Part shown: in pieces, positions 1 through 64,000 of the stretch | Position numbering within the stretch: the first letter of the stretch is position 1 | Layout: each line of letters begins with the position of its first letter | Assembly: GCA_019594235.1 (NCBI GenBank) | Contig: JAFDTG010000001.1 | Location: 5,722 to 69,721, forward strand | Direction of reading: 5' to 3' | From: Candidatus Saliniplasma halalkaliphilum | GTDB taxonomy: Archaea; Thermoplasmatota; Thermoplasmata; Halarchaeoplasmatales; Halarchaeoplasmataceae | DNA length: 64,000 bases | Notes under the pieces: model-generated | Database searches by the model: none | Seen by the model: only the letters and a program-made list of their open reading frames with translations | Told to the model about the DNA's origin: nothing | Made by a program: the position numbers and the translations under genes

Positions 1-136
1 CTGGTTCTTCAACCATGTTAAATAACATAGTGTTGAAGGTATAAATATATGTTTTGAAAGCTATACCAAAACATTAATGTATTAACAAATCAAGTATATT
101 ATATTAACCAAATTCAAATGAATATCAAAATTTAAA

Positions 137-388
137 ATGTCTGGAGAGATTAAAATGGCAGAAAGAAAAATAAACGTGAAGGGTGAAACTTGTCCGGTTC
201 CATTGGTCGAAACTAGAAAGGCAGTTAGAACGGCTGAGCCTGGAGATGTTCTCATAATTCAAGGGGATCATCCTCCATCAAAAGATGAAATACCCATGGC
301 AGTGGACGCTTTAGGTTTAGAACTTTTAGGTATCGAGGAAGACGGTAAAAACTGGACTATAAAGATCAAAATTCCAGCGGAGGTATGA
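137..388 (+). CDS. tusA: TusA-like sulfurtransferase (CPxP motif protein)
   Basis: 83 aa; the motif GETCPVPL (Cys-Pro-x-Pro) is typical of the TusA/SirA family; 4-nt ATGA overlap with the next gene. Confidence 0.7.
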   Translation: MSGEIKMAERKINVKGETCPVPLVETRKAVRTAEPGDVLIIQGDHPPSKDEIPMAVDALGLELLGIEEDGKNWTIKIKIPAEV

Positions 389-810
389 TATTGACCGGAA
401 AAACTACCCTTATAGTTCAAAGTGGTGACCACGATAAAGTTTACAGTGCATTCATAATAGGAAATGGTGCACTTTCCATGGGGATGGAGGTTTCGATGTA
501 TTTCACATTCTGGGGGCTTGAAAGATTGAAGAAAGGAAAACTAGACAAAGGTCCTCTTTCTAAAATGAATTTTCTTGGATTAGGTAAATGGATAATGAAG
601 AGAAAGATGAAGAAATCCAATGTGAGGGAATTAGAAGATATGATGGATGACTTTGTAGAATTGGGTGGTAAGATATTAGCTTGCGATATGACCATGGAAA
701 TAATGGGTGTAGAAAAGAAAGATTTAAGAGACGAAGTTATTTCCGATTACTGCGCAGTCGGTACATATATTAAAGAGGCGAAAGAATCTGATATAACACT
801 GTTTATATGA
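385..810 (+). CDS. DsrE/DsrF-like sulfur-relay family protein
   Basis: 141 aa; the N-terminus TLIVQSGDHDKVYSAFIIGNGA resembles the DsrE/TusD family; translationally coupled to TusA, a frequent pairing. Confidence 0.5.
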   Translation: MILTGKTTLIVQSGDHDKVYSAFIIGNGALSMGMEVSMYFTFWGLERLKKGKLDKGPLSKMNFLGLGKWIMKRKMKKSNVRELEDMMDDFVELGGKILACDMTMEIMGVEKKDLRDEVISDYCAVGTYIKEAKESDITLFI

Positions 811-820
811 GGTGTAGAAG

Positions 821-1987
821 ATGAAAGAAGAAACAGTATATCTAGATAACAGTTCAAGCACGAAGATGGATGAAGAGGTTTTAGAAGCCATGAAACCTTA
901 CTTGTTCGAGAAATATGCAGTAGCAAGTTCTGAATTTGGATATTCTCTTGGGATCAAAGCAAAAGAGGGTTTGGAAGATGCTAGGAGCACTATAGCAGAT
1001 AATATAGGAGCCAACTCTGAAGAGTTAATATTTACGTCATGTGGGACAGAAGCAAGCAATCTAGCTTTGAAAGGTGTAGCTGAGAAACTGCCTGAAGATA
1101 AAGATCATATAATCACTAGTAAAATAGAGGATTTTCCCGTTCTAAAAAGTGCCCAGAGATTAGAAAAAGAGGGATACGAAGTTACGTTTCTCGAAGTAGA
1201 TGATGAAGGTTTTGTGGATGTTGACGAATTGGAAGATGCAATCAATGAGAGGACTGGACTGGTTTCGATACAGCACGGAAACCAAGAGATTGGAACAATT
1301 CAAGATGTCGAGAAAATTAGTAAAATATGTGACCAAAAAGACGTTTTATTTCACACCGATGCAACTCATACTTTCACGAAACTACCCATCGACGTCAGTA
1401 AAACTCCTATAGATTTGATGACCTTATCAGCACATACAATACACGGTCCAAAAGGGATTGGAGCACTTTATGTCAAAGATGGAACTGATATAGAAAAAAT
1501 GATGGATGGTGGTTTTCAGGAGAACAATCGAAGAGCCGGTGTCGAAAATATCCCAGGCGCCGTTGGGTTCGCAAAAGCGGTCGAACTCGTAAATGAAGAA
1601 GAGAATCAAAGGCTCAAAGGGATGAGAGATGCTCTTATAAAGAAAATACAGGATAAAATTCTCGACACAACTTTAAACGGACCTGCAAAGGATAGAACAC
1701 CGCAGAACGCAAATATCACATTCCATTACGTCGAAGGTGAATCGATAACACTCCACATGGATATGAGAGGCTTTTCCGTGAGCACCGGTTCGGCCTGTTT
1801 CAGCAAGTCTTTAGAAGCGAGTCATGTCATAATGGGGATCGGTGGGGACCATGAAAGGGCTCACGGTTCAGTTAGATTTAGCTTTGGAAGATATAATACG
1901 ATGGAAGATGTTGATAGAACTGTAAAAGCTATAAGTGAAGTTGTAAAAAGATTAAGAGAGATAAGTCCTTTAGGAAAAGATAAATAG
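821..1987 (+). CDS. iscS: cysteine desulfurase (IscS/NifS, class V aminotransferase)
   Basis: 388 aa; SAHTIHGPKGIGALYV pyridoxal-lysine region and STGSACFS active-site Cys loop. Confidence 0.85.
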   Translation: MKEETVYLDNSSSTKMDEEVLEAMKPYLFEKYAVASSEFGYSLGIKAKEGLEDARSTIADNIGANSEELIFTSCGTEASNLALKGVAEKLPEDKDHIITSKIEDFPVLKSAQRLEKEGYEVTFLEVDDEGFVDVDELEDAINERTGLVSIQHGNQEIGTIQDVEKISKICDQKDVLFHTDATHTFTKLPIDVSKTPIDLMTLSAHTIHGPKGIGALYVKDGTDIEKMMDGGFQENNRRAGVENIPGAVGFAKAVELVNEEENQRLKGMRDALIKKIQDKILDTTLNGPAKDRTPQNANITFHYVEGESITLHMDMRGFSVSTGSACFSKSLEASHVIMGIGGDHERAHGSVRFSFGRYNTMEDVDRTVKAISEVVKRLREISPLGKDK

Positions 1988-2009
1988 TTTGATAATAGGA
2001 GGTAAGAAC

Positions 2010-2651
2010 ATGGCAGATTTACCATATACAGAAAAAGTAATCGAATACTTCAAAAATCCTAAAAATGTTGGAAAGATAGAAGATGCAGACGGTAAAGCAA
2101 AAGAGGGGAGCCCAGCTTGTGGAGATATGGTTTCAGTCTACATAAAAGTAGATGATGAAACTAAAGAGATCACGGATATAAAATTCGAGTCCTATGGCTG
2201 TGCATCGAACATCGCTACCGGTTCTATAATCACGGAGATGGCCAAGGGAAAGACAATCGATGAAGCAAAAAATATCACCTGGAATGACGCTGCTGAAGAA
2301 CTAGGAGGTCTACCAGATATGAAAACCCACTGTTCCGTTTTAGCGGTTGAAGGACTACAGGCAGCTATCGCGGACTATGAGGAAAAACATGGTCTGGTAA
2401 AAGATGAAGAACCGACCACTGAAAAGGTCGTAGAGAAAAGGTTGAGACACGTGATGAACCCTATGACGGGACTAGATGTGGTCAAAACAGATCTGATCGG
2501 TGATATAGATGTTGAAGATGGAGTCATCTCCCTGAAAGTTGATCTTGCAGAAGATCATCAATTCGCCAATGCTATCAAGGAAGATATCATGGAAAAGTTG
2601 GAACATCTCTGGGATATCGATGACATCAAAATAAAATTCGCTGAAGATTGA
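2010..2651 (+). CDS. iscU: Fe-S cluster scaffold IscU/NifU-like with C-terminal DUF59/MIP18-like extension
   Basis: PACGD..YGCASNIA..HCSVLA carries the three IscU Cys plus His; GGAGGT Shine-Dalgarno 7 nt before ATG 2010 (the ORF track starts at 1989); an ~85-aa tail (MNPMTGLDVV..ISLKVDL..) has a DUF59-like pattern. Confidence 0.8.
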   Translation: MADLPYTEKVIEYFKNPKNVGKIEDADGKAKEGSPACGDMVSVYIKVDDETKEITDIKFESYGCASNIATGSIITEMAKGKTIDEAKNITWNDAAEELGGLPDMKTHCSVLAVEGLQAAIADYEEKHGLVKDEEPTTEKVVEKRLRHVMNPMTGLDVVKTDLIGDIDVEDGVISLKVDLAEDHQFANAIKEDIMEKLEHLWDIDDIKIKFAED

Positions 2652-2666
2652 TTGGATGTGTAAGAA

Positions 2667-3476
2667 ATGAAAGTTTCTTTGGTACAAAAAAAGCACGTTT
2701 TAGGAGATAAAGAAGCAAATTTAGGTATTATAAAAGATACGGTAAAACAAAATGATAGTGACCTATACATCTTCCCGGAACTATTTCTAACTGGTTACAG
2801 GCTAAGAGATAGATTATGGGATGAAGCTGAACAGATACCGGGTCATTCTACGGATAAAATTGTTGAATTAGCTGAAGAAGAACAGACTTCTATAATATTT
2901 GGTATGCCGGAAAAGATAGGTAGGAGTGGAAGATTGAAAAACTCCGCCGTTTTAGTAAATCCAGAAGGAGATATAGATGTATATAGAAAAACCTACCTAC
3001 CTAACTTCGGGCCTTTCGAAGAGATGAGATATTTTGGACCCGATGATAATATCCCTGTTTTCGATACTCAGTTCGGTAAGTTAGGTATGGTGATATGCTA
3101 TGATATTTTCTTCCCCGAACTGACCAAAGCGATGGCTCTGAAAGGTGCTGATTTCTTAGTTTGTATCTCTGCATCTCCTTCTATAAGTAAAAAGTTCTTC
3201 GAAACTGTTTTACCAGCTAGAGCTATTGAAACTACGGCTTTCATATTCTACGCAAATCTACTAGGTAGAGAGGAAAATTTCACGTTCTGGGGCGGAGATA
3301 GAGTTATTTCACCGACTGGTATGGAAGTCGCAAGGGGACCGATATATGAAGAAGACGTGTTGACAGTAGAAATTGACCTTGAAGACCTTGATAGAGCAAG
3401 AAAGGGGAGACCAGTTTTGAATGATACCAGAGCCGAAGTAATGTATGGTTCAGCCGACTCAATATTTATCGATTAG
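2667..3476 (+). CDS. carbon-nitrogen hydrolase (nitrilase superfamily)
   Basis: 269 aa; E...K...C triad context (FPELF; RKTYLP; MVICYD). Confidence 0.75.
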   Translation: MKVSLVQKKHVLGDKEANLGIIKDTVKQNDSDLYIFPELFLTGYRLRDRLWDEAEQIPGHSTDKIVELAEEEQTSIIFGMPEKIGRSGRLKNSAVLVNPEGDIDVYRKTYLPNFGPFEEMRYFGPDDNIPVFDTQFGKLGMVICYDIFFPELTKAMALKGADFLVCISASPSISKKFFETVLPARAIETTAFIFYANLLGREENFTFWGGDRVISPTGMEVARGPIYEEDVLTVEIDLEDLDRARKGRPVLNDTRAEVMYGSADSIFID

Positions 3477-3494
3477 AAATATCAAAAATCAAAT

Positions 3495-4985
3495 TTAAGG
3501 AATTCTGAAATCTATATTTAAAAATCTACGTAAACTCTGCTTTTTGTAAAGAGAAGGATTGAAAAGAACAATAGCAGTAAATATCTCCAATCTACCTATC
3601 CACATAAAAAATGCCATAAATAATCTTCCCAATAGAGGAACATTTCTAAAAGAAGCATCTGATATGATCCCTAAACCAGGACCGATATTACCCAAACTAC
3701 TTGCTGAAACAGCTATTCCTGAAATTATATCTAAACCTAAACCTACCATTAGCAATGCTCCAAAAGAGAATATTAATAAATAAGCACCAAAAAATATTGC
3801 AACAGTCTCTAATGTTCTTTCTTCGACAACTGTGTCACCCATACGTACAACCAATACTCTATTAGGATTAGCGAATTCTATGACTTTTCTTTTAATCAGC
3901 TTAAACATTAAAAGAATTCTTAAAACTTTGATACCCCCGCTTGTAGATCCAGCTGAACCTCCTATGAACATAAAAAAAAGCAAAAATAACCTTAACAATT
4001 CAGGCCATTTATCAAAGTTTTGAGTAGTATAACCCGTAGTCGTTAAAATGGATACCGTCTGGAAAATTAAGTCTCTAATTAAGATATTATGTTTAACCCC
4101 TATAAGAACTAGAATACTTGCTCCTATGAAGATGATAAACAGATAAGCTTTGAATTCTGAATCTGAAATTAATTTTTTAAATCTACCTTTAAAAACATGG
4201 TATTGTAAAGAGAAATTAACACCCGCAATTATCATAAAAATTATGAAAATCCATTGAACAGTAGAAGAAAAATATGCTATACTATTCGAGTGTGTTGAGA
4301 AACCACCAGTTGGTATTGTAGTCAAAGAATGATAAATTGCATCATATACACTAACTTTAGCTCCAAGAAGTATAATAAACAATAATAAAGTAAAAAGACA
4401 ATAAATATACCAAAGACTTTTTGCAGTTTCTTTAATTTTGGGTTTTATCCTTGTTATCGAAGGACCTGGTGCCTCTGCTTCAAGTAGGCTCAATCCTCCT
4501 CGGCTTAACTTAGATAAGATTGCAACCGATAAAACGATCACTCCCATACCACCAAACCATTGCAGTAGTGCTCGCCATAATAAAATGCTTTTTGGATGAG
4601 ATTCTAGAGGAAAGGATAAAACAGTTGCACCTGTTGTTGTTATACCAGCCATTGCTTCGAAAAATGCGTTTACGGGACATGAAAAGGTAAAAGTTAATAA
4701 AAAAGTTAAAGACGAAACTAAAGCCAAAATCAACCATGTAAAACTAACTAGGACTATTGCTTCATTATTATAAAAATTTTCAGATCTAGTAAAATGTTCC
4801 GCAGTATATCCTATTGTAATAGTAAAAAACGCAAGGAATATGTAAACTAATGCATTATATGGCAGGAAATTAAATAGTATAGGCTTCTCCACATAATAAA
4901 AGGCTGGGATAACAGGAATGAAAAAGGCTATACCAAATAATTTTAGTATCGATCCAAGATTCCCGACAACAATTTTCCATCTCAT
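3495..4985 (-). CDS. trkH: TrkH/KtrB-family K+ transporter
   Basis: 496 aa polytopic; repeated selectivity-filter-like motifs (TTTGAT, PTGGFS, TTTGYT, SGGIKV). Confidence 0.8.
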   Translation of the reverse strand: MRWKIVVGNLGSILKLFGIAFFIPVIPAFYYVEKPILFNFLPYNALVYIFLAFFTITIGYTAEHFTRSENFYNNEAIVLVSFTWLILALVSSLTFLLTFTFSCPVNAFFEAMAGITTTGATVLSFPLESHPKSILLWRALLQWFGGMGVIVLSVAILSKLSRGGLSLLEAEAPGPSITRIKPKIKETAKSLWYIYCLFTLLLFIILLGAKVSVYDAIYHSLTTIPTGGFSTHSNSIAYFSSTVQWIFIIFMIIAGVNFSLQYHVFKGRFKKLISDSEFKAYLFIIFIGASILVLIGVKHNILIRDLIFQTVSILTTTGYTTQNFDKWPELLRLFLLFFMFIGGSAGSTSGGIKVLRILLMFKLIKRKVIEFANPNRVLVVRMGDTVVEERTLETVAIFFGAYLLIFSFGALLMVGLGLDIISGIAVSASSLGNIGPGLGIISDASFRNVPLLGRLFMAFFMWIGRLEIFTAIVLFNPSLYKKQSLRRFLNIDFRIP

Positions 4986-5236
4986 TTTTGATATATACTC
5001 CCGTTTTTTTGGCTTAATTAACCTATATAGCCTGATAATATCGAGAAATAATTAATTCCCTAACTCACCACAGCAATTATTAGTAATATATCAGTTTAAA
5101 CCCCTATATTCTACACCAAAATCCACCAATGTATATATATAATTTATTAAATTCTAGTAAATATCCATATTAAAATAAGGATTTTGTTTGAAACAATATT
5201 AAGACGATGAAGCAGCTTTATTTCAAGAACAGGGTT

Positions 5237-6886
5237 TTAATATAATAATAATAAAGCGACAACTATCCCCTGACCTATCAAAACGTATCTCACTCCATCT
5301 GTAAGACTAACTTCAGAGATCACCCTTCTCACGTCTATATTTTTCACTTCTTCAAGTACTGGTCGGATCACATAGGCGATTGGTAACGTCAATAGAAGGG
5401 TCAGTCCTCCTTTGCTCCATAATGTACTCAACTCTATATATGAACCTGTAAACAAATGACTACCACTCACAAGTATAGAGGTTCCAGGTCCTATGATATT
5501 GTTCATCCATATAGATGTTGTAGTTCCTATGAATATCGTCAAACCAGCTAAAATTATCAGAGGTTTCAACATGCTAACGGGAGCATCTAATTTTTCGCTT
5601 TCTCTACTTGCGTAATATATTATCCTAAATACAGAAGCAGCTATTATGATATGTATTATTACAAATGGAATCAATATTAACGGTCTAGAAAAGACTGATT
5701 CGATCATAAAGGCCTTGCTGTAAAAACCATTTAAAGGTGGTATCCCTATGAGAGCAAGTAGTCCAATCAAAAAGGTAGATGCTAAGATAGGATGTCCATT
5801 TTTTAAAGATATCTTCCGGATATCACCACTACCATACAAATATATAATGGCTCCCGCAGAGAGGAATAGAAGGGGTTTGAATATGGAATGATTGACCATA
5901 TGGTACAAAGCAGAAGATACAGATGAAGGAGTCCATAAACCCACACAAGCGGTAATAAGCCCTACTTGAGCTATAGTATGCCATGTCAAGATACGTTTGA
6001 TATCCCAGTATTTGAATGTCATAAGGCTTCCTATAATACCGGTTATCAACCCAAAAAATATTACGATATTAAGTATAGCTGGAATGGCAAAGCCAACAGC
6101 TATGGTTCTGAACAACATATAAAGGCCTACTTTTACTGTTAAACCGGCTAAAACAGCGGTGATAGGTGTAGGAGCTGAAACGTGGGCATCAGGAAGCCAT
6201 GTATGAAATGGTACTAATCCACTTTTAACTCCAATCGTGACCATAAAGAATGAAAATATCAAAATCCTCGCAGGGACCGGAACTGTAGGCAGTGTTTCTC
6301 CAATCTCTTTCAAATCTAAGAAACCGACGTTGAAATATATCAAACCGATGCCTACGAGGAATAGGAATGTAGAAACGCTTCCAATTATCAGGTAATAAAA
6401 ACTTGCCCTTAGTGATTCTTTAGTTTTAGTGTATGTCAACAGAACGTAAGTGGCAAGGACGGTCACCTCAAAAAACTCGTATCTCATTATAAGGTCTCCT
6501 GTTAAAAAAACACCGTAAAGACCCGTTGTCATAAAGAGAAATAAGAAATAATACTTATCACCGGTTGGCAGCATTTCTTTCGATTCGAGAGAATATATAA
6601 AAGTAGTTAGTGTAACTATCCCGACTAACACAGACATCATCACCGATAGATTGTCCATCACCAAAACTATACCATATGGTATCTCCCAACCTCCTAATTC
6701 ATAGTAAATCGGATCCGCTATAGATCTAGGAGTGAAAGCAAGTAATAATATGACTGGTAAGGTGAGTGCTGCTAATGTAATGATATCTTTTAGTCTTTGA
6801 GACGGATTAAATTTTGAAATCAGTTCAAGGATGATAGCCCCAGTGAGGGGAGCTATTATAATGATAATCGGAACATGCCTGATCAA
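5237..6886 (-). CDS. mnhD: Mrp/Mbh-type antiporter subunit D (NuoL/M/N-like proton-conducting membrane subunit)
   Basis: 549 aa polytopic; HTWLPDAH motif typical of the NuoN/MrpD family; last gene of the E-F-G-B-B-B-C-D module. Confidence 0.75.
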   Translation of the reverse strand: MIRHVPIIIIIAPLTGAIILELISKFNPSQRLKDIITLAALTLPVILLLAFTPRSIADPIYYELGGWEIPYGIVLVMDNLSVMMSVLVGIVTLTTFIYSLESKEMLPTGDKYYFLFLFMTTGLYGVFLTGDLIMRYEFFEVTVLATYVLLTYTKTKESLRASFYYLIIGSVSTFLFLVGIGLIYFNVGFLDLKEIGETLPTVPVPARILIFSFFMVTIGVKSGLVPFHTWLPDAHVSAPTPITAVLAGLTVKVGLYMLFRTIAVGFAIPAILNIVIFFGLITGIIGSLMTFKYWDIKRILTWHTIAQVGLITACVGLWTPSSVSSALYHMVNHSIFKPLLFLSAGAIIYLYGSGDIRKISLKNGHPILASTFLIGLLALIGIPPLNGFYSKAFMIESVFSRPLILIPFVIIHIIIAASVFRIIYYASRESEKLDAPVSMLKPLIILAGLTIFIGTTTSIWMNNIIGPGTSILVSGSHLFTGSYIELSTLWSKGGLTLLLTLPIAYVIRPVLEEVKNIDVRRVISEVSLTDGVRYVLIGQGIVVALLLLY

Positions 6887-7215
6887 TTATAATCCTCCCA
6901 CATTTCTCTTACATCAAGCGTATCAAATTCCCTATATAGATAAAGCACTAGAGCTAAACCTAGGGCCAAAGTTGCGAGGTTCACAACAATTCCGGTCAAC
7001 ATGAAAGTGTGTGGAAGTGGATCGACCATTTCTCCTTGATATCCGATTATAGGTACAGTTCCGCCTGGAACATATCCGATGGAAACAAAAAGAAGTATTA
7101 TACCTGTATTTGCAACGTTAAGGGACATTAAAAGTTTGATAGCGTTCCTATTGTTGGTTAGTCCGTATAGTCCTATAAATAAAGTGATCAGTCCGACATG
7201 TATCCCATTCAGCAT
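6883..7215 (-). CDS. mnhC: Mrp antiporter subunit C (NuoK-like)
   Basis: 110 aa with 3 TM segments; overlaps neighbouring genes by 4-7 nt. Confidence 0.7.
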   Translation of the reverse strand: MLNGIHVGLITLFIGLYGLTNNRNAIKLLMSLNVANTGIILLFVSIGYVPGGTVPIIGYQGEMVDPLPHTFMLTGIVVNLATLALGLALVLYLYREFDTLDVREMWEDYN

Positions 7216-7571
7216 GGATCGACCCCCTGCTCAAAAAAGAACACTGAAAGAACAACCACTCCAGCGAATACCTTTATTCCAACCACGATATCTAAAAAGA
7301 CCAGAGATGTCATCCTGTAAGGAGTTAGATTCACGAAAAAACTTCCGCCTATCAATATTCCAAGGATACCAAAAAGCAGTATTAACGAAGTACCGATCGT
7401 GTCAAAAGATTCAACATGATTGGTTAACTTTTTGACTTTTGTTCTTCCATGAGTTACAAGAACTAGTATAACACCTGAAGCGAGCACAACACCTCCCTGG
7501 AAACCTCCTCCTGGGGAAACTGGACCAAAAAGCATCAGATATATGCCGTACATCAATATGAAAGGAGTCAA
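7209..7571 (-). CDS. mnhB: Mrp antiporter subunit B-like membrane protein
   Basis: 120 aa hydrophobic; position in the operon. Confidence 0.55.
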   Translation of the reverse strand: MTPFILMYGIYLMLFGPVSPGGGFQGGVVLASGVILVLVTHGRTKVKKLTNHVESFDTIGTSLILLFGILGILIGGSFFVNLTPYRMTSLVFLDIVVGIKVFAGVVVLSVFFFEQGVDPC

Positions 7572-7603
7572 AGCACGTCCAAATGTTCTAACGATAATGG
7601 ATT

Positions 7604-7903
7604 TTATGAGCCCTCACCTCCTTCATCTTTTGGTTTTATTATCTCTTTACCAAGTATGATAATTCCTGCGATAGCGATGTAAAGGACTAACAATTCACCG
7701 AAGGTGTCGTAACCTCTAAAATCAAAAAGTATGGCCTCCACTAGATTGATTGCTCCGGTTTCTTCATAATTTTCAAGATAAAATTCTGTAAGAGGAGAGT
7801 CGGATTTATCTTCATGGCCTAGATTCATACCAGTCAGGAACATAAGGCATATGAAAACTACTAAGAGTGCGGTAAATACCCTTTTAAAGACGTTTTCTTT
7901 CAT
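7604..7903 (-). CDS. Mrp/Mbh small membrane subunit (MnhB/MbhE-like)
   Basis: 99 aa with 2-3 TM segments; inside the Mrp operon. Confidence 0.45.
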   Translation of the reverse strand: MKENVFKRVFTALLVVFICLMFLTGMNLGHEDKSDSPLTEFYLENYEETGAINLVEAILFDFRGYDTFGELLVLYIAIAGIIILGKEIIKPKDEGGEGS

Positions 7904-8132
7904 ATCCGAACCTCTCTAATTTTTTGATTATGGCTAGAAACAGGACTGTAGTAGCTCCCGTACTGACTATGGAGAATGCTAGAGCCACATCAGTTGCTCT
8001 ATACAGATAAAGTAATAGAATAAGGAATACTGACGCTAAAGCTAAAAATACGAGTGCTCTTATCAAGTCATCTTCCATGATTACAAGTATATTCGAAACT
8101 AGAAAGAGTACAAGAAATAATTCAATTATCAT
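7884..8132 (-). CDS. Mrp/Mbh small membrane subunit (MbhD-like)
   Basis: Internal ATG at 8132 lies 7 nt downstream of the mnhG stop; the longer track ORF (to 8228) would overlap mnhG by 107 nt; 83 aa hydrophobic. Confidence 0.4.
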   Translation of the reverse strand: MIIELFLVLFLVSNILVIMEDDLIRALVFLALASVFLILLLYLYRATDVALAFSIVSTGATTVLFLAIIKKLERFGYERKRL

Positions 8133-8472
8133 CCTCTTCATCCTCCTTCTTTTCTTCCGCTTTAACTTCGTGGAAAGGTATCTCGTCAGTAGCACCAGAA
8201 TGAACATGCGCTGCTCTCGCGATTGCATGTGCTGTTATAGGACCAGTAAACAAAATGAAAACCATAATAAGAATGATCTTACCAGAGATTTCGGTGAAAC
8301 CGCTTCGTATCAAAACGCCAGCAAGTAAAGCTATAGTACCACCAGTTCCGGCTTTTCCACTAGCATGCAATCTCATGTATATATCCGAAAATCTAAGAAT
8401 TCCCAGGGCTGCGGTAAACATCATAACACAGCCGAGAGATATGAAAAATAATGAAATGATCTCGATGATCAT
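8122..8472 (-). CDS. mnhG: Mrp antiporter subunit G
   Basis: 116 aa; LGILRFSDIYMRLHASGKAGT resembles the PhaG/MnhG family. Confidence 0.65.
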   Translation of the reverse strand: MIIEIISLFFISLGCVMMFTAALGILRFSDIYMRLHASGKAGTGGTIALLAGVLIRSGFTEISGKIILIMVFILFTGPITAHAIARAAHVHSGATDEIPFHEVKAEEKKEDEEDDN

Positions 8473-8729
8473 ATAAATTCACCCCCTTCCAGGTATTTTA
8501 CCAGAGCAATCGTACCCACGAAATCAAGCATTACAAAAGATAAAGCTATATCTAGATACAAACCCAAATCCGTTTCTAGACTGATCAGTATTAGAATTAT
8601 AGTGATGATCACACCAACTACGTTCAAAGAAACTAACCTGTCATATATAGTCGGACCAAGGAATAATCGGTATGATGCAAGGATAGCGATGAATATCAAT
8701 ATAACTGATATTGCATAGTACAAGCTCAA
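8469..8729 (-). CDS. mnhF: Mrp antiporter subunit F
   Basis: 86 aa; N-terminal TM followed by RLFLGPTIYDRLVSLN, MrpF-like. Confidence 0.65.
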   Translation of the reverse strand: MSLYYAISVILIFIAILASYRLFLGPTIYDRLVSLNVVGVIITIILILISLETDLGLYLDIALSFVMLDFVGTIALVKYLEGGEFI

Positions 8730-9343
8730 GTGAACACCCCCTTAATCATGTTATCCCAGTTCAATATGGATTCTTTAATACTCTCGCTTAGGTTTTCTGC
8801 CTTTAAATAAGAATAGTGAACATAAAGGTAATAGGTCTCATCTTCCTTTTCAACATCTATTACTAAAGTACCAGGTGTAAGTGTTATCAAAAGTGATATC
8901 AACGTTACTTCACTCTCAGATGTCAGACTTACTTTAGTCCTTACTACCCTAGGTTCAACTTTCATGGTTATAGATTGGTAAATCAAGATTCCATTAGCAA
9001 TTATTAATTTTAAACACACATCTAAGAAAAGAGCAAAGATGTTTTTTAAGGAGTTCAAATATTCTGACAAACGGCTCTTTTTTCTTTCTTCACCATGTAT
9101 GACAAATTTATGAACGGTGAAAGTGACTAAACTGGCCCCGACTAAACCTGATGCTAAGGTATAAAGGGATATTTCACCGCCTCTGAATATATTGAATATT
9201 TCCCCAGTTAAAAGAAGCCAGAACAGAATTAAGAGTACATCTAAAAGGGCATAATGTCGATTGAGTGCATCCTCTTTCGAGATCCCATCATTCTTCATCT
9301 TACACCTGTCTGACAAATACCTTCGAACATTCATTAAAAACAA
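8726..9343 (-). CDS. mnhE: Mrp antiporter subunit E
   Basis: 205 aa; N-terminal TM pair plus C-terminal soluble domain; first gene of the operon. Confidence 0.55.
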   Translation of the reverse strand: MFLMNVRRYLSDRCKMKNDGISKEDALNRHYALLDVLLILFWLLLTGEIFNIFRGGEISLYTLASGLVGASLVTFTVHKFVIHGEERKKSRLSEYLNSLKNIFALFLDVCLKLIIANGILIYQSITMKVEPRVVRTKVSLTSESEVTLISLLITLTPGTLVIDVEKEDETYYLYVHYSYLKAENLSESIKESILNWDNMIKGVFT

Positions 9344-9513
9344 ACTCTATAAAATTATCGGTGAGAATGCCTAGAAAAAAACTGAACAATTGGAACGAAG
9401 TTTTCGCAATTTAAACTGATTTGTTAAATCAAAACTAAAAAAGATATACAAAAAAAGGTTAAAGTTCACTATAAACCATAAAAAAATTTAAAACAGATTA
9501 AACTATACCTCAT

Positions 9514-9774
9514 ATGATAAACATGCTCGAAGAAGTATCAGAAATGATTGGAATTCAAGTATATACCAAAAATGGTATGTTCCTTGGCACAGTAAATAAT
9601 GTCGTTATCGATATGGATGAAGCAGGCATCGATGGTCTGTTTGTGGGTGATACTAATCCGTTACTAGTAGAAGATTCTAAGAGTGTCAAAGTACCTTACC
9701 GCTGGGTGAGTTCTGTTGGAGATATAATCCTTCTAAGGTACTTCCCAAAAAGAGTATCGATTTCTAAAGATTGA
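9514..9774 (+). CDS. PRC-barrel domain protein
   Basis: 86 aa; IGIQVYTKNGMFLGTV..DGLFVG pattern. Confidence 0.6.
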   Translation: MINMLEEVSEMIGIQVYTKNGMFLGTVNNVVIDMDEAGIDGLFVGDTNPLLVEDSKSVKVPYRWVSSVGDIILLRYFPKRVSISKD

Positions 9775-9795
9775 TTTACTTACTGGGGGATTTGA

Positions 9796-10302
9796 TTGTC
9801 ACTATCTATACCAGAGTCCTGCTTCATATCTAAAAGTAGTACTATAATCGGAGATGTCGACTTAGGCGAGGGATGCAGTATATGGCCTAATGCAGTCCTA
9901 AGAGGAGATCAGAATTTTATCAAGATCCAGGACGGGACGAATATCCAAGATTGTGCCGTAGTTCATGTCGATGAAGAACACCACACTATAATCGGTAAAG
10001 ATGTCACCGTAGGACATGGAGCGATAGTTCACGGATGTGAAATCGGGGATGAAACTATTGTTGGTATGAATTCTACCGTTTTATCCGGTGCAGATGTTGG
10101 AAAGGTTTGTATTATAGGTGCAAATGCATTAGTGAGGGAAGATATGGTGATCCCAGATTATAGTATCGCAGTAGGTGTTCCCGCTAAAATAATTAAAGAA
10201 GGGGATGAGAACCTTAGAGAAAAAACCAAGGCTAACGCAGTGCATTATCACCATCTAAGGGACGAGCATAAAGAAGGGGTTTACGAATCTTATAAAGAAT
10301 GA
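9796..10302 (+). CDS. gamma-class carbonic anhydrase / hexapeptide-repeat (LbH) protein
   Basis: 168 aa; hexapeptide repeats with His ligands (VVHVD..HH; VGHGAIVHGC). Confidence 0.75.
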   Translation: MSLSIPESCFISKSSTIIGDVDLGEGCSIWPNAVLRGDQNFIKIQDGTNIQDCAVVHVDEEHHTIIGKDVTVGHGAIVHGCEIGDETIVGMNSTVLSGADVGKVCIIGANALVREDMVIPDYSIAVGVPAKIIKEGDENLREKTKANAVHYHHLRDEHKEGVYESYKE

Positions 10303-10303
10303 G

Positions 10304-10825
10304 TTAGTACTCTATACCTTTTCTCGGACCTATTCCTTTTTCGAATGGATGTTTGATACATTTCATTTCAGTTACAAGTGAAGCTAATTCTAGGATCTCT
10401 TGAGGTGCGTTACGACCTGTTAGAACGATTTCGACGTCCTTATCACCATATTTCTTTAAAAAATCTATAAAATCTTCTAGGTTGAGTAATTCTAGATTTA
10501 AAACAACATTAATTTCATCAAGGATTAGGACATCCCAATCTTCCATCTCTATCGCCTCTATTGCCCTTTCAAAACCTTTCTTGACTTCTAATTTATCTTG
10601 TTCTTTTATTTTTTCATTTTTTATGAAGTCTGAAGTACCGTAGTTTTCGATTTGGATGTTAGGAGTGTTTTTTATGACCTTTCTTTCACCGGTTGATCTT
10701 CCTTTCATAAATTGAATGATCAGAACTTTCATCCCTCTTCCTACTGCTCTAATAGCAAGACCTAATCCAGCACTTGTTTTACCTTTGCCATCTCCAGTAT
10801 ATACCTGAATTAACCCTTTATCCAA
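10304..10825 (-). CDS. cobA: cob(I)yrinic acid a,c-diamide / cob(I)alamin adenosyltransferase (CobA/CobO/BtuR)
   Basis: 173 aa; P-loop GDGKGKTSAGLG and LILDEINV; typical BtuR length. Confidence 0.75.
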   Translation of the reverse strand: MDKGLIQVYTGDGKGKTSAGLGLAIRAVGRGMKVLIIQFMKGRSTGERKVIKNTPNIQIENYGTSDFIKNEKIKEQDKLEVKKGFERAIEAIEMEDWDVLILDEINVVLNLELLNLEDFIDFLKKYGDKDVEIVLTGRNAPQEILELASLVTEMKCIKHPFEKGIGPRKGIEY

Positions 10826-10860
10826 GTTCTCATCTCCTCATATATTCTAAATCAAATTAT

Positions 10861-11532
10861 TCAATTCCGTTGTAACTTATTTACCTTTTCATAATGATCT
10901 TTAGAATTCGAATATATCATTTTTTTATAATTTGTTTTATCTTCAGATAAATGCTTTAAATATAATAGTGAGGACACAGCAGATAAAATACCACCAAATA
11001 TTAAAGAAGTTGCAAATCCATAACCTATGCTAATTCCGGAGTGATCTAACTCTAAAACAGGAATATATGCAATGTACAATATCGAAAATAGCCACCACAT
11101 AAATAAAGGACTGATTCTATCGATTTTGTCAAATTGATATTTTAAAAGTTTGTATCCTACAAATACAATTACAACCGCATTTATCAAAAACATACCCTCT
11201 AAAATATGTATATTCAATGTGACTAAAAACAGTTCTAAAAAGAATGACACTATAGATAACCCTGCTATGATAAACATCCCTGCAATGAATGCAATAAAAG
11301 TGAACTCATGCTTAGTAAACAATAAAATAAAAGAAAACAAAAACAACAGACCAAGAAATATCAGGATTAACCAAATCACAGGGCTTTTGAAATATTCTTT
11401 AAATAATTGGGAAGTAAGTAAAATGAAAATCAGAGAGATCTCACCAAAAATTAAAAAATTTTTTAGTGGAATTATGTCAGACATTGTGTACAAATTTTCC
11501 TGTAACTCCTCGAACATTTTTAATGTCTCCAT
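10861..11532 (-). CDS. hypothetical polytopic membrane protein
   Basis: 223 aa with about 6 TM helices; no recognisable motif. Confidence 0.4.
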   Translation of the reverse strand: METLKMFEELQENLYTMSDIIPLKNFLIFGEISLIFILLTSQLFKEYFKSPVIWLILIFLGLLFLFSFILLFTKHEFTFIAFIAGMFIIAGLSIVSFFLELFLVTLNIHILEGMFLINAVVIVFVGYKLLKYQFDKIDRISPLFMWWLFSILYIAYIPVLELDHSGISIGYGFATSLIFGGILSAVSSLLYLKHLSEDKTNYKKMIYSNSKDHYEKVNKLQRN

Positions 11533-11590
11533 GATGAAACATAAATCCTAGCCTATTTTAAACTTATTAGAAACCATCGGGATTTATATA

Positions 11591-11764
11591 TCAAATTATA
11601 AAGGGGATGAGTTGAGAAAGTTCACCAAAAATCCACAATGCAATGATTATAACTGCGACTAGGATAAGAACGATAACACATTTTATGAGATGCCATACAA
11701 ACCATACAACTAATATCAATATAAGGATACCAATCAATATCAATATAGGAATTATGACTGCCAT
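11591..11764 (-). CDS. small hydrophobic protein (57 aa, 2 TM), hypothetical
   Basis: ATG 11764 to TGA 11591; absent from the ORF track because it is under 60 aa; MAVIIPILILIGILIL... Confidence 0.25.
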   Translation of the reverse strand: MAVIIPILILIGILILILVVWFVWHLIKCVIVLILVAVIIIALWIFGELSQLIPFII

Positions 11765-11863
11765 ATTTTAGAAAGGTAAATCGGATTATTTAAATGTTTA
11801 TAAACATGATAGCTATTCAGACACCTGAAAGATTTAAATTACACCCTTGATTAGTATTGATAG

Positions 11864-12334
11864 ATGTTAGAAGAATACAAACATTTCACAGTAAAAAAGG
11901 GAATCGGTAAAAATGATGTGTCCACACTAAATGCTATAGATAAAGCATACTTAGATGCTGGAGTAGGCGATCTCAACCTTATTCGAGTTTCTTCTATATT
12001 ACCAAAAGGAACCGACAAAGTAGATCGAGTTGGCGAAGAATTTGGATCGTTTATTCCATGCGTTCTTGCTGAAGCCGTTGGAGTTAAAAATGAAGTAGCT
12101 GCAGGGATCGGTTATGGATTTGATAAAGACGGTGGAGGATACGTTGTTGAACATTCATTGTGCATGCAAGACATCGATATGGAAGAGTTTGATAACCAAA
12201 TAGAAAGGAAAGTCAAAGAGATGGGTAGAATTAGAAATATTGAGTTGGAGAAAGTACAAGTTGAAAGCATCAAAACGAAAATAGAAGCTTCAAAGTACGG
12301 TTGTGCTGTTGCTATACTGGTGTATTTACCATGA
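11864..12334 (+). CDS. pdaD: pyruvoyl-dependent arginine decarboxylase (PdaD)
   Basis: 156 aa; LIRVSSILP contains the Ser-Ser self-cleavage motif of PdaD proenzymes; typical size. Confidence 0.6.
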   Translation: MLEEYKHFTVKKGIGKNDVSTLNAIDKAYLDAGVGDLNLIRVSSILPKGTDKVDRVGEEFGSFIPCVLAEAVGVKNEVAAGIGYGFDKDGGGYVVEHSLCMQDIDMEEFDNQIERKVKEMGRIRNIELEKVQVESIKTKIEASKYGCAVAILVYLP

Positions 12335-12792
12335 GTAGAGAAAGATATGGGATAATCGTATGTCCGGATTGTCAAAATGCACGTTCTGTTGACCTTACCA
12401 ATAAGACAACTAGATGTAACTATTGTGGAAATAGGATGAAGATAAAAAAGATGAATGTGTATTACCAAACAAATTCCCAAAAAGAAGCTGCATGGGCTGT
12501 TGGACGATTGAATGAGAAATTAAAAGGTAAAGAAGAACCTATAAAAGAAAAAAAAGAATCTTCAGATCCATATTATAAAGCGGCGAAAGAATCATCTAAA
12601 GGAGACAATCAGAGAGAAAAGCTTTTGATCTTAGCTAGGATTTTGACCGATGAGTTAGGACAATTTAATAAAGAAGACCTTGAAAAGGTTGCTGAAAAAA
12701 GCGATCTTGGAGATGTAGATACTATTATCAAAAACATTAGAAAAATAGATGATATCTACGAACCGGAGCATGAAGTTTTTAAATCAATTTAG
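12331..12792 (+). CDS. Zn-ribbon protein with lysine-rich C-terminal region (hypothetical)
   Basis: CPDC...CNYC ribbon; start ATG 12331 overlaps the pdaD stop (ATGA); the ORF track's upstream M at 12301 would overlap pdaD by 34 nt. Confidence 0.45.
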   Translation: MSRERYGIIVCPDCQNARSVDLTNKTTRCNYCGNRMKIKKMNVYYQTNSQKEAAWAVGRLNEKLKGKEEPIKEKKESSDPYYKAAKESSKGDNQREKLLILARILTDELGQFNKEDLEKVAEKSDLGDVDTIIKNIRKIDDIYEPEHEVFKSI

Positions 12793-14324
12793 AACCTTTT
12801 AACCATATAATGTCCCTCAAGCTCATACCCTAAATACCTATAGTACTCTCTTGCACCGACTCCACTTATTACACGTAAGCGATCTGCTTCTGATGCCGCA
12901 ATTTTTTCACATTCTTCGACTAGTTTTTTCCCGATCCCTTTGTGTTGGTACTTTTCCCCTTTTTTTTGCACAGGTGTCATCGAACCCACTACTTTTAACT
13001 CCCGTATAATTGGTGAGTTAGAGTCACAAATTCTTAGTCTTGAATAACCTATGATTATTGAATCAACACCTATTTCTAAAAAGTACTCTCGACCATCAGA
13101 TGCTCTGTAATTAATTACTTTCATTTCGATATCTGAAATATTAATATCTTTATTGGAATGTCCCGCCTCTCTGCACCTGATACAGTCACAATCAAGACCC
13201 ATATCCTTCAATTCTCTTCTGGCATATTGACGAAGATTACTTTTTTTCACACCTGCATCCACCAAAGGGGATGGAATGTCTCTCTGAACTCTTTGAATTC
13301 GTACATAGGGGGGTACTAATGATTTCATTTTAGCTACCAAGTTAGAAGCTTCTTCTGTGGTCATAGGATTATAATCACCATCTTTCCACCTCTCGTATAA
13401 TTCAGTTCCCTCCACGACTAAAGTTGGATAAATCTTTAACATGTCTGGTTTAAAACTTCCATCCTCAAATAATCTTTTAAACTCTTTTAGATCATCTTGA
13501 CTATTACTTCCAGGAAGACCAGGCATCATATGGTAACATACTTTGAATCCTCTTTCTTTGGCTAACTTAGTTGATTCGATAGTATCTTTCACTGTATGTC
13601 CCCTATGAATATTGTCTAATAATTCATCTCTCAAACTTTGTACCCCTAGCTCAACTCTAGTTGCACCCAATTCCAGCATCCGATCAATTTGCTGTTCTTT
13701 ACAATAATCAGGTCTGGTTTCTATGGTTAGACCGATGCATCTTATGTCAGAGGTCTCATTGATTTTTTTGGCTTCATCTAAAGAATTTGATACAGAGCCA
13801 TTCAATCCATCCAAACATCCTTTAACAAAACTCTTTTGATACTCCCATTCCCTAGCTGGGAAGGTTCCTCCCATGACGATAAGGTCTACTTTATCTGTTT
13901 TGTGACCTATAGCTTCGTATTGACGTAATCTATCCTCCACCTGCCTTTTTGGATCAAACTCGTTCCTCTCGGCCCTAAGAGCGGCCGGTTCTTTACCTGT
14001 GTAAGATTGAGGAGAAGGTTTTTCTTTATTTGGTCCTCCGGGACACATGATACATTTTCCGTGAGGACACTCCGCTGGAGAAGTCATACAGGCAACCACA
14101 GTTACACCCGATTTCTTCCTAGCCGGTTTCCTTTGTAGTACGGAGATTACTTCTTTCTTTTTTATACTATCAACTTCTTCAACATATTTTAACAATTCAG
14201 AATTCCTAGGAAGTTCGGATATGCCAAATTCTTTACAATATTTCATCTTGGCTTTCTGTAATTCATTGGGTGTACTAATCTCGCCAGAGTATATGTCCTC
14301 TAGGATTTTCTTTAAATGCTGCAT
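12789..14324 (-). CDS. elp3: Elp3-family radical-SAM/GNAT tRNA wobble-uridine modification enzyme
   Basis: 511 aa; radical-SAM Cys cluster CPHGKCIMCPGG; C-terminal GNAT fold (QHKGIGKKL). Confidence 0.85.
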   Translation of the reverse strand: MQHLKKILEDIYSGEISTPNELQKAKMKYCKEFGISELPRNSELLKYVEEVDSIKKKEVISVLQRKPARKKSGVTVVACMTSPAECPHGKCIMCPGGPNKEKPSPQSYTGKEPAALRAERNEFDPKRQVEDRLRQYEAIGHKTDKVDLIVMGGTFPAREWEYQKSFVKGCLDGLNGSVSNSLDEAKKINETSDIRCIGLTIETRPDYCKEQQIDRMLELGATRVELGVQSLRDELLDNIHRGHTVKDTIESTKLAKERGFKVCYHMMPGLPGSNSQDDLKEFKRLFEDGSFKPDMLKIYPTLVVEGTELYERWKDGDYNPMTTEEASNLVAKMKSLVPPYVRIQRVQRDIPSPLVDAGVKKSNLRQYARRELKDMGLDCDCIRCREAGHSNKDINISDIEMKVINYRASDGREYFLEIGVDSIIIGYSRLRICDSNSPIIRELKVVGSMTPVQKKGEKYQHKGIGKKLVEECEKIAASEADRLRVISGVGAREYYRYLGYELEGHYMVKRF

Positions 14325-14466
14325 TTAGTTATCGATTTATCCTTTCTATATAACAATCTTTCCGTTGATTCGTATGTTAAAGGGAAAATGATATATAATC
14401 AATTTATTTAATGTGGAGTTAAGTGGTTGAACGGTCAATTAATGGCTTGTTTCTTCCATCCATAAA

Positions 14467-14540
14467 GGGCTCATAGTCTAGTTGGTTATGACGTCGCCTT
14501 GACATGGCGGAGGTCGCCGGTTCGAATCCGGCTGAGCCCA
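14467..14540 (+). tRNA. tRNA-Val (anticodon GAC)
   Basis: Cloverleaf: acceptor GGGCTCA/TGAGCCC, anticodon loop TTGACAT, T-loop GGTTCGAATCC, discriminator A; CCA not encoded. Confidence 0.85.
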
Positions 14541-14560
14541 TTTTTTCACAAAAAATGGGC
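14536..14560 (+). terminator. palindrome GCCCATTTTTT-CACA-AAAAATGGGC with U-tract at the tRNA-Val 3' end
   Basis: 10-bp inverted repeat including the tRNA 3' end, containing a T6 tract; archaeal oligo-T terminator-like. Confidence 0.35.
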
Positions 14561-14900
14561 AGTTAGAGAGCGTAAGCTTTTCGACAAATAAATTCACTTT
14601 GTTCATTTATTCGTCTTGATCCTCGTTATCACTGCGGATTCTGACGAGCCCATTATAAAATTTTATATTTTTAGTGGGGTAAGAGAATACGTCAGTATTC
14701 TTGAGAGCCCATTATAAATTTTCATTTAAAAAACATTTCAAACTATATTTAAAATATGATATAATTCTTTAAACAATACCGTATATCAATTTTATGTATT
14801 TTTTCCATAAAACCTTAACGATACATTTATTAATATCGAAGTAGGTTCTTAATAATGCCGCTCGAGTGTAAAGGGTGTGTATTAGAGCAGGTGAGATAGG

Positions 14901-15854
14901 TTGTATGAATATGAATTTAAGGTAGGAAAGAAAGTAGATTCTGTTAATATAGTTAATATATGCCCTGAATGCGGCAGTCAAAATATAATCTTAGATTATC
15001 AACATGGAGATCTTTTGTGTAACAAATGTGGTCTGATATTAGATGAATTATACCTTTATCAAGGGGACGAGTGGTTATCAAACGATTCTGACGAAGATAA
15101 TCACAAAATAAGAACAGGACCACCTGAAAATCCAAGAGTCTTCGATAAAGGTTTAACAACAGAAATTGACAATAAAAACAAGGATTCATACGGAAAACCC
15201 ATTTCCAATCAAAATCGTTCCCAATTATATAGATTGAGAAAATGGCAAAAAAGATTGAGAGCATCGAATGCCTTAGAAAAGAATTTGAAAAAAGCTTTTC
15301 GAGAAATAGATAGGATCGGTTCTGTATTGGGCTTGTCCAATCAAATGAGAGAAGAAGCTTGTCATCTATATAAAAAAGCGGTTAAAAAGAACTTGATACG
15401 AGGTAGAAGTATCAACTGTATAGCTTCATCCTGTATATACACGACTTGCAGACAAGTAGGAAAACCAAGAACTATGGAAGAAATATCAAGTGTAACTTTA
15501 CTCGATAAAAGAGATATAGGTAGAACATATCGATTTCTTTGCAGAGAACTAGAACTAAAAATAGAACCAACTAGATCCCAGGAATATATCGAAAGATATT
15601 GTAACGAATTAGATTTGAATGTCGATGTTATTAAAGACGCTAAGGAAATACTAAATGAAGCTGAGGTGGGTGAGATTTTATCTGGGAAAAGTCCATCAGG
15701 TTTAGCGGCAGCAGCAATATATATTTCAGCAAAGAATAAAAAAATAAAAATAACCCAAAAGAAAATTGCTGATGTGAGTTCTGTTACTGAAGTAACAATC
15801 CGTAACAGATATAAAGAACTCGTTGAAAAACTCAATATGAAAACACTATTCTAA
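14901..15854 (+). CDS. tfb: transcription initiation factor TFB (TFIIB homologue)
   Basis: 317 aa; N-terminal Zn ribbon CPECGS..CNKCG; two cyclin-fold repeats. Confidence 0.9.
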   Translation: MYEYEFKVGKKVDSVNIVNICPECGSQNIILDYQHGDLLCNKCGLILDELYLYQGDEWLSNDSDEDNHKIRTGPPENPRVFDKGLTTEIDNKNKDSYGKPISNQNRSQLYRLRKWQKRLRASNALEKNLKKAFREIDRIGSVLGLSNQMREEACHLYKKAVKKNLIRGRSINCIASSCIYTTCRQVGKPRTMEEISSVTLLDKRDIGRTYRFLCRELELKIEPTRSQEYIERYCNELDLNVDVIKDAKEILNEAEVGEILSGKSPSGLAAAAIYISAKNKKIKITQKKIADVSSVTEVTIRNRYKELVEKLNMKTLF

Positions 15855-15980
15855 TTATTTTGATTCTACTATTTTTAAATGTTTGATTTGATTTTTAAAA
15901 AAGGTTTATAAGATACATTTCATTTTTCAACACTTAAGGAGATATCAAATAGATGAATGAAAAAAGACGGAGGTACTTAG

Positions 15981-18575
15981 ATGTCAGATAGAACACCCAT
16001 GATGAAGCAGTACTACAAACTGAAAAATCAGTACCCCGATTCAATCCTTTTCTTTCGGATGGGGGATTTTTACGAGATGTTCGATGAAGACGCTAAATTA
16101 GTAGCAAAGGAACTAGACATAGCCTTAACAACTAGAGATAAAGGAAAAGATGATCCAATACCTATGGCTGGTGTTCCATATCACTCCGTAGATTCTTACC
16201 TTCAAAGACTTATAAAAAATGGATACACAGTTGCAATTGCTGAACAGGTCGAAGATCCAAAACAAGCTAAGGGACTAGTTGATAGAGAAGTTGTAAGAGT
16301 AGTAACACCAGGAACTGTAATTGATGAGGGATTACTTGACGATTCTAGTAATAATTTTTTAATAGGGATAGCAGGTGACGGTCCTTACGGACTGGCTGCA
16401 GTGGATATATCTACAGGTGACTTTTTAGTCACTCAATTAGATGATGAAAAGGCTCTTGTTTCAGAAATAGTACGATATGAGCCTTCGGAATGCATATTAT
16501 CATCGAGCTTGATCAATGAGGAACAGTTTGTAGAAAAGCTGAGGCAGGAAGTTTCAATGATGATAAATAAATACAAAGACGAAGCATTCAGATTCCATCC
16601 TGCTGAATTAAAACTATTGGATCAGTTCGGTACAGAATCCTTGGAACCTCTTGGAATTAGTGATAAAAAACAAGCTGTAAGAGCGGCTGGAGCAGTCTTA
16701 GATTATCTTGAGGATACACAAAAAAGAACAATGGACTACATACAAAGACTACAATTTTATTCTCATGATGATTACATGACTTTGGATGCTACAACGTTAA
16801 AAAATTTAGAAATTTTTCAAAATTTACGTGAAGGAGGGAAAAAGGGAACTTTGCTTGAAATCATGGACGACACAGTAACTTCAATGGGTTACAGAAGGTT
16901 GAAAAAGTGGCTGCAACAGCCCTTACTTGATATCGATTTGATTGAAGAGAGATTAAAAGCAGTTCAGGAACTTAAAGATGAAATTTTTCTAAGGGACGAT
17001 CTTAGAAATCAGATGGACGGTATGTCAGATATAGAAAGGTTGATCAGCAGAGTGGTTTACGGAAACGCCAATGCTAGAGACCTGATTTCTATAAAGAACG
17101 TTTTAGGTAAATTGCAGCCCCTTCTAGAAATTTTAGATGATGTGAAAAGTGATTATTTACTCAATTTAAAAAAATCTTTAGACCCTATGGAAGACATCTG
17201 GAAACTAATCGATGACTCTATAATTAACGACCCTCCTAATACCGTTAAGGAAGGCGGCATTATAAAAGAAGGCTTCGACGATGATCTAGATGAGCTTAAA
17301 AGGAAAACAAAGGGGGGTAAAGAATGGATAAGTTCACTGGAAAGAAAAGAAAAAGATAAAACTGGGATCGAAACCTTAAAAGTTGGATACAATAAAGTCC
17401 ATGGTTACTACATAGAGGTACCAAAATCCCAGGATGATAAGGTTCCAGAGAACTATTCTAGAAAACAAACTTTGAAAAACAGCGAAAGATATTATACTGA
17501 AGAACTAAAAGATAAAGAAGAGGAGATAATCAGTTCGGAAGAAAAGATGGAGGCCTTTGAATACGAAATATTCAAAGAGATTCGAGAAGGGGCAGGTAGT
17601 CATTCAGAAAGGTTCCAAAAAACTGCAGAAGTGCTCTCTAAATTGGATGTTATTACTACGTTCGCTCATCTTGCGGTTAGAAATGATTACAATCGCCCTG
17701 ATATCGGAGAAGACGGTAGATTAGACATAAATGAGGGAAGGCATCCAGTAGTTGAAAAAACAGTGGATAGTTTTATTCCGAACGATGCACTTCTAGATAA
17801 GGAAAACAACAGATATATCATAATCACTGGACCTAATATGTCGGGTAAATCAACATATATGAGACAGAACGCATTGATTACGTTGTTAGCCCACGTAGGA
17901 AGTTTCGTTCCTGCCGAGAAAGCCCACATCGGGATCGTTGATAGAATATTTACCCGGGTTGGATCTTTAGATGCTTTGACTAGGGGTAAATCCACATTCA
18001 TGGTTGAAATGGTGGAGCTAGCTAACATATTACATAATGCATCCCAGGATAGTTTGATTTTGCTTGATGAAATAGGAAGTGGTACGAGCACATTCGATGG
18101 GCTGAGTATTGCCTGGGCTGTAACAGAGTATATCAATAAAAATATCAAAGCGAAAACGCTTTTTGCAACTCACTACCATGAGATAACAGAACTCGAAAAA
18201 TCTCTAAAAGGAGTTAAAAATTTACATGTTGCAGTTAAAGAAAGTGAGGGAGATGTAACATTTTTGAGGAAAGTAAGAGAAGGACACACCGACGAAAGTT
18301 ATGGTATCCATGTAGCATCTCTAGCAGGTGTGCCTAATCCAGTTGTTGAACGTTCTATGGAAGTGCTGAATCAAATAGAAGAGGACCACACTATAAAGAT
18401 GGAAACTCAAGATAGTCCTAAATTCAAACAGGTTGTTTTCGACCCCAATACTGGAGAAACATCTTCAGAAAGTCATCCTGTTATTGAAGAGTTAAAAAAG
18501 ATGGATATAGAGAATATGACTCCTATGGAAGCTATGAACGAACTTTGGAGACTTAGAAAGGAGGCGGAGGATTAA
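15981..18575 (+). CDS. mutS: DNA mismatch repair protein MutS (MutS1 type)
   Basis: 864 aa; N-terminal TPMMKQYYKLK..FFRMGDFYEMF mismatch-binding motif; Walker A GPNMSGKST. Confidence 0.9.
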   Translation: MSDRTPMMKQYYKLKNQYPDSILFFRMGDFYEMFDEDAKLVAKELDIALTTRDKGKDDPIPMAGVPYHSVDSYLQRLIKNGYTVAIAEQVEDPKQAKGLVDREVVRVVTPGTVIDEGLLDDSSNNFLIGIAGDGPYGLAAVDISTGDFLVTQLDDEKALVSEIVRYEPSECILSSSLINEEQFVEKLRQEVSMMINKYKDEAFRFHPAELKLLDQFGTESLEPLGISDKKQAVRAAGAVLDYLEDTQKRTMDYIQRLQFYSHDDYMTLDATTLKNLEIFQNLREGGKKGTLLEIMDDTVTSMGYRRLKKWLQQPLLDIDLIEERLKAVQELKDEIFLRDDLRNQMDGMSDIERLISRVVYGNANARDLISIKNVLGKLQPLLEILDDVKSDYLLNLKKSLDPMEDIWKLIDDSIINDPPNTVKEGGIIKEGFDDDLDELKRKTKGGKEWISSLERKEKDKTGIETLKVGYNKVHGYYIEVPKSQDDKVPENYSRKQTLKNSERYYTEELKDKEEEIISSEEKMEAFEYEIFKEIREGAGSHSERFQKTAEVLSKLDVITTFAHLAVRNDYNRPDIGEDGRLDINEGRHPVVEKTVDSFIPNDALLDKENNRYIIITGPNMSGKSTYMRQNALITLLAHVGSFVPAEKAHIGIVDRIFTRVGSLDALTRGKSTFMVEMVELANILHNASQDSLILLDEIGSGTSTFDGLSIAWAVTEYINKNIKAKTLFATHYHEITELEKSLKGVKNLHVAVKESEGDVTFLRKVREGHTDESYGIHVASLAGVPNPVVERSMEVLNQIEEDHTIKMETQDSPKFKQVVFDPNTGETSSESHPVIEELKKMDIENMTPMEAMNELWRLRKEAED

Positions 18576-18576
18576 A

Positions 18577-20292
18577 ATGCCAAAAATTAAAAAATTATCA
18601 TCTCGAACTGTGAATCAAATAGCTGCAGGAGAAGTGATCGAACGACCAGCTTCCGTGGTTAAGGAACTTATAGAGAATTCTCTAGACGCTGGTGCTGATG
18701 AGATATATATCGAAGTTGAAAATGGTGGAAAGGACCGTATTCTTGTAAAGGATAACGGGACCGGGATGGCAAAAGAAGAAGTGAAACTAGCCTTCGAAAA
18801 ACATGCTACTAGTAAGATAAATGATATCGATGACCTCGATGATCTAAGCAGTTTAGGTTTTAGAGGAGAAGCTCTACCTAGCATAGCGGCCGTATCAAAA
18901 GTTAAAGCTGAAACCAAACAGAAAGATGATTTAGAAGGAGTTGAAATAATAATCCATGGTGATGAAATAAAAAGTATAGACACCGTTGGTTGTCCTGTTG
19001 GAACGACTATCGAAGTGAAAGATTTGTTTTACAATACACCTGCTCGACGGAAGTATCTTAACAAGACCAACACTGAATTGGCCCATGTTACAAGCATCGT
19101 TACAAGGAATGCACTATCTAAACCAGAAGTTCAGTTTACTTTGATCCATAATGGTAATGAGATCTTCTTCGTACCGAAGGCAAAGTCTAAATTACAAAAT
19201 ATAAAATCGATTTACGGCGTTGATATCGCCAAAAAGATGGTGCATGTAGATGAGAAAAATGATTATATTTCAATTGATGGTTTTCTTAGTAAACCTGAAA
19301 TTACAAGATCTAACAGAAAACATATCTATACTTACGTAAACGGTAGGTTCGTAGAAAACTCACTTTTAAAAGACAGTGTGATGGAGGGCTATAAAACACT
19401 GCTTCCAAGAAAACGTTACCCAATCACAGTGATCGATCTTTCAATTTCTGGGAACTATATCGATGTGAATGTACATCCTACGAAAACCAAAATAAGATTT
19501 CGGGATGAAAAAAAAGTTAAAGAAGAAATAAGCAATGTTGTAAAATCAACACTTTTAAAACACGATCTTGTACCGACTCCAGACAAGGAAGTAAAAAGAG
19601 AAGTATATGAACAAGAGCAAAAGCAAAAAGATTCAGAAGATATTTTACAATCTACCAGCTTTGGTAATTCACAAAGTACTTTGGACCTTGAGGAAGAAGT
19701 TGATGTTAAAGAATCTAAGTTACCAGAGATGAAGATATTAGGGATACTCAAAAACTCTTATATTTTAACGGAAACCCCTAAAGGATTTTCAATTATAGAT
19801 CAGCACGCAGCTCACGAGAGGATTAACTACGAGGGATTGAAAAATAAATATGATAAAAATATCAGTAGTCAGGACTTATTATCCCCAAAAACAATCGAAG
19901 TTAAACCAAGAGAGGCCGCGCTTATCAAAGCAAATAATGAACTTTTAGAAAAGCTCGGTTTCAAACTCGAATCTTTTGGAAAATCAACCTATAGGATAAG
20001 GGGTATACCAGTGGTATTAGGCGAGATGCAAGGCGAAGAGATATTCTACTCAGTTTTAGATGAATTATCCGATTTAAAAACCAGCAGTTTAGAAGAAAGA
20101 AAAGAAGAATTGATCAAATATATGGCCTGTAGATCTTCCGTTATGGCTGGTGATAACTTATCGCTTACGATAGCTAAAGAAATAATCCAGAAATTAGGTA
20201 ATACTGAGATACCATATACATGCCCTCATGGAAGACCGACAATAATCAATTATACGACCAAAGAACTAGACAAGATGTTTAAAAGAACTTGA
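18577..20292 (+). CDS. mutL: DNA mismatch repair protein MutL (endonuclease-motif-containing)
   Basis: 571 aa; GHKL ATPase N-terminus (QIAAGEV..ELIENSLDA); C-terminal DQHAAHERINYE metal-binding endonuclease motif; 1-nt gap to mutS. Confidence 0.9.
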   Translation: MPKIKKLSSRTVNQIAAGEVIERPASVVKELIENSLDAGADEIYIEVENGGKDRILVKDNGTGMAKEEVKLAFEKHATSKINDIDDLDDLSSLGFRGEALPSIAAVSKVKAETKQKDDLEGVEIIIHGDEIKSIDTVGCPVGTTIEVKDLFYNTPARRKYLNKTNTELAHVTSIVTRNALSKPEVQFTLIHNGNEIFFVPKAKSKLQNIKSIYGVDIAKKMVHVDEKNDYISIDGFLSKPEITRSNRKHIYTYVNGRFVENSLLKDSVMEGYKTLLPRKRYPITVIDLSISGNYIDVNVHPTKTKIRFRDEKKVKEEISNVVKSTLLKHDLVPTPDKEVKREVYEQEQKQKDSEDILQSTSFGNSQSTLDLEEEVDVKESKLPEMKILGILKNSYILTETPKGFSIIDQHAAHERINYEGLKNKYDKNISSQDLLSPKTIEVKPREAALIKANNELLEKLGFKLESFGKSTYRIRGIPVVLGEMQGEEIFYSVLDELSDLKTSSLEERKEELIKYMACRSSVMAGDNLSLTIAKEIIQKLGNTEIPYTCPHGRPTIINYTTKELDKMFKRT

Positions 20293-20397
20293 AGAGGAAC
20301 ATTTTAAAGAGCTATATGGATAGAAAGATTTATAAAATGCATACTAATATAGGAATCCCAGAAGTTAGTAGTTAGTAGTTCCTGATTTTACCAATAG

Positions 20398-20497
20398 AGC
20401 GGGGTAGGGTAGCTAGGAAAACCCGTCGGGCTCATATGGTGCATAATAAAGCACCTGAGGAACCCGGAGACCAGTGGTTCAAATCCACTCCCCGCTA
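20398..20497 (+). tRNA. tRNA-Met (CAT), initiator-like, with a 25-nt canonical (37/38) BHB intron
   Basis: Acceptor AGCGGGG/CCCCGCT (A1:U72); anticodon stem with three consecutive G:C pairs, loop CUCAUA|A; intron 20437-20461 with GGUGC/GCACC hairpin and UGAG pairing CUCA to form the bulge-helix-bulge; T-loop GGTTCAAATCC. Confidence 0.75.
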
Positions 20498-20564
20498 TAA
20501 ATTTTCATAATAGATTTAGCTCTAATTCCAAAGTTATAAATATTTATTATTACTGAATTAATCG

Positions 20565-20999
20565 ATGAGAAAAGAAACTAAAGAGGAATATTTAGAAACT
20601 TTATACAAGTTGTATAAGGAGGGAAAAAAGGATAAAATTAAAACAGGTGAGATCGCTGAAAACCTTGATGTTTCACCTCCTACGGTAACAGAAGTACTTC
20701 CACTTTTAGAAGAAGAAGGTTATCTAGAATACATCCCCTATCATGGCGTAAAATTGACTGAAAAGGGGCACAATGAGGGAAAAAGAATAGTAAGAAGTCA
20801 TCGCGTGCTTGAAGTATTTCTCAAAAAGTATTTCACTTTAGATGAAGACGTATTACATGAAAAAGCTTGCCAAATGGAGCATATTTTCAACGAAGAAATG
20901 ATAGATATAATATGTGAGGAATTAGGTCAACCCAAGATATGTCCACACGGCAATGAAATCCCCGAGTGTGAAAAGGATTGCTGTCCTGCTGATAAATGA
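20565..20999 (+). CDS. DtxR/MntR-family metal-dependent transcriptional regulator with Cys-rich tail
   Basis: 144 aa; wHTH (IAENLDVSPPTVTEVL) plus dimerisation/metal-site region; C-terminal CPHGNEIPECEKDCCPADK. Confidence 0.7.
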   Translation: MRKETKEEYLETLYKLYKEGKKDKIKTGEIAENLDVSPPTVTEVLPLLEEEGYLEYIPYHGVKLTEKGHNEGKRIVRSHRVLEVFLKKYFTLDEDVLHEKACQMEHIFNEEMIDIICEELGQPKICPHGNEIPECEKDCCPADK

Positions 21000-21072
21000 T
21001 CTTTTTTAATAACCAAAGTATGTACCTAGCGAGGGAAAACACACATATATTAACAATGACAATCAGGAAATT

Positions 21073-22734
21073 ATGTCAGTGGAAAGGTCAGAATTGATCC
21101 GGAAATACGCTTTGAAGAACGCAGTTAAATTCGATGGTGAAGCTACTGTTGGACCAGTTATGGGTAAAGTGATGGGAGAATCAGAGGAATGTAGAAAAGA
21201 TCCTGCCGGTACGAAAGAACTGGTTGAGCAAATTGTAGGAGAAGTAAATAAATTATCCCTTGATGAACAAACCAGTGAATTAAAAAATAAGATGCCCGAG
21301 TATTTTGAAGAAAAAGAAGAGGAAGAAATCGATAGATTACCAGAGATCGAAGGTGAAGATATCGTTATGAGGATGGCACCCTATCCAAGCGGTCCACTGC
21401 ATATAGGTAATTCACGTATGGTAATATTGAACGATGAGTATGTCAAAAGGAATGATGGAAAATTAGTTTTGTTTTATGATGATACCATTGGTTCTGAGAA
21501 GAAAAAACCACTCATTGAAGCTTTTGATTTGATTAAAGAAGGCTTGGAATGGTTGGGGGTAGAATGGCATGAAACTTATTATAAGTCTGAAAGGATGGAA
21601 ATTTATTACGAGTATGGTCAAAAAATAATCGAAATGGGAGATGCATATGTTTGTGAATGCAGTGCTAAAGGATTAAGAAAGAATCGTGAAAAGGGGATAG
21701 AGTGTGAACATAGATCTAGAAGTGTTGATGAAAATCTTGAAAAATGGGAAAAAATGCTTGATGGTGAGTTTGATGAAGGAGAAGTCACCGTTAGGCTGAA
21801 AACTGATATGCAATATCCTGATCCTGCTTTTAGGGATCGTGTTTTATTCAGAGTATCTAACCAAGAACATCCTAGGGTCGGCGATGAATACCATGTTTGG
21901 CCCTTACTAGAGTTTTCATGGGCTATCGACGACCATTTATTGGGTATGACTCACATTTTAAGAGGTAAAGATCTTGTTATGGAAGATAAGATGGAGGAAT
22001 ATATCTGGGATCTTTTTGGCTGGGAAAAGTGTGAGTTTTTACACTATGGAATGTTAAGATTAAGGAATGTAAGGTTAAGTAAGAGTGAGTTCCAGCAGCA
22101 GATAAAAGAAGGAAAACTTAGAGGTTGGGATGATCCTAGAACATGGTCTCTACAGTCCCTCAAAAGGAGAGGTATACAACCAGAGGCTATCAGAGACTTT
22201 ATTTTGGATTTTGGTATGTCAAAAACTGATATTGAAGTACCCGCCTCAAAATTATATGCCAAAAATAGAGAAATTATCGACGAAAAAGCTAATAGGTACT
22301 TTTTTGTAAAAGACCCAGTTGAGATCGAGTTAGTAGGGGACTTAGATATCGATGAAGCCGAGATACCTAGACATCCAGATTTTTCAGACCGTGGAAATAG
22401 AAAAATCAAGGTGGACAGAAAATTGTTCATATCCAAAAAAGATTGGAACGAGAACGAAGGGAAAGAAGTCCGGTTGAAAAACTTGTGTAATATAAAGCTT
22501 GAAGGCCATAAAGGATATGTTACAGATTTAGCAAATAAAGATATCTTAAAGATCCAGTGGCTTCCCGATGGAGAAAAATGTTCTGTTGAGAAACCTGATG
22601 GAAGTTATGACGAAGGTATCGTTGAAACAAACATAGAAGAGGTAGAATTGAATGATTTAGTTCAATTCGAAAGGTATGGATTCGTAAAAATTCTTGAGAA
22701 TTCTCAATGGAAAGTTTCATACGGGCATAGATAA
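21073..22734 (+). CDS. gltX: glutamyl-tRNA synthetase (archaeal/eukaryal GlxRS type)
   Basis: 553 aa; class I HIGN (HIGH) and LDFGMSKTD (KMSKS-like) motifs. Confidence 0.85.
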   Translation: MSVERSELIRKYALKNAVKFDGEATVGPVMGKVMGESEECRKDPAGTKELVEQIVGEVNKLSLDEQTSELKNKMPEYFEEKEEEEIDRLPEIEGEDIVMRMAPYPSGPLHIGNSRMVILNDEYVKRNDGKLVLFYDDTIGSEKKKPLIEAFDLIKEGLEWLGVEWHETYYKSERMEIYYEYGQKIIEMGDAYVCECSAKGLRKNREKGIECEHRSRSVDENLEKWEKMLDGEFDEGEVTVRLKTDMQYPDPAFRDRVLFRVSNQEHPRVGDEYHVWPLLEFSWAIDDHLLGMTHILRGKDLVMEDKMEEYIWDLFGWEKCEFLHYGMLRLRNVRLSKSEFQQQIKEGKLRGWDDPRTWSLQSLKRRGIQPEAIRDFILDFGMSKTDIEVPASKLYAKNREIIDEKANRYFFVKDPVEIELVGDLDIDEAEIPRHPDFSDRGNRKIKVDRKLFISKKDWNENEGKEVRLKNLCNIKLEGHKGYVTDLANKDILKIQWLPDGEKCSVEKPDGSYDEGIVETNIEEVELNDLVQFERYGFVKILENSQWKVSYGHR

Positions 22735-22777
22735 AGTTTGGGAAAATAATTAAAATAATAAAATACATGACATAAGT

Positions 22778-22966
22778 ATGGAACCACATACCCACTGTCA
22801 AATATGTAGTAAACCTGTACCTTTAGATGAAAAATTTTGTTCAGAAAAATGCAGGGAAGAATACAATGAATTTATCGAAAAGAGGAAGAAGAAAACTTAC
22901 ATATTTTACGTACTTCTTGCAGGACTCTTGATATTGATATTTTTACAGTTATCTGGAATTTGGTAA
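22778..22966 (+). CDS. small Zn-ribbon + C-terminal TM protein (DUF2116-like)
   Basis: 62 aa; HCQICSKPVP..FCSEKC followed by a hydrophobic helix. Confidence 0.45.
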   Translation: MEPHTHCQICSKPVPLDEKFCSEKCREEYNEFIEKRKKKTYIFYVLLAGLLILIFLQLSGIW

Positions 22967-22967
22967 A

Positions 22968-23870
22968 ATGCCTAAAAAAGTAGTTTTGGGAGGTACCTTC
23001 GACCATGTCCATATGGGCCATGTAAAACTCATCGAGAAGGCATTCGAAGAAGGTGATGTTACCATCGGTTTAGTTTCAGATGAGATGCTGAAAGAGTGGA
23101 AACCACAAGTAGAAAGATCATATGAAAAGAGAAAAAAGAATCTAGAAAACTTCCTAGCAAGTAAGGAAAACTGGGAAATCGTTAAGATATCTGATCCTTA
23201 CAGTAAAGCTGTGGAAGGAGATTTTGATACGCTTGTTGTCTCTTCTGAAACTAAGGAACGTGGAGAAGAAATCAACAGAAAGAGAGAAAAGATAGGAAAA
23301 CAACCTTTAGAGATAATTGAGGTTAAACCAGTGGTAGCTGAGGATTTTTTACCTATAAGTTCAACGAGAATAAGGAATGATGAAATAGATGAATATGGAG
23401 ATAGATTAACACCTGTCAAAGTCAATGTGGAGTGCACCGATACAGAAGAATTTGAAGCTGTAAAGGATTTGATGTCAGACTTCTTCGAATGTGATCTAAA
23501 TAGAAGAAGTGTAAATTTCAGTGAAGATGATCTAGAAGTTCCGGACGGATTCGATTATGTAATAAATCTAGCTATAGAAAGCGAAAATCTTGAAGGTGAA
23601 CAGTTATTTGTAGAGAAAGCGGTCATCAAAGACAAACTAGGTTTTACATCACACGGTCATAGTCCTGAGTTAAGAATACCGGATAAATGGATCCGATCTA
23701 AAAATAAATTAGATCTGTTCAATTCTTTAAAAGTGGTAGGGGAAGAATTAGAAAATGATTTTGACCCAGTAGGGATGATAACAGGAGAAGCAACGGATAC
23801 TAAAGGGTACATAAAATCAGCGATAGTCGATGCTCTATTACCAAGGATGAGAGGTGATTTATATTCATGA
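22968..23870 (+). CDS. coaD: phosphopantetheine adenylyltransferase (archaeal PPAT, cytidylyltransferase fold) with ~150-aa C-terminal extra domain
   Basis: N-terminus VVLGGTFDHVHMGHVKL (the (H/T)xGH motif) and ISSTRIR; the C-terminal half has no obvious motif. Confidence 0.65.
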   Translation: MPKKVVLGGTFDHVHMGHVKLIEKAFEEGDVTIGLVSDEMLKEWKPQVERSYEKRKKNLENFLASKENWEIVKISDPYSKAVEGDFDTLVVSSETKERGEEINRKREKIGKQPLEIIEVKPVVAEDFLPISSTRIRNDEIDEYGDRLTPVKVNVECTDTEEFEAVKDLMSDFFECDLNRRSVNFSEDDLEVPDGFDYVINLAIESENLEGEQLFVEKAVIKDKLGFTSHGHSPELRIPDKWIRSKNKLDLFNSLKVVGEELENDFDPVGMITGEATDTKGYIKSAIVDALLPRMRGDLYS

Positions 23871-23950
23871 TTTTCGGTTGAAATGGGGAAATCTTTAATA
23901 ACAACCTTTAAATAAGTTCAAATATTGAGTTCGCTGGAGTGTAATACATT

Positions 23951-24403
23951 ATGGTAACAGTATACGACGTCCCTCCAAATAAATTAGTCGAAGATGTAAG
24001 CGAGAAAATGAAGGATATGGATAACATAAAGAGTCCTAGTTGGGCACAATATGTTAAGACAGGTATCCATAAAGAGAAAGCACCCTTAGACGAAGAGTGG
24101 TGGTATAAACGGGTTTCCGCGATACTAAGGAGTGTTTACACACAAGGACCTGTGGGTATATCCAAGCTTAGAGGAAAATATGGAGGGAAACAAGAAAGAG
24201 GGGCCAAACCTAGTAGAGTAGCTAAAGGATCCGGTTCAATTGTTAGAACTGCCCTTAAACAACTTGAAGATGAAGGATTAGTAAAGAAAGAAAAGAAAGG
24301 TAGATCTATCACACCTGAAGGACAGGCTTTATTAGATAATACCGCTTATGAGATATTGAAAAAGATGGCTGAAGATGATCCCGAACTGACAAAATATCTC
24401 TGA
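23951..24403 (+). CDS. rps19e: 30S ribosomal protein S19e
   Basis: 150 aa; S19e signature region WWYKRVSAILRSVY. Confidence 0.9.
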   Translation: MVTVYDVPPNKLVEDVSEKMKDMDNIKSPSWAQYVKTGIHKEKAPLDEEWWYKRVSAILRSVYTQGPVGISKLRGKYGGKQERGAKPSRVAKGSGSIVRTALKQLEDEGLVKKEKKGRSITPEGQALLDNTAYEILKKMAEDDPELTKYL

Positions 24404-24416
24404 AGGTAAGGTATTT

Positions 24417-24746
24417 ATGGATGAAGATGAGTTAGAAAGGATTAAAAAACAAAAACTTCAACAACTTAAAGAGCAAAAAGAAGCCGAAGAAGAACAAGAA
24501 GGATCAGAAGAACAATTCGAGGCTCAGAAAAAAGCTATACTCAGACAATTGATGACCCCTGAAGCAAGAGAAAGATTAGGACGAGTTAGGGTTGCAAGAC
24601 CTGAGATAGCGGAAAATATAGAATCACAGATAATAATGCTGGCCCAGCGAGGGGCTATCCAGGGTAAAATCACGGATAAAACTTTAAAAGAACTGTTAAA
24701 AAAGATAACAGGTAAAAAAAAGGATATCAATATTAAAAGGAGATAA
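24417..24746 (+). CDS. PDCD5-like dsDNA-binding protein
   Basis: 109 aa; acidic/coiled N-terminus plus PEARERLGRVRVARPE; conserved position between rps19e and rpl39e in archaea. Confidence 0.7.
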   Translation: MDEDELERIKKQKLQQLKEQKEAEEEQEGSEEQFEAQKKAILRQLMTPEARERLGRVRVARPEIAENIESQIIMLAQRGAIQGKITDKTLKELLKKITGKKKDINIKRR

Positions 24747-24749
24747 ATC

Positions 24750-24905
24750 ATGTCAAGCAATAAACCAGGACCGAAAAAAAGAAGATTGCTGAAAAGAGGT
24801 AAAGAAAACAAACGTGTGCCTGCATGGGTAATGCAGAGAACTAACAGACGGTTCACTCGTCATCCAAAGAGAAGAAACTGGCGTCGAGATGACTTAGACG
24901 AGTAA
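24750..24905 (+). CDS. rpl39e: 50S ribosomal protein L39e
   Basis: 51 aa, highly basic ([27 protein letters not shown]...); missed by the ORF track because it is under 60 aa; conserved cluster position. Confidence 0.8.
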
Positions 24906-24928
24906 ATCGATTTGAATCAGGTGAGGAT

Positions 24929-25195
24929 ATGGTAGACCAAGAAGAGAGAATAATTAATATTCCATTAAACGAAGTAAAAAATTCACCAGCTAGTAAACGA
25001 GCATCTTTAGCGATGAAAATCGTTAGAGAGTTTGTTTCTAAACATATGAATGTCCCATCAGAGGACGTTTGGATAGACTCTACTACTAACGAAGAGATTT
25101 GGCAAAGGGGAGTAAAGAAACCGCCTTCGAAAATAAAAGTACGAGCGATTAAATTCGAGGATGGTATAGTAGAGGTTTCAATACCGAGAGAGTAA
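24929..25195 (+). CDS. rpl31e: 50S ribosomal protein L31e
   Basis: 88 aa; L31e-like N-terminal pattern; conserved cluster position. Confidence 0.85.
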   Translation: MVDQEERIINIPLNEVKNSPASKRASLAMKIVREFVSKHMNVPSEDVWIDSTTNEEIWQRGVKKPPSKIKVRAIKFEDGIVEVSIPRE

Positions 25196-25198
25196 TCT

Positions 25199-25849
25199 AT
25201 GCTAAAAAAACATGCCATCGATCAAAAACCGTACATAGGTGTTTTTACCGTTGCTACAGAAGAAATATCTATTATTCCTTTAGTCGATAAAGACCCCTTC
25301 GAGGAAGCTATGGAAACTCCTGTGGTAAGAACAACAGTAGGAGGAACAAGGGTATTAGGGGCTTTGATGGTTGCAAATTCTAATGGAATACTGGTTTCTG
25401 ATATTGCAGAAAGTAGGGAGATAGATCCTTTGTTAGATTATGCTGATGTAACGTTAGTACCTGACAGGTTCAATGCTCTTGGAAACAATATTTTAATAAA
25501 CGATTATGGTGCCTTGATACACCCAGACCTTCATAATAAAACCGAGAAAGCGATTAAATCTTTCTTAAACGTTCCAGTTAAACGAGGGAGAATAGCTGGC
25601 ATAGAGATTGTCGGCTCAGTAGCAGTTGCCACAAACAAAGGGATCCTTTGTCATCCTCATGTAAAAGATGATGAAAAAGAAATGATGGAAGACCTTTTCG
25701 AAGTTCCTGTTATGAAGACAACTGCAAACCATGGTTCCGCCTGGATAGGGACTTGTTTAGTTGCAAACACAAAAGGTGCTGTAATAGGGGATAGAACGAC
25801 GCCTATAGAAATGGGAAGGATAGAAGAAGGATTGGGTTATTTGGATTGA
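25199..25849 (+). CDS. eif6: translation initiation factor 6 (aIF6/eIF6)
   Basis: 216 aa; pentein-repeat pattern (GVFTVATEE..; TRVLGALMVANSNG). Confidence 0.85.
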   Translation: MLKKHAIDQKPYIGVFTVATEEISIIPLVDKDPFEEAMETPVVRTTVGGTRVLGALMVANSNGILVSDIAESREIDPLLDYADVTLVPDRFNALGNNILINDYGALIHPDLHNKTEKAIKSFLNVPVKRGRIAGIEIVGSVAVATNKGILCHPHVKDDEKEMMEDLFEVPVMKTTANHGSAWIGTCLVANTKGAVIGDRTTPIEMGRIEEGLGYLD

Positions 25850-25851
25850 TT

Positions 25852-26490
25852 TTATAGAGAGAAAACCCAAACTTCAGTTTCGTTAGGTAAATCTGTTTTT
25901 AAGAAGTCTAATTCGACACCCACTTTGTGAGTCTTTTCTTCTGGATATAAATCTAAGAAGGGTTGTACTCCCTTTATATCCAAAGAAAGTCCGCCGACTT
26001 TAAAATGCATAGGTATTGCAATACTAGGTGTGATTTTTTCAATAATTTTAGCTGCCTCTTCGGGACCTATAGTGAAAGTTCCTCCAATAGGAATGAAAAG
26101 AAAATCAACAGGTTTAATTTTTTCTATTATTTCATCATCCAAATCATGACCTAGATCCCCGAGATGGCAGAATTTTATTCCACCTGTTTCAAATTTGAAT
26201 ATTATATTTTCCCCTCTCTTTTGACCACTTTCCTCGTCATGATAAGTTTTAAAACCTTTTATCTTTATTTTTCCTTTTTCATATTCTCCAGGTTTATCTA
26301 TGACTTGGGTATCACTCTTATCAACAAGTCTGACAGCGTTATGGTCAAAATGATCATGACTTACAGTAACAATATCACCTTTGACATTCGGTTCTCTAAT
26401 GCCTATGTTCCTCCCATCATGAGGGTCGGTTACGACCACTGAATCGTTCTCTATTTCGAAACACGAATGTCCATGCCATCTTATCCTCAT
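25852..26490 (-). CDS. MBL-fold metallo-hydrolase
   Basis: 212 aa; HxHxDH motif in VSHDHFDHN. Confidence 0.7.
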   Translation of the reverse strand: MRIRWHGHSCFEIENDSVVVTDPHDGRNIGIREPNVKGDIVTVSHDHFDHNAVRLVDKSDTQVIDKPGEYEKGKIKIKGFKTYHDEESGQKRGENIIFKFETGGIKFCHLGDLGHDLDDEIIEKIKPVDFLFIPIGGTFTIGPEEAAKIIEKITPSIAIPMHFKVGGLSLDIKGVQPFLDLYPEEKTHKVGVELDFLKTDLPNETEVWVFSL

Positions 26491-26619
26491 TATAACTCCT
26501 CCTTTTCACCAATGAAAAAAGATGAATTTAAGATTTATGCTTATTACAAAAGTACAATATAAGTTTCATGAAATTCTCATGTAAAAAAATATAAACCCAA
26601 AGGATGAGTTTTCATACCC

Positions 26620-28539
26620 ATGAAAGAAGAGATGGAGTCCCTAGAAATCTCAGCAGCTGTTAAGGAGTTAAAAAGTTTGATAGGAGGATATATGCAGAAA
26701 ATATACCGACCTAACAAAAAAGAGTTGCTTTTCAGGATACACGTTCCTGGTGTTGGCAAAAAAATGTTGATATTCCGGATCGGTAAAGCACTTTATTTAA
26801 CAGATAAAGATAGGGATAATCCAATGCATCCCGGTGACTTCATCATGCTTATTCGTAAGTATATAAGCAATGCTAGTATCTCAGATATTTATCAACATGA
26901 ATTCGATAGAGTAGTTGTAATGGAATTGAGAAAAAGAAGAAAATTTAGATTGGTTTTTGAGGTGTTCGGTAAGGGAAATCTTATACTCGATGGTGAAGAT
27001 AGAATTCTACTTCCCTATCGGTCAGAATCTTGGAGTCATAGAGAATTGAAAAAAGGTGAACTCTATAAATTCCCTCCTAGACGTATTAACCCACTAAATA
27101 TCTCTAGAGAAGAATTCATTCAGATATTAGAAGACTCTGATAAAGACCTTGTACGGACTTTAGCGGTCGACCTGAATATTGGAGGAAAATATTCCGAAGA
27201 AATATGTTCAAGGCTAAATGTAGACAAAAATTCTGAAGAGTTTTTAGAATATGCTGAAGACATATTGGATGTAATCGATGATTTGAAGAATCGAGTATTA
27301 GATGAAAGTAGATTGGATCCTAGATTAGTTAAAGATGACGATGAAATTAGCGATGGGGTTCCTTTTCCTTTATCTATATATGAACAGCACGAAGTCGAAG
27401 AGACAAATACATACAATGAAGCGCTGGACAAAGCCTTTCCAAAACCAGAAGAAAAAATCGAGGAAGAACAGAAAGAGGATTCAAGATTGGACAGGAAGCT
27501 GGAACAACAGAAAAGAGCTGTAAAAAATTTGAAAGAAAGTATAGTTGAAAACAAAAATATCGCAGAGATAATTTATCAAAATTATAAAGATTGTGAAGAA
27601 GCGTTGAGTATAGTACACAAAGCTAGGGATGAAGGAAATAGAGATGAAATATATGACGGATTAAGAGAAAAAGATGAGATAGTTCAAGTAAATGATAAGG
27701 ATGAATATATAATAATGCGTTTAAAGGGAATAGTTGACGACGAAAAAATAAAGGAAAATGTCAAAATAGATTTTAGAAAAGATGTCAACGAAAATGCTCA
27801 AAAGTACTATAATAAAAGTAAAAAATCCAAGAAAAAACTAGAAGGTGCAAAGAAGGCAGTAAAACAAACGGAAAAACAGATAAAAGAAGGAAAAGCAAAA
27901 AAGATTGAAAAGAAAACTATTAAGCCCACAGAAAAATTTTGGTTCGATAAGTACAAATGGTTCATTTCTAGTGAAAACAACTTAGTGATTGCTGGGAAGG
28001 ATGCAAAAACAAATGAAGAAGTCGTTAAAAAATACATGGAAAATAATTCTAGGTATTCCCATGCAGAAGCTGGGGGTGCTCCTAGTGTTGTGATCAAAAA
28101 TGATGATGGCATAGATGAGCCCTCATTAATAGAAGCATGTCAATACTCAATTATCCATTCCAAAGAATGGAATAGGGGGATCGCATCAGGTCGAGCTTAC
28201 TGGGTAAAACCCAACCAGGTGAGTAAAACTGCTGAGGCGGGGGAATCCCTTCCCACTGGAGCCTTTGTAATCAGGGGAAAAAGAAATTACATCGATAATT
28301 TACCCCTCGAAGCGATCTTGACCGAAATCGAGTATAAAGGTCATAGAAAGGTGATGTGCGCGCCAAGTTTACTGCTGAAAAATAAAGATGAGGAGTTCTC
28401 CGGTAAAAAAGTGAAATTCATACCCGGAAAAAAAGACCAAAACGAGTTTGCAAAGGAGATGTCAAAGTACTTCCAAGTACCCGTCAAAGAGATTCAAAAT
28501 ATATTACCTCCTGGCGGAGTAAAAATAATTGAAAAATAA
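26620..28539 (+). CDS. NFACT-family protein (Rqc2/RqcH/FbpA homologue; NFACT-N, coiled coil, NFACT-R/DUF814)
   Basis: 639 aa; DUF814-type region FWFDKYKWFISSENNLVIAGKDAKTNEEVV; a central K/E-rich coiled coil. Confidence 0.75.
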   Translation: MKEEMESLEISAAVKELKSLIGGYMQKIYRPNKKELLFRIHVPGVGKKMLIFRIGKALYLTDKDRDNPMHPGDFIMLIRKYISNASISDIYQHEFDRVVVMELRKRRKFRLVFEVFGKGNLILDGEDRILLPYRSESWSHRELKKGELYKFPPRRINPLNISREEFIQILEDSDKDLVRTLAVDLNIGGKYSEEICSRLNVDKNSEEFLEYAEDILDVIDDLKNRVLDESRLDPRLVKDDDEISDGVPFPLSIYEQHEVEETNTYNEALDKAFPKPEEKIEEEQKEDSRLDRKLEQQKRAVKNLKESIVENKNIAEIIYQNYKDCEEALSIVHKARDEGNRDEIYDGLREKDEIVQVNDKDEYIIMRLKGIVDDEKIKENVKIDFRKDVNENAQKYYNKSKKSKKKLEGAKKAVKQTEKQIKEGKAKKIEKKTIKPTEKFWFDKYKWFISSENNLVIAGKDAKTNEEVVKKYMENNSRYSHAEAGGAPSVVIKNDDGIDEPSLIEACQYSIIHSKEWNRGIASGRAYWVKPNQVSKTAEAGESLPTGAFVIRGKRNYIDNLPLEAILTEIEYKGHRKVMCAPSLLLKNKDEEFSGKKVKFIPGKKDQNEFAKEMSKYFQVPVKEIQNILPPGGVKIIEK

Positions 28540-28571
28540 GAAAGAGTGGAAAGGAGTTCAAGTTTTTAAAG

Positions 28572-30011
28572 CTATTCAGCTTCTAAAAATGCTTTGTAAG
28601 CTTTATAGGTATGGTAAATATCCACTTTCGATATTATCTCGAACGGTGAATGCATACCTAGTAATGGTGGACCTGCGTCGATTATATCTAAGTTCAGATT
28701 GGCTAAGAATTTAGCTACAGTTCCCCCACCACCTTCGTCGACCTTTCCTAGTTCAGCTGTCTGCCAACATACTTCGTTTTCATTGAATACAAGTCTTATA
28801 TAAGCAACGAATTCTGCGTGGGCATCGTTTGCGCTGTATTTTCCACCTGCACCAGTATATTTGGTTATAACAATTCCTTGACCCATCTTACCTGCGTTTC
28901 TGAGGTCATGAACACTCTTAAAGGATGGATTAACACCGGGATTAACGTCTCCAGAAATACCCTTACTGTTTTCCATAATGTTTCTGAAGTCCTCCATGGA
29001 GTAATCTCCCAACGTTTTAGCAAGGATCTGTTGGAATACTGATTCTGTGAATCTAGAATTTGCACCGGTATTACCTTCACTACCAATCTCTTCTTTATCG
29101 TATACCAAAATCAAACTGGTTTTAGAGGGGGTTTCTATGTTGAGTCCTGCCATCAAGCTGGTAAAGGCGCATACTCTGTCATCATGACCATATCCACCTA
29201 CCATACTTTTATCAAAGCCTAGGTCTCTAGCCTGTCCTGCTGGAACTATCTCGATCTCAGCGCTAGTCAAGTCCTCTTCTTTGATATCGTACTTGTCGTT
29301 CAATATCTTCAAGACGTTGATTTTGACCTTCTCATCTATATCATCGTCATCAATAGGTTTGCCTCCGATGATCACATTTAATTCCTCCCCTTTAATGACG
29401 TCCTTCATCTTCCTTTCAGATTGCTTTTTCTTCGAAAGATGGGGTAGTAAATCACTAACTGCAAAAACGGGATCGTTTGGATCTTCACCTATGGTTATAT
29501 CTATCACGTCTCCATCTTCTTTGACTACTTTACCGTGGATAGCTAAAGGTGTACTTACCCATTGATATTTCTTAATTCCACCATAATAGTGGGTATTGAA
29601 AAGTGCTAGTGAAGCATCTTTATCTTCGTAAACCGGTCTTGCTTTAAGATCCAACCTTGGAGCATCTATATGGCTTGTAAGGATTTGACAACCATCAGTA
29701 ATATTATTTTTTCCGATTATGACGATGGCTATTGCTTTGTTTTTATTAACGATGTAGGCCTTATCTCCTTGCTCTAATTTTTCACACTCGTCTATGGATA
29801 CAAATCCATTTTCTCTGAGTAAATCAATTGTATTGTCTACTGCTTCCCTCTCAGTTTTTGATTCAGATATAAACACTTTGTATTTTTCAGCGAATTCAGT
29901 TATCTCTGATTCAGTTTCTTCATCAGACTGTTCCCAGGCATTAGGTATAGAGAATGTGAGTTCATCTTCTAAAGTAGATTTTTCTTCTTCCATTTTACCA
30001 ACTAAGGGCAT
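28572..30011 (-). CDS. M18-family (aspartyl/aminopeptidase I-like) metallo-aminopeptidase
   Basis: 479 aa; HIDAPRLDLK and GGYGHDDRVCAF metal-ligand regions. Confidence 0.65.
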   Translation of the reverse strand: MPLVGKMEEEKSTLEDELTFSIPNAWEQSDEETESEITEFAEKYKVFISESKTEREAVDNTIDLLRENGFVSIDECEKLEQGDKAYIVNKNKAIAIVIIGKNNITDGCQILTSHIDAPRLDLKARPVYEDKDASLALFNTHYYGGIKKYQWVSTPLAIHGKVVKEDGDVIDITIGEDPNDPVFAVSDLLPHLSKKKQSERKMKDVIKGEELNVIIGGKPIDDDDIDEKVKINVLKILNDKYDIKEEDLTSAEIEIVPAGQARDLGFDKSMVGGYGHDDRVCAFTSLMAGLNIETPSKTSLILVYDKEEIGSEGNTGANSRFTESVFQQILAKTLGDYSMEDFRNIMENSKGISGDVNPGVNPSFKSVHDLRNAGKMGQGIVITKYTGAGGKYSANDAHAEFVAYIRLVFNENEVCWQTAELGKVDEGGGGTVAKFLANLNLDIIDAGPPLLGMHSPFEIISKVDIYHTYKAYKAFLEAE

Positions 30012-30190
30012 TAACTATGGAAGTATTATATTACGTTTGCGTCTTCATACAGTTTTATAATATATTACATACAAAGAATGCAATTGGATTGTTTTTTTTG
30101 GATAGAGGTTATTCCGAAAGTGTTATAAAGGGGTCATATATTGAGTAGATTGCTTCATTAAATTATAAATTACTGGATAGTGCTGAAAAC

Positions 30191-31060
30191 ATGACTGAAC
30201 TTCTAAAGGAATTGGAAGAAAAAAGAAAACGGGCCAATTCCCAGGCTGAGAAATATAAGCGCCTTAGGAATGAGATGAATCAAGAGGCAAAAAAATGGGT
30301 TCAAAAAAGAGATGAGCTCAATTCCAAGGTCAAGGAGCTTATAGAAGAGGGAAACGAGCTTAAAGAAGAACGTAACAAGCTCAATGAAGACGTTAAAAAA
30401 GCAAAGGAAAAGAGAAACGAGCTTAATAAAAAAGTTAGAAAATTATCTAACAAACTTAAAAAGAAGAAAAGAGAGATCCTCCCAAAGGATGGAAATTCTA
30501 TTGAAAAGCTGAACAAAGATATTGAAAAGCTCGAATACAAACAGATGACAAATGTTCTTTCTACAGATAAAGAAAAAGAGCTCGTAGATCAAATTTCCAC
30601 TTTGAGGGGAAAAGTAAAAGAAAGAGAAAGACTGCTCAACGAAAACGTAGAACTGAAAGAATTGTCAGAAAAACTAGAAGAAGCAAAAGAAAAAGCTGAA
30701 GAATTCCATGAAGAATTATCTACTAAAGCAGATGAAGCACAGAAAAAACACGACAAAATGATAGAGATCTTTAACGAAGCTGATGAAGTTAGAGAAAAAG
30801 CAGATGAAGCCCAAGCAAAATTCGTTGAAGCAAAAGTTGAAGCCGATGAATATCACCATAAACACATTGAAGCTGTGAATGAAGTTCAAGATTACAATAA
30901 AATAATTTCTGGTCTAAAGAAAAAGGAAAAGATGGCTAAGAAAAGAAAAGAAGAGAAGGATACTAAAGAAGAGGCTGAGAAATTATACGAACAGTTTAAA
31001 AAAGGGCAGAAACTTGGTACCGAAGATATAATGACGCTTCAGAAAGCCGGTCTGTTATAA
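30191..31060 (+). CDS. archaeal coiled-coil protein (COG1340-like), K/E-rich
   Basis: 289 aa; heptad-rich low-complexity sequence. Confidence 0.5.
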   Translation: MTELLKELEEKRKRANSQAEKYKRLRNEMNQEAKKWVQKRDELNSKVKELIEEGNELKEERNKLNEDVKKAKEKRNELNKKVRKLSNKLKKKKREILPKDGNSIEKLNKDIEKLEYKQMTNVLSTDKEKELVDQISTLRGKVKERERLLNENVELKELSEKLEEAKEKAEEFHEELSTKADEAQKKHDKMIEIFNEADEVREKADEAQAKFVEAKVEADEYHHKHIEAVNEVQDYNKIISGLKKKEKMAKKRKEEKDTKEEAEKLYEQFKKGQKLGTEDIMTLQKAGLL

Positions 31061-31159
31061 AGAAAACAACTTACTTAAACTATTTTTTTATCTTTATCTT
31101 CAAGTGGAGATATTCTTATACTAATCCAAAACCATATATTCACCTATTTTTATAACCCA

Positions 31160-32107
31160 TTGAGAAACATGGTTTCGAAGTTCGATAAAAAACACGTAGT
31201 TTCGATAAAAGATTTCACAAGAGAGGAGATCAACGAGATCCTTGATATAGCTAAAGATATGAAAGAGATTGCCATCGGTAACAAAATTGATAATTCATTG
31301 AACGGTAAAATACTGGGTACTTTATTTTTTGAACCAAGCACAAGAACACGACTTTCCTTTGAGAGTGCTATGAAAAGGTTAGGAGGTACATGTATTGGTT
31401 TCGCTAGGCCAGGTACTTCATCGGTAAAAAAAGGTGAAACGTTAGCAGATACTATACAAGTGATTGCTAGTTATGTGGATATAATCGTATTAAGACATCC
31501 TCAAGAAGGAGCAGCAAGATTGGCTGCTAAATTTTCAGAAAAACCGATACTTAACGCTGGTGATGGGGCTGGCCAACATCCTACCCAGACTTTACTTGAC
31601 CTTTTTACTATAAAAGAAGAAAAAGGCGAGATTAAGAATAAAAAGATCGGGATTGCAGGGGATCTAAAATATGGAAGAACTGTACACTCGCTTACCCATG
31701 CTTTATCTATGTATGAATGTGATCTTACTTTTATTGCACCAAATGCGCTACAAATACCTGACGAGATAATTAAAGACATAGACCGGCTTGGCATCAATTA
31801 CAAGAAAGTTGAAAATATCAAAGACGTACTATCTGAACTTGATGTACTCTATATGACAAGAATACAAAGAGAAAGGTTCCCTAGTGAAGATGAATATCTT
31901 GAAGTCGCTGAAACATACAATGTGAAAAAAAACATGTTGGATAATGTAAACGAGAATTTGATAATAATGCATCCTCTACCAAGAGTAGATGAGATTTCTG
32001 CGGATGTTGACGAAACGAAACATGCTAGATATTTCCAACAAGCTGCTAATGGTGTCCCTATCCGGATGGCTCTATTAAAATTACTAACGGAGGGATATGA
32101 TGAATAA
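31160..32107 (+). CDS. pyrB: aspartate carbamoyltransferase catalytic subunit
   Basis: STRTRLSFESA, HPTQ and HPLP motifs. Confidence 0.9.
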   Translation: MRNMVSKFDKKHVVSIKDFTREEINEILDIAKDMKEIAIGNKIDNSLNGKILGTLFFEPSTRTRLSFESAMKRLGGTCIGFARPGTSSVKKGETLADTIQVIASYVDIIVLRHPQEGAARLAAKFSEKPILNAGDGAGQHPTQTLLDLFTIKEEKGEIKNKKIGIAGDLKYGRTVHSLTHALSMYECDLTFIAPNALQIPDEIIKDIDRLGINYKKVENIKDVLSELDVLYMTRIQRERFPSEDEYLEVAETYNVKKNMLDNVNENLIIMHPLPRVDEISADVDETKHARYFQQAANGVPIRMALLKLLTEGYDE

Positions 32108-32573
32108 AAAGAAAAAGAAAATCAAGATTACTCCAATAGAAAGCGGAACTGTTATCGATCACGTTAAAAGTGGCCACGCCATGAAAGTCCTAAAAATAAT
32201 AGGCGTCATGGATAAACAGATGAACAGTATCGTTAGTATTGCCATGAACGTTAATAGTAGTTATGGGAAAAAAGACATCGTAAAAGTAGAGAATATGGAA
32301 CTAGAAAGCGATGAATTAGACAAAATTTCGCTTATATCTCCTAGAGCAACCGTTAATATAATACGAGATTTCGAGGTAATAAAAAAGCATCAAGTAAAAT
32401 TACCGGAAAAAGTTAAAGGAATTGTCAAATGCATTAACAACACATGTATCACAAATCAAAATGAACCAATTGAGTCGGAATTTGATGTAGTCGGTGAAGA
32501 TCCAGTCACATTGAAATGCGTATATTGCGAAAGAGAGATGAAAGGTGAAGAAATCTCTGAAAACGTAATATAA
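32097..32573 (+). CDS. pyrI: aspartate carbamoyltransferase regulatory subunit
   Basis: 158 aa; C-terminal Zn domain CINNTC...CVYC; 11-nt overlap with pyrB. Confidence 0.85.
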   Translation: MMNKKKKKIKITPIESGTVIDHVKSGHAMKVLKIIGVMDKQMNSIVSIAMNVNSSYGKKDIVKVENMELESDELDKISLISPRATVNIIRDFEVIKKHQVKLPEKVKGIVKCINNTCITNQNEPIESEFDVVGEDPVTLKCVYCEREMKGEEISENVI

Positions 32574-32625
32574 TCAATACAATATCAAAAAGTAAAATCT
32601 TCGATGAGGCAACAGTCTTACAGAT

Positions 32626-33498
32626 GTGAATTTCATGGGTAAAATCAAGGGTGTATGGGATCTTATCAGGTTAGACCATGGTCTGATGCTAGCTGCCGCG
32701 GTATTGATAGGAGCCGTAATAGCCCAAAAAGGAATACCCTCAGACTTCTGGAAGCTTACATTAGCTATTCTTACAGCTGTTTTTTTGGAGATTAGTACTT
32801 TTGCTTTAAATGACTATTTTGATTATCCCATCGATAAAAGAAATGACAGGACAGATAGACCCCTAGTTAGAGGCGATATCTCTCATATGACAGCACTTTT
32901 AGTGACCCTCATCTTCTTTCCCATGGGGATTATAACAGCTTTCTTTGTAAATTATGCATGCTTTATAATCGCTTTGATTACTGGTTTGTTTGCTCTCTCT
33001 TATGATATAAAACTTAAAAAAATCAAACTTGTGAGTAATTATTACATTGCATACACAATGGCAATACCATTCTTATTTGGAGGTGTCGCATTTTCACCAA
33101 GAATACCCCCTATAATATGGATCCTTTCATCCATGGCTTTCCTTTCCGGCGTTGGACGTGAGATATTAAAAGACATTATGGATTTAAAGGGTGATAAAGA
33201 AGGTGAAGTAAAATCACTTCCATTATACATAGGGAAACAGAAATCGTTCATCATATCGGGTATATTTTTTATTAGCGCGGTATCTATAAGTTTAATTCCC
33301 TTTATTGTAAACATCGACCCCTCATTTTTTAGAAACTATTTTTACTTGATTTCCGTTTCAATTGCTAATATATTATTTATATGGATAACTGTTTCAATTA
33401 CTACTCGAAAGAATCCTCGTGTAAAACTTTTTAGAACATTGACATTGGTAGCTATGATGTTGGGGTTAGTCGCCTTTTTAATAGGGTCTTTGACTTGA
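32626..33498 (+). CDS. UbiA-family prenyltransferase (likely DGGGP synthase-like)
   Basis: 290 aa polytopic; NDYFDYPIDK and DxxxD motifs. Confidence 0.7.
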   Translation: MNFMGKIKGVWDLIRLDHGLMLAAAVLIGAVIAQKGIPSDFWKLTLAILTAVFLEISTFALNDYFDYPIDKRNDRTDRPLVRGDISHMTALLVTLIFFPMGIITAFFVNYACFIIALITGLFALSYDIKLKKIKLVSNYYIAYTMAIPFLFGGVAFSPRIPPIIWILSSMAFLSGVGREILKDIMDLKGDKEGEVKSLPLYIGKQKSFIISGIFFISAVSISLIPFIVNIDPSFFRNYFYLISVSIANILFIWITVSITTRKNPRVKLFRTLTLVAMMLGLVAFLIGSLT

Positions 33499-33592
33499 AC
33501 TATAAATTTAGATAACTACAAATATAACACTAATATTAAACATAATGAAAATTGTATGGAAACCCACTATAAAAACCATATAGGGTGACATT

Positions 33593-34159
33593 ATGAAACT
33601 TATTATAATAGACGGGTGTGATGCTTCGGGAAAAGATACCCATGCCCTTAAGTTGAAAGAGATGTTCGATAATGAGGATAAAATAGTGGAAATCCGTTCT
33701 CATCCTGAAGGGGATAACTTTTTCGGTAAAATAGCTAAGAAAGCTCTTTTAAAAGATGGGATGGTAAACAAATTAAAGGCCTCGGTTTTTTACGCTTTGG
33801 ATGTATTTAGATCTCTAAATATATACTATGATCATGAGGAAATCGATGTACTAATTATAGTTCGATATTTGATGGGAACTGCTTACCTTCCTAAACCATT
33901 TTCTAAGATCAGTTATAAAATTTTCAAAAAGGTCTTACCAACATCTGAATATATGTTCTTTTTAGATGTTAATCCAGAAGATGCTGTAGAAAGATTGAAT
34001 AAAAGACAAAAAAGAGAAATTTTCGAAAATTTTGAGGACATTTGTAGAGTAAGAAATAAAATTTTTTCTATCATAGATGGTAAATGGCATATCATTGATA
34101 CAGGCAGACCTATACATGAAACTGCTCAAGAAATAAAACAGATACTGAGAAAGGATTAG
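33593..34159 (+). CDS. tmk: thymidylate kinase-like P-loop kinase
   Basis: 188 aa; IDGCDASGKDT P-loop, LDVNPEDAVERL LID-like region; collinear with Tmk. Confidence 0.5.
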   Translation: MKLIIIDGCDASGKDTHALKLKEMFDNEDKIVEIRSHPEGDNFFGKIAKKALLKDGMVNKLKASVFYALDVFRSLNIYYDHEEIDVLIIVRYLMGTAYLPKPFSKISYKIFKKVLPTSEYMFFLDVNPEDAVERLNKRQKREIFENFEDICRVRNKIFSIIDGKWHIIDTGRPIHETAQEIKQILRKD

Positions 34160-34164
34160 TTGTG

Positions 34165-35085
34165 TTACAAAAATTTCCCCATGATTAAAGGCAATAAAGC
34201 AGTTGCATCACCTTCAACAGTTATGTAGTCTGCATCTTCCCTTACTTTTCCCCAAGAAACTGCTTCTCTTATTCTAGCACCAGAAAGAGACCCATCATAT
34301 TCAACAGCAGTGGTAACATAAACAGCATATTCTAAACCTCCTCTGAACTGATTCCACCAAATTGTATGATGTTTCGAGATACCTCCTCCCACCATAAGAG
34401 CTCCGGTCTTCTCAGCGGGGAATACTATGTCGGATAATTCCTGTTGGTCTTTCATCATATTGATACTAAAATCTTTATCGTTCTGCCAGTACATCCACAG
34501 TTGAGATCCAAATGCGCCATCTGTTATTCCAGGAACATATATTGGAATATCTTTTTTTGCTGCCCAATGCAATATGGAACTCTCGTCATCTATCCTTTTA
34601 CCAAACTGATATATTATCTCTCTTGTACTCAGGTTAGGACCACACTCATCAACTATTTCTTTTAACAACGGCTGCATCTCTCTTTCTAGAACTTCCCCAT
34701 AGGACGAGTTAGGGATGAAGATATTACCTAGTCTGTTGACACCTTCTCTATGTAATTCACTATCATCTACCGAAAAACTACCATGATAATAGTCTTCCCA
34801 TACCCTTGCAAGATCATGGTCTAATGTACCACAAGTAGTGATTATCACGTCGAATAACTCGTTTTTGATAGCATCCTTAATAATACCTCTGGTTCCGGTT
34901 GAAATGATACAAGCTGGAAAGGAAAGAAATTTTACACAGTCATCATTGAACATTTTATCAAGTACATCTACAGCGACACCTACTTTTTTAGCTACAAAAC
35001 CACCTGAGTCATAATATTGATCGATTAAATCAGATATCTTTGTATCCTCATTAATATCAAAGTCAATTACCTTCTTTTTTACCAT
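34165..35085 (-). CDS. dys: deoxyhypusine synthase
   Basis: TTCGTLDHDL and MVGGGISKHH NAD/spermidine-site motifs; start chosen at the internal M (MVKKKVIDF, weak GGGT Shine-Dalgarno); the ORF track's longer N-terminus (to 35232) is less likely but possible. Confidence 0.8.
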   Translation of the reverse strand: MVKKKVIDFDINEDTKISDLIDQYYDSGGFVAKKVGVAVDVLDKMFNDDCVKFLSFPACIISTGTRGIIKDAIKNELFDVIITTCGTLDHDLARVWEDYYHGSFSVDDSELHREGVNRLGNIFIPNSSYGEVLEREMQPLLKEIVDECGPNLSTREIIYQFGKRIDDESSILHWAAKKDIPIYVPGITDGAFGSQLWMYWQNDKDFSINMMKDQQELSDIVFPAEKTGALMVGGGISKHHTIWWNQFRGGLEYAVYVTTAVEYDGSLSGARIREAVSWGKVREDADYITVEGDATALLPLIMGKFL

Positions 35086-35327
35086 AATACCCGTGAGTCT
35101 TAGTTTATCATTTGATAAAAATTTTATGTGATTTTTAATGTGATCTAGAAAATCCCATTTCGTCAGACAAATATCGAGTTGTTGTCTGACCATGATTAAT
35201 TTAATATGATACTTCAAAAGAATTTCTGACAAAATGAGTTAAATTATATGTACTTTTGTTGATATACCCAAATGATTTAAATACTTATAATAAGTTCCTT
35301 TTATCAACTAAATGGACGGGATCCTAT

Positions 35328-36473
35328 ATGGAGTCAATAATAAATCAGGCTTTAAATAAGCACGAGAAGGATGAAACATCTGAAAAAGAAAAACCCAGAG
35401 GAAAAACGATAGAAGATGTCGATGAAGAAAAGATCGAAGGAGCTCCTGAAGATGAAGAGCTTCGGGATTTACTCGAAACACTAGAAGTCAAAATTCGAAT
35501 ATTTGGCTGTGGTGGAGGAGGATGCAATACTTTAGATCGTCTGACACAAGAAGGTATCAGCGGAGCTGAATTAATTGCATGCAACACCGATGCAAAACAT
35601 CTACTTCATACTCATGCTCAGAAAAAGGTTTTGATAGGCAAAAACACCACTAGAGGATTAGGTGCGGGTGCTAGACCAGAAGTAGGTGAAGAATCTGCTA
35701 GGGAATCAAAAGAAGAATTAAAGAAATACATGGAAGGTGCTGATATAGTGTTCATCACAGCAGGTATGGGAGGAGGTACTGGTACTGGTGTAGCACCTGT
35801 TGTTGCTGAACTAGCAAAAGAAGAAGAGGCACTTGTTATGGGTGTAGTTACACTTCCTTTTGAAGGTGAAGGTAGAGAAAGGATGAAGAATGCCAAAAGA
35901 GGCCTTTCTAAACTAGAACGATACTGTGACACAACTGTTATAATACCCAATGATAAATTATTGGAATTAGTACCTAATCTTTCTCTTAACGCTGCATTCA
36001 AAGTTGCAGACGAAATATTGATGGAATCTATCAAAGGGATGACCGAAATCATCACAAAACCAGGTCTTGTGAACTTGGATTACAACGATGTTAGAACCAT
36101 AATGGATGATGGCGGTGTCGCCATGATCGGTATCGGTGATTCAGATGATCCAAACAACAGGGTCGACGACGCAGTTAATCAAGCTATCGGTTCACCATTG
36201 TTAGGTGAGATCGACTTGAGCGATGCAAACGGCGCACTGATCAGGGTTACAGGTGGTCCAGACATGACCGTAACCGAAGCAGAAAGAGCTGCAGATTTAG
36301 TGAATGAAAAGATATCCGGCGACGCAAGAATAATTTGGGGCTGTAATGTCGAGGAAGATTTAAAGAACACAATGAAGATCTTATTGGTTATAACAAACGT
36401 TCATTCAGAATCTGACCAATTAGCCCATGAATCTATGATCGGTTCCGGCGACGGAATAGATATGGTAGATTAG
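35328..36473 (+). CDS. ftsZ: cell division GTPase FtsZ
   Basis: GGGGCNT, tubulin signature GMGGGTGTG, NTDAKHL; start at M25 of the track ORF. Confidence 0.9.
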   Translation: MESIINQALNKHEKDETSEKEKPRGKTIEDVDEEKIEGAPEDEELRDLLETLEVKIRIFGCGGGGCNTLDRLTQEGISGAELIACNTDAKHLLHTHAQKKVLIGKNTTRGLGAGARPEVGEESARESKEELKKYMEGADIVFITAGMGGGTGTGVAPVVAELAKEEEALVMGVVTLPFEGEGRERMKNAKRGLSKLERYCDTTVIIPNDKLLELVPNLSLNAAFKVADEILMESIKGMTEIITKPGLVNLDYNDVRTIMDDGGVAMIGIGDSDDPNNRVDDAVNQAIGSPLLGEIDLSDANGALIRVTGGPDMTVTEAERAADLVNEKISGDARIIWGCNVEEDLKNTMKILLVITNVHSESDQLAHESMIGSGDGIDMVD

Positions 36474-36525
36474 GAAAAATATACAGCAAAAAACATTTAC
36501 CCCCTTCTATTTATTTTAATTATAT

Positions 36526-37134
36526 ATGTTAGCTAAAGGGTCTTTAAAACCAATATCAATTTCATCAATACCAGTTTTCATCACAATAATTTTAGGATTC
36601 TTTGTGTGGCCTCCAAGTTATTATTTTACAATATTATTCTTGATATTGACTCTAGGCGTAGTTATATTTTTTAGAGACCCAGACAGAACTATCGGTGAGG
36701 GGTTGGTTTCACCTGCTGATGGAAAAGTTATATTGGTAAATAAGGATATCAATAGGATAGACGTATTCATGAATATCACCAACGTACACGTAAACAGATC
36801 ACCATATTCAGGAAAGGTAAAAGATACAAAAAGGATCGATGGAAAGTTTAAACCAGCTTTTTCAGAAAAATCTGAGAACAATTTTAGACACATAATTACC
36901 TTGATCACCGATTATGGAACTATCAAGATCCATCAGATAACTGGATTTTTTGCTAGACGAATAGTGCCGTATCTCCATAAAGGTGATGAATTACAAAAGG
37001 GAGAGCGGATAGGTTTGATCCGTTTCGGGTCACGGGTTAGATTGGACCTTCCAGATAATGTAAATATAACCGCTGAGAAAGGTGATAAAGTGAAAGCAGG
37101 TGAATCTACAATAGGTGTTTGGAATGAAGATTAA
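36526..37134 (+). CDS. psd: archaetidylserine/phosphatidylserine decarboxylase proenzyme
   Basis: 202 aa; N-terminal TM; FGSRV (GS-T/R self-cleavage motif). Confidence 0.7.
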   Translation: MLAKGSLKPISISSIPVFITIILGFFVWPPSYYFTILFLILTLGVVIFFRDPDRTIGEGLVSPADGKVILVNKDINRIDVFMNITNVHVNRSPYSGKVKDTKRIDGKFKPAFSEKSENNFRHIITLITDYGTIKIHQITGFFARRIVPYLHKGDELQKGERIGLIRFGSRVRLDLPDNVNITAEKGDKVKAGESTIGVWNED

Positions 37135-37879
37135 AGAAACTTTAGGTTCATTAAACATCCCCGATTATGTTACCTTATCAAATGGTTTATTGGGATTCTT
37201 AGCGATCACTTATATTATTGATAAAAAATTCTATTTAGCTTCAATAATACTTATCATATGTATAGGATTAGATGGCCTAGATGGATATCTAGCTAGAAGA
37301 TTAAACCTTGTCCATGAATTAGGTTCATATCTAGACATGGTTTCTGATACATTGTCATTTTGTTTCGCCCCTGCCATGTTAGTATATTCATCTTACTATG
37401 ACCTTACTTTGGGTAGGGCGTGGCAATCACCTGTTAACGCACTGTCAACATTGGTCCCTATGATGGTCGTTTTTTTTGGAGTATTAAGATTATCTCGATT
37501 CGTTGATATACAGCAAGAAGATAAAATATACACCGGCTTACCTACCCCTTTGTTCACACTATTGATCGTATCCATAACGTATCTTTTTGGTTGGGGAGCA
37601 ATATATGATGTCTCTTCTTACATCCCCTTATTTGTGATCTTATCTATTTCACTTCTACTTTACAGTAATCTACTTTATCCAAAATTGATCGGTGCTAAAA
37701 GGAAATCTGTTGGCCTTTTATTTTTATTTATAGCATTGATAGGATTTATTCTAACCAGATGGAGTATGGATATTGGTAATTTATTTATATGGATAACTTT
37801 ATTTGTTTGTATATTGTATATAATATTTGGACTCGTCCTAGTTGATAGATATGACCACGAAAAAAGAAAAAATAGCTAA
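37115..37879 (+). CDS. pssA: CDP-alcohol phosphatidyltransferase (archaetidylserine synthase-like)
   Basis: DGLDGYLARR...G...D...D matches the D-G-x2-A-R-x8-G-x3-D-x3-D motif; overlaps psd by 20 nt. Confidence 0.8.
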   Translation: MFGMKIKETLGSLNIPDYVTLSNGLLGFLAITYIIDKKFYLASIILIICIGLDGLDGYLARRLNLVHELGSYLDMVSDTLSFCFAPAMLVYSSYYDLTLGRAWQSPVNALSTLVPMMVVFFGVLRLSRFVDIQQEDKIYTGLPTPLFTLLIVSITYLFGWGAIYDVSSYIPLFVILSISLLLYSNLLYPKLIGAKRKSVGLLFLFIALIGFILTRWSMDIGNLFIWITLFVCILYIIFGLVLVDRYDHEKRKNS

Positions 37880-38240
37880 CGGCTATTTTCAATGTAATAA
37901 AAGGGAAAGAGCAGCCTTTGAACTTGGAATAAAACTCGGTGCACTATTCCATCAATTCATAGGTGCACCAGTAAGTGAAGAAAACGCTGATATTCTAGCA
38001 AAAGCTATGGAAAAAACAACGGAAAGACAGGCTTATGTTAAATCAGCCCAAGTTCGTATAAATTTAGAAAGGTCAAAAGTTAAGAAGGAAAAAGGCATAT
38101 TTGAATACACTACATTAACTGAAGACATGATAGAAGCAAAAGTACTTGTAGAATTTGATGGAGTACGAGCAAAAGGTGTACTCAAATACATCGAAGAGCT
38201 TAATTATCCTCTTATGTATATAGATAAGCTTGATTATTAA
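37851..38240 (+). CDS. small soluble protein, possibly MptD/DUF381-like (dihydroneopterin aldolase family); hypothetical
   Basis: ~130 aa; FELGIKLGALFHQF pattern; weak recognition only. Confidence 0.35.
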   Translation: MTTKKEKIANGYFQCNKRERAAFELGIKLGALFHQFIGAPVSEENADILAKAMEKTTERQAYVKSAQVRINLERSKVKKEKGIFEYTTLTEDMIEAKVLVEFDGVRAKGVLKYIEELNYPLMYIDKLDY

Positions 38241-38272
38241 TGAATACTTTAACATAAAAATGACAATGATCA

Positions 38273-38872
38273 GTGAGTTTAAACAAAATACTAGTATTAG
38301 AAGAGCGTTTAGGGATGGTAGATAAGATGGTCAAAAGTTTAAAGGTTGGTATTAGTGGTGTTATCGGTATCGGTAAAACTGACACTTTGAAAAGGATAAT
38401 AAGCATGCTTTCTGAAGAAGGGGTGAATGTAGGAGGTATGATAACTGAACCTATTCTTGAGGATAACAGGCAAATGGGATTTCAGGTTATGAACTGGAAA
38501 ACTAAAGAAAAAGCTGTTTTTGCACATCTTAGTCTTGATTCTCAAATCCGTATCAAGGGATATGGTGTGGATCTAGATGCTTTAAACCAGGTGGGTGTAA
38601 GAGCTGTAAAAGATGCTATTCGAAATGAAGACATGATACTGGTTGATGAAATAGGGAAGATGCAGGTAGAAAGCGAGGAATTTAACAAGATCGTTAAAAT
38701 AGCTTTGAACGTAAACAAACCTATGATCCTTACATTCAATAAAAAATCCAGGAATCCACTGTTACAGGATGTAAGGAGACGGGATGATGTCAGGATGTTA
38801 GAACTGACCGACGTGAACAGAGATTTACTCCCCTACAAGGTAGTGGATCTTTTCAAAGAAGAAATGGATTAA
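38273..38872 (+). CDS. THEP1-like nucleoside-triphosphatase (P-loop NTPase)
   Basis: Walker A GISGVIGIGKTD and Walker B ILVDEIGKM. Confidence 0.65.
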   Translation: MSLNKILVLEERLGMVDKMVKSLKVGISGVIGIGKTDTLKRIISMLSEEGVNVGGMITEPILEDNRQMGFQVMNWKTKEKAVFAHLSLDSQIRIKGYGVDLDALNQVGVRAVKDAIRNEDMILVDEIGKMQVESEEFNKIVKIALNVNKPMILTFNKKSRNPLLQDVRRRDDVRMLELTDVNRDLLPYKVVDLFKEEMD

Positions 38873-38899
38873 AGTCCTAAATCACTTTGGAGGTTATTT

Positions 38900-39979
38900 G
38901 TGAATCTGATTAAAATTCGGGAAGGAAAAACCGATCTTCTAGTTCCCGAACATGAAAAAAAACTCGGTCCAAAAAGTTCTCGTACCAAAGTTTTTTACAA
39001 CCCCTCTATGGAAATTAATAGAGATATATGCATATCCTTTTTAAAGGCACTTTGTGAGGGTAATGAAAGGATCATAGACGGTATGGCTGCATCTGGAGCT
39101 AGAGGTGTCAGGATAGCTAATGAAATAAATTGTGGTGCCGTTGTTGTCAATGACGTCGATAGCGATGCCTTTGATTTGATTGAGAAGAACATAAAACTAA
39201 GCGAACTAGAAAATGTGACTCCCAGTAAAGAAGCTATCGAAATACATTTACTAGAAAATCGGTATAAATACGATTATATCGATATCGATCCTTTTGGAAC
39301 ACCTGTTCCTTTTTATTCACCCGCTGTCAAAACCATATCTAACAGGGGTGTTATAGCAGTAACGGCAACTGACACTGCACCTTTATGTGGAACATATCCA
39401 AAAGTTTGCCAGAGACGATATTCCTCTAATTCAATCAATAACTGGTGCTGTCACGAAATCGGTCTCCGTATATTGATCGGTTTCTGTGTGAGAGAGGCGG
39501 CTAGATACGATAAAGGTGCTATACCTTTGCTATCGTATTACAATGGTCACCATTTTAGGACCTATCTGCAGATTATAGAAGGTGCAAAAAGGGGAAATCA
39601 AGCAATCGAAAAATTAGAAACATACTATTTTGACGAACTAGGATGGTACGAGGAGAGAGGAAAAAATAAAAACAGATTAAATGAAGCTGGTCCTCTCTGG
39701 TCTGGAAAGCTATTCTCTAAAAAAATCTTGAAAGAAATAGAACCTGTAGGCAAACTTGACGATGAAACGATCTCACTTTGGAAAAGTGAATGTAATATGC
39801 CTCCATTTTTTTATGATAGTAATGCTCTTGGTAGTTACTTTAAGATCGCTCCACCATCCATGGATGAATTAAAAGAAAGAGTACACGACAATGGATTTGA
39901 AGTTTCTAGAACTCATTTCAGGCCAACTGGATTTAAAACCGATGCAGGTGTAAATGATATAAAACACATCTTTGGATGA
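38900..39979 (+). CDS. trm1: tRNA (guanine26-N2)-dimethyltransferase Trm1
   Basis: 359 aa; GTG start 5 nt after GGAGGT; FYNPSMEINRD and DGMAASGARG motifs. Confidence 0.85.
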   Translation: MNLIKIREGKTDLLVPEHEKKLGPKSSRTKVFYNPSMEINRDICISFLKALCEGNERIIDGMAASGARGVRIANEINCGAVVVNDVDSDAFDLIEKNIKLSELENVTPSKEAIEIHLLENRYKYDYIDIDPFGTPVPFYSPAVKTISNRGVIAVTATDTAPLCGTYPKVCQRRYSSNSINNWCCHEIGLRILIGFCVREAARYDKGAIPLLSYYNGHHFRTYLQIIEGAKRGNQAIEKLETYYFDELGWYEERGKNKNRLNEAGPLWSGKLFSKKILKEIEPVGKLDDETISLWKSECNMPPFFYDSNALGSYFKIAPPSMDELKERVHDNGFEVSRTHFRPTGFKTDAGVNDIKHIFG

Positions 39980-39983
39980 CTTA

Positions 39984-41828
39984 TCATTCTGAAAAAATAA
40001 CTCTCGCATCAAATTCAACTACTGGACATTTACCCAAACAGGTTCTACAGGTATTACATTTTTCAGAATCGATGTAAATCCCATTATTAAATTTTAGAGC
40101 ATCGTTGGGACACCTAGCAACGCAGATACCACATTCAGCACAATGCCTAGCTTTTATATGTATTTCATAGATATCTCCGTGATCTAAACCATGTTTTTCG
40201 AGTGTTTCCTTGAATTTATTTATATTTGATTTGTCAAATGTTTCTATTATGTCTTTGGATAATATTATATTTAGTAAATTTCTAGTTCTTTGATCTTCCA
40301 TCATTTCAGGTATGGAAGGTTTTACTTCTTTTGAGGATATTTCGGTTGAAAAATTTTCATCAATCCTATCTAAAAGTATCTCTATTTCTTTAGGTACATC
40401 ATTCCATCGCCAGAGTCCTAGTTCTTTCCAGATCTCAGGGAGTTTAGCCTTTTTTCTATAATTTTCTAAAACATCTTCAAATTTGTCATAACCTTCAAAC
40501 CTTTCTTTCAGCGTTTCAAGCTCTTCAATGTCAGATGCTGGACAAACCCAACATCCAATTCTTTCGAACCCCTTTTCATATAAAGGGTTATAATCTGCAT
40601 CTTTCAAAAACAAGTACATCCATACATGCAAAGCTGTCCAATCCTGTATAGGTGAAGCCGATCTTTGGCCAGGAACCCATGGATTGTTCCAGGTACTTCC
40701 TTTATCTTTTCTTTGCTCCGATTCATACCTACGTTGACCGATGAAAGATAATACACCATCGGAATATTCTTCATCTATCAAAAGAGCTGTTGGACCTAAT
40801 TTACAAGTTTTGCAGCACCAACGATAATCTCTAGCTGATGGACCAAAATAATCAACATTATCCCAATAACCGCTTCTAGCTCTTTTGGAGAATAAGTTTA
40901 GATCATATTTTTCAGCTATATTTTGGACGTTTTCCACAGTTTCTGGTAATTCTATACCAGTGTTTATGAACATAAGATCTGGTTTTATACCTGTATCCAT
41001 CACGAGATGTAATGTAGCTAAGGAATCTTTTCCACCACTGTAAGCTACAGCTGTCGGTAATTCAGTTTTATCGACTTTATCCTTGACGAAATCAACAGCT
41101 TTCATTACCCTTTTATCGATCAAAGGTTTATTCGCCTCGAGAACAGTGTCCCAATCAATTGATGTATCATTCAAAGTAAAATCTGAAACCCTCCAGCGAT
41201 TTTTAACCGATTTTCCATAATCAGATTCTAACATTTTCGAGGCATCCATCTGAGCAGAACCGGCTGCGATTATATTTCCATGTTTATCTAGTATCAATAC
41301 CTCGTCGTCTGTTTCTATATTTTCATCGGCTTCGATTATCCCTGGTGCTAATATACTAGCCCCATTCAATATTGGTTTTACCGCTCCATCATCGACTATA
41401 ACAAATCCCTTCTTAGGTTGTGGCATATTTTTCCACGGTCTTATCAAAAATTCATAGGGTTCTTTACCTTCAGCTCTTTTGAATATGTTGTACCTTAAAT
41501 TCCCCACCACATGTCCATCTATGATCACTTCATCCATCCTATCTATGTGAGGCGAATTGTTCAGAAGGATAACTTCTCTGTTCCCGAACAGTTCTTTGTA
41601 ATAGGATTCACCCCATTGGTGATCAATAGTTTTCTCCAAGCGTTCCTTATCTAATGAGAAGGCAGGTCTTACGTCACCGGGTGGTGTTATCTTCACTTGT
41701 TCACCCTCAGATGAACAGATACCACACTGGCCTTCTTCGACTAATGGGATATTGCATTCCTTACACCAGTGTAAATGTAACTTACCTAATCTTATAATGG
41801 ACATGAATTGATATCTAACATTATACAA
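39984..41828 (-). CDS. multidomain PP-loop (PAPS-reductase-family) ATP pyrophosphatase with N-terminal Zn-ribbon/PUA-like domain and C-terminal 2x[4Fe-4S] ferredoxin
   Basis: 614 aa; CKEC..CGIC ribbon; PP-loop AYSGGKDS; C-terminal CAECGICVARCP...CNTCRTCLGKCP. Confidence 0.6.
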   Translation of the reverse strand: MYNVRYQFMSIIRLGKLHLHWCKECNIPLVEEGQCGICSSEGEQVKITPPGDVRPAFSLDKERLEKTIDHQWGESYYKELFGNREVILLNNSPHIDRMDEVIIDGHVVGNLRYNIFKRAEGKEPYEFLIRPWKNMPQPKKGFVIVDDGAVKPILNGASILAPGIIEADENIETDDEVLILDKHGNIIAAGSAQMDASKMLESDYGKSVKNRWRVSDFTLNDTSIDWDTVLEANKPLIDKRVMKAVDFVKDKVDKTELPTAVAYSGGKDSLATLHLVMDTGIKPDLMFINTGIELPETVENVQNIAEKYDLNLFSKRARSGYWDNVDYFGPSARDYRWCCKTCKLGPTALLIDEEYSDGVLSFIGQRRYESEQRKDKGSTWNNPWVPGQRSASPIQDWTALHVWMYLFLKDADYNPLYEKGFERIGCWVCPASDIEELETLKERFEGYDKFEDVLENYRKKAKLPEIWKELGLWRWNDVPKEIEILLDRIDENFSTEISSKEVKPSIPEMMEDQRTRNLLNIILSKDIIETFDKSNINKFKETLEKHGLDHGDIYEIHIKARHCAECGICVARCPNDALKFNNGIYIDSEKCNTCRTCLGKCPVVEFDARVIFSE

Positions 41829-41860
41829 TAAAAGATTTAGGGTGGTTTGTTATTATTTTA

Positions 41861-42379
41861 TCAATCAACTGGAATCACAGTCTTTTCCGGCAGTTCTTTT
41901 TTCACTTTTTTAGCGGTAGAGCCTTCTATAATACTGGAAATAGGACCTTTTTTACTACTGTGGATGATAACATAATCAACACCGATTTGATTAAAATCTT
42001 GGATGATCTCATCGGATATCTCTTCTGTCTTTCTTAATCTAACTTCTGCTGGAATGCCCATAGCTTCAACCATTTTTATCAAATTCTCTGCATGCTCGTC
42101 AGCTTGGTTCTTTTTTCCTTCTCGAACCGTTTCCAAAAAATCTTTTTTTTCTTCCATCCCTAAATTGGCGTCCACCAGTTCCGAGGTAGAATCTTCTTCT
42201 ATGATCTTAGATATGATTATCCTATCTGGTTGGATTTTTAAAATATATTTTCTAATCTTACCTAGGGTATTTCTATCGTACTCTTCCCTATAACTTGCGA
42301 TTAACAATATTTTTTCATCGCTATACTGGCCTTTAGGCATTAAGTTCCTCCATTGCCAGAGTCTACTTATATCAGCCAT
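41861..42379 (-). CDS. universal stress protein (UspA family)
   Basis: 172 aa; C-terminal VIIHSSKKGP..GSTAKKV ATP-binding motif. Confidence 0.75.
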   Translation of the reverse strand: MADISRLWQWRNLMPKGQYSDEKILLIASYREEYDRNTLGKIRKYILKIQPDRIIISKIIEEDSTSELVDANLGMEEKKDFLETVREGKKNQADEHAENLIKMVEAMGIPAEVRLRKTEEISDEIIQDFNQIGVDYVIIHSSKKGPISSIIEGSTAKKVKKELPEKTVIPVD

Positions 42380-42451
42380 ATATCAAATTAACGAATTATA
42401 TATACTTTTTGTCTGTAATCCAGGGAATATAAAATCTTTTTAAATTACGAG

Positions 42452-42715
42452 TCCGGTGGATTGAAATAATAGTGTAGATGTATTTTATATGTCCTGCATA
42501 GAAGGTCACGGGGAGTTTCCCAGGACTATGAACCGTGATGCAAGTGCGGGACATGGTTCTGATGGGTCCCCTTGTGAGGTCAGGACGTGACGTCCTTCTA
42601 TGAACAAGGACCAACCCCAGAACCGGACAAACCCCTGGCTAGAGTCAGGAGGGGGAGATGGACGTCCCCTACGATGAACCTTACTGTTACAGCCAGGGGA
42701 CAACTTTACAATCGA
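42452..42715 (+). ncRNA. GC-rich structured non-coding RNA candidate, class unresolved (SRP RNA, RNase P RNA and H/ACA-like were considered; strand uncertain)
   Basis: About 55% GC over ~230 nt in a ~37% GC genome; no plausible ORF; several nested perfect helices (see findings); TATA-like ATATAAAAT at 42428. Confidence 0.4.
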
Positions 42716-42716
42716 G

Positions 42717-42881
42717 ATGATACATATCAGTAAAAAAATAAAAAGGTGCCCTAAATGCGGAAGCACAGATATCGTATCAGAAGCTGGTATGATGACTGGT
42801 TACAAATATCATTGTCGAAAATGCGATTACGTAGGAGCTCTGATTCTGGAAGAATATCTAGAAAAAGAAACTGATAAATAA
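42717..42881 (+). CDS. small Zn-ribbon protein (54 aa), hypothetical
   Basis: CPKCGS..CRKCDY four-Cys ribbon; starts 1 nt after the GC-rich element; under 60 aa, so absent from the ORF track. Confidence 0.4.
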   Translation: MIHISKKIKRCPKCGSTDIVSEAGMMTGYKYHCRKCDYVGALILEEYLEKETDK

Positions 42882-42898
42882 TATCTAGTAACCATCTC

Positions 42899-44137
42899 TT
42901 ATGCGAACATGACCTGTTTTTTAATTTTTCTTTCTGGAGAGTCGCTAAGGACCTTATCTATAGCCTTTAGAAAATCATCATAATTAGTTCGATCTCTATC
43001 GTCTCGAATTGAGAACATCCCAGCTTCAGTACATATCGCTTTGATATCAGCACCACTGGCGTTCTCTGTTTTCTTAGCTAGGTCATCTAGATTTATATCT
43101 CCATCCATAGACATTTTAGTCATATGTATTTCAAATATTTTCCGTCTAGCGTCTTTATTAGGTAATGGTATCTTGATAATTCTATCGAATCTACCCGGCC
43201 TAAGAAGAGCTTTATCTAAAAGTTCTGGCCTATTAGTTGCGCCCATGACTTTGATATCACCGATAGAATCGAATCCATCAAGTTCTGAGAGTAACTGCAT
43301 CATCGTTCTTTGAACCTCTCTATCACCAGAGGTTGCACCTTCTAATCTTTTCGTAGCAACTGAATCCAACTCATCAATAAAGATTATAGTAGGTGCTTTA
43401 TCCCGAGCCATATCAAATAGCTCTCTGACCATTCTAGCACCTTCACCGATATACTTTTGAACTAATTCAGATCCAACGAACTTTATAAAAGTTGCATTCG
43501 TACGATTAGCTGCTGCTTTAGCGATCATGGTCTTACCCGTACCGGGCGGACCAACAAGAAGGACGCCCTTAGGTGGTTCGATACCGACTTTTTTAAATTT
43601 CTCTGGGTAAAGCAGTGGTTCTTCTATTGTTTCTTTCACTTCAAGGATTTGGTCGTCCAATCCACCTATGTCATTATATGTAATCTCTGGTTTGGACACT
43701 ATTTCAGCACCCATCACATTAGGATCAGCAGAGGGTGGTAATGTTTTTACAATAGATAGAGTTTGTTTATTAAGGGCAACTCGAGTGTCCGACCTGATTA
43801 GGTCTTTAGGCAAATAATCTGCAACATTTACGATGAAATCTGGTCCTGTAGAGCTTTCGATTACTGCCTGTCCATTAGGTAAAGATTCCTTGATGGTTCC
43901 TACTATAAGTGGTGGTTTCTTCAAACGGGCTATCTCTTTTTTTATCTCTCTTGTTTCTCTTTTAAGCCGTTCTAACTCAGTCCTCACATAGTCATTATTG
44001 AAACCTTGTGTATTAGTTTCTTCTAGAAGCTGCTCGTGTTTCTTTTGAATTTCATCGATTTTCTGCGTCAGCTTTCTAGAACTATCCCTTATGTCTTCTT
44101 CTTCCAAATGACCACCAAATTTCTTGTATTTTTTCAT
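42899..44137 (-). CDS. pan: proteasome-activating nucleotidase PAN (AAA+ ATPase)
   Basis: 412 aa; N-terminal coiled coil, GPPGTGKT Walker A, C-terminal MFA (HbYX-like). Confidence 0.9.
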   Translation of the reverse strand: MKKYKKFGGHLEEEDIRDSSRKLTQKIDEIQKKHEQLLEETNTQGFNNDYVRTELERLKRETREIKKEIARLKKPPLIVGTIKESLPNGQAVIESSTGPDFIVNVADYLPKDLIRSDTRVALNKQTLSIVKTLPPSADPNVMGAEIVSKPEITYNDIGGLDDQILEVKETIEEPLLYPEKFKKVGIEPPKGVLLVGPPGTGKTMIAKAAANRTNATFIKFVGSELVQKYIGEGARMVRELFDMARDKAPTIIFIDELDSVATKRLEGATSGDREVQRTMMQLLSELDGFDSIGDIKVMGATNRPELLDKALLRPGRFDRIIKIPLPNKDARRKIFEIHMTKMSMDGDINLDDLAKKTENASGADIKAICTEAGMFSIRDDRDRTNYDDFLKAIDKVLSDSPERKIKKQVMFA

Positions 44138-44189
44138 GAAATTAGTTTGTTATAAAGGTTGTGGTTATATTCCAGAACCGTCGCCAAAT

Positions 44190-45296
44190 CTAAATTTGAA
44201 CTAATTTGTTCAATCTTTTTAGTGCATATTTTTTATCTTTCTCCCCTACTTTAGCCTGTTCCAAAACAGTTCTAAGTTTACTAATAGTCGAGTTGTATAT
44301 ATCTTCATCAACAGGGAAAGGTGTTCCATCTTTACCACCGTGTGCAAAACTGTATTTGACAGGGTCTTTCCAACTCGGTTTTGAACCATATACTAGATCG
44401 GATACCAATGCTAGTGCTCGGATCTTTTTGGGACCCATGCCCTTCAAAGATATTAATTCTTCATAATCCTTCGGTTGGATCTCGTAAGCCCTCTTGAGAG
44501 TTTCCCACCCCCTTTTTGATATGTCTATATCTAATACCTGATGACGCATAGGCATTTCGTAATTTTCAATGAATGAGTCAAGCGAGGTTTGATTTTTTCT
44601 TCTTAAGTATTTTTTCAAATGTTCTGGATTATCATTGATAAGATCGACACTTATACCTCTGGATTCCTCGCTTCTTTTATCTGTCATGTTCAAAACATTG
44701 TTTCCCTTTTTATCACAACAGACACCTTTATGGGGTTCATCGATGAAACCATTTAACTCATCTGAGATCCAGTGATATCTTCTAGCATAAGAATTCTTAT
44801 CGTTCATGCCCTGCTGAATTACACCCCAATCTCCTTTTTCAGTAACTATAAAAGAATGATGATATAGCTGATATTGATCCTGTATGCAACCGTTGTCCAC
44901 TTTTGCAGCTAGTTTAGAGGCGTATGACATCTCTTCACACCTTTTGGATTTGATCTGAAAGTAATTTTCTAGGTTTCTAATTTCTTTAGGGGTATTTCTA
45001 CTAGCACGTCCTTTACCCCCGAGTATTGCTATTCCGTGTTCCTCTGGATCGAGTGCTAATTTAAGAGCACCACATGTAGTCGTGGTTGTTCCACTTGAGT
45101 GCCAATCAAAACCAATAGTACACGAAAGAGCCTGGAACCAGTATGGGTCAGTAATGCGTTTTAGAAATTCCGCTTGATCGTACTCTTCTATCAAAACCTC
45201 AGTAATGCATCTACTGAGTTCAACCATCTTATCGAATAACCATCGAGGTACCCTTCCATTATGTAGAGGAAGGTTTACAGTACCCTTATTCCTCAT
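44190..45296 (-). CDS. DUF763-like protein with C-terminal helix-hairpin-helix
   Basis: 368 aa; N-terminal LPLHNGRVPRWLF; LKGMGPKKIRALAL HhH motif. Confidence 0.5.
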   Translation of the reverse strand: MRNKGTVNLPLHNGRVPRWLFDKMVELSRCITEVLIEEYDQAEFLKRITDPYWFQALSCTIGFDWHSSGTTTTTCGALKLALDPEEHGIAILGGKGRASRNTPKEIRNLENYFQIKSKRCEEMSYASKLAAKVDNGCIQDQYQLYHHSFIVTEKGDWGVIQQGMNDKNSYARRYHWISDELNGFIDEPHKGVCCDKKGNNVLNMTDKRSEESRGISVDLINDNPEHLKKYLRRKNQTSLDSFIENYEMPMRHQVLDIDISKRGWETLKRAYEIQPKDYEELISLKGMGPKKIRALALVSDLVYGSKPSWKDPVKYSFAHGGKDGTPFPVDEDIYNSTISKLRTVLEQAKVGEKDKKYALKRLNKLVQI

Positions 45297-45415
45297 AGTT
45301 GTAAATCTTTAAGAAAAGACTTAGTCTTTTTGGAAAGAGATGTAAAAACTGAAAGTGAAAAATGATTTATAAAGGCTTCCTAAATTGACAATAGATGTGC
45401 AACGGGAATAAGCTG

Positions 45416-46036
45416 ATGGATATATACAAACTACTAAAAAACAGATTTGGTGAACAGAATTGGTGGCCCGCTGAAAGTGAATTTGAAATGATGGTGGGTG
45501 CGATATTGACACAAAACGTCAGTTGGAATAACGTGGAGATAGCTATTGAAAATTTAAAAGACGATGAAATGTTAGATCCCTTAGCTATAAAAAATTCCAC
45601 TTTAAAAAAAATCCAAGAACTTATCAAACCCACTGGATTTTATAAACAAAAGTCTAAAAGATTAAAACGATTGGCACGTGCGGTGATTGAAAATGGAGGA
45701 TTAAATACTCTATTTAAAAAAGATAATCTCAGGGAGTTTCTTTTAAATGTAAAAGGGATAGGCCCTGAAACCGCTGATAGTATAATATTATATGCTGCAG
45801 AAAGACCTAAATTCGTTATTGATTCCTATACTAAACGGATTTTGAAGAGGGTGATGAATCACGAGGGGAACTATCAGGAATTACAACGGTTTTTTGAATC
45901 CAATCTTAATACGGATTCAAAACTGTACCAGGAATATCACGCCTTGATAGTAGAACTAGGGAAAACATACTGTAAGAAAAATCCTATTTGTGATTCATGT
46001 CCACTTATAGAAATATGTGAATTTGGTAAAAAGTAA
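45416..46036 (+). CDS. HhH-GPD DNA glycosylase, endonuclease III-related (COG2231-like) with 4Fe-4S loop
   Basis: LNVKGIGPETAD HhH-GPD motif; C-x6-C-x2-C-x5-C (CKKNPICDSCPLIEIC). Confidence 0.7.
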   Translation: MDIYKLLKNRFGEQNWWPAESEFEMMVGAILTQNVSWNNVEIAIENLKDDEMLDPLAIKNSTLKKIQELIKPTGFYKQKSKRLKRLARAVIENGGLNTLFKKDNLREFLLNVKGIGPETADSIILYAAERPKFVIDSYTKRILKRVMNHEGNYQELQRFFESNLNTDSKLYQEYHALIVELGKTYCKKNPICDSCPLIEICEFGKK

Positions 46037-46038
46037 TT

Positions 46039-46560
46039 CTACTTTCTATTTAGGAATATTCGTTTCCATCTTTTTATATCTCTTTTTAAGCTGCTGTAAA
46101 AAGATGGAAAGTACACTACACTCAACAATATAGCAATGATCAATACGGCGATATAAAATACTTCTCTGTCAGCTCTATAAGCCTCGATCCCCCCTATTAT
46201 GAATCCGAGTTCATCAACTATCAAACCCAGTCCAAGTCCATATAAAATAGAACTGATCCTGACTATGCTTCGACTCCAATAATTTATAGACAACCATGCA
46301 GCTAAGGATATCAGAATGATACCATAAGTGATATGGTGAATATGGTAACCACCTAACACTACATTTCGACCTATTGTTGTAGGAGGTGGCGTGGTTTCGT
46401 GAGCCCCCAGATATATTACCCACAATCTAGCACCGACAAATGATATCAAAAAAGATATGCACATCAAGAAGGGGACCGAACTCCTATTTTTATGGATTTC
46501 ATTTTTAAGTAATCGGGGAACTAAAGTCAATCTCTTCAAGACCTTTTCTTTTGCAGACAT
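46039..46560 (-). CDS. hypothetical membrane protein
   Basis: 173 aa with 4 TM segments. Confidence 0.4.
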   Translation of the reverse strand: MSAKEKVLKRLTLVPRLLKNEIHKNRSSVPFLMCISFLISFVGARLWVIYLGAHETTPPPTTIGRNVVLGGYHIHHITYGIILISLAAWLSINYWSRSIVRISSILYGLGLGLIVDELGFIIGGIEAYRADREVFYIAVLIIAILLSVVYFPSFYSSLKRDIKRWKRIFLNRK

Positions 46561-46619
46561 GGTTATCTATTTACCTATGTTATTCTTTTTCGTTTAAAAT
46601 AAATATTTCGATGATTTTC

Positions 46620-48278
46620 TCAAACGATATAAACTTCACATTCCTCCGTTTTATATATTGAATAATTTGTTCGATAATATTCTAAAGCATGAGGATTGAA
46701 TCTATGAGGTGTGACTCCTGGGGAGGTGGATACACCTTTCAACATATCTTGGTCCCATAATATGTAACTAATATTTAGTGTAGTCAATTCTTCACGTATA
46801 TCCGAAGGGTCTGACGAGAAATACAGATGATAACCTTGAGTCCAAGTTAAGTTATTATTACCCACTCCAAAAAGAACTGCGCTCATCCTGTGATCTGTGG
46901 CTATTTTCTCTTCAATACCACGGGTCCAAATACCCGCTTCTACGTCTTTCCAATCACTGCCTTCCTGATATCCGCTAATACTCTCTTGTTCAGGATACGT
47001 GAAAGGGATCGACCATATAAGAAGAAACGCGATTAAAAGTACCAATATCGTACTTTTACTTTTTCCCTTAAAAGGATTATAGAGATTGAATATCTGGATT
47101 ATACCCAATCCCAATAGGATGGACAAAGGAAGTAGTAAAAACGAAAGCTGTCTCATAGGAAGTAGTGATGAATCTTCTGTTACCACTCCTAATATCATCG
47201 AAAGAGTGGCAAACAAAAACCATCCTACTACGTGTATTCCATCTCTAAATATTTTAATTATTTTCCTAGCTTCAACCGCTAGAATTCCTAAAAGTAATAG
47301 AGGAAAATAAAAAAATACCTGATAACCGAGTTTAAAATTCCTACCAGGTACTCTATAAAATCCAGCGAACAACAATAATGTTGTACAAATTATAAGAGAA
47401 GGTATTGCAAACTTTAAAAAAGTCTTTATATTTTGTTTATGAATATTGATAGGTAATACATAATCTGATTTTCTCCTAAATTTTATTAATACGTATGCTA
47501 CAAAAAGCAGTAGGTATGGGGCTATGATTATCGAATATGAGGGAGTGTCTAAAGCCTGATATATCCTATTTTGACGGAATGGATCCGCATATAACATCCA
47601 GTATAAAATGGCAGTAGTGGTTAGTAAGATATAAGTATAAAATTTATAGGTGTTGGTAACATCCGACCTTCTCTTCACAAATTCCGAGAAAAAGACACCC
47701 CCTAGAATGAATAAGATCGAAAAGTAAGTGGTGAGATGATGTGTTACTACTAAAGCTGCTGCTGTAGGTATTATCAAAAAATAAACCTTTTTACTTTTCT
47801 TAGAAAGGATTATAAAAAACACCAGTAGCACTGCCATGAGAAAGAATCCTACTGTCTCTGGTTTGGGTTGCGAATAATTATAAACAAAAGGAGCTAAGAC
47901 ACCGAGAAACATAGATGATACAAGTGACGGTCTCCATGATTTAGTTATCTTATAAGATAATAAGAAAACAAGTAGTGGAACGAAAGATGATATTATCACG
48001 GGTATGAAGGTAGTACTGTCAAGTAATGAAGTATTCGAGGTTAAATAAAAAGAACCACTCAAAACAAACATACCTGGAAAATAGGGATAAGCTTGCCCCC
48101 AACCATCTATACTAAGATAGGACGAGCCAGTGTTAACCCATTTTTGAGTATAATAAAAGTATTCTCCGAAATCCATACCCCACATAGAATACCTAAAGAG
48201 AGGTATCGTTCTCATTAATAGAGAGAACAATGTTATCGATAAGAGTGATAACAGGATTACCTTGTATCTATTTTTCAT
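46620..48278 (-). CDS. large polytopic membrane protein, possibly GT-C-type glycosyltransferase
   Basis: 552 aa with more than 10 TM segments; acidic first-loop motif WGMDFGEY; C-terminal soluble domain. Confidence 0.4.
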   Translation of the reverse strand: MKNRYKVILLSLLSITLFSLLMRTIPLFRYSMWGMDFGEYFYYTQKWVNTGSSYLSIDGWGQAYPYFPGMFVLSGSFYLTSNTSLLDSTTFIPVIISSFVPLLVFLLSYKITKSWRPSLVSSMFLGVLAPFVYNYSQPKPETVGFFLMAVLLVFFIILSKKSKKVYFLIIPTAAALVVTHHLTTYFSILFILGGVFFSEFVKRRSDVTNTYKFYTYILLTTTAILYWMLYADPFRQNRIYQALDTPSYSIIIAPYLLLFVAYVLIKFRRKSDYVLPINIHKQNIKTFLKFAIPSLIICTTLLLFAGFYRVPGRNFKLGYQVFFYFPLLLLGILAVEARKIIKIFRDGIHVVGWFLFATLSMILGVVTEDSSLLPMRQLSFLLLPLSILLGLGIIQIFNLYNPFKGKSKSTILVLLIAFLLIWSIPFTYPEQESISGYQEGSDWKDVEAGIWTRGIEEKIATDHRMSAVLFGVGNNNLTWTQGYHLYFSSDPSDIREELTTLNISYILWDQDMLKGVSTSPGVTPHRFNPHALEYYRTNYSIYKTEECEVYIV

Positions 48279-48370
48279 CGCTTAAGAGATATAATTACAA
48301 TACTTTATTATTTTTCCTAGTCAACTTCTTGAAACAAAAATATATTAAATATCATTGTGTTAGAAAAATC

Positions 48371-49375
48371 ATGACCGATCTATCTCATAGGTACTCTAGA
48401 CATACCGTATTAAAAGAAATCGGAGATGAAGGACAGAGAAAAATTAGCGAAAGCAAAGTTGCTATACTAGGCCAAGGCGCCCTCGGAACAGTTATGACAG
48501 AAGGACTCGCCCGAAGTGGTGTTGGTGAGATAGTTATCGCAGATAGAGATTTTGTAGAATTGTCGAATCTCCAGCGGCAGGCTCTTTTCGATGAAAACGA
48601 TATCGGAAAGGCAAAAGCCGAAGTCGCGGCAGAGAAATTGAAAAAAATAAACTCTGATATCAAAATAAATTCACATGTTTTAGACATCAATACAAAAAAT
48701 ATTGAAAAATTGATCGATGGTTCGGACCTTGTCATGGACGCTTCAGACAACATGAAACTTAGATTTCTGATAAATGATGCCTGCATAAAACATGATATCC
48801 CATGGATATACTCTGCTGTACTTGGAACCTATGGTATGACCATGAACATCACTTATGAAGGGGCACCATGTCTTCGATGTCTAATACCTGAACAACCTAA
48901 TAGTGAAAGTATGGGAACCTGTGCCTCGGAGGGAGTTCTTTTTTCACTCCCTAGAGTTATCGCCAATATTGCAGCAACTGAGGCTATTAAATTTATAGTG
49001 GGTAGGGAAAACAGAAAAGAACTATTAACTGTGGATATCTGGCGGAACGAATTTGACTTTACCAAAGTTAGAAAAAAGGACGATTGTGACTGCTGTGTAA
49101 ATAAAGATTTTAGATATCTTGAAGGGAAAGACGATGAGACCGTTGAACTTTGTGGACGAGACGCAATACAAATAATACCATCCGATAAAGATAAAGTTGA
49201 TCTCGATAGTTTAGTTAAAAGGTATAGAGATGCGAAAAAGATCGGACAACATCTAGTCCGATTAAATGTTGAAGGTTACGAGTTAAATATCTTCAAGGAC
49301 GGTCGAATAATAGTGAAGGGAACCGAGGATGTTAACAAGGCAAAAAGTCTATATTCAGAATACATCGGCAGATAA
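48371..49375 (+). CDS. ThiF/MoeB/UbaA-family E1-like adenylyltransferase
   Basis: GQGALGT nucleotide loop, ADRDFVELSNLQRQ, CxxC...CxxC Zn site; ~90-aa C-terminal extension; start at ATG 48371 (the longer track ORF overlaps the upstream gene). Confidence 0.75.
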   Translation: MTDLSHRYSRHTVLKEIGDEGQRKISESKVAILGQGALGTVMTEGLARSGVGEIVIADRDFVELSNLQRQALFDENDIGKAKAEVAAEKLKKINSDIKINSHVLDINTKNIEKLIDGSDLVMDASDNMKLRFLINDACIKHDIPWIYSAVLGTYGMTMNITYEGAPCLRCLIPEQPNSESMGTCASEGVLFSLPRVIANIAATEAIKFIVGRENRKELLTVDIWRNEFDFTKVRKKDDCDCCVNKDFRYLEGKDDETVELCGRDAIQIIPSDKDKVDLDSLVKRYRDAKKIGQHLVRLNVEGYELNIFKDGRIIVKGTEDVNKAKSLYSEYIGR

Positions 49376-49386
49376 TATTCTTTAAA

Positions 49387-50007
49387 TTAGGGTTTAAAAT
49401 ATTCTAAACTTTCTATAAGTGGGTTTATCTGTATCTTTTTTTCTTCACGTAAAACTTCATCGTTAGAACTCTTTATCCTTGGTCCAGAGGGTGTGAGTAG
49501 ACAGCAAACTGCAGGTTTTATGGATATATCAAATGTTCCGATCTCTTTAGCTATATCAATTATCTCATTCTTGTCTAGACCGATCAATGGTCTGTGGATG
49601 GGGAGATCAACAGCCTCATCTTCAGTTGCCAAATTAGATAAAGTTTGAGAAGCGACTTGCCCTAGAGATTCACCGGTAGCTATCGAGGAGGCTTCGAGGT
49701 TTTCTGCTAACTTCTCTGCAGCTCTGTACATCATACGTCTGCAAAGTATACATCTAAAGCTGGATTCCGTATTCTTTGTGATCAACTTATGAATATCTTC
49801 GAATTTAGTTCGGTAAAAAACAATATCAGGATGAATTTCTTTCAATCTATCGACCAGTTTGTCAACATTTTTTATGGTCTTATCATCGGTGAAGGGTCTA
49901 TGGTCTATATTTAACAATATGACTTTTGCCCCTGCCTCAGCGAAGAGATGTGCGGCAACGGGAGAATCTATCCCTCCTGACAGCAAAACAACAACCTTTT
50001 GTACCAT
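49387..50007 (-). CDS. ThiI-like PP-loop sulfurtransferase (THUMP-less) with CxxC
   Basis: LLSGGIDSPVAA PP-loop; CILCRR and a later CC, recalling Fe-S-dependent archaeal ThiI. Confidence 0.6.
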   Translation of the reverse strand: MVQKVVVLLSGGIDSPVAAHLFAEAGAKVILLNIDHRPFTDDKTIKNVDKLVDRLKEIHPDIVFYRTKFEDIHKLITKNTESSFRCILCRRMMYRAAEKLAENLEASSIATGESLGQVASQTLSNLATEDEAVDLPIHRPLIGLDKNEIIDIAKEIGTFDISIKPAVCCLLTPSGPRIKSSNDEVLREEKKIQINPLIESLEYFKP

Positions 50008-50113
50008 TAAACTGGTCGAAAGCGTAAGATGTATATAAGATTAGGGAAAAATGGGGTATGTCGAACAAAAAGCTTATTATATAACTTTGTTTTGGGTAGA
50101 TGGATTAGTAAAT

Positions 50114-50293
50114 ATGACAAGGGAACACACTCGATTTGAAAAGGCTAGGATCATAGGCGCAAGATCTCTGCAGATATCTATGGGAGCTCCGTCTCTGATT
50201 GATGTCCCAGAAGATATGGTAGATCCAGTGGATATCGCTGTGGCCGAGTATGAAAAAAGTGTAATACCGATCTCAATTTTAAGAGAGGAATAA
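50114..50293 (+). CDS. rpoK: DNA-directed RNA polymerase subunit K (Rpb6 homologue)
   Basis: TRFEKARIIGARSLQI core; conserved position upstream of rps2. Confidence 0.8.
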   Translation: MTREHTRFEKARIIGARSLQISMGAPSLIDVPEDMVDPVDIAVAEYEKSVIPISILREE

Positions 50294-50295
50294 CA

Positions 50296-50916
50296 ATGGA
50301 AGAAACTATGGTTGAAGACGAAGAAGATATGCTGATACTAGAAGATCAATATTTGACCGCAGGTGTCCATATAGGAACGCAACAGAAAAGTGCTTCGATG
50401 GAGCCATTCATTTTTAAAGTTAGAGATGATGGTCTCTTCGTTCTGGATGTTAAAAAAAGCGACAGTAGGATAACATCTGTTGCAAAATTGTTATCACGTT
50501 ATCCTCCTGAAAGAATCCTCTTAGTTTCAGCTAGACAGTATGGTAAAAAGCCTATCGAAGAATTTTCTGAAATAGTTGGTACCATGAGTATCGCTGGTAG
50601 ATTCATACCTGGCTCTCTCACCAACCCGTCATTACATTCCTTCATCGAACCAGAGATAATGGTTGTAGTTGATCCAGCAGCAGATAGACAAGCTGTTAGA
50701 GAGGCTGTAGGTATAGGTATTCCAATAATAGGACTTGTAGATACCAATAACAGACTGGAAAATATAGACGTAGCATTACCAACTAACAACAAAGGTAGGA
50801 AAGCTCTCGCATTGGTATTCTGGTTACTTTCAAGAGAAATGGCTATGATTAAGGGCGATATAGAAAAAAGAGAAGATTTCCCCTTTGAAGTCGAAGATTT
50901 CGAACAGGAATTATAG
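50296..50916 (+). CDS. rps2: 30S ribosomal protein S2
   Basis: 206 aa; LLAAGVHIGT-like TAGVHIGTQ motif. Confidence 0.9.
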   Translation: MEETMVEDEEDMLILEDQYLTAGVHIGTQQKSASMEPFIFKVRDDGLFVLDVKKSDSRITSVAKLLSRYPPERILLVSARQYGKKPIEEFSEIVGTMSIAGRFIPGSLTNPSLHSFIEPEIMVVVDPAADRQAVREAVGIGIPIIGLVDTNNRLENIDVALPTNNKGRKALALVFWLLSREMAMIKGDIEKREDFPFEVEDFEQEL

Positions 50917-50963
50917 CTAAAAACTCATTTTTTTCATTTGTTTTTGGTATGGGATCTGATCAT

Positions 50964-52886
50964 TTAGTATAATCTCACCGTTTCCAGATTTTTAGGAGTC
51001 CTAGTTTCCATTCCATACTTTTTATAGATGGTACTAGCTAAATTAGTACACTTACCTTCTTCACCATGGCTAACTATAACTCTTTCTGGGTTAGGTTTCA
51101 TTCCACTTATGTAATGAAGTAACTGTATTCTATCGCTGTGACCTGAGAATCCTTCACATGTATAGACTTTCAATTTAACTTTTATATCGATCGGATCTCC
51201 ATTTTGTGTTAAAGTGATGTGATCATACTCTTTTTGGATTTTATCTCCAATGGTTCCATCTGCTTGATACCCTACGAATATTATAGCAGTTTCAGGATCA
51301 TCTCCCCATGCTTTGAAATACTCTAACACTGGTCCTCCATTCATCATACCGGCGGTGGCTAGAACTATAGCAGGCTCGGAACTATCACATATCTCTTCTC
51401 TCATATCCCTGCTGTCCACTTGCTGGAATATATCAGATAAGAATGGATTTTCATCCTGATGGAATATCTTTTTCTTGAGTTTGTTATTTAAAAATTCCGG
51501 ATATGCTGTATGAATAGCGGTAGCTTCCCATATCATACCATCTAGGTACACTGGTGCTGTAGGTATTTCACCTTTATTCATGGCTTCCTCTATCACCAGC
51601 ATTACCTCCTGTGATCTACCTACGGCGAACACAGGAACAAGTACCTTTCCACTACCATGAGTTAGATGCTGTTCTAAAATATCTTTCAACTGTGCAACTG
51701 CATCTCTCCTGCTGGGTTGTAGATCATGATATCCCCCATAAGTAGATTCCATAACGACAGTTTCAACTCTAGGGAACTTGTTAACAGCTTGATTAAATAA
51801 CCAAGTATTGTCATATTTTATATCACCAGTGAAGGCAACATTATAGTCTCCATCACCTATATGGAGGTGTGCAACAGCTGATCCCAAAATATGACCTGCA
51901 TTGTGAAGTGTTAATCTTATATCTGGTGCTATATCTGTGGTTTCTCCGTACTCCAATGGAACAGTATGTTTTACGGCCTCTCTTACGTGAGATGATTTGT
52001 AAGGAGGTTCTCTAGCCTCTCCGACAGCCACTTTAATATAATCTAGTTGTAGAAGAGCGGCTAGGTCTCTAGTAGGTGGGGTACAATATATAGGACCCTC
52101 AAATCCATATTTATAAAGTGCTGGGGCTAAACCACTATGATCAAGATGAGCATGGGTAAGAATAATAGCATCAATACTATCTAAAGGTAGCAGTTCCGGA
52201 GCATTCAGGTAAGGTGTTCCATCATCATCAGAAGATACATCTGCACCACAATCGACTAAAACCTTACTGTCTCTTGTGTGTAATAAATGAGCGGACCTTC
52301 CTACTTCTCTGTAGCCTCCAAGAGCAGTTATTCTTGCGAAAGTTTCCCCAGATCTGGTATCTCTGTTTATTTTTCTACCAAGTTTATTGAGGAATTTTCT
52401 CCTTTCACCCCGAACTGCTCTCAAATAACTTCTAATATCCTTTACAGTTTTTGAAGGTATAGGCGGGGCACGAACAACGTCTGGTGCCCATCCGGTTTCT
52501 CTTTTAATTTCATTTAAAATCTTCCCTTTTTTACCTATTGCTATACCAGGAGCCTCAGCTTCGATAGTAACTTCCCCTAAATCTTCTTTAAAAAATATGT
52601 CAGTTGTCTTAGCTTCTTCTGGAATTATCTCTTTGATTTTACTTTCTGCTTCTTCTGGAGTATCTAATAATGAAGGATCTGGTCTGATCGAAATCCTTCT
52701 CTTTACTTTTTCTGCAAGCTTTTTAACTGTTCCTGATTCTTTCGTGAATTCCTCTAAATCTTTGGTGTAAATAACGATAGTCGAGCCTTCAAACTCGATA
52801 TTGGTTACACTCACAGGTTTAGATAATACTTCACGAATCGCTTCTTTTGCATCGTTCAAAATGTCTTCCACACTCATATAGTTCAC
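50964..52886 (-). CDS. aCPSF1/FttA beta-CASP ribonuclease with N-terminal KH domains
   Basis: 640 aa; HAHLDHSG metallo-beta-lactamase motif; beta-CASP region. Confidence 0.9.
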   Translation of the reverse strand: MNYMSVEDILNDAKEAIREVLSKPVSVTNIEFEGSTIVIYTKDLEEFTKESGTVKKLAEKVKRRISIRPDPSLLDTPEEAESKIKEIIPEEAKTTDIFFKEDLGEVTIEAEAPGIAIGKKGKILNEIKRETGWAPDVVRAPPIPSKTVKDIRSYLRAVRGERRKFLNKLGRKINRDTRSGETFARITALGGYREVGRSAHLLHTRDSKVLVDCGADVSSDDDGTPYLNAPELLPLDSIDAIILTHAHLDHSGLAPALYKYGFEGPIYCTPPTRDLAALLQLDYIKVAVGEAREPPYKSSHVREAVKHTVPLEYGETTDIAPDIRLTLHNAGHILGSAVAHLHIGDGDYNVAFTGDIKYDNTWLFNQAVNKFPRVETVVMESTYGGYHDLQPSRRDAVAQLKDILEQHLTHGSGKVLVPVFAVGRSQEVMLVIEEAMNKGEIPTAPVYLDGMIWEATAIHTAYPEFLNNKLKKKIFHQDENPFLSDIFQQVDSRDMREEICDSSEPAIVLATAGMMNGGPVLEYFKAWGDDPETAIIFVGYQADGTIGDKIQKEYDHITLTQNGDPIDIKVKLKVYTCEGFSGHSDRIQLLHYISGMKPNPERVIVSHGEEGKCTNLASTIYKKYGMETRTPKNLETVRLY

Positions 52887-52937
52887 TCTTTAAATTGCTG
52901 TTAAATCTAGTTTATGAAATGTATTTTAGTAAACAGA

Positions 52938-53603
52938 TCATAAAGGAGGTAAATTTTGTTTCTCCTTACGTACATTGGATATACGTTTATCGATATCTTC
53001 ATCTTCGATCTCTTCGAAACCCTCTTCCTTGGTGATTTTAGCTACACGAATTCCGTCTCCAGAAGCAGAATCTCTGCTGCTTGAAACGAGTAAACATAAA
53101 ACCGCTAAATCCACTCCTTCTTCAATACTCATACCTTCTTTGTAATGATCTTCAAGAACACCATAAACAAATGGGGAACCTGATCCCTCAGAAACGTAAT
53201 CATCCGAGATGGCTCCACCTGCCATGTCCAAGGAGTAAACATGTCCACCATTAGTATCTACGCCACCTAATAATAGGCCTACAAAGTAAGGCATCATTCT
53301 TCGACCCAATAACATATTTGAAAGTAATGTCGAAGCAGCTTTAACAGTCATATCCCTGTTTCTTTTTAATCTATATAACTCTACTTCAGAACTAAGAAAC
53401 CTTGATATGGCTTGTCCATCCCCAACAAGGCCAGAAATGGTGAGTGCCATATTATCTCCAATTTGGAAAAGTTTCCGTGTATCTTTATGAGCAATCATAT
53501 GACCTTTGGTAGCTCTTTTCTCAGTAGCAAGAACTACTCCTCCGTTACAAACAATTCCTACGGTCGTAGTACCTTTCTTTTTCATATTATCAATTTCATT
53601 CAT
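52938..53603 (-). CDS. psmB: proteasome beta subunit
   Basis: Propeptide followed by the TTTVGI catalytic Thr; 221 aa. Confidence 0.9.
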   Translation of the reverse strand: MNEIDNMKKKGTTTVGIVCNGGVVLATEKRATKGHMIAHKDTRKLFQIGDNMALTISGLVGDGQAISRFLSSEVELYRLKRNRDMTVKAASTLLSNMLLGRRMMPYFVGLLLGGVDTNGGHVYSLDMAGGAISDDYVSEGSGSPFVYGVLEDHYKEGMSIEEGVDLAVLCLLVSSSRDSASGDGIRVAKITKEEGFEEIEDEDIDKRISNVRKEKQNLPPL

Positions 53604-53799
53604 GTTTTCACACTCAACCCAATCATATTAAATTATATCTCAATTAGTCTTTATTAATAAAAGGTTTTCTAAAATCTCTACATTCATTTAAGAAAAACTA
53701 TTATTTATGTGTTTCCATCACAATAGCTATTATTCTTGAAAATCTCTTTTCCAATTTAAAAATGTTGGTTAAACATTTTAATAATAGGAATACATTGGA

Positions 53800-54789
53800 G
53801 TGGCTGTGTTTGATATAGAAGCTAAACTTTTGTTGACTACTGCTCTGTTAGTCACATACCTGATTGGAATTATCATTTTCAAGCCTCTGCTACAGAAACT
53901 AAGAAAGGAAGGTTTTACCGGTAGAGACATGTATAAACTTGGATATCCATCGGTTCCAGAGATGGGAGGGATCGGGATCGCTTTTGCGTACCTTACCGGT
54001 CTGCTTTTTTTAAGTTCATTCCATGACATCCCATCTATATCATATATCGTTACATTTGTACTCATTTTGTACTTCTTTTTTGGTTTAGTTGATGATATAG
54101 TAGGTGTAGGTGGAGCTTTTAAATTCACACACAGCGAAATCGTTAAGATATTGATTCCGCTCTTTTTTGCTTTCCCTTTGATAAGATACGTAGGTACATC
54201 GATTTATCTCCCCTACTTAGGGGTAATGGAATTTGGATTAGTATATATGATAATAATACTGCCAGTTTTCATAATGGTATGTGCGAACCTGGTTAACATG
54301 TTTTCTTATTATAATGGGCAGTCCGCCGGAACCACCTTGATAGTGCTTTCATTCCTTACTTTAAAATTAATTGAAACCGGGAAAACAGATATCCTATTTT
54401 TTTTATTCCCATTTATGGGTGCTACATTATCTTTTCTTTCATACAATATCCATCCGGCAGGAGTTTTTCCTGGCGATTGTGGTGATATGATCATGGGTGC
54501 CATGATAGGTATAGTTGCGGTATTGGGTAATTTAGAATTATATACATTCATTTGTCTCCTACCTTTAACTATCAACTTCCTGATGGTGTCATATTGGTTC
54601 CTTTCTGAGAGAGGTGAGCGTCATGAAAAGTTTGGTAAAGTGGATAAAGATGGTAACATAGATCCACCAAATGCAAAAACCCTTGTTTGGTTATTTCCAA
54701 ATATCTGGCCTTTAGATGAAAGAAAAACAACACTCTTGATGTATCTGTTAGTTTTTGTCTCTTCTCTTTCTGCATGGGTATTATTTTAA
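53800..54789 (+). CDS. GT4-family polyprenyl-phosphate sugar-1-phosphate transferase (MraY/WecA/AglH-like)
   Basis: GTG start; VPEMGGIGIA and DDIVGVGG motifs; ~10 TM segments. Confidence 0.65.
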   Translation: MAVFDIEAKLLLTTALLVTYLIGIIIFKPLLQKLRKEGFTGRDMYKLGYPSVPEMGGIGIAFAYLTGLLFLSSFHDIPSISYIVTFVLILYFFFGLVDDIVGVGGAFKFTHSEIVKILIPLFFAFPLIRYVGTSIYLPYLGVMEFGLVYMIIILPVFIMVCANLVNMFSYYNGQSAGTTLIVLSFLTLKLIETGKTDILFFLFPFMGATLSFLSYNIHPAGVFPGDCGDMIMGAMIGIVAVLGNLELYTFICLLPLTINFLMVSYWFLSERGERHEKFGKVDKDGNIDPPNAKTLVWLFPNIWPLDERKTTLLMYLLVFVSSLSAWVLF

Positions 54790-54889
54790 TACCCCTTGTG
54801 TATCTATGCAAATAATACTTATATATAATGAATGTGTGAATGAAGTACGCAAATACGAATTTATGAAAACCGATAAATGAGGATTTAAT

Positions 54890-55840
54890 ATGATAATCGT
54901 GTCTCTCTCGATAATGGTCGCCTTTTTTGTTTCTCTGCTTATTACCAAATGGCAGATAAAGAGTTTTGGGCATGCCGGGATAGATGGGACCGATATGCAT
55001 AAAAGACACAAACCCCGTGTTCCCGAAATGGGAGGTTTATCGGCTATAATGGGCTTCGTTATCGGTTTATCTTTATTTTTAAGTGATAAAAGAGGTCTGA
55101 ATGAACCTATATTCCTCACAGCATTGATCGGTATAATCGGAGCGGGTCTGATCGGCATGGTCGATGATATGGTTCGAGTTCGTCAAAGAGTTAAAGCCTT
55201 TTTACCTTACCTTTTTACGATCCCATTCGGAATAAATATGATGGGGTATCCTCTGGAAGTTTTTGGTTTTACAATAGATAATCCTTATCTCATCTTTTTA
55301 GTAGTACCATTTGGTGTAACGTGTGCTGCAAATGCATCTAACATGCTCGAAGGATTCAACGGATTAGGTGCAGGATTATCTATAATAATATCGACTTCAC
55401 TGGTGATTTTAATATATTTACAGGGTGGTCCAGATCGAGGATTCTATATTTTATTCCCTCTCCTTGGGGCAGTGATGGGATTCGGTGTTTTTAATCTATA
55501 CCCATCTTTAATCTTTCCAGGAGATACTTTTACCCTATTCAGTGGAGCTGCGATAGGAATAGCTGCCATAATAAGTGGTCTTATCACGCCAGGTATTATA
55601 ATGTTCATCCCTATGATACTGGAATTCTTTTTAAAGTTCAAAGGTGGTTTTAAAGCTGAAAATTTTGCACGACCAGATAAAGATGGTTATCTGAAAAGTA
55701 GAAACGATAAGATCGAGAGTTTGACTCACATCCTGGTTAAGTATTTCAGATTGAAAGAATGGCAATTGGTATCTATAATATGGGGGATAGAAATCGTACT
55801 TTGCTCTTTCGTAATAATTTTCTATATCTTTATCTTCTAA
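54890..55840 (+). CDS. GT4-family polyprenyl-phosphate sugar-1-phosphate transferase paralogue (MraY/WecA/AglH-like)
   Basis: VPEMGGLSAI and MVDDMVRV motifs; in tandem with the previous gene. Confidence 0.65.
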   Translation: MIIVSLSIMVAFFVSLLITKWQIKSFGHAGIDGTDMHKRHKPRVPEMGGLSAIMGFVIGLSLFLSDKRGLNEPIFLTALIGIIGAGLIGMVDDMVRVRQRVKAFLPYLFTIPFGINMMGYPLEVFGFTIDNPYLIFLVVPFGVTCAANASNMLEGFNGLGAGLSIIISTSLVILIYLQGGPDRGFYILFPLLGAVMGFGVFNLYPSLIFPGDTFTLFSGAAIGIAAIISGLITPGIIMFIPMILEFFLKFKGGFKAENFARPDKDGYLKSRNDKIESLTHILVKYFRLKEWQLVSIIWGIEIVLCSFVIIFYIFIF

Positions 55841-55900
55841 ATTTTTTCATTATCAACATCAACCAAGAAATATAATAACAGTAATCCCATTTAGTAAAAT

Positions 55901-56602
55901 ATGTATCGTTTAGAATGTAAGTGCATGCTCAAAAAAGAAGATAAATTCATACTGGGTGAAGGTAGAAAAAAAATATTAGAGTTAGTTTCTGAAACGGGAT
56001 CGATAAAAGAGGCAGCCAAGGAGATGGGAATGTCTTACAGACATGCATGGGGTATAATAAAAAAAATAGAAGAAGGGGCCGGAAAAGAAATCGTGGTTTC
56101 TAAAAGAGGAGGAGAGAAAGGCGGAGGGACTAGATTATCAAAATTTGGTGAACAATTGTTGGAGATCTATAAAGAAATGAAAAAGGAGCATAGAGGCGAT
56201 GTATATTTGAACCCTGCTTTAACTGTGGATGGAATCATAGAAAAAGATGGTGAAATTCTTCTTATAAAAAGGAAAAAAGATCCTTTCAAAGATAAGTATG
56301 CGCTTCCAGGAGGTTTTGTTGAATACAAAGAAAAGGTGGAAAGTGCGGTGACTAGAGAGATTGAGGAAGAAACTGGTCTAAAAACAGAAGTAAAAGAATT
56401 GATCGGTGTATATTCTGAACGTGGAAGAGATCCCAGGGGACATACCGTTTCAGTAGTATATTCATTAGGTGTTAAAGGTGGTCCTATTTCTAGCGGCAGC
56501 GATGCTAAAGAAGCAAAATATTTTCCCAAATATGAGCTTCCAGAACTTGCTTTCGATCACAAAAAAATAATCAAAGATTATTTACTTCTTTCTCGTGATT
56601 AG
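55901..56602 (+). CDS. ModE-like wHTH domain fused to a NUDIX hydrolase
   Basis: N-terminus GSIKEAAKEMGMSYRHAWGIIKKIE resembles the ModE N-terminal HTH; C-terminal Nudix box GGFVEYKEKVESAVTREIEEETG. Confidence 0.65.
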   Translation: MYRLECKCMLKKEDKFILGEGRKKILELVSETGSIKEAAKEMGMSYRHAWGIIKKIEEGAGKEIVVSKRGGEKGGGTRLSKFGEQLLEIYKEMKKEHRGDVYLNPALTVDGIIEKDGEILLIKRKKDPFKDKYALPGGFVEYKEKVESAVTREIEEETGLKTEVKELIGVYSERGRDPRGHTVSVVYSLGVKGGPISSGSDAKEAKYFPKYELPELAFDHKKIIKDYLLLSRD

Positions 56603-56800
56603 ACGATATCTTGTCTTAGTTCCTTCTAGTTTTCCGCTAAGCGTCTTTACGATATTTGCGTATTCATCGGAATTATTATAATTCTTTGCAAAATCATACT
56701 GGCCTACAACAGGTTCAAATCCCATGTTTTTCATCTTTTTTATAACGACTTCCGCTGGTGTTCCTTCACTAGAAAAATACAATTCAATATATAATTTCAT
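56582..56800 (-). CDS. small hypothetical protein (72 aa)
   Basis: Overlaps the 3' end of the convergent gene by 21 nt; globular-looking composition; no motif. Confidence 0.3.
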   Translation of the reverse strand: MKLYIELYFSSEGTPAEVVIKKMKNMGFEPVVGQYDFAKNYNNSDEYANIVKTLSGKLEGTKTRYRLITRKK

Positions 56801-56898
56801 AACAGTGTTTAGAAATGCAATTAGGATATATAATTATTATGGTCCAGGTTGTTTAGTGGGTAATACTTAATATAACAGGCATAATTAGCTGATTGTTC

Positions 56899-57219
56899 AT
56901 GCCAAGATGGAAGCATAAAAAGATAGCCAAAGACAGGATACACAAGTTGTTTGAAGAAGCAAGTAAAGCAGCGTTACAGGATGATATCGATCTTGCTGAT
57001 AGATATGTAACACTAGCTCGGAAAATAGGCATGAAATATAACATAAGTATTCCATCTGAATATAGACGTAGAATCTGTAAGACTTGTTACTCTTATCTGT
57101 TCCCTGGAAAGACGTGTTATGTAAGAATAAATAAGGGAAAACTCGTCACAAAATGTTTAAAATGCAAAACTATAAACAGGTATGTGATCAGTAAAAAAGA
57201 TGTGGACAAAAATGGATAG
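56899..57219 (+). CDS. rnp4: RNase P protein component 4 (Rpp21/Rpr2)
   Basis: N-terminal helical region plus CKTCYSYL...CLKCK Zn ribbon. Confidence 0.75.
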   Translation: MPRWKHKKIAKDRIHKLFEEASKAALQDDIDLADRYVTLARKIGMKYNISIPSEYRRRICKTCYSYLFPGKTCYVRINKGKLVTKCLKCKTINRYVISKKDVDKNG

Positions 57220-57475
57220 AAAAGAAGCTAAAATTAAAGGCCAAGATTTGGAACCTTTAGTAAGGATCGGTAAAAAGGGAATCGATGAAAACATGATCGA
57301 AGAGATCGAAAGGCATCTAGAAGATAAAGAATTGATCAAAATTAAAATTCTAAGGAATAACCCGATTCAAGATATTGGAAAAATTGTAGATATGTTAGAG
57401 GAAAAGACAAATGGTAAAGTCATCGAAATAAGAGGTAAAACGGTCCTAGTTGCTGCAGAAGAAGATAGTTTATGA
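57212..57475 (+). CDS. YhbY/CRS1 (CRM-domain) RNA-binding protein
   Basis: GKKGIDENMIEEIERHLEDKELIKIKIL pattern; overlaps rnp4 by 8 nt. Confidence 0.7.
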   Translation: MDRKEAKIKGQDLEPLVRIGKKGIDENMIEEIERHLEDKELIKIKILRNNPIQDIGKIVDMLEEKTNGKVIEIRGKTVLVAAEEDSL

Positions 57476-58480
57476 TTTTTTAACTTCTATATCCAAAGCT
57501 TTGTGTTCCATGTATGCTGAATAGCTCCTAACATCTCTTATCTTTTTGATATTAGGTGTGTATCCACATCCACGGATCTTTTGTTTTATTTTTTTGATCC
57601 TTTCATCGAATTCTGTATTTTCAATGATCTCATAGTAATGGATCACACTTCTACCTCCAGCTGCTTTCAAAGCCGTGTCTAAAAATTCAAAAGAAGAATG
57701 AGGTAGATTCATGATGATCCTGTCAACTTTGAACTTCGGTGCCAAGTCTTTTGCATTTCCCTCATGTATCTCTACTAGATCTTCTACATTATTTCTTTTT
57801 ACGTTTCTCTTGAGTAATGAGATAGCTTTAGGGTTGATATCGATGCTGTAAACTCGTTCTACATCTACATTCTTCGCTATAAGGATGCTGTAAGGCCCTA
57901 CTCCAGCAAACATGTCAAGAACTTTTTCGTTAGGTTTGGTCATGTTAACGACTTTCCATCGCTCAGTGGCCAATCTAGGGGAGAAATAAGCATTTGCTAC
58001 ATCTATCTCGAATTCAGCACCATACTCCTTATGGACTGTAATCTGTTTATCTTTACCTGCGATGGTTTGAACTTGCCTAACTCTGAACTCACCTGAAACC
58101 CCTTTATCCTCCATAACAGTCTCTACATTCGGTTGAACTTCGAGTATAGCTCTACCTATGTCAGCTTTATAATCTTCTAATTCGTCTGGAATCTTGATAA
58201 TGGCTATATCACCTATGATATCGAAGCTCGTAGGAAGGTATTCTACTAGATCAGATGGTAATTTGACTATATCTCTATAATCTCTAGACTTGCTTTCTCT
58301 ATATTCAACATCCCTTTTAACGACTTCGTAATCTAAGTTTTCTTTTGGAATTTCTTTGATAGGTATGAACAGATAATCATCATCAGAAGTGATTTTACCC
58401 TTTTTCTCTAATATATTTTCTTCCAAAAGCTTATTTCTAACCTTTTCTCCTTCACTCTTAGGAACTTTCAAACACAACAT
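57470..58480 (-). CDS. trm5: tRNA (guanine37-N1)-methyltransferase Trm5 family
   Basis: 336 aa; SAM-binding FAGVGPYS and NLPHSS motifs. Confidence 0.75.
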   Translation of the reverse strand: MLCLKVPKSEGEKVRNKLLEENILEKKGKITSDDDYLFIPIKEIPKENLDYEVVKRDVEYRESKSRDYRDIVKLPSDLVEYLPTSFDIIGDIAIIKIPDELEDYKADIGRAILEVQPNVETVMEDKGVSGEFRVRQVQTIAGKDKQITVHKEYGAEFEIDVANAYFSPRLATERWKVVNMTKPNEKVLDMFAGVGPYSILIAKNVDVERVYSIDINPKAISLLKRNVKRNNVEDLVEIHEGNAKDLAPKFKVDRIIMNLPHSSFEFLDTALKAAGGRSVIHYYEIIENTEFDERIKKIKQKIRGCGYTPNIKKIRDVRSYSAYMEHKALDIEVKKS

Positions 58481-58498
58481 ATTAGAGAGGTTAAACGT

Positions 58499-59293
58499 AT
58501 GGGAGAATTAATATTCATCGGTTTAGGGCTGTACGACGAAAAGGACATCAGTGTCAAGGGTAAAGAGATCGTTAAAGATGCCGATATAGTGTATTCAGAA
58601 TTCTACACTAGTCATCTTGTCGGTACCGATTTCGATAAAATCCAGGATGAGATGGATGTCGAAATACAAGTTTTGGATCGTGAAGGGGTGGAACAGGAAG
58701 CGTTACCGATTCAGGAAGCTCAGGAAAAAATCGTGATATTTTTGACGGCTGGGGACCCGATGGCAGCAACAACCCACGTGGATCTTAGATTAAGAGCTGA
58801 AGAGAAAGGTGTGCGTACTAAAGTTGTTCATTCCTCGTCTATCTTTTCTGCAGCCCCGTCTATATTAGGTGTTCAACATTACAAATTCGGAAAGACGATC
58901 ACACTACCGTTTTTTGAAGGCAAAGAGAGTTACCCAGAAAGTCCGTATGATGGTATTAGAGATAATAAAGAACTAGGTTTACACTCTCTGATATTGTTGG
59001 ATATCAATGGAGAAGAGAAAAAATTCATGACGGTAAATGAAGGTGTGAAAGCTTTGATGCACATGGAGGAAGAGCAATCTAATAGAGTGATAACTGAAGA
59101 TACTGTGGTCGCCGGTCTAGCAAGAGTAGGTTCATCGGAACCCGAATTGAGAGCAGGGTATCCAGAAGATATATTGAATCACGATTTTGGAGGAGGTTTA
59201 CAGTGTATGGTGGTCTTTGGGGGATTACATTTCATGGAAATTGAATCTCTGATAGCTTTTGCCGATGCGCCAGAATCGATAGGGGAAGAGTAA
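58499..59293 (+). CDS. dph5: diphthine synthase
   Basis: 264 aa; tetrapyrrole-methylase-like fold motifs (LIFIGLGLYDEKDIS; LTAGDPMAATTH). Confidence 0.9.
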   Translation: MGELIFIGLGLYDEKDISVKGKEIVKDADIVYSEFYTSHLVGTDFDKIQDEMDVEIQVLDREGVEQEALPIQEAQEKIVIFLTAGDPMAATTHVDLRLRAEEKGVRTKVVHSSSIFSAAPSILGVQHYKFGKTITLPFFEGKESYPESPYDGIRDNKELGLHSLILLDINGEEKKFMTVNEGVKALMHMEEEQSNRVITEDTVVAGLARVGSSEPELRAGYPEDILNHDFGGGLQCMVVFGGLHFMEIESLIAFADAPESIGEE

Positions 59294-59450
59294 AGTTAAG
59301 AGTTCTTAAAAATTAAGTAATATTTAAATATCGTATACATATGTGATTACTGTATGAACTGGGCAGTCTATGACTTCAAGATCATAATTAGCGAGTAAAG
59401 AACTCATCCGCCCAGTTATAATTTTGTTTTGTTTTTTTGGAGGATTTTTG

Positions 59451-62400
59451 ATGAGTGAAAATAACGAAAAATTCAAGTCGCTGGACAAGGACGCACCATT
59501 ACCTGAGAAGGAACAAGAGATCTTAGATTTTTGGAAGGAACATAAGATCGCTGAGAAAACTCGTGGAAGAGAAAGGGATAAGAAATTCGGTTTCACCGAA
59601 GGACCACCCACTGCCAACGGTATGCCCCATATGGGTCACGTTTTAACTCGAGTTGCAAAAGATGTTTACCTTCGTTATAAAACTATGGAAGGTTACCAGA
59701 TCGTTCCGAATATTGCTGGTTGGGATACCCATGGTTTACCTGTGGAGATAGAAGTCGAGAAAGAATTGGGTATCGATACAAAAGAGGATATTTTGGAATA
59801 TGGTTTGGAAAAATTCAATGAGCACTGTAAAGAGAGTGTATTCAAGTATCAAAAAGAATGGGAGGACATGAGTGAAAGGATAGGCTTCTGGATCAACTAT
59901 GAAGATGCCTACGTGACCATGAAGGACGATTACATAGAAAGCGTCTGGTGGAGCCTTAAACAGCACTGGAAAAATGGTCTGTTAGAGAGGGGACACATGG
60001 TCGTTCCGTATTGTCCTAGATGTGGTACTCCCCTTTCTAGTCACGAAGTTGCACAGGGTTATGAGAAAACCGAGGACCCTTCGATATATATTAGATTTAA
60101 ATTAAAAGATGATGACGCTTATCTATTGGCTTGGACTACTACTCCATGGACCTTGATATCCAATCTTTTACTGGTCGTGGGAAAAGACCTTGATTATGCA
60201 CTTGTTGAATATGATGGTGAGAAGTACTACATGGCTGAAAAACTTGTAGATGAGATATTTGACGATGCTGAAATCATAAAGACATTGAAGGGTGAAGAAC
60301 TGCTTGGGAAAGAATATCAGCCCATGTTTGATTACGTAGAGTCCGAAAGTAAAAGTCATTATGTTACTCACGCTGACTTCGTTAGTTTAGAGGATGGTAC
60401 GGGTATAGTACATATCGCACCTGCCTTCGGCGAAGACGATTTTGAACTTTGTAAAGAAGAAGAAGTTTCACTTGTTAATCCAGTGGATGAAAACGGTAAA
60501 TTTGTGGATAAAGTTACTGATTATGCTGGTAAGTTCGTTAAAGATGCCGATGAAGATATCATGAACGACCTAGAAGAGAGGGGCGACCTAATAAAAAGAA
60601 CCAATGTTACTCACACTTACCCATTCTGCTGGAGATGTGAATCACCGTTACTTTACTACTCTTTGGAAAGTTGGTTCATCCGCACATCACAAGAAAGACA
60701 AAAACTGATTGATAATAACGAAGAAGTAAGATGGAAACCAGAACATCTCAAACATGGAAGGTTCGGAAATTTCCTAGATGAGTTAAAGGATTGGTCTCTC
60801 AGTCGTAATCGTTTCTGGGGAACACCCCTTCCCATATGGATATGCGATGAGGATCACCAACACTGCGTTGGAAGTAAAGAAGAGTTAGAAGAGATGGCTA
60901 CTGAACCTCTAGAGGAAGATTTCGAGTTCCATAAACCCTGGGTTGACCGAGTAAAATTAAACTGCCCTGAATGTGAAGGTGATATGGAACGTGTTGATTA
61001 TGTTATCGACTGCTGGTACGACAGCGGTAGCGCACCATTTGCTCAATTCCATTACCCCTTTGAGAACGAAGATAGATTCGAAGAAGCCTTCCCCATAGAT
61101 TTCATAACTGAAGCTTTGGACCAAACTAGAGGATGGTTCTACAGTCTACTTTCTATAAGCTCACTTCTTTTTGACAAACCGGCGTATAAGAACTGTCTGA
61201 CCTTGGGTTTAGTACTGGATGAAGATGGAGAAAAGATGAGTAAAAGCAAAGGCAATGCTGTAGAGCCCATGGAAACTTTAGACAATTTAGGAGCCGATGC
61301 TACAAGGTTATATTTCTTGAGTTCACCGGTCTGGAAATCAACGAAATTCAGTGAAGAATTGGTATCTGAAAAAATAAGCAAAACCATGAATACATTGATG
61401 AACGTCGTTTCATTCTTTACCAGTAACGCCAATATAGATGATTTTGAACCGGGAGAGTACGAGGTCAACGACGAAATAGACCGGTGGTTGATATCCAAGA
61501 AGAACAGTTTGATAAACGAAGTTAAAACTGGATTAGATGAACTAGAAGTCCATAAATCCACGCGTTCGATCGAAAAATTCATAGATGAACTCAGTAACTG
61601 GTACCTGAGAAGAAGCAGAAGAAGGTTCTGGGAAGGGACAGAGGAAGAAAAAGCCAGCGCTTATAATACCCTGTATGAAACATTGGAAACGTTAACTCAA
61701 GTGATGGCACCGTTTACGCCTTTCCTAAGTGAAAGAATATATCAGTGTCTTTTCAGAGAACTAGAGGATGGTCCCGTTTCCTTACATCTACTAGATTATC
61801 CAGAGGCCGATGAAGACAAGATCAAACCCGAATTGGAAAAGGACATGAACGCAGTCATCAGGATAGCTGAGCTTGGTAGAAATGCTAGACAGCAGGAAAA
61901 TATCAAACTGAGGCTGCCTTTGGAAGAGGCTGTGTTGGTTTCCGAAGATGAGTCATACGAAGAGGCTGTAGCCCGATTCAAAGATATACTCATGGACGAA
62001 TTAAATGTAAAGAACCTGGATTTCAGTAAAGATGAAAGCAATTTTTCAGAAACCATGATCGAACCTAATTATTCATCATTAGGACCTAAATTTAAAGGAG
62101 ATGCAGAAAGGGTCGCAGATTTGATCAATGATTCGAATCCTGAATCGGTTAAAAAGGAACTAGCTGAGGACGGTAGTTTGATACTGGAAGATTTCGAGAT
62201 CGACGAAAACGATGTGGAGATCTATGAAGAGGTAAAAGAGGATTACTCCTCCAGTCAAAGAGAAGGAGTCAAAGTTTTCGTTAAGGTTGATATCAGTGAA
62301 GAACTAGAAACCGAAGGCCTGGCTAGAGATATCGTTAGAAGGATACAAACCATGAGAAAAGAACTCGAACTTGGCTATACTCAAAAGATACATACTGGGT

Positions 62401-62582
62401 TCACTGGTGATCCAAGGTTGGAGAGTGCTGTTGAAAATATGAAGGATTACATCAAAAATGAAACCCTATCTGAAACTCTTAAGAAGGGACCGGGAAATGG
62501 TTTAGAAAAAGATTGGTCTTTCGATGGGAAAGATATTACAATTTGGGTTGACCCGATCGGGAGTAGGGACGAAAACCACTAA
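59451..62582 (+). CDS. ileS: isoleucyl-tRNA synthetase
   Basis: HMGH and KMSKS motifs; editing domain; C-terminal Zn cluster; GGAGG Shine-Dalgarno before ATG 59451. Confidence 0.95.
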   Translation: MSENNEKFKSLDKDAPLPEKEQEILDFWKEHKIAEKTRGRERDKKFGFTEGPPTANGMPHMGHVLTRVAKDVYLRYKTMEGYQIVPNIAGWDTHGLPVEIEVEKELGIDTKEDILEYGLEKFNEHCKESVFKYQKEWEDMSERIGFWINYEDAYVTMKDDYIESVWWSLKQHWKNGLLERGHMVVPYCPRCGTPLSSHEVAQGYEKTEDPSIYIRFKLKDDDAYLLAWTTTPWTLISNLLLVVGKDLDYALVEYDGEKYYMAEKLVDEIFDDAEIIKTLKGEELLGKEYQPMFDYVESESKSHYVTHADFVSLEDGTGIVHIAPAFGEDDFELCKEEEVSLVNPVDENGKFVDKVTDYAGKFVKDADEDIMNDLEERGDLIKRTNVTHTYPFCWRCESPLLYYSLESWFIRTSQERQKLIDNNEEVRWKPEHLKHGRFGNFLDELKDWSLSRNRFWGTPLPIWICDEDHQHCVGSKEELEEMATEPLEEDFEFHKPWVDRVKLNCPECEGDMERVDYVIDCWYDSGSAPFAQFHYPFENEDRFEEAFPIDFITEALDQTRGWFYSLLSISSLLFDKPAYKNCLTLGLVLDEDGEKMSKSKGNAVEPMETLDNLGADATRLYFLSSPVWKSTKFSEELVSEKISKTMNTLMNVVSFFTSNANIDDFEPGEYEVNDEIDRWLISKKNSLINEVKTGLDELEVHKSTRSIEKFIDELSNWYLRRSRRRFWEGTEEEKASAYNTLYETLETLTQVMAPFTPFLSERIYQCLFRELEDGPVSLHLLDYPEADEDKIKPELEKDMNAVIRIAELGRNARQQENIKLRLPLEEAVLVSEDESYEEAVARFKDILMDELNVKNLDFSKDESNFSETMIEPNYSSLGPKFKGDAERVADLINDSNPESVKKELAEDGSLILEDFEIDENDVEIYEEVKEDYSSSQREGVKVFVKVDISEELETEGLARDIVRRIQTMRKELELGYTQKIHTGFTGDPRLESAVENMKDYIKNETLSETLKKGPGNGLEKDWSFDGKDITIWVDPIGSRDENH

Positions 62583-62592
62583 ATAATGGGAA

Positions 62593-63030
62593 TTGGATGG
62601 AGGTAGCGAACCAATGAAAGAAGAACAATATGAAATCAAGAAGAGGCACAGTTCATTCAGATTTCCAGAAGAGGTGGAATTCAAAGACCTGGCTCCGATC
62701 TTCCCTGAGCTATTTGATCTTTTCATGGACCTTGCTGATCAGTATCCAGAGGATAGCGGAGAAGAATACATCGAGATGTTGATCCGATTGAATCTGAAAG
62801 ATCTGCAGCAGAACCAGAAACCCATAGGCCACAACAGGGAAGCGAGATATAGACTGATATTCCCGATAGACAGGGATAGAGTTGAATTCTTTATATATCC
62901 CAGGATAGATGAAGATGAATCAGAGATAGACATGATCACCGATGAAGTAAGTAAATTCCTCGAAAAAGAAGGTTTTGAACACGAGATACTTTGGAACGAA
63001 ATGAGATTTTTAAAAGAAGAAAAGGACTAA
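62593..63030 (+). CDS. hypothetical acidic protein
   Basis: 145 aa; no motif. Confidence 0.4.
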   Translation: MDGGSEPMKEEQYEIKKRHSSFRFPEEVEFKDLAPIFPELFDLFMDLADQYPEDSGEEYIEMLIRLNLKDLQQNQKPIGHNREARYRLIFPIDRDRVEFFIYPRIDEDESEIDMITDEVSKFLEKEGFEHEILWNEMRFLKEEKD

Positions 63031-64000
63031 AAACTTCCAAAAAACTTTTCACATTCTCTTTTTAGGTTATTTGTTGGCCTGTAACTGAACTGATCAGGCA
63101 TCTTATTTTTGTACCTATCGTAATTGAATCGTTTATCCATGAGTATGATAAGCCCTTTATCACTCTTGCTTCTAATACATCTTCCAGCAGCTTGCAGTAC
63201 TCTATTCAAAGCTGGATATATCCTTGTATAATCGTAACCTTTTCGTCTACCAAACTTTTCTTCATAATACTCCTGCAGCGCATCCAACTCTGTTGTTGGC
63301 GGTGGGAAAGGAATGCCGGCAATGATTACAGCTGATAGAATGTTGTCATTATAGTCAACTCCCTCTGATAGGCTTCCTCCCTGAACTCCTAACAGTAAGT
63401 TCCTTTCTGTGCGTTTTAGTTTATTGACTAAATTCTCTTTCTCCCTTTTTGAGTATCTCTTATCCTCGATGAGTAAATTCTTATTTAGATGTACGAGTTC
63501 AAGTCTATCTGCTACCTTCTCCATCAGATGATACGATGGAAAAAATGCAGCTATGTTACCATCTACATTGTTCACAACGTCCGATATGAAATTGGCATAG
63601 GCTTGAAACATCTGCAGATCACGTTCTTTGTAGGATGTTGTTAAGTTGTTTACACTTACAATCTTCCTGTTTTTCTTTGGGAAAGGTGAGCTGTATTCTT
63701 TGATTATGGGATCTTCGATACCTAAAAGGTCTGCATACATCTCCCCTGGATATAGCGTTCCACTCATAAGAACCGCTGACGAAATATCATTGAATATATC
63801 TTCAGTTAACATAGCAGGATCGAGTAAACCTACACGGAAAGTAGGCGGTGAAGGACAATATGCTCGATATATCTCCGTTCCTTCTTTGTCCCATTTAGCT
63901 AAAAATGAAAATAAACTCCACGGAGCTGTTGCTGCTGAATCTTTCTCTATCAGATTGCCTGCAGCTGTTTCAAGTTCTTTTAGAAAATCCTCGAACCGGG
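63027..64000 (-). CDS. XPD/Rad3-like (DinG family) helicase, C-terminal part (gene runs off the window)
   Basis: Helicase motifs V-VI (LLGVQGGSLSEGVDY; AAGRCIRSKSDKG); the reading frame stays open to nt 64000. Confidence 0.7.
   Translation of the reverse strand, partial: RFEDFLKELETAAGNLIEKDSAATAPWSLFSFLAKWDKEGTEIYRAYCPSPPTFRVGLLDPAMLTEDIFNDISSAVLMSGTLYPGEMYADLLGIEDPIIKEYSSPFPKKNRKIVSVNNLTTSYKERDLQMFQAYANFISDVVNNVDGNIAAFFPSYHLMEKVADRLELVHLNKNLLIEDKRYSKREKENLVNKLKRTERNLLLGVQGGSLSEGVDYNDNILSAVIIAGIPFPPPTTELDALQEYYEEKFGRRKGYDYTRIYPALNRVLQAAGRCIRSKSDKGLIILMDKRFNYDRYKNKMPDQFSYRPTNNLKRECEKFFGSF

Follow-up and report, generated by a model that had tools for sequence, protein, structure and literature searches.

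The four adjacent plus-strand genes at positions 137-2651 of the window (the entire 64,000-nt stretch of Candidatus Saliniplasma halalkaliphilum DNA analysed here) were identified by open reading frame and family searches as encoding TusA, a DsrE2-like protein, an IscS homologue without the PLP Schiff-base lysine, and an IscU with a DUF59 domain fused to it. From the observed protein identities, active-site substitutions, retained carrier cysteines and gene linkage, we give about even chances to the reading that this locus is a cysteine-independent variant of the ISC/MIS systems: persulfide sulfur would travel from TusA and DsrE to the cysteine retained in IscS, and from there to IscU. The loss of desulfurase activity, the direction in which sulfur moves, its donor and the function of DUF59 are inferences.

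Organization of the locus

The earlier note, which assigned a TusA, DsrE-like, IscS and IscU cluster to 137-3476, named the four plus-strand reading frames correctly but left a carbon-nitrogen hydrolase gene within that range unmentioned. The features are:

33-154, no strand: divergent intergenic and putative promoter region
155-388 (longest ORF from 137), plus strand: TusA-family sulfur carrier, 77 aa from ATG155 (PF01206)
385-810, plus strand: DsrE2/DsrE3-like single-subunit sulfur carrier, 141 aa (PF13686)
821-1987, plus strand: IscS/NifS-family protein without the PLP Schiff-base lysine, 388 aa (PF00266)
2010-2651 (longest ORF from 1989), plus strand: IscU-DUF59 fusion, 213 aa (PF01592 and PF01883)
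2025-2390, plus strand: IscU (NifU_N) scaffold domain (PF01592)
2427-2636, plus strand: DUF59 (FeS_assembly_P) domain of unusual subtype (PF01883 and fold)
2667-3476, plus strand: carbon-nitrogen hydrolase of the nitrilase superfamily (PF00795, E = 4e-49)

The spacing among the four genes ranges from overlap up to a 22-nt gap, and this tight packing suggests that tusA and the dsrE-like gene are not transcribed separately from iscSU. The reported overlap is real: an ATGA lies at the tusA stop codon and the DsrE-like gene starts at 385. Translation of tusA probably starts at ATG155, 8 nt 3' of GGAGAG. In the relative L001, the gene upstream of tusA lies on the minus strand (L001 3711-4019), with its start at about window position 32, so tusA would be the first gene of its transcription unit; a conserved motif at 66-82 upstream of tusA, CCAAAACATTAATGTAT, includes a 10-bp palindrome. 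The carbon-nitrogen hydrolase gene follows the IscU-DUF59 gene by 15 nt on the same strand and is probably co-transcribed with the four genes here. Because this neighbour is restricted to the closest relatives, L001 and L002, we place it outside the conserved module.

The earlier note had proposed checking whether the fusion and the gene arrangement are conserved across the lineage, and both are kept far beyond it. All four genes lie on one strand in 64 of 80 GTDB species loci, in the order TusA-DsrE2-IscS-IscU/DUF59 in 51 and IscS-IscU/DUF59-TusA-DsrE2 in 13, with median intergenic gaps of 2-12 nt. Contig ends interrupt 9 of the 16 incomplete loci; L021, L023, L028, L032, L050 and L072 have adequate flanks and are without one or both carrier genes. 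Some bacterial loci extend with Nfu, an Rrf2 regulator, a glutaredoxin and a protein like the catalytic (beta) subunit of ferredoxin:thioredoxin reductase fused to rubredoxin; a cluster carrier, a regulator and a source of reducing power would thereby join the module. Most hosts of the module live anaerobically, and many come from sulfidic habitats.

The IscS homologue lacks the PLP lysine

The third gene product matches PF00266 (E = 2.9e-77) and, also strongly, the NifS/IscS models; every score against the NCBIfam equivalog models lies below its cut-off. Alignments to E. coli IscS (PDB 1p3w) and to 9wep revealed that the Schiff-base lysine is replaced by Thr206 (codon 1436-1438; SAHT-IHGPKG for SGHK-IYGPKG), accompanied by His104Asp (codon 1130-1132; IED-F for TEH-K), Asn155Gln (NQEIG for NNEIG) and Gln183His (DATH for DATQ). 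Thr76, Asp180, Ser203, His205 and the equivalent of E. coli Arg354 are kept, as is the loop cysteine, Cys326 in STGSACFS. Among 71 IscS genes adjoining IscU-DUF59 in Archaea and Bacteria, position 206 is Thr in 67, Leu in three and Ser in one, and never Lys; position 104 is Asp in all 71 and position 183 is His in 70, while Cys328 and Arg354 are invariant. These proteins retain 65-70% identity across Archaea and Bacteria, and for this reason we regard the altered PLP site as a selected state rather than decay.

These substitutions and the absence of Lys206 from the homologues speak against the previous naming of this gene as a cysteine desulfurase. With the PLP lysine and three other PLP contacts lost, the protein is most likely unable to make persulfide from cysteine. 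Some ability to bind PLP or PMP and to do chemistry may nevertheless persist, since the phosphate and pyridine-nitrogen ligands Thr76, Asp180, Ser203 and His205 and the Arg for the substrate carboxylate are retained.

Sulfur carriers accompany lysine-less IscS

The TusA protein matches PF01206 (E = 2e-18), and its active-site cysteine, in TCPVPLVE (codon 191-193), is invariant in 69 homologues; its closest structural neighbours are TM0983, TsuB/YeeD and E. coli TusA. The DsrE-like protein matches PF13686 DrsE_2 (E = 1.9e-37) and the structures PDB 3pnx and 2qs7, and scores 68.5 against the NCBIfam DsrE2 model, far under the cut-off of 210. All 69 homologues keep its Cys100, within GGKILACDMTMEIMG (codon 682-684); the second cysteine (123) is not conserved.

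A second, unrelated lysine-less IscS type, with Q183A, H205N, K206D and loss of Arg354 but with H104 retained, occurs in A. fulgidus, Ferroglobus, Hadarchaeum, Bathyarchaeota and three more metagenome contigs, one labelled a Thaumarchaeota MAG. At 44% identity, the window-type and A. fulgidus proteins resemble each other no more than either resembles E. coli IscS. A TusA and/or DsrE-like gene adjoins iscS in all eight second-type loci: TusA in seven, DsrE directly upstream in six, and one more DsrE just downstream of iscU. The A. fulgidus iscS is itself preceded by tusA and a dsrE-like gene.

As a control we used 80 metagenome loci retrieved with a Lys-containing IscS as query. TusA or DsrE was found near IscS in 6 of 13 lysine-less loci and in 0 of 67 Lys-containing loci (Fisher p = 5.7e-6, the loci being phylogenetically non-independent); when the control was limited to loci with adequate flanks, the counts were 3/3 and 0/41. 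The TusA HMM used here recovers E. coli TusA at E = 4e-18, and the DsrE HMM is insensitive to remote DsrE/TusD relatives. TusA/DsrE genes are thus statistically associated with lysine-less IscS.

The IscU-DUF59 fusion

The fusion probably starts at ATG2010, after AGGAGGT, giving 213 aa, and the database protein P0001, also of 213 aa, is 100% identical to it. The IscU domain (PF01592 NifU_N, E = 5e-45) has all the scaffold ligands reported previously (Cys37, Asp39, Cys64, His107 and Cys108), and these are invariant in 81 relatives. The suspected DUF59 nature of the C-terminal domain was borne out by Pfam (PF01883 FeS_assembly_P, E = 2e-11; 44.4 bits, where 23.5 is the cut-off) and by fold: modelled alone with AlphaFold2, the domain reached a pLDDT of 92.8, and the top ten PDB structures matched by Foldseek were DUF59 without exception. 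It lacks Cys, as the earlier note said; the 'DP' read in its motif is incorrect, the actual motif being V-M-N-P-x-T-G-L-D-V-V. At the site of the C-P that is the hallmark of DUF59, this domain has a conserved H-Q-F-A, in which His183 (codon 2556-2558) is invariant.

A search of 1.84 billion representative proteins with the window-type DUF59 gave 46 matches, mostly fragments of the IscU fusion, and this subtype is essentially limited to the fusion. An IscU-family search gave 7,422 matches, the best 120 of which are all fusions. Mashruwala et al. 2016 (PMC4982691) had already mentioned the fusion briefly, under the name 'S5 architecture' (n=5).

A proposed sulfur relay and its alternatives

In the relay that we propose, IscS would most likely act, by analogy with A. 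fulgidus IscS, as a dimeric platform for two IscU scaffolds, lending Cys326 at the assembly site. Sulfane sulfur would be picked up by TusA (through the Cys of CPxP) and the DsrE2-like protein (through Cys100), with sulfide, polysulfide, thiosulfate or another donor as candidate sources; DsrE Cys78 is persulfurated in vitro by sulfide alone (PMC3397948), so DsrE-family proteins are able to take sulfur from sulfide. Persulfide would then be relayed to Cys326 and/or straight to IscU, to be joined there with iron, and the DUF59 domain, with His for Cys, would probably assist in keeping or passing on the completed cluster, a role also attributed to DUF59 proteins of the SufT/CIA2 type. This picture reverses the earlier placing of TusA/DsrE upstream of an active IscS: because this IscS lacks Lys206 and other active-site residues, the carriers more likely supply sulfur to a desulfurase-dead IscS than receive it from IscS. 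An E. coli isc/suf mutant was not complemented by A. fulgidus iscS2U2 alone, even when Na2S was added (bioRxiv 10.1101/2024.03.20.586028), as expected if TusA and DsrE are required.

Sulfur could also enter as free sulfide without any relay. It is rather unlikely that IscS is solely a structural partner and Cys ligand, that clusters form from free sulfide, and that TusA/DsrE do not feed the scaffold but buffer or detoxify sulfane sulfur, regulate the IscS-IscU interaction competitively or serve another thiolation target. Such sulfide use was proposed for A. fulgidus IscS (PMC8918507), E. coli TusA competes with IscU for IscS binding (title of a paper cited in PMC13066941), and the mostly anaerobic, often sulfidic lifestyle of the hosts is compatible with it. 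However, mere buffering would not lead one to expect a tight, order-keeping linkage of carriers to lysine-less rather than active IscS; the cysteines of both carriers are invariant, and A. fulgidus iscSU supplied with Na2S did not complement E. coli.

We consider it improbable that the window-type IscS is an enzyme with a new PMP-type or metal-dependent site (Asp104/Gln155/His183/Thr206) acting on another sulfur substrate. A precedent is offered by ColD and E1, dehydratases of this fold that depend on PMP and work with a His at the site of the Lys. The substituted residues show strict conservation instead of drift, Thr76, Asp180, Ser203, His205 and Arg354 are kept where the A. fulgidus type lost His205 and Arg354, and A. 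fulgidus IscS still binds PMP (PMC8918507). Yet the sequence suggests no candidate substrate, and the association with sulfur carriers is more simply explained by the relay.

That IscS is an active desulfurase feeding IscU, with TusA and the DsrE-like protein carrying sulfur outward as in the E. coli IscS-TusA-TusBCD route to tRNA thiolation, is very improbable. The same families do work in that order in E. coli (PMC3397948), and the PF00266 and NifS/IscS matches are strong; but substitutions affect the Schiff-base Lys as well as His104, Asn155 and Gln183, Lys206 is missing from all 71 linked homologues, the equivalog scores all fall short, TusE/DsrC, MnmA and TusBC genes were not seen in the locus, and Lys-containing IscS loci of the metagenome control had no TusA/DsrE neighbours (0/67). 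A decaying, non-functional iscSU duplicate, for which one could cite the missing catalytic lysine and the two other iscSU copies in M. acetivorans (PMC7585200), is effectively refuted by the conservation data: 65-95% identity across two domains of life, invariant cysteines, intact ORFs, linkage in 64 of 80 species loci, a large family (7,422 IscU-family matches, the best 120 all fusions) and an entry for IscS1 (MA0808) as proteomically detected in M. acetivorans (PMC7585200, Table 1).

Comparison with known systems

The A. fulgidus IscS-IscU pair (PDB 4EB5, 4EB7, 4HVK, 4R5F) likewise combines an IscS without the PLP lysine with IscU, and no solved structure is closer to the window IscU domain than this IscU. 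Desulfurase activity is absent, and the IscS loop Cys ligates the [2Fe-2S] cluster in the IscU complex. The active sites differ: K206D/H205N/Q183A with Arg354 lost and His104 kept in A. fulgidus, against K206T/H104D/N155Q/Q183H in the window, where His205 and Arg354 persist. The A. fulgidus IscU also lacks DUF59 and is followed by a 112-aa helix-turn-helix protein, and its DsrE-like protein is of a shorter type (119 aa). For this experimentally inactive IscS the sulfur source was stated to be an open question (PMC8918507); the relay model offers a testable answer to the sulfur supply of such 'dead' IscS systems.

M. acetivorans isc1 (IscS1 MA0808/IscU1 MA0807; Deere et al. 2020, PMC7585200) apparently belongs to the window family by its described features and shows no difference in kind: IscS1 is without PLP-binding residues and shares the STGSACFS loop, and IscU1, at 24.2 kDa, matches the fusion in size. 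Expression of IscS1 by itself gave insoluble protein, and the study, in which IscS1/IscU1 remained uncharacterised, recognised neither the DUF59 domain nor the genes for TusA and DsrE (PMC7585200). The Methanosarcina loci L039, L056 and L063 have the arrangement TusA-DsrE2-IscS-IscU/DUF59.

The E. coli ISC and Tus systems use the same four families, with persulfide exchange between TusA/DsrE-family proteins and the IscS loop Cys. There, unlike in our reading of the window, IscS is an active desulfurase that supplies TusA with sulfur; tusA lies apart from iscSU, the part of the DsrE-family protein is played by the heterohexamer TusBCD together with TusE and MnmA, and IscR, IscA, HscBA and Fdx are present, none of which is in the window locus. 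The MIS system (MisS/MisU) of anaerobic archaea and bacteria is similar in having an IscS-like and IscU-like pair with no chaperones or A-type carriers. It is described, in the summary given in PMC13066941, as a cysteine desulfurase and scaffold that 'does not contain additional components', whereas the window module has no desulfurase lysine, two constant sulfur-carrier partners and DUF59 on its scaffold.

The window DUF59 domain shares PF01883 and its fold (TM-score 0.66-0.78) with SufT/CIA2/DUF59 proteins (TM0487 1UWD, TT1362 3CQ1, B. anthracis 3LNO, Rv1466 5IRD), which are implicated in late Fe-S protein maturation. The Cys reported in every SufT homologue (PMC4982691) is an invariant His in the window domain, where HQFA aligns to CPLA, and 'DPE' is changed to 'NPx'. 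Lastly, the TusA-DsrE3/DsrE2 relays of Dsr and sHdr systems (Metallosphaera, Hyphomicrobium, Allochromatium) also pair TusA with a single-cysteine DsrE-family protein (PF13686 or PF02635); those relays direct sulfane sulfur to dissimilatory sulfur oxidation (DsrC, sHdr), whereas the window pair lies inside a predicted Fe-S assembly operon.

A compact unit of two sulfur carriers, an IscS homologue and a fused scaffold

An earlier note, made from the sequence alone, had assigned window positions 137-3476 to a TusA, DsrE-like, IscS and IscU cluster. All four ORFs are supported by Pfam matches, but the range also takes in a carbon-nitrogen (CN) hydrolase gene:

137-388, +, tusA; PF01206 TusA, E = 2e-18
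385-810, +, DsrE-like gene; PF13686 DsrE/DsrF/DrsH-like, E = 1.9e-37
821-1987, +, IscS homologue; PF00266 aminotransferase class V, E = 2.9e-77
1989-2651, +, IscU-DUF59 fusion; PF01592 NifU_N (residues 13-134, E = 5e-45) and PF01883
2667-3476, +, carbon-nitrogen hydrolase (nitrilase superfamily); PF00795, E = 4e-49

Because of their ribosome-binding sites, tusA probably starts at ATG155, 3' of GGAGAG, and iscU at ATG2010, 3' of AGGAGGT; the latter start gives a protein of 213 aa, the length of the 100% identical database protein P0001. The tusA and dsrE ORFs overlap by 4 nt, and the later gaps are 10, 22 and 15 nt, the last separating the IscU-DUF59 stop from the hydrolase. The gene upstream of tusA, inside which the window starts, is divergently oriented in the 94%-identical relative L001, so that tusA is the first gene of the transcription unit. 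A convergent trkH lies 3' of the hydrolase. No iscR, iscA, hscBA or fdx gene was found beside the window iscSU, whose neighbours are the CN hydrolase, TrkH and Mrp subunits. Among 80 loci of IscU-DUF59 relatives, one genome per GTDB species, the hydrolase is linked to the module in the two closest, L001 and L002, only; it was therefore ruled out as a module component and is regarded as a lineage-specific passenger. The window also encodes the archaeal markers TFIIB, eIF-6, ELP3 and pyruvoyl arginine decarboxylase, and its nearest counterparts in the database belong to Candidatus Saliniplasma and further Thermoplasmatota MAGs.

The divergent promoter region 5' of tusA contains the motif CCAAAACATTAATGTAT at window 66-82, with the perfect 10-bp palindrome ACATTAATGT. 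This motif occurs once in the window and is kept in L001, and also in L002 despite an otherwise diverged intergenic region; it may mark the binding site of a regulator.

Both carriers retain their cysteines. TusA scores 66.4 bits against PF01206 (cut-off 28.6), below the NCBIfam TusA and YedF equivalog cut-offs, and its active-site Cys (CPxP; TCPvPLVE) is invariant in homologues. The DsrE-like protein scores 129.1 bits against PF13686 (cut-off 25) and misses the NCBIfam DsrE2 equivalog (68.5 vs 210); its invariant Cys100 (GGK..AC.MTM.IMG) aligns with the Cys of 3pnx and 2qs7. With a single DsrE-like gene, the window locus does not show the TusBCD heterohexamer pattern, and neither TusE/DsrC nor MnmA genes were found there or among the recurrent neighbours of the relatives' loci.

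The IscS homologue lacks the catalytic lysine

In IscS (E. coli numbering), Lys206 forms the Schiff base with PLP, His104 stacks on PLP, Asn155 and Gln183 contact its O3', and Cys328 is the nucleophilic loop cysteine. Sites were mapped on the E. coli IscS sequence, residues 95-219 of which are confirmed by the PDB 1p3w alignment. The third gene of the cluster, previously read as a cysteine desulfurase, matches PF00266 with 260.6 bits and has IscS/NifS-type enzymes as its best PDB matches. Alignment to solved IscS nevertheless revealed replacement of four PLP-contacting residues: Lys206 by Thr (SAHT-IHGPKG vs S(G/A)HK-(I/M)YGPKG), His104 by Asp (IED-F vs (T/I)EH-(K/H)), Asn155 by Gln (NQEIG vs NNEIG) and Gln183 by His (DATH vs DA(T/V)Q). 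The protein also misses the NCBIfam equivalog cut-offs (NifS, 457.9 vs 530.75; IscS, 392.5 vs 548 and 383.3 vs 643.2). Judged by its sequence, the window IscS is not a normal cysteine desulfurase. It keeps Asp180, Thr76, Ser203, His205, the Arg354 equivalent and Cys326, the counterpart of Cys328, in the loop STGSACFS.

These substitutions are largely shared by the 71 IscS homologues linked to IscU-DUF59 genes. Position 206 is Thr in 67, Leu in three, Ser in one and Lys in none; position 104 is Asp in all 71, position 155 Gln in 69 and position 183 His in 70, and the Cys328 and Arg354 equivalents are invariant (71/71). In an approximate neighbour-joining tree that carries no support values, these 71 window-type proteins form one clade, and other lysine-less IscS fall into at least two more groups.

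The scaffold carries a DUF59 domain with His in place of Cys

The IscU portion scores 153.1 bits against PF01592 (cut-off 22), below the NCBIfam equivalog cut-offs (NifU_clost, 156.5 vs 187.9; iscU, 117.5 vs 192.4), and its cluster-site ligands Cys37, Asp39, Cys64, His107 and Cys108 are invariant in 81 sequences. The position of the LPPVK chaperone-binding motif reads LPDMK in the window protein (family consensus LP..K), and the window locus has no HscA or HscB gene.

The C-terminal tail had been described as DUF59-like and devoid of Cys, and both descriptions hold. PF01883 matches residues 147-216 (E = 2e-11); the score is 44.4 bits with the full-length protein and 47.1 bits with just the tail, above the cut-off of 23.5. 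AlphaFold2 modelled the whole protein with pLDDT 87.3 and pTM 0.78, and the tail alone with pLDDT 92.8. Since the top 50 Foldseek matches of the full-length model are IscU structures only, the DUF59 fold was tested on the separate tail model: all ten PDB matches at E <= 1e-3 are DUF59 proteins, with TM-scores of 0.66-0.78 (TT1362, 3CQ1/3CQ2/2CU6; B. anthracis 3LNO; TM0487, 1UWD; M. tuberculosis Rv1466, 5IRD). The tail profile matches TM0487 with E = 2.5e-8.

The conserved reactive cysteine of DUF59 (T-x-x-x-C-P) is absent from the window domain, which has no Cys. One cysteine has been reported to be conserved in every SufT homologue (PMC4982691); because H-Q-F-A of the window domain aligns on C-P-L-A of TM0487, TT1362 and 3LNO in the profile alignment, that residue corresponds to an invariant His in the window subtype. 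This subtype hardly occurs outside the IscU fusion: a search of 1.84 billion representative proteins with the tail gave 46 matches, almost all of them IscU-DUF59 fragments or variants. The divergent fusions P0161, P0163 and P0164 have neither the Cys nor the HQFA His (e.g. ...EKDDAFKEVV..., ...GETDEMFFGNI...), so that only the main subtype is marked by the His. The architecture itself appears briefly in Mashruwala et al. (2016; PMC4982691), under the entry 'S5, n=5: N-terminal U-type scaffold'. Purely by analogy with SufT and CIA2, the His-type domain may retain the cluster, be its fourth ligand or pass it to targets.

The four-gene module is widespread in Archaea and Bacteria

Relatives of IscU-DUF59 number in the thousands, and the best 120 are all two-domain proteins of ~211 aa. 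With one genome per GTDB species, at least 588 relatives were confirmed, and the top 80, every one a full-length fusion, extend well beyond the lineage of the window. Their archaeal carriers are Thermoplasmatota, Hadarchaeota, Methanosarcinales and Methanomassiliicoccales, and their bacterial carriers are Anaerolineae, Dehalococcoidia, Actinomycetota, Clostridia, Atribacterota and WOR-3. The fusion is present in cultured organisms such as Methanosarcina, Methanolobus, Acidaminobacter hydrogenoformans, Dethiosulfatibacter aminovorans and Parasporobacterium paucivorans.

The gene arrangement is conserved, with all four genes on one strand in 64 of these 80 loci and median intergenic gaps of 2-12 nt. 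The order TusA-DsrE2-IscS-IscU/DUF59 was found in 51 loci, and IscS-IscU/DUF59-TusA-DsrE2 in 13, mostly labelled Anaerolineae/Anaerolineales. Nine more loci end at contig ends, and six with usable flanks lack at least one partner gene. In the Anaerolineae contig L021, neither IscS, TusA nor DsrE is encoded in the 3.4 kb upstream of IscU-DUF59, and in the Methanococcoides locus L023 the flanking 5-6 kb or so on each side of IscS-IscU/DUF59 contain neither TusA nor DsrE.

The next commonest neighbours, in 12 loci each, are glutaredoxin and a ferredoxin:thioredoxin-reductase (FTR) catalytic (beta) subunit-like protein fused to rubredoxin. In five to six bacterial loci Nfu and Rrf2 genes sit between IscU-DUF59 and this pair; Nfu (PF01106) is present in five bacterial loci (L012, L019, L024, L030, L037) and Rrf2 in the same five and L080. 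The other six loci with the pair are L003, L051, L052, L054, L062 and L066, and the extended loci are bacterial and from Hadarchaeota. The added genes are possible cluster carriers, regulators and electron supply, and are consistent with a role in Fe-S assembly.

TusA and DsrE-like genes accompany a second type of lysine-less IscS

A. fulgidus IscS is an inactive, lysine-less protein with Asp199 that binds PMP and contributes a Cys that ligates the IscU-bound [2Fe-2S] cluster (PMC8918507). The PDB alignment supplied the sequence of A. fulgidus IscU, which led to its database entry and from there to genomic loci. Both sequenced A. fulgidus strains encode, in this order, TusA (77 aa, CPEP), a DsrE-like protein (119 aa, MVCDRS), IscS, IscU and a 112-aa HTH protein, and the second A. 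fulgidus copy still has the DsrE-like gene. Related loci have the following layouts:

Ferroglobus: TusA-IscS-IscU
Hadarchaeum: TusA-DsrE-IscS-IscU
Bathyarchaeota contig: TusA-IscS-IscU, with DsrE downstream
Three other metagenome contigs (one labelled Thaumarchaeota MAG): TusA-DsrE-IscS-IscU

The signature common to IscS of the A. fulgidus type is retention of His104, Gln183Ala, His205Asn, Lys206Asp and loss of Arg354. These proteins share 42-48% identity with the window IscS, and the two groups are about as distant from each other as either is from E. coli IscS.

Some further features of these loci were recorded. The 112-aa HTH-type protein, which has a CxxC, is encoded directly 3' of iscU in all A. 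fulgidus copies (6466-6804 in L081, A. fulgidus CP006577); it has no similarity to DUF59 and was rejected as a split DUF59. About 0.5 kb beyond it in L081, on the opposite strand at 7325-8849, lie a second TusA gene and a sulfite/nitrite-reductase-like gene (NIR_SIR). In L087, L088 and L089, loci with A. fulgidus-type IscS, tusA is closely preceded by a gene for a flavodoxin-like FMN reductase, and iscU is closely followed by pyruvate:ferredoxin oxidoreductase genes.

As a control, a metagenome scan with a lysine-containing IscS (PDB 9wep) yielded 80 IscS loci. Lys206 is present in 67 of these proteins, 66 of them with the full canonical H-N-Q-H-K-C-R signature, and within the available flanks none of the 67 has a TusA or DsrE gene beside IscS. 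TusA and/or DsrE genes adjoin the lysine-less IscS in six of the other 13 loci, and five of the remaining seven end just upstream of iscS. For loci that are not phylogenetically independent, Fisher's exact test gave p = 5.7e-6 (6/13 vs 0/67), and p = 7.6e-5 when only those with adequate flanks on both sides were counted (3/3 vs 0/41). The control TusA HMM finds E. coli TusA (E = 4e-18); the DsrE HMM misses E. coli TusD.

Lysine-less IscS is more varied than the two main types suggest. At positions 104/155/183/205/206, the signatures in the control loci (L090-L169) include HGAND, HNAVS, HSAVQ, HGANQ, HNANQ, HGANS and HNANP, and one control IscS reads QNQHM (Lys to Met).

Other features of the window

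Three further sulfur-transfer enzymes are encoded away from the module:

39984-41828, -, PUA and PAPS-reductase-domain protein, 614 aa
48230-49375, +, ThiF-like E1 enzyme
49387-50007, -, short ThiI, PP-loop domain only, 206 aa

A bacterial-type MutS-MutL mismatch repair pair lies at 15981-20292 (+) in this archaeal genome. Besides tRNA-Val(GAC) at 14467-14540, Rfam reports a tRNA at 20398-20497 (+; 51 bits) that ARAGORN does not report, and its 100-nt length suggests an intron-containing archaeal tRNA. Four ORFs, all on the - strand, have no Pfam match at E <= 1e-5: 46620-48278 (552 aa), 10861-11532 (223 aa), 41861-42379 (172 aa) and 46039-46560 (173 aa).

A candidate route for cysteine-independent sulfur supply

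A cysteine-independent minimal ISC/MIS variant is the simplest reading of the module that fits all the data; that it is such a variant and is fed by TusA/DsrE we hold to have an even chance of being right. IscS would act as a non-catalytic or differently catalytic platform retaining the transfer/ligand cysteine, and TusA and the DsrE-like carrier would bring sulfane sulfur to IscS or IscU. In vitro, sulfide by itself can persulfurate DsrE-family proteins (PMC3397948). Electrons, the job of ferredoxin in ISC, might come from glutaredoxin/FTR-like or FMN-reductase-like neighbours in some lineages. TusA and DsrE are proposed as the supply arm because they stand beside lysine-less IscS in two unrelated subtypes and, in the control set, never beside lysine-containing IscS.

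The strongest rival, which we nonetheless consider unlikely, is that free sulfide is the sulfur source and that TusA and DsrE have another job. Published work on A. fulgidus IscS-IscU leaves open how clusters are assembled without a desulfurase and offers free sulfide as the hypothesis (PMC8918507). Against this source, A. fulgidus iscS2U2 failed to complement an E. coli mutant, even when Na2S was supplied (bioRxiv 10.1101/2024.03.20.586028). Less probable still is a window IscS active site re-tooled for new chemistry, a reading in keeping with the near-uniform substitutions at positions 104, 155, 183 and 206. An active cysteine desulfurase, as first proposed, is very improbable: the fold and the loop cysteine are those of the family, and the Schiff-base lysine is absent from all 71 linked proteins. 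The absence of the catalytic lysine from the window IscS also led us to discard a Tus-like outflow relay as the principal interpretation. Gene decay, which the lost lysine might bring to mind, can be virtually dismissed given the invariant Cys328 and Arg354 equivalents and the conserved operon.

The cysteine-independent variant has a bolder extension, which we regard as a long shot: lysine-less IscS with constant TusA/DsrE would be a distinct, widespread and possibly ancient cysteine-free sulfur supply in at least two IscS lineages, the former PLP pocket of the window type (Asp104/Gln155/His183/Thr206), altered yet strictly conserved and still with the residues that bind phosphate and carboxylate, would form a novel site for catalysis or for a metal or cofactor, and the His-type DUF59 would supply a ligand for cluster hand-over.

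The module bears on the general question of how Fe-S clusters are built without cysteine in anaerobes, methanogens and their relatives. According to the comparative data, TusA and the DsrE-like carrier are candidates for the missing sulfur-supply arm of lysine-less IscS-IscU, and the question stated for A. fulgidus (PMC8918507) becomes testable. A DUF59 subtype with His for the family's only conserved Cys is also informative on the function of this domain.

Comparison with known systems

Each protein family, the inactive A. fulgidus IscS, the M. acetivorans isc1 cluster and rare IscU-DUF59 fusions are already known. In full-text searches of the open-access literature we found neither TusA nor DsrE tied to lysine-less IscS or MIS, nor the Asp104/Gln155/His183/Thr206 pattern, the Cys-to-His DUF59 subtype, or the two-subtype TusA/DsrE partnership with its absence beside active IscS.

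Deere et al. reported that M. acetivorans IscS1 (MA0808), whose loop reads STGSACFS, 'lacks the catalytically essential lysine', and that IscU1 (MA0807) is 24.2 kDa vs 14 kDa for IscU2 and IscU3; the active IscS2-IscU2 lies among methionine and NAD biosynthesis genes, and IscS3-IscU3 has no partner genes (PMC7585200). DUF59, TusA and DsrE are not mentioned in that report (PMC7585200). According to the Methanosarcina loci, two of the unknown genes of the isc1 cluster are tusA and a dsrE2-like gene.

The window IscS resembles the A. fulgidus type in the absence of Lys206, the IscU partner and the retained loop Cys, but belongs to a different clade and has a different substitution pattern. MIS 'does not contain additional components' according to a 2026 review (PMC13066941), whereas the module described here has TusA and DsrE-like partners.

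Follow-up and report, generated by a model that had tools for sequence, protein, structure and literature searches.

A three-hairpin RNA gene in hypersaline Thermoplasmatota is a probable box H/ACA guide sRNA of the Pab40/HgcG family

The + strand of the window (the whole 64-kb stretch of DNA analysed here) very probably encodes, at about 42490-42705, an archaeal box H/ACA guide sRNA of about 215 nt with three hairpins, the orthologue of Pab40/HgcG/Pf7/Afu4 in hypersaline Thermoplasmatota, by which we mean Ca. Halarchaeoplasmatales (Saliniplasma, Natronoplasma and relatives). The assignment rests on direct results, namely homology to the Rfam family RF00064, conservation, covariation, the layout of the motifs and complementarity to heterologous rRNA; protein binding, the real targets in the lineage, expression and co-transcription are what we infer beyond these. 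As the counterpart of the known Pyrococcus RNA Pab40/HgcG, the GC-rich island seen here is thus a real but ordinary RNA gene.

The initial annotation had described this segment as GC-rich and free of any credible ORF, and both descriptions hold. No other part of the 64 kb is as rich in GC as positions 42490-42702 (55.9% GC versus 36.5% for the whole window), which are non-coding, the antisense ORFs of 72 and 86 aa existing mechanically. The best 150-nt window by GC is 42519-42668 (0.58; mean 0.365, sd 0.049), and the runner-up, 36112-36261 (0.52), lies within a 405-aa ORF. In mesophilic archaea whose genomes are AT-rich, islands of high GC are handy flags for sRNA genes. The flanking genes are also as described, with a Usp-like gene upstream that is weakly recognized (Pfam Usp E = 3.9e-4, below the cut-off) and, downstream, a 54-aa Zn-ribbon ORF followed by a convergent PAN gene. 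Of 23 related MAGs of hypersaline Thermoplasmatota, 22 have a homologous RNA just past the 3′ end of PAN and in convergent orientation to it; the PAN proteins of these genomes are only ~70% identical. Folding of the + strand beats that of shuffled sequences (z = −3.44; − strand, z = −2.19), and the many G-U pairs in the structural model identify + as the RNA strand.

A cmscan search, which the initial annotation had proposed, matched the region on the + strand to RF00064 (HgcG/Pab40, archaeal three-hairpin H/ACA sRNA), and neither to RNase P nor to SRP RNA. The match covers model positions 1-276 of 276 with 55.5 bits (E = 2.3e-14 in the local search and 2.5e-12 for the whole window) and is the sole non-tRNA Rfam match in the 64 kb at E ≤ 0.05. 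Since 55.5 bits falls short of the curated gathering score of 77, a default Rfam scan misses the RNA: at the gathering threshold two tRNAs alone were reported in the window, and the E-value mode was needed to see RF00064. The same family was found in five of the six homologues searched, at 23.6-56.7 bits (three-hairpin forms 49-57, two-hairpin forms 24-32), and was absent at E ≤ 0.01 from the sixth, L010. All three motifs align to the model in order, and in motifs 2 and 3 the guide strands align as well. Together with the covarying hairpins, this match supports one of the identities suggested at the outset, a multi-hairpin guide sRNA. A literature search for H/ACA RNAs in Thermoplasma found none.

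Alignment of the homologous loci, likewise proposed at the outset, showed that all three hairpins covary. RNAalifold independently predicts the three hairpins, with compensatory changes in 25 of 56 pairs. On alignment A1 the H/ACA model has 93.3% of cells paired, both sides changed in 25 of 53 pairs, and a covariation of 0.337 as against ≤0.124 for slid controls, a value reached in 0 of 500 shuffles. On 22 sequences the corresponding figures are 94.9% of cells, 23 of 46 pairs and 0.303 versus ≤0.132. While the stems vary, the pocket strands are invariant (GAAG/UGCAA in hairpin 1, GGGUCCCC/CAACCCC in hairpin 2 and GAGUCA/GUUAC in hairpin 3). The K-turns of all three hairpins keep an invariant 5′ GA and 3′ UGA (15-22 homologues), the motif at sequence level being 5′ GA and 3′ NNN-GA-A/U.

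Several helices noticed by eye belong to this model, as judged by covariation in 15-22 homologues. UCACGG/CCGUGA (42506-11 / 42533-38) and CCCCUGG/CCAGGGG (42632-38 / 42693-99), the latter followed by ACA at 42700-02, are correctly placed and supported. The AUGUCCUG/CGGGACAU helix is present and supported as well, with its 5′ arm at 42489-96 instead of 42487-94, and the hairpin AGGACG-UGA-CGUCCU, also supported, lies one base from where it was reported, at 42582-96. Conversely, the alternative pairing GGGAC/GUCCC and the GGGA/UCCC and GGGGA/UCCCC pairs exist in the sequence and gain no support from covariation. When the four unsupported helices, including a GUCCGGU/ACCGGAC pairing likened to RNase P helix P4, were pooled, 70.7% of cells were paired compared with 70.0% in shuffles, with a covariation of 0.112 versus 0.104.

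In archaeal H/ACA RNAs an internal-loop pocket separates a lower stem of at least 7 bp from a 5-6-bp upper stem, and a single-stranded ANA box lies 14-15 nt from the target (PMC2377435). All three hairpins have this arrangement of stems and pocket, their lower stems measuring 9, 8 and 9 bp and their upper stems 6-7 bp. Hairpin 3 (42632-42702), defined by covariation, is the canonical one, and the lower stem and ACA that had been likened to the H/ACA arrangement are borne out in it. Its 9-bp lower stem (42632-40 / 42691-99) leads into a pocket formed by the 5′ guide AGAGUCA (42641-47) and the 3′ guide GUUAC (42686-90). Above these lie an upper stem (42648-53 / 42679-85), ambiguous in register and containing a single unpaired base, and a K-turn of GGA (42654-56) opposite GAU-GAA (42673-78). 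The ACA box (42700-02) follows 14 nt past the upper stem. Across 22 sequences helix 5 of the model has 99% of cells paired and four pairs changed on both sides, and GAGUCA, GUUAC, GGGGAG, UGAACC and ACA are invariant.

The predicted target of hairpin 3 is U1915 in the loop of 23S helix 69 (5′-GUAAC-U-A-UGACUC-3′, E. coli numbering), judging from complementarity. GUAAC-U, the complement of the 3′ guide, corresponds to E. coli 23S 1910-15. The full 11-bp match was seen only in LSU sequences that were themselves fetched with a pattern taken from this guide, so that the match to eukaryotic LSU is circular. The pattern combined helix 69 as derived from the guide with a prokaryote-type flank and retrieved nine metagenomic contigs with one near-identical helix-69 context; L036, one contig of the nine, checked with Rfam, is a eukaryotic rRNA operon. 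Viral contigs scanned for rRNA of this lineage yielded nothing. Hence the UGACUC complement in helix 69 is a prediction for the lineage's own rRNA.

Hairpin 2 (42554-42629), likewise defined by covariation, has a large pocket. An 8-bp lower stem (42554-61 / 42618-25) encloses an invariant 5′ strand, AUGGGUCC (42562-69), and an invariant 3′ strand, A-N-CAACCC (42610-17). These are followed by a 6-bp upper stem (42570-75 / 42604-09), a K-turn of GA (42576-77) opposite UAU-GA (42599-603), and an apical stem (42582-87 / 42591-96). The 3b.3n position of this K-turn (alignment pair 132-163) is mostly non-Watson-Crick, as is typical. The hairpin's helices (2-4 of the model, 22 sequences) have 84-99% of cells paired, with 12 pairs changed on both sides. 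We propose AACCC (42613-17) as the 3′ guide and GGUC (42565-68) as the 5′ guide, with 14 nt, A42613 to G42626, before the ACA box at 42627-29; this box is nearly invariant (AUA in L027, CCA in L012), and that of hairpin 3 is wholly so. The pocket is oversized at 8+8 nt, the distance from upper stem to ACA is 17 nt, and the 5′-guide pairing amounts to 4 bp. Closing the pocket as GGUCC/GGACC with a CC bulge was ruled out, because C42611 varies to A or U uncompensated.

Complementarity predicts U2586 near the peptidyl-transferase centre (5′-GGGUU-U-A-GACC-3′, E. coli numbering) as the target of hairpin 2. GGGUUU occurs once in E. coli 23S rRNA (2581-86) and nowhere in 16S, and U2586 ranks top in 23S, being tied on total pairs and having the most Watson-Crick pairs. 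At the equivalent site in one eukaryotic LSU there are nine Watson-Crick pairs, as many as only 3 of 1000 shuffled guides reach. An offset estimate places U2586 at P. abyssi 2678, where motif 2 of Pf7/Afu4 is expected to act.

Hairpin 1 (42490-42553) is defined by covariation and by the cmscan alignment to Pab40 motif 1. It comprises a 9-bp lower stem (42490-98 / 42545-53), the 5′ guide UAGAAG (42499-504), an upper stem (42505-11 / 42533-39), a K-turn of GGA (42512-14) opposite UAU-GAA (42527-32), a small apical stem (42515-18 / 42523-26) and the 3′ guide GCAAG (42540-44). Its helices (1-3 of the model on alignment A1) have 93-100% of cells paired, with nine pairs changed on both sides, and GAAG, UGCAA, GA and UGA are invariant. 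The target is probably U2496 (5′-CUUGC-U-N-CUUC-3′, E. coli numbering), by homology to Pab40 motif 1; the guides match heterologous rRNA only partially, and the complement CUUGC...CUUC at 2491-2501 is predicted for the lineage's own rRNA. This hairpin has no free ANA box. Its ACA triplet (42551-53) is paired with UGU (42490-92; U-A becomes C-G in L012) and lies 11 nt from the upper stem, UGG fills the 14-nt position, and U42554 alone lies between hairpins 1 and 2. The cmscan alignment shows the 'aACAG' linker of Pab40 deleted after motif 1. With its ACA paired at 11 nt and no free ANA at 14-15 nt, the activity of hairpin 1 is uncertain.

These features raise the question of whether guide function has been partly lost from an H/ACA-derived RNA, with hairpin 3 the sole active guide and hairpin 1, possibly also hairpin 2, a relic or a structural or chaperone element. 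The missing ANA box at the canonical distance would fit such a loss, as would the clean deletion of the hairpin 1 pocket, upper stem and K-turn in seven relatives, the oversized pocket and weak 5′-guide pairing of hairpin 2, and the behaviour of P. abyssi motif 2, which is poorly active and is retargeted by a single mutation. However, in hairpins 1 and 2 neither the pocket strands nor the K-turns vary across genomes in which the stems covary and PAN stands at the low identity given above, which indicates selection on those single-stranded bases, and hairpin 2 has its unique match at U2586. We therefore regard partial loss as unlikely, though worth keeping in view.

Upstream of hairpin 1 lies a probable promoter (42453-42469, + strand), in which a conserved TCCGnTGG element precedes a TATA-like GGATTRAAATA box. 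The box ends about 21-22 nt 5′ of the first base of hairpin 1, and in 22 homologues (alignments A1 and A2) its T/A columns are invariant and the spacing constant. On sequence grounds a promoter role is suggested, and the conserved box at fixed upstream spacing is consistent with expression. Transcription would probably start about 22 nt past the box and probably read on into the adjacent small Zn-ribbon ORF. As in the known family, the K-turn of each hairpin would be the L7Ae site, and the lower stem and ACA of each would carry the pseudouridine synthase, Cbf5-Nop10-Gar1. The two single-stranded pocket strands would then base-pair with the 23S rRNA sequences that flank a U, and Cbf5 would convert this U to pseudouridine. 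A regular-expression scan confined to the 64 kb found no Cbf5, Nop10 or L7Ae motifs, a result that is uninformative for the genome as a whole.

The Zn-ribbon ORF (CPxCGS...TGYKYxCxxCxYVG...IEE; 42717-42881, + strand) lies directly 3′ of the RNA and is conserved with it. Its position downstream had been noted correctly, although it starts 14 nt after the ACA and not 1 nt after the RNA. In 21 of 22 loci it is found 10-64 nt 3′ of the ACA, the T-runs in between are never longer than 3, and it is probably on the same transcript as the RNA. It has 361 relatives, mostly in Thermoplasmata. Searches of Pfam and NCBIfam gave generic Zn-ribbon matches only, all sub-threshold, and the idea that it might be Nop10 was dropped, Nop10p not being among these matches.

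A bolder reading, to which we give a slim chance, joins two proposals. In it a single transcription unit in Ca. Halarchaeoplasmatales would comprise both the RNA and the conserved 50-55-aa Zn-ribbon protein, the RNA being matured from the 5′ part of the mRNA and the protein, for example a lineage-specific RNP or ribosome-biogenesis cofactor, being functionally tied to it. At the same time hairpin 1 would be an active guide without a free ANA, either by stacking coaxially with hairpin 2 or by using the helix-embedded ACA. If so, a rule held essential for the positioning of Cbf5 would be relaxed.

The same proximity allows the structured region to be read mainly as a cis-acting 5′ leader of the Zn-ribbon ORF, a translation or stability element, in place of a trans-acting guide. 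This would agree with the close spacing and short T-runs, with the lack of room for a separate TATA box at several loci and with the SD-like GAGG/AAGG motifs before several start codons. It leaves unexplained, however, the full-length significant match to an H/ACA family, the three K-turns, the ACA at 14 nt and the invariant pocket strands complementary to rRNA. The A/T-rich spacers in L017, L009 and L011 could also be the ORF's own promoter, and the RNA was not found upstream of the ORF in more distant homologues, three of which were tested on four loci (L045-L048). A leader in place of a guide is thus very improbable; a leader role on top of guide function may exist, and co-transcription is in any case compatible with guide function.

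A divergent or reduced RNase P or SRP RNA, as first suggested because the window was said to encode Rpp21 and GUCCGGU/ACCGGAC (42452-58 / 42622-28) resembles the P4 strands by eye, can be given practically no credence: RNaseP_arch and Archaea_SRP matches are absent at E ≤ 10 in the region and E ≤ 0.05 in the window, the P4-like pairing is formed in 57% of cells with covariation at control level, its 5′ arm sits upstream of the TATA-like box and hence probably outside the transcript, and the covarying architecture is one of three independent hairpins.

Among known systems, Pab40/HgcG/Pf7/Pho40 of Pyrococcus and Thermococcus (RF00064) likewise has three H/ACA hairpins one after another, ordered as they are here. 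The 3′ guide of Pab40 motif 3, UGUUAC, is identical to that of hairpin 3 and serves U2016 in stem-loop 69. GGUCCCC and AACCC of hairpin 2 recur in Pab40 motif 2 and in the Pyrococcus consensus, both RNAs having a large pocket there, and the motif 1 guides are similar (UGCGAC/GCGAGG in Pab40, UGCAAG/AGAAGG here). The published 23S sites of Pab40 are U2588 and U2016, with U2678 expected for Pf7/Afu4, and these correspond to the three sites predicted here. RNA-seq places the 5′ end of the Pab40 transcript on the first base of motif 1, and the start here is probably the same.

There are also differences. Unlike that of Pab40, the host belongs to another phylum-level lineage and is a halophilic mesophile, its GC averaging 36.5% over the window; no ACA linker follows motif 1, which leaves hairpins 1 and 2 abutting; and a conserved Zn-ribbon ORF lies 3′ of the RNA. 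All three motifs have a K-turn and an apical stem in place of K-loops. Motifs 1 and 3 carry other 5′ guides than in Pab40 (GAAG here versus CGAGG, and GAGUCA here versus GGUUA), from which a co-varying rRNA sequence is predicted.

Afu4 of Archaeoglobus fulgidus, likened here through the literature and not by sequence comparison, also has three H/ACA motifs. Its motif 2 is expected to act at the counterpart of P. abyssi 2678. Af4.3 and an M. jannaschii motif direct modification in helix 69 (L1970 and L2015), at the position that is L2016 for Pab40.3. In Haloferax volcanii and relatives a haloarchaeal two-hairpin H/ACA sRNA directs modification at L2621 (Hvo1) and at L1956 and L1958 in the helix-69 loop (Hvo2). 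We take L2621 to be E. coli U2586, the hairpin 2 site; on this assumption the module of hairpins 2 and 3, and the seven two-hairpin variants in Natronoplasma-like MAGs, match Hvo1/Hvo2 in order and predicted sites. This likeness to Hvo1/Hvo2 comes from the literature and not from sequence. Hvo1 folds canonically (10/5/9), unlike hairpin 2 with its oversized pocket, and where Hvo2 acts on two uridines, hairpin 3 fits U1915 only.

The RNA thus adds to the Pab40/Afu4 guide family an unannotated, Rfam-invisible member from an uncultured halophilic branch of Thermoplasmatota, and the RF00064 model could be widened with these 22 sequences. It lends support to the idea that pseudouridylation by guide RNAs, both in the helix-69 loop and at 2496 and 2586 (peptidyl-transferase centre), is ancient and widely retained in Euryarchaeota-type lineages. 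The internal hairpin lacking a free ANA box, outright deleted in some relatives, and the tight conserved coupling of the RNA to a small Zn-ribbon ORF are of mild specialist interest, neither being surprising enough to alter current understanding.

Eukaryotic H/ACA snoRNAs serve the same sites, with yeast snR191 acting on helix 69 and snR46 on 25S position 2865. They have two hairpins with H and ACA boxes and no K-turn, Nhp2 replacing L7Ae; the chemistry, the pocket logic and the conserved rRNA positions are common to both. The pseudouridines at P. abyssi 2016 and 2588 are conserved in eukaryotes (PMC2377435).

The island at 42490-42702 has a GC content of 55.9% against a window average of 36.5%, and 42519-42668 is the most GC-rich 150-nt segment of the 64 kb (0.58, around 4.4 sd above the mean); the second-ranked segment (0.52) lies inside a 405-aa ORF. 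The only ORFs crossing the island are mechanical antisense ones of 72 and 86 aa, and the initial annotation of a GC-rich island with no credible ORF holds. A weak Usp-like gene lies upstream on the minus strand, its protein being encoded on a contig of the MAG GCA_019594225.1; downstream, a plus-strand Zn-ribbon ORF of 54 aa (42717-42881) is followed by a convergent PAN proteasome-ATPase gene. Relative to shuffled sequences, the plus strand folds better (z = -3.44) than the minus strand (z = -2.19).

A default Rfam scan of the window at the curated cut-off returned two tRNAs only. In E-value mode, the island matches the entire RF00064 model (HgcG/Pab40, a three-motif H/ACA sRNA of Pyrococcus) on the plus strand with 55.5 bits (E = 2.3e-14 locally, 2.5e-12 over the whole window), the sole non-tRNA match at E <= 0.05 in the 64 kb. 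As this score is below the Rfam curated cut-off of 77, the sRNA is invisible to routine annotation. RNase P and SRP RNAs had been put forward earlier as candidates; the E-value search found no model of either in the island at E <= 10, and the proposed Rfam comparison yielded HgcG instead. We conclude that the island harbours a real RNA gene, conserved and structured, whose product is an archaeal pseudouridylation guide of the H/ACA class with three hairpins, an orthologue of Pab40/HgcG/Afu4. The RNA type itself is already known; in this lineage it stands unannotated.

The close relatives of the PAN protein all come from Thermoplasmatota MAGs of soda-lake and hypersaline sediments. Ca. Saliniplasma and Ca. 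Natronoplasma are among them, genera assigned to the order Ca. Halarchaeoplasmatales (PMC11332174). Searches with nhmmer found a homologous RNA in 22 of 23 related loci, just past the 3′ end of PAN and on the strand opposite to it; at L023 it is absent from this position. Five of the six homologues searched matched HgcG, with 49-57 bits for three-hairpin and 24-32 bits for two-hairpin forms, and the sixth (L010) gave no HgcG match at E <= 0.01. One contig, L018 (JBKHKA010000010.1), is titled ‘Candidatus Aenigmatarchaeota archaeon’; its PAN, sRNA and Zn-ribbon genes group with the Thermoplasmata/Natronoplasma loci, and the label is probably wrong.

The fold is supported by covariation. RNAalifold, given the 15 three-hairpin sequences, predicted three independent hairpins unaided, with compensatory changes at 25 of 56 pairs. 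With the H/ACA model imposed on the same alignment, 93.3% of cells are paired, 25 of 53 pairs have changed on both sides, and covariation is 0.337 against 0.124 for the best slid control, a value reached by none of 500 shuffles. Across all 22 homologues, the hairpin 1 lower stem together with hairpins 2 and 3 gave 94.9% paired cells, 23 of 46 pairs changed on both sides and a covariation of 0.303 against 0.132 (again 0/500 shuffles). G-U pairs are frequent, which assigns the sRNA to the plus strand. Most of the helices listed in the initial annotation occur in the sequence, with coordinates off by one or two bases. Four of them (GUCCGGU/ACCGGAC, GGGAC/GUCCC, GGGA/UCCC and GGGGA/UCCCC) behave as expected by chance, with 70.7% of cells paired compared with 70.0% in shuffles, and were rejected. 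The first, a long-range pairing likened to RNase P P4, is paired in just 57% of cells.

Upstream lies a conserved TCCGnTGG-GGATTRAAATA element (42453-69), whose end keeps a constant distance of 21-22 nt or so from the start of hairpin 1 in 22/22 sequences. We read it as a putative BRE/TATA promoter: TCCGnTGG, perhaps a BRE or else the binding site of a transcription factor, directly precedes the TATA-like GGATTRAAATA in most homologues. With a promoter here, the GUCCGGU arm is most likely promoter DNA, not RNA.

All three hairpins (42490-42553, 42554-42629 and 42632-42702) comprise a lower stem, an internal loop, an upper stem of 6-7 bp and, at the sequence level, a K-turn with 5′ GA opposite 3′ NNN-GA-A. 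Hairpins 1 and 2 carry a small apical stem above the K-turn; for hairpin 3 we propose only a few invariant pairs there (42657-72, 42660-61 / 42667-68). The stems vary, but the homologues show no variation in the K-turn 5′ GA and 3′ UGA or in the pocket strands, the latter being GAAG/UGCAA, GGGUCCCC/CAACCCC and GAGUCA/GUUAC in hairpins 1, 2 and 3. The ACA after hairpin 3 (42700-02) is also invariant and that after hairpin 2 (42627-29) nearly so (AUA in L027, CCA in L012). In hairpins 2 and 3 the upper stems are 6 bp, with the hairpin 3 register ambiguous by one bulged base, and the guide-target junction lies 14 nt from the ACA. Both values fit the experimental Pyrococcus rules, which call for an upper stem of 5-6 bp and an ANA-to-target distance of 14-15 nt (PMC2377435).

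Hairpin 1 lacks a free ANA box, and the ‘aACAG’ linker that follows motif 1 in Pab40 is missing. Its ACA (42551-53), just 11 nt from the upper stem, is base-paired with UGU (42490-92), a pairing that covaries (U-A to C-G in L012), and hairpins 1 and 2 are one base apart. An internal H/ACA motif of this kind is unusual among archaeal multi-hairpin guides. Furthermore, in seven Natronoplasma-like MAGs (L013 at 4374-4600, L014, the identical L015/L016, L022, L024, L025 and L026, each on the minus strand) a clean deletion has removed the hairpin 1 K-turn, pocket and upper stem. What remains of it is the lower stem, a simple GUCCGG-nnnn-CCGGAC stem-loop before hairpins 2 and 3, which gives a two-hairpin form resembling the haloarchaeal H/ACA sRNA. 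A first hairpin that lacks a box and is dispensed with in some relatives is of specialist interest. The pocket of hairpin 2 is oversized (8+8 nt); motif 2 of Pab40 is likewise described as atypical in the literature.

Targets were predicted with the substrate layout 5′-[3′-guide complement]-U-N-[5′-guide complement]-3′ on heterologous rRNAs (E. coli 23S and 16S, eukaryotic LSU and metagenome LSU). The guides of hairpin 3 predict the substrate GUAAC-U-A-UGACUC. Its 3′ guide UGUUAC is identical in Pab40 motif 3, which targets U2016, one of two conserved pseudouridines of stem-loop 69 (L1970 in A. fulgidus, L2015 in M. jannaschii), and GUAAC-U occurs at E. coli 1910-1915. The full 11-bp match was found in helix 69 of metagenome LSU rRNAs on contigs fetched by a guide-built pattern, and shows no more than the natural occurrence of such a helix-69 variant; that pattern picked up no archaeal contig. 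The contigs, nine in number and from JGI metagenomes (L035-L043), carry GGUAGCGAAAUUCC after helix 69, a flank more typical of prokaryotes than of eukaryotes; L036, on which Rfam was run, is a eukaryotic rRNA operon.

In the prediction for hairpin 2, AACCC pairs with GGGUU, and GACC is the partner of GGUC. E. coli 23S contains a single GGGUUU and 16S none, and the best 23S site is U2586 (tied on total pairs, highest in Watson-Crick pairs); the equivalent eukaryotic LSU site forms 9 Watson-Crick pairs, reached by 3/1000 shuffled guides. By its numbering (offset about 92), U2586 would be P. abyssi 2678, a site modified in haloarchaea, fly and mouse and expected by published authors to be the motif 2 site of Pf7, Afu4 and Pho40. 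The Haloferax guide Hvo1 targets L2621, presumably the same site. Hairpin 1 is similar to motif 1 of Pab40, for which U2588 is the validated target, a position we infer to be E. coli 2496; the predicted substrate of hairpin 1 is CUUGC-U-N-CUUC. Since the heterologous rRNAs match its guides only partly, this assignment is the weakest of the three. Predicted co-variation of guide and target at helix 69 and position 2499 may interest specialists.

The Zn-ribbon protein (50-55 aa, CPxCGS...TGYKYxCxxCxYVG...IEE) starts 10-64 nt past the ACA in 21/22 loci, a tight coupling that is also of specialist interest. No T-run longer than three separates the ACA from the ORF, and the window and its closest relatives leave no space for a separate promoter; co-transcription of the two is therefore likely. 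The protein matched no curated family above threshold, Nop10p being absent from the matches, and has 361 relatives, mostly in Thermoplasmata. Upstream of three more distant relatives, examined at four loci, this RNA is absent. On a more distant Thermoplasmata contig (L046) the gene is again convergent with PAN. Before it lies a GC-rich gap of 228 nt without genes (9772-10001) and with a TATA-like ATTATTGAAA; nhmmer found no similarity between this gap and the sRNA, and the gap may harbour another small RNA.

A 614-aa protein encoded two genes upstream of the sRNA (39984-41828, minus strand) combines PUA, PAPS-reductase/PP-loop and C-terminal 4Fe-4S dicluster domains and could be an RNA-modification enzyme. 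Elsewhere in the window, a tRNA gene at 20398-20497 (plus strand; Rfam tRNA, 51 bits) has its anticodon loop interrupted by an intron of 27 nt, and a second at 14467-14540 is intron-less.
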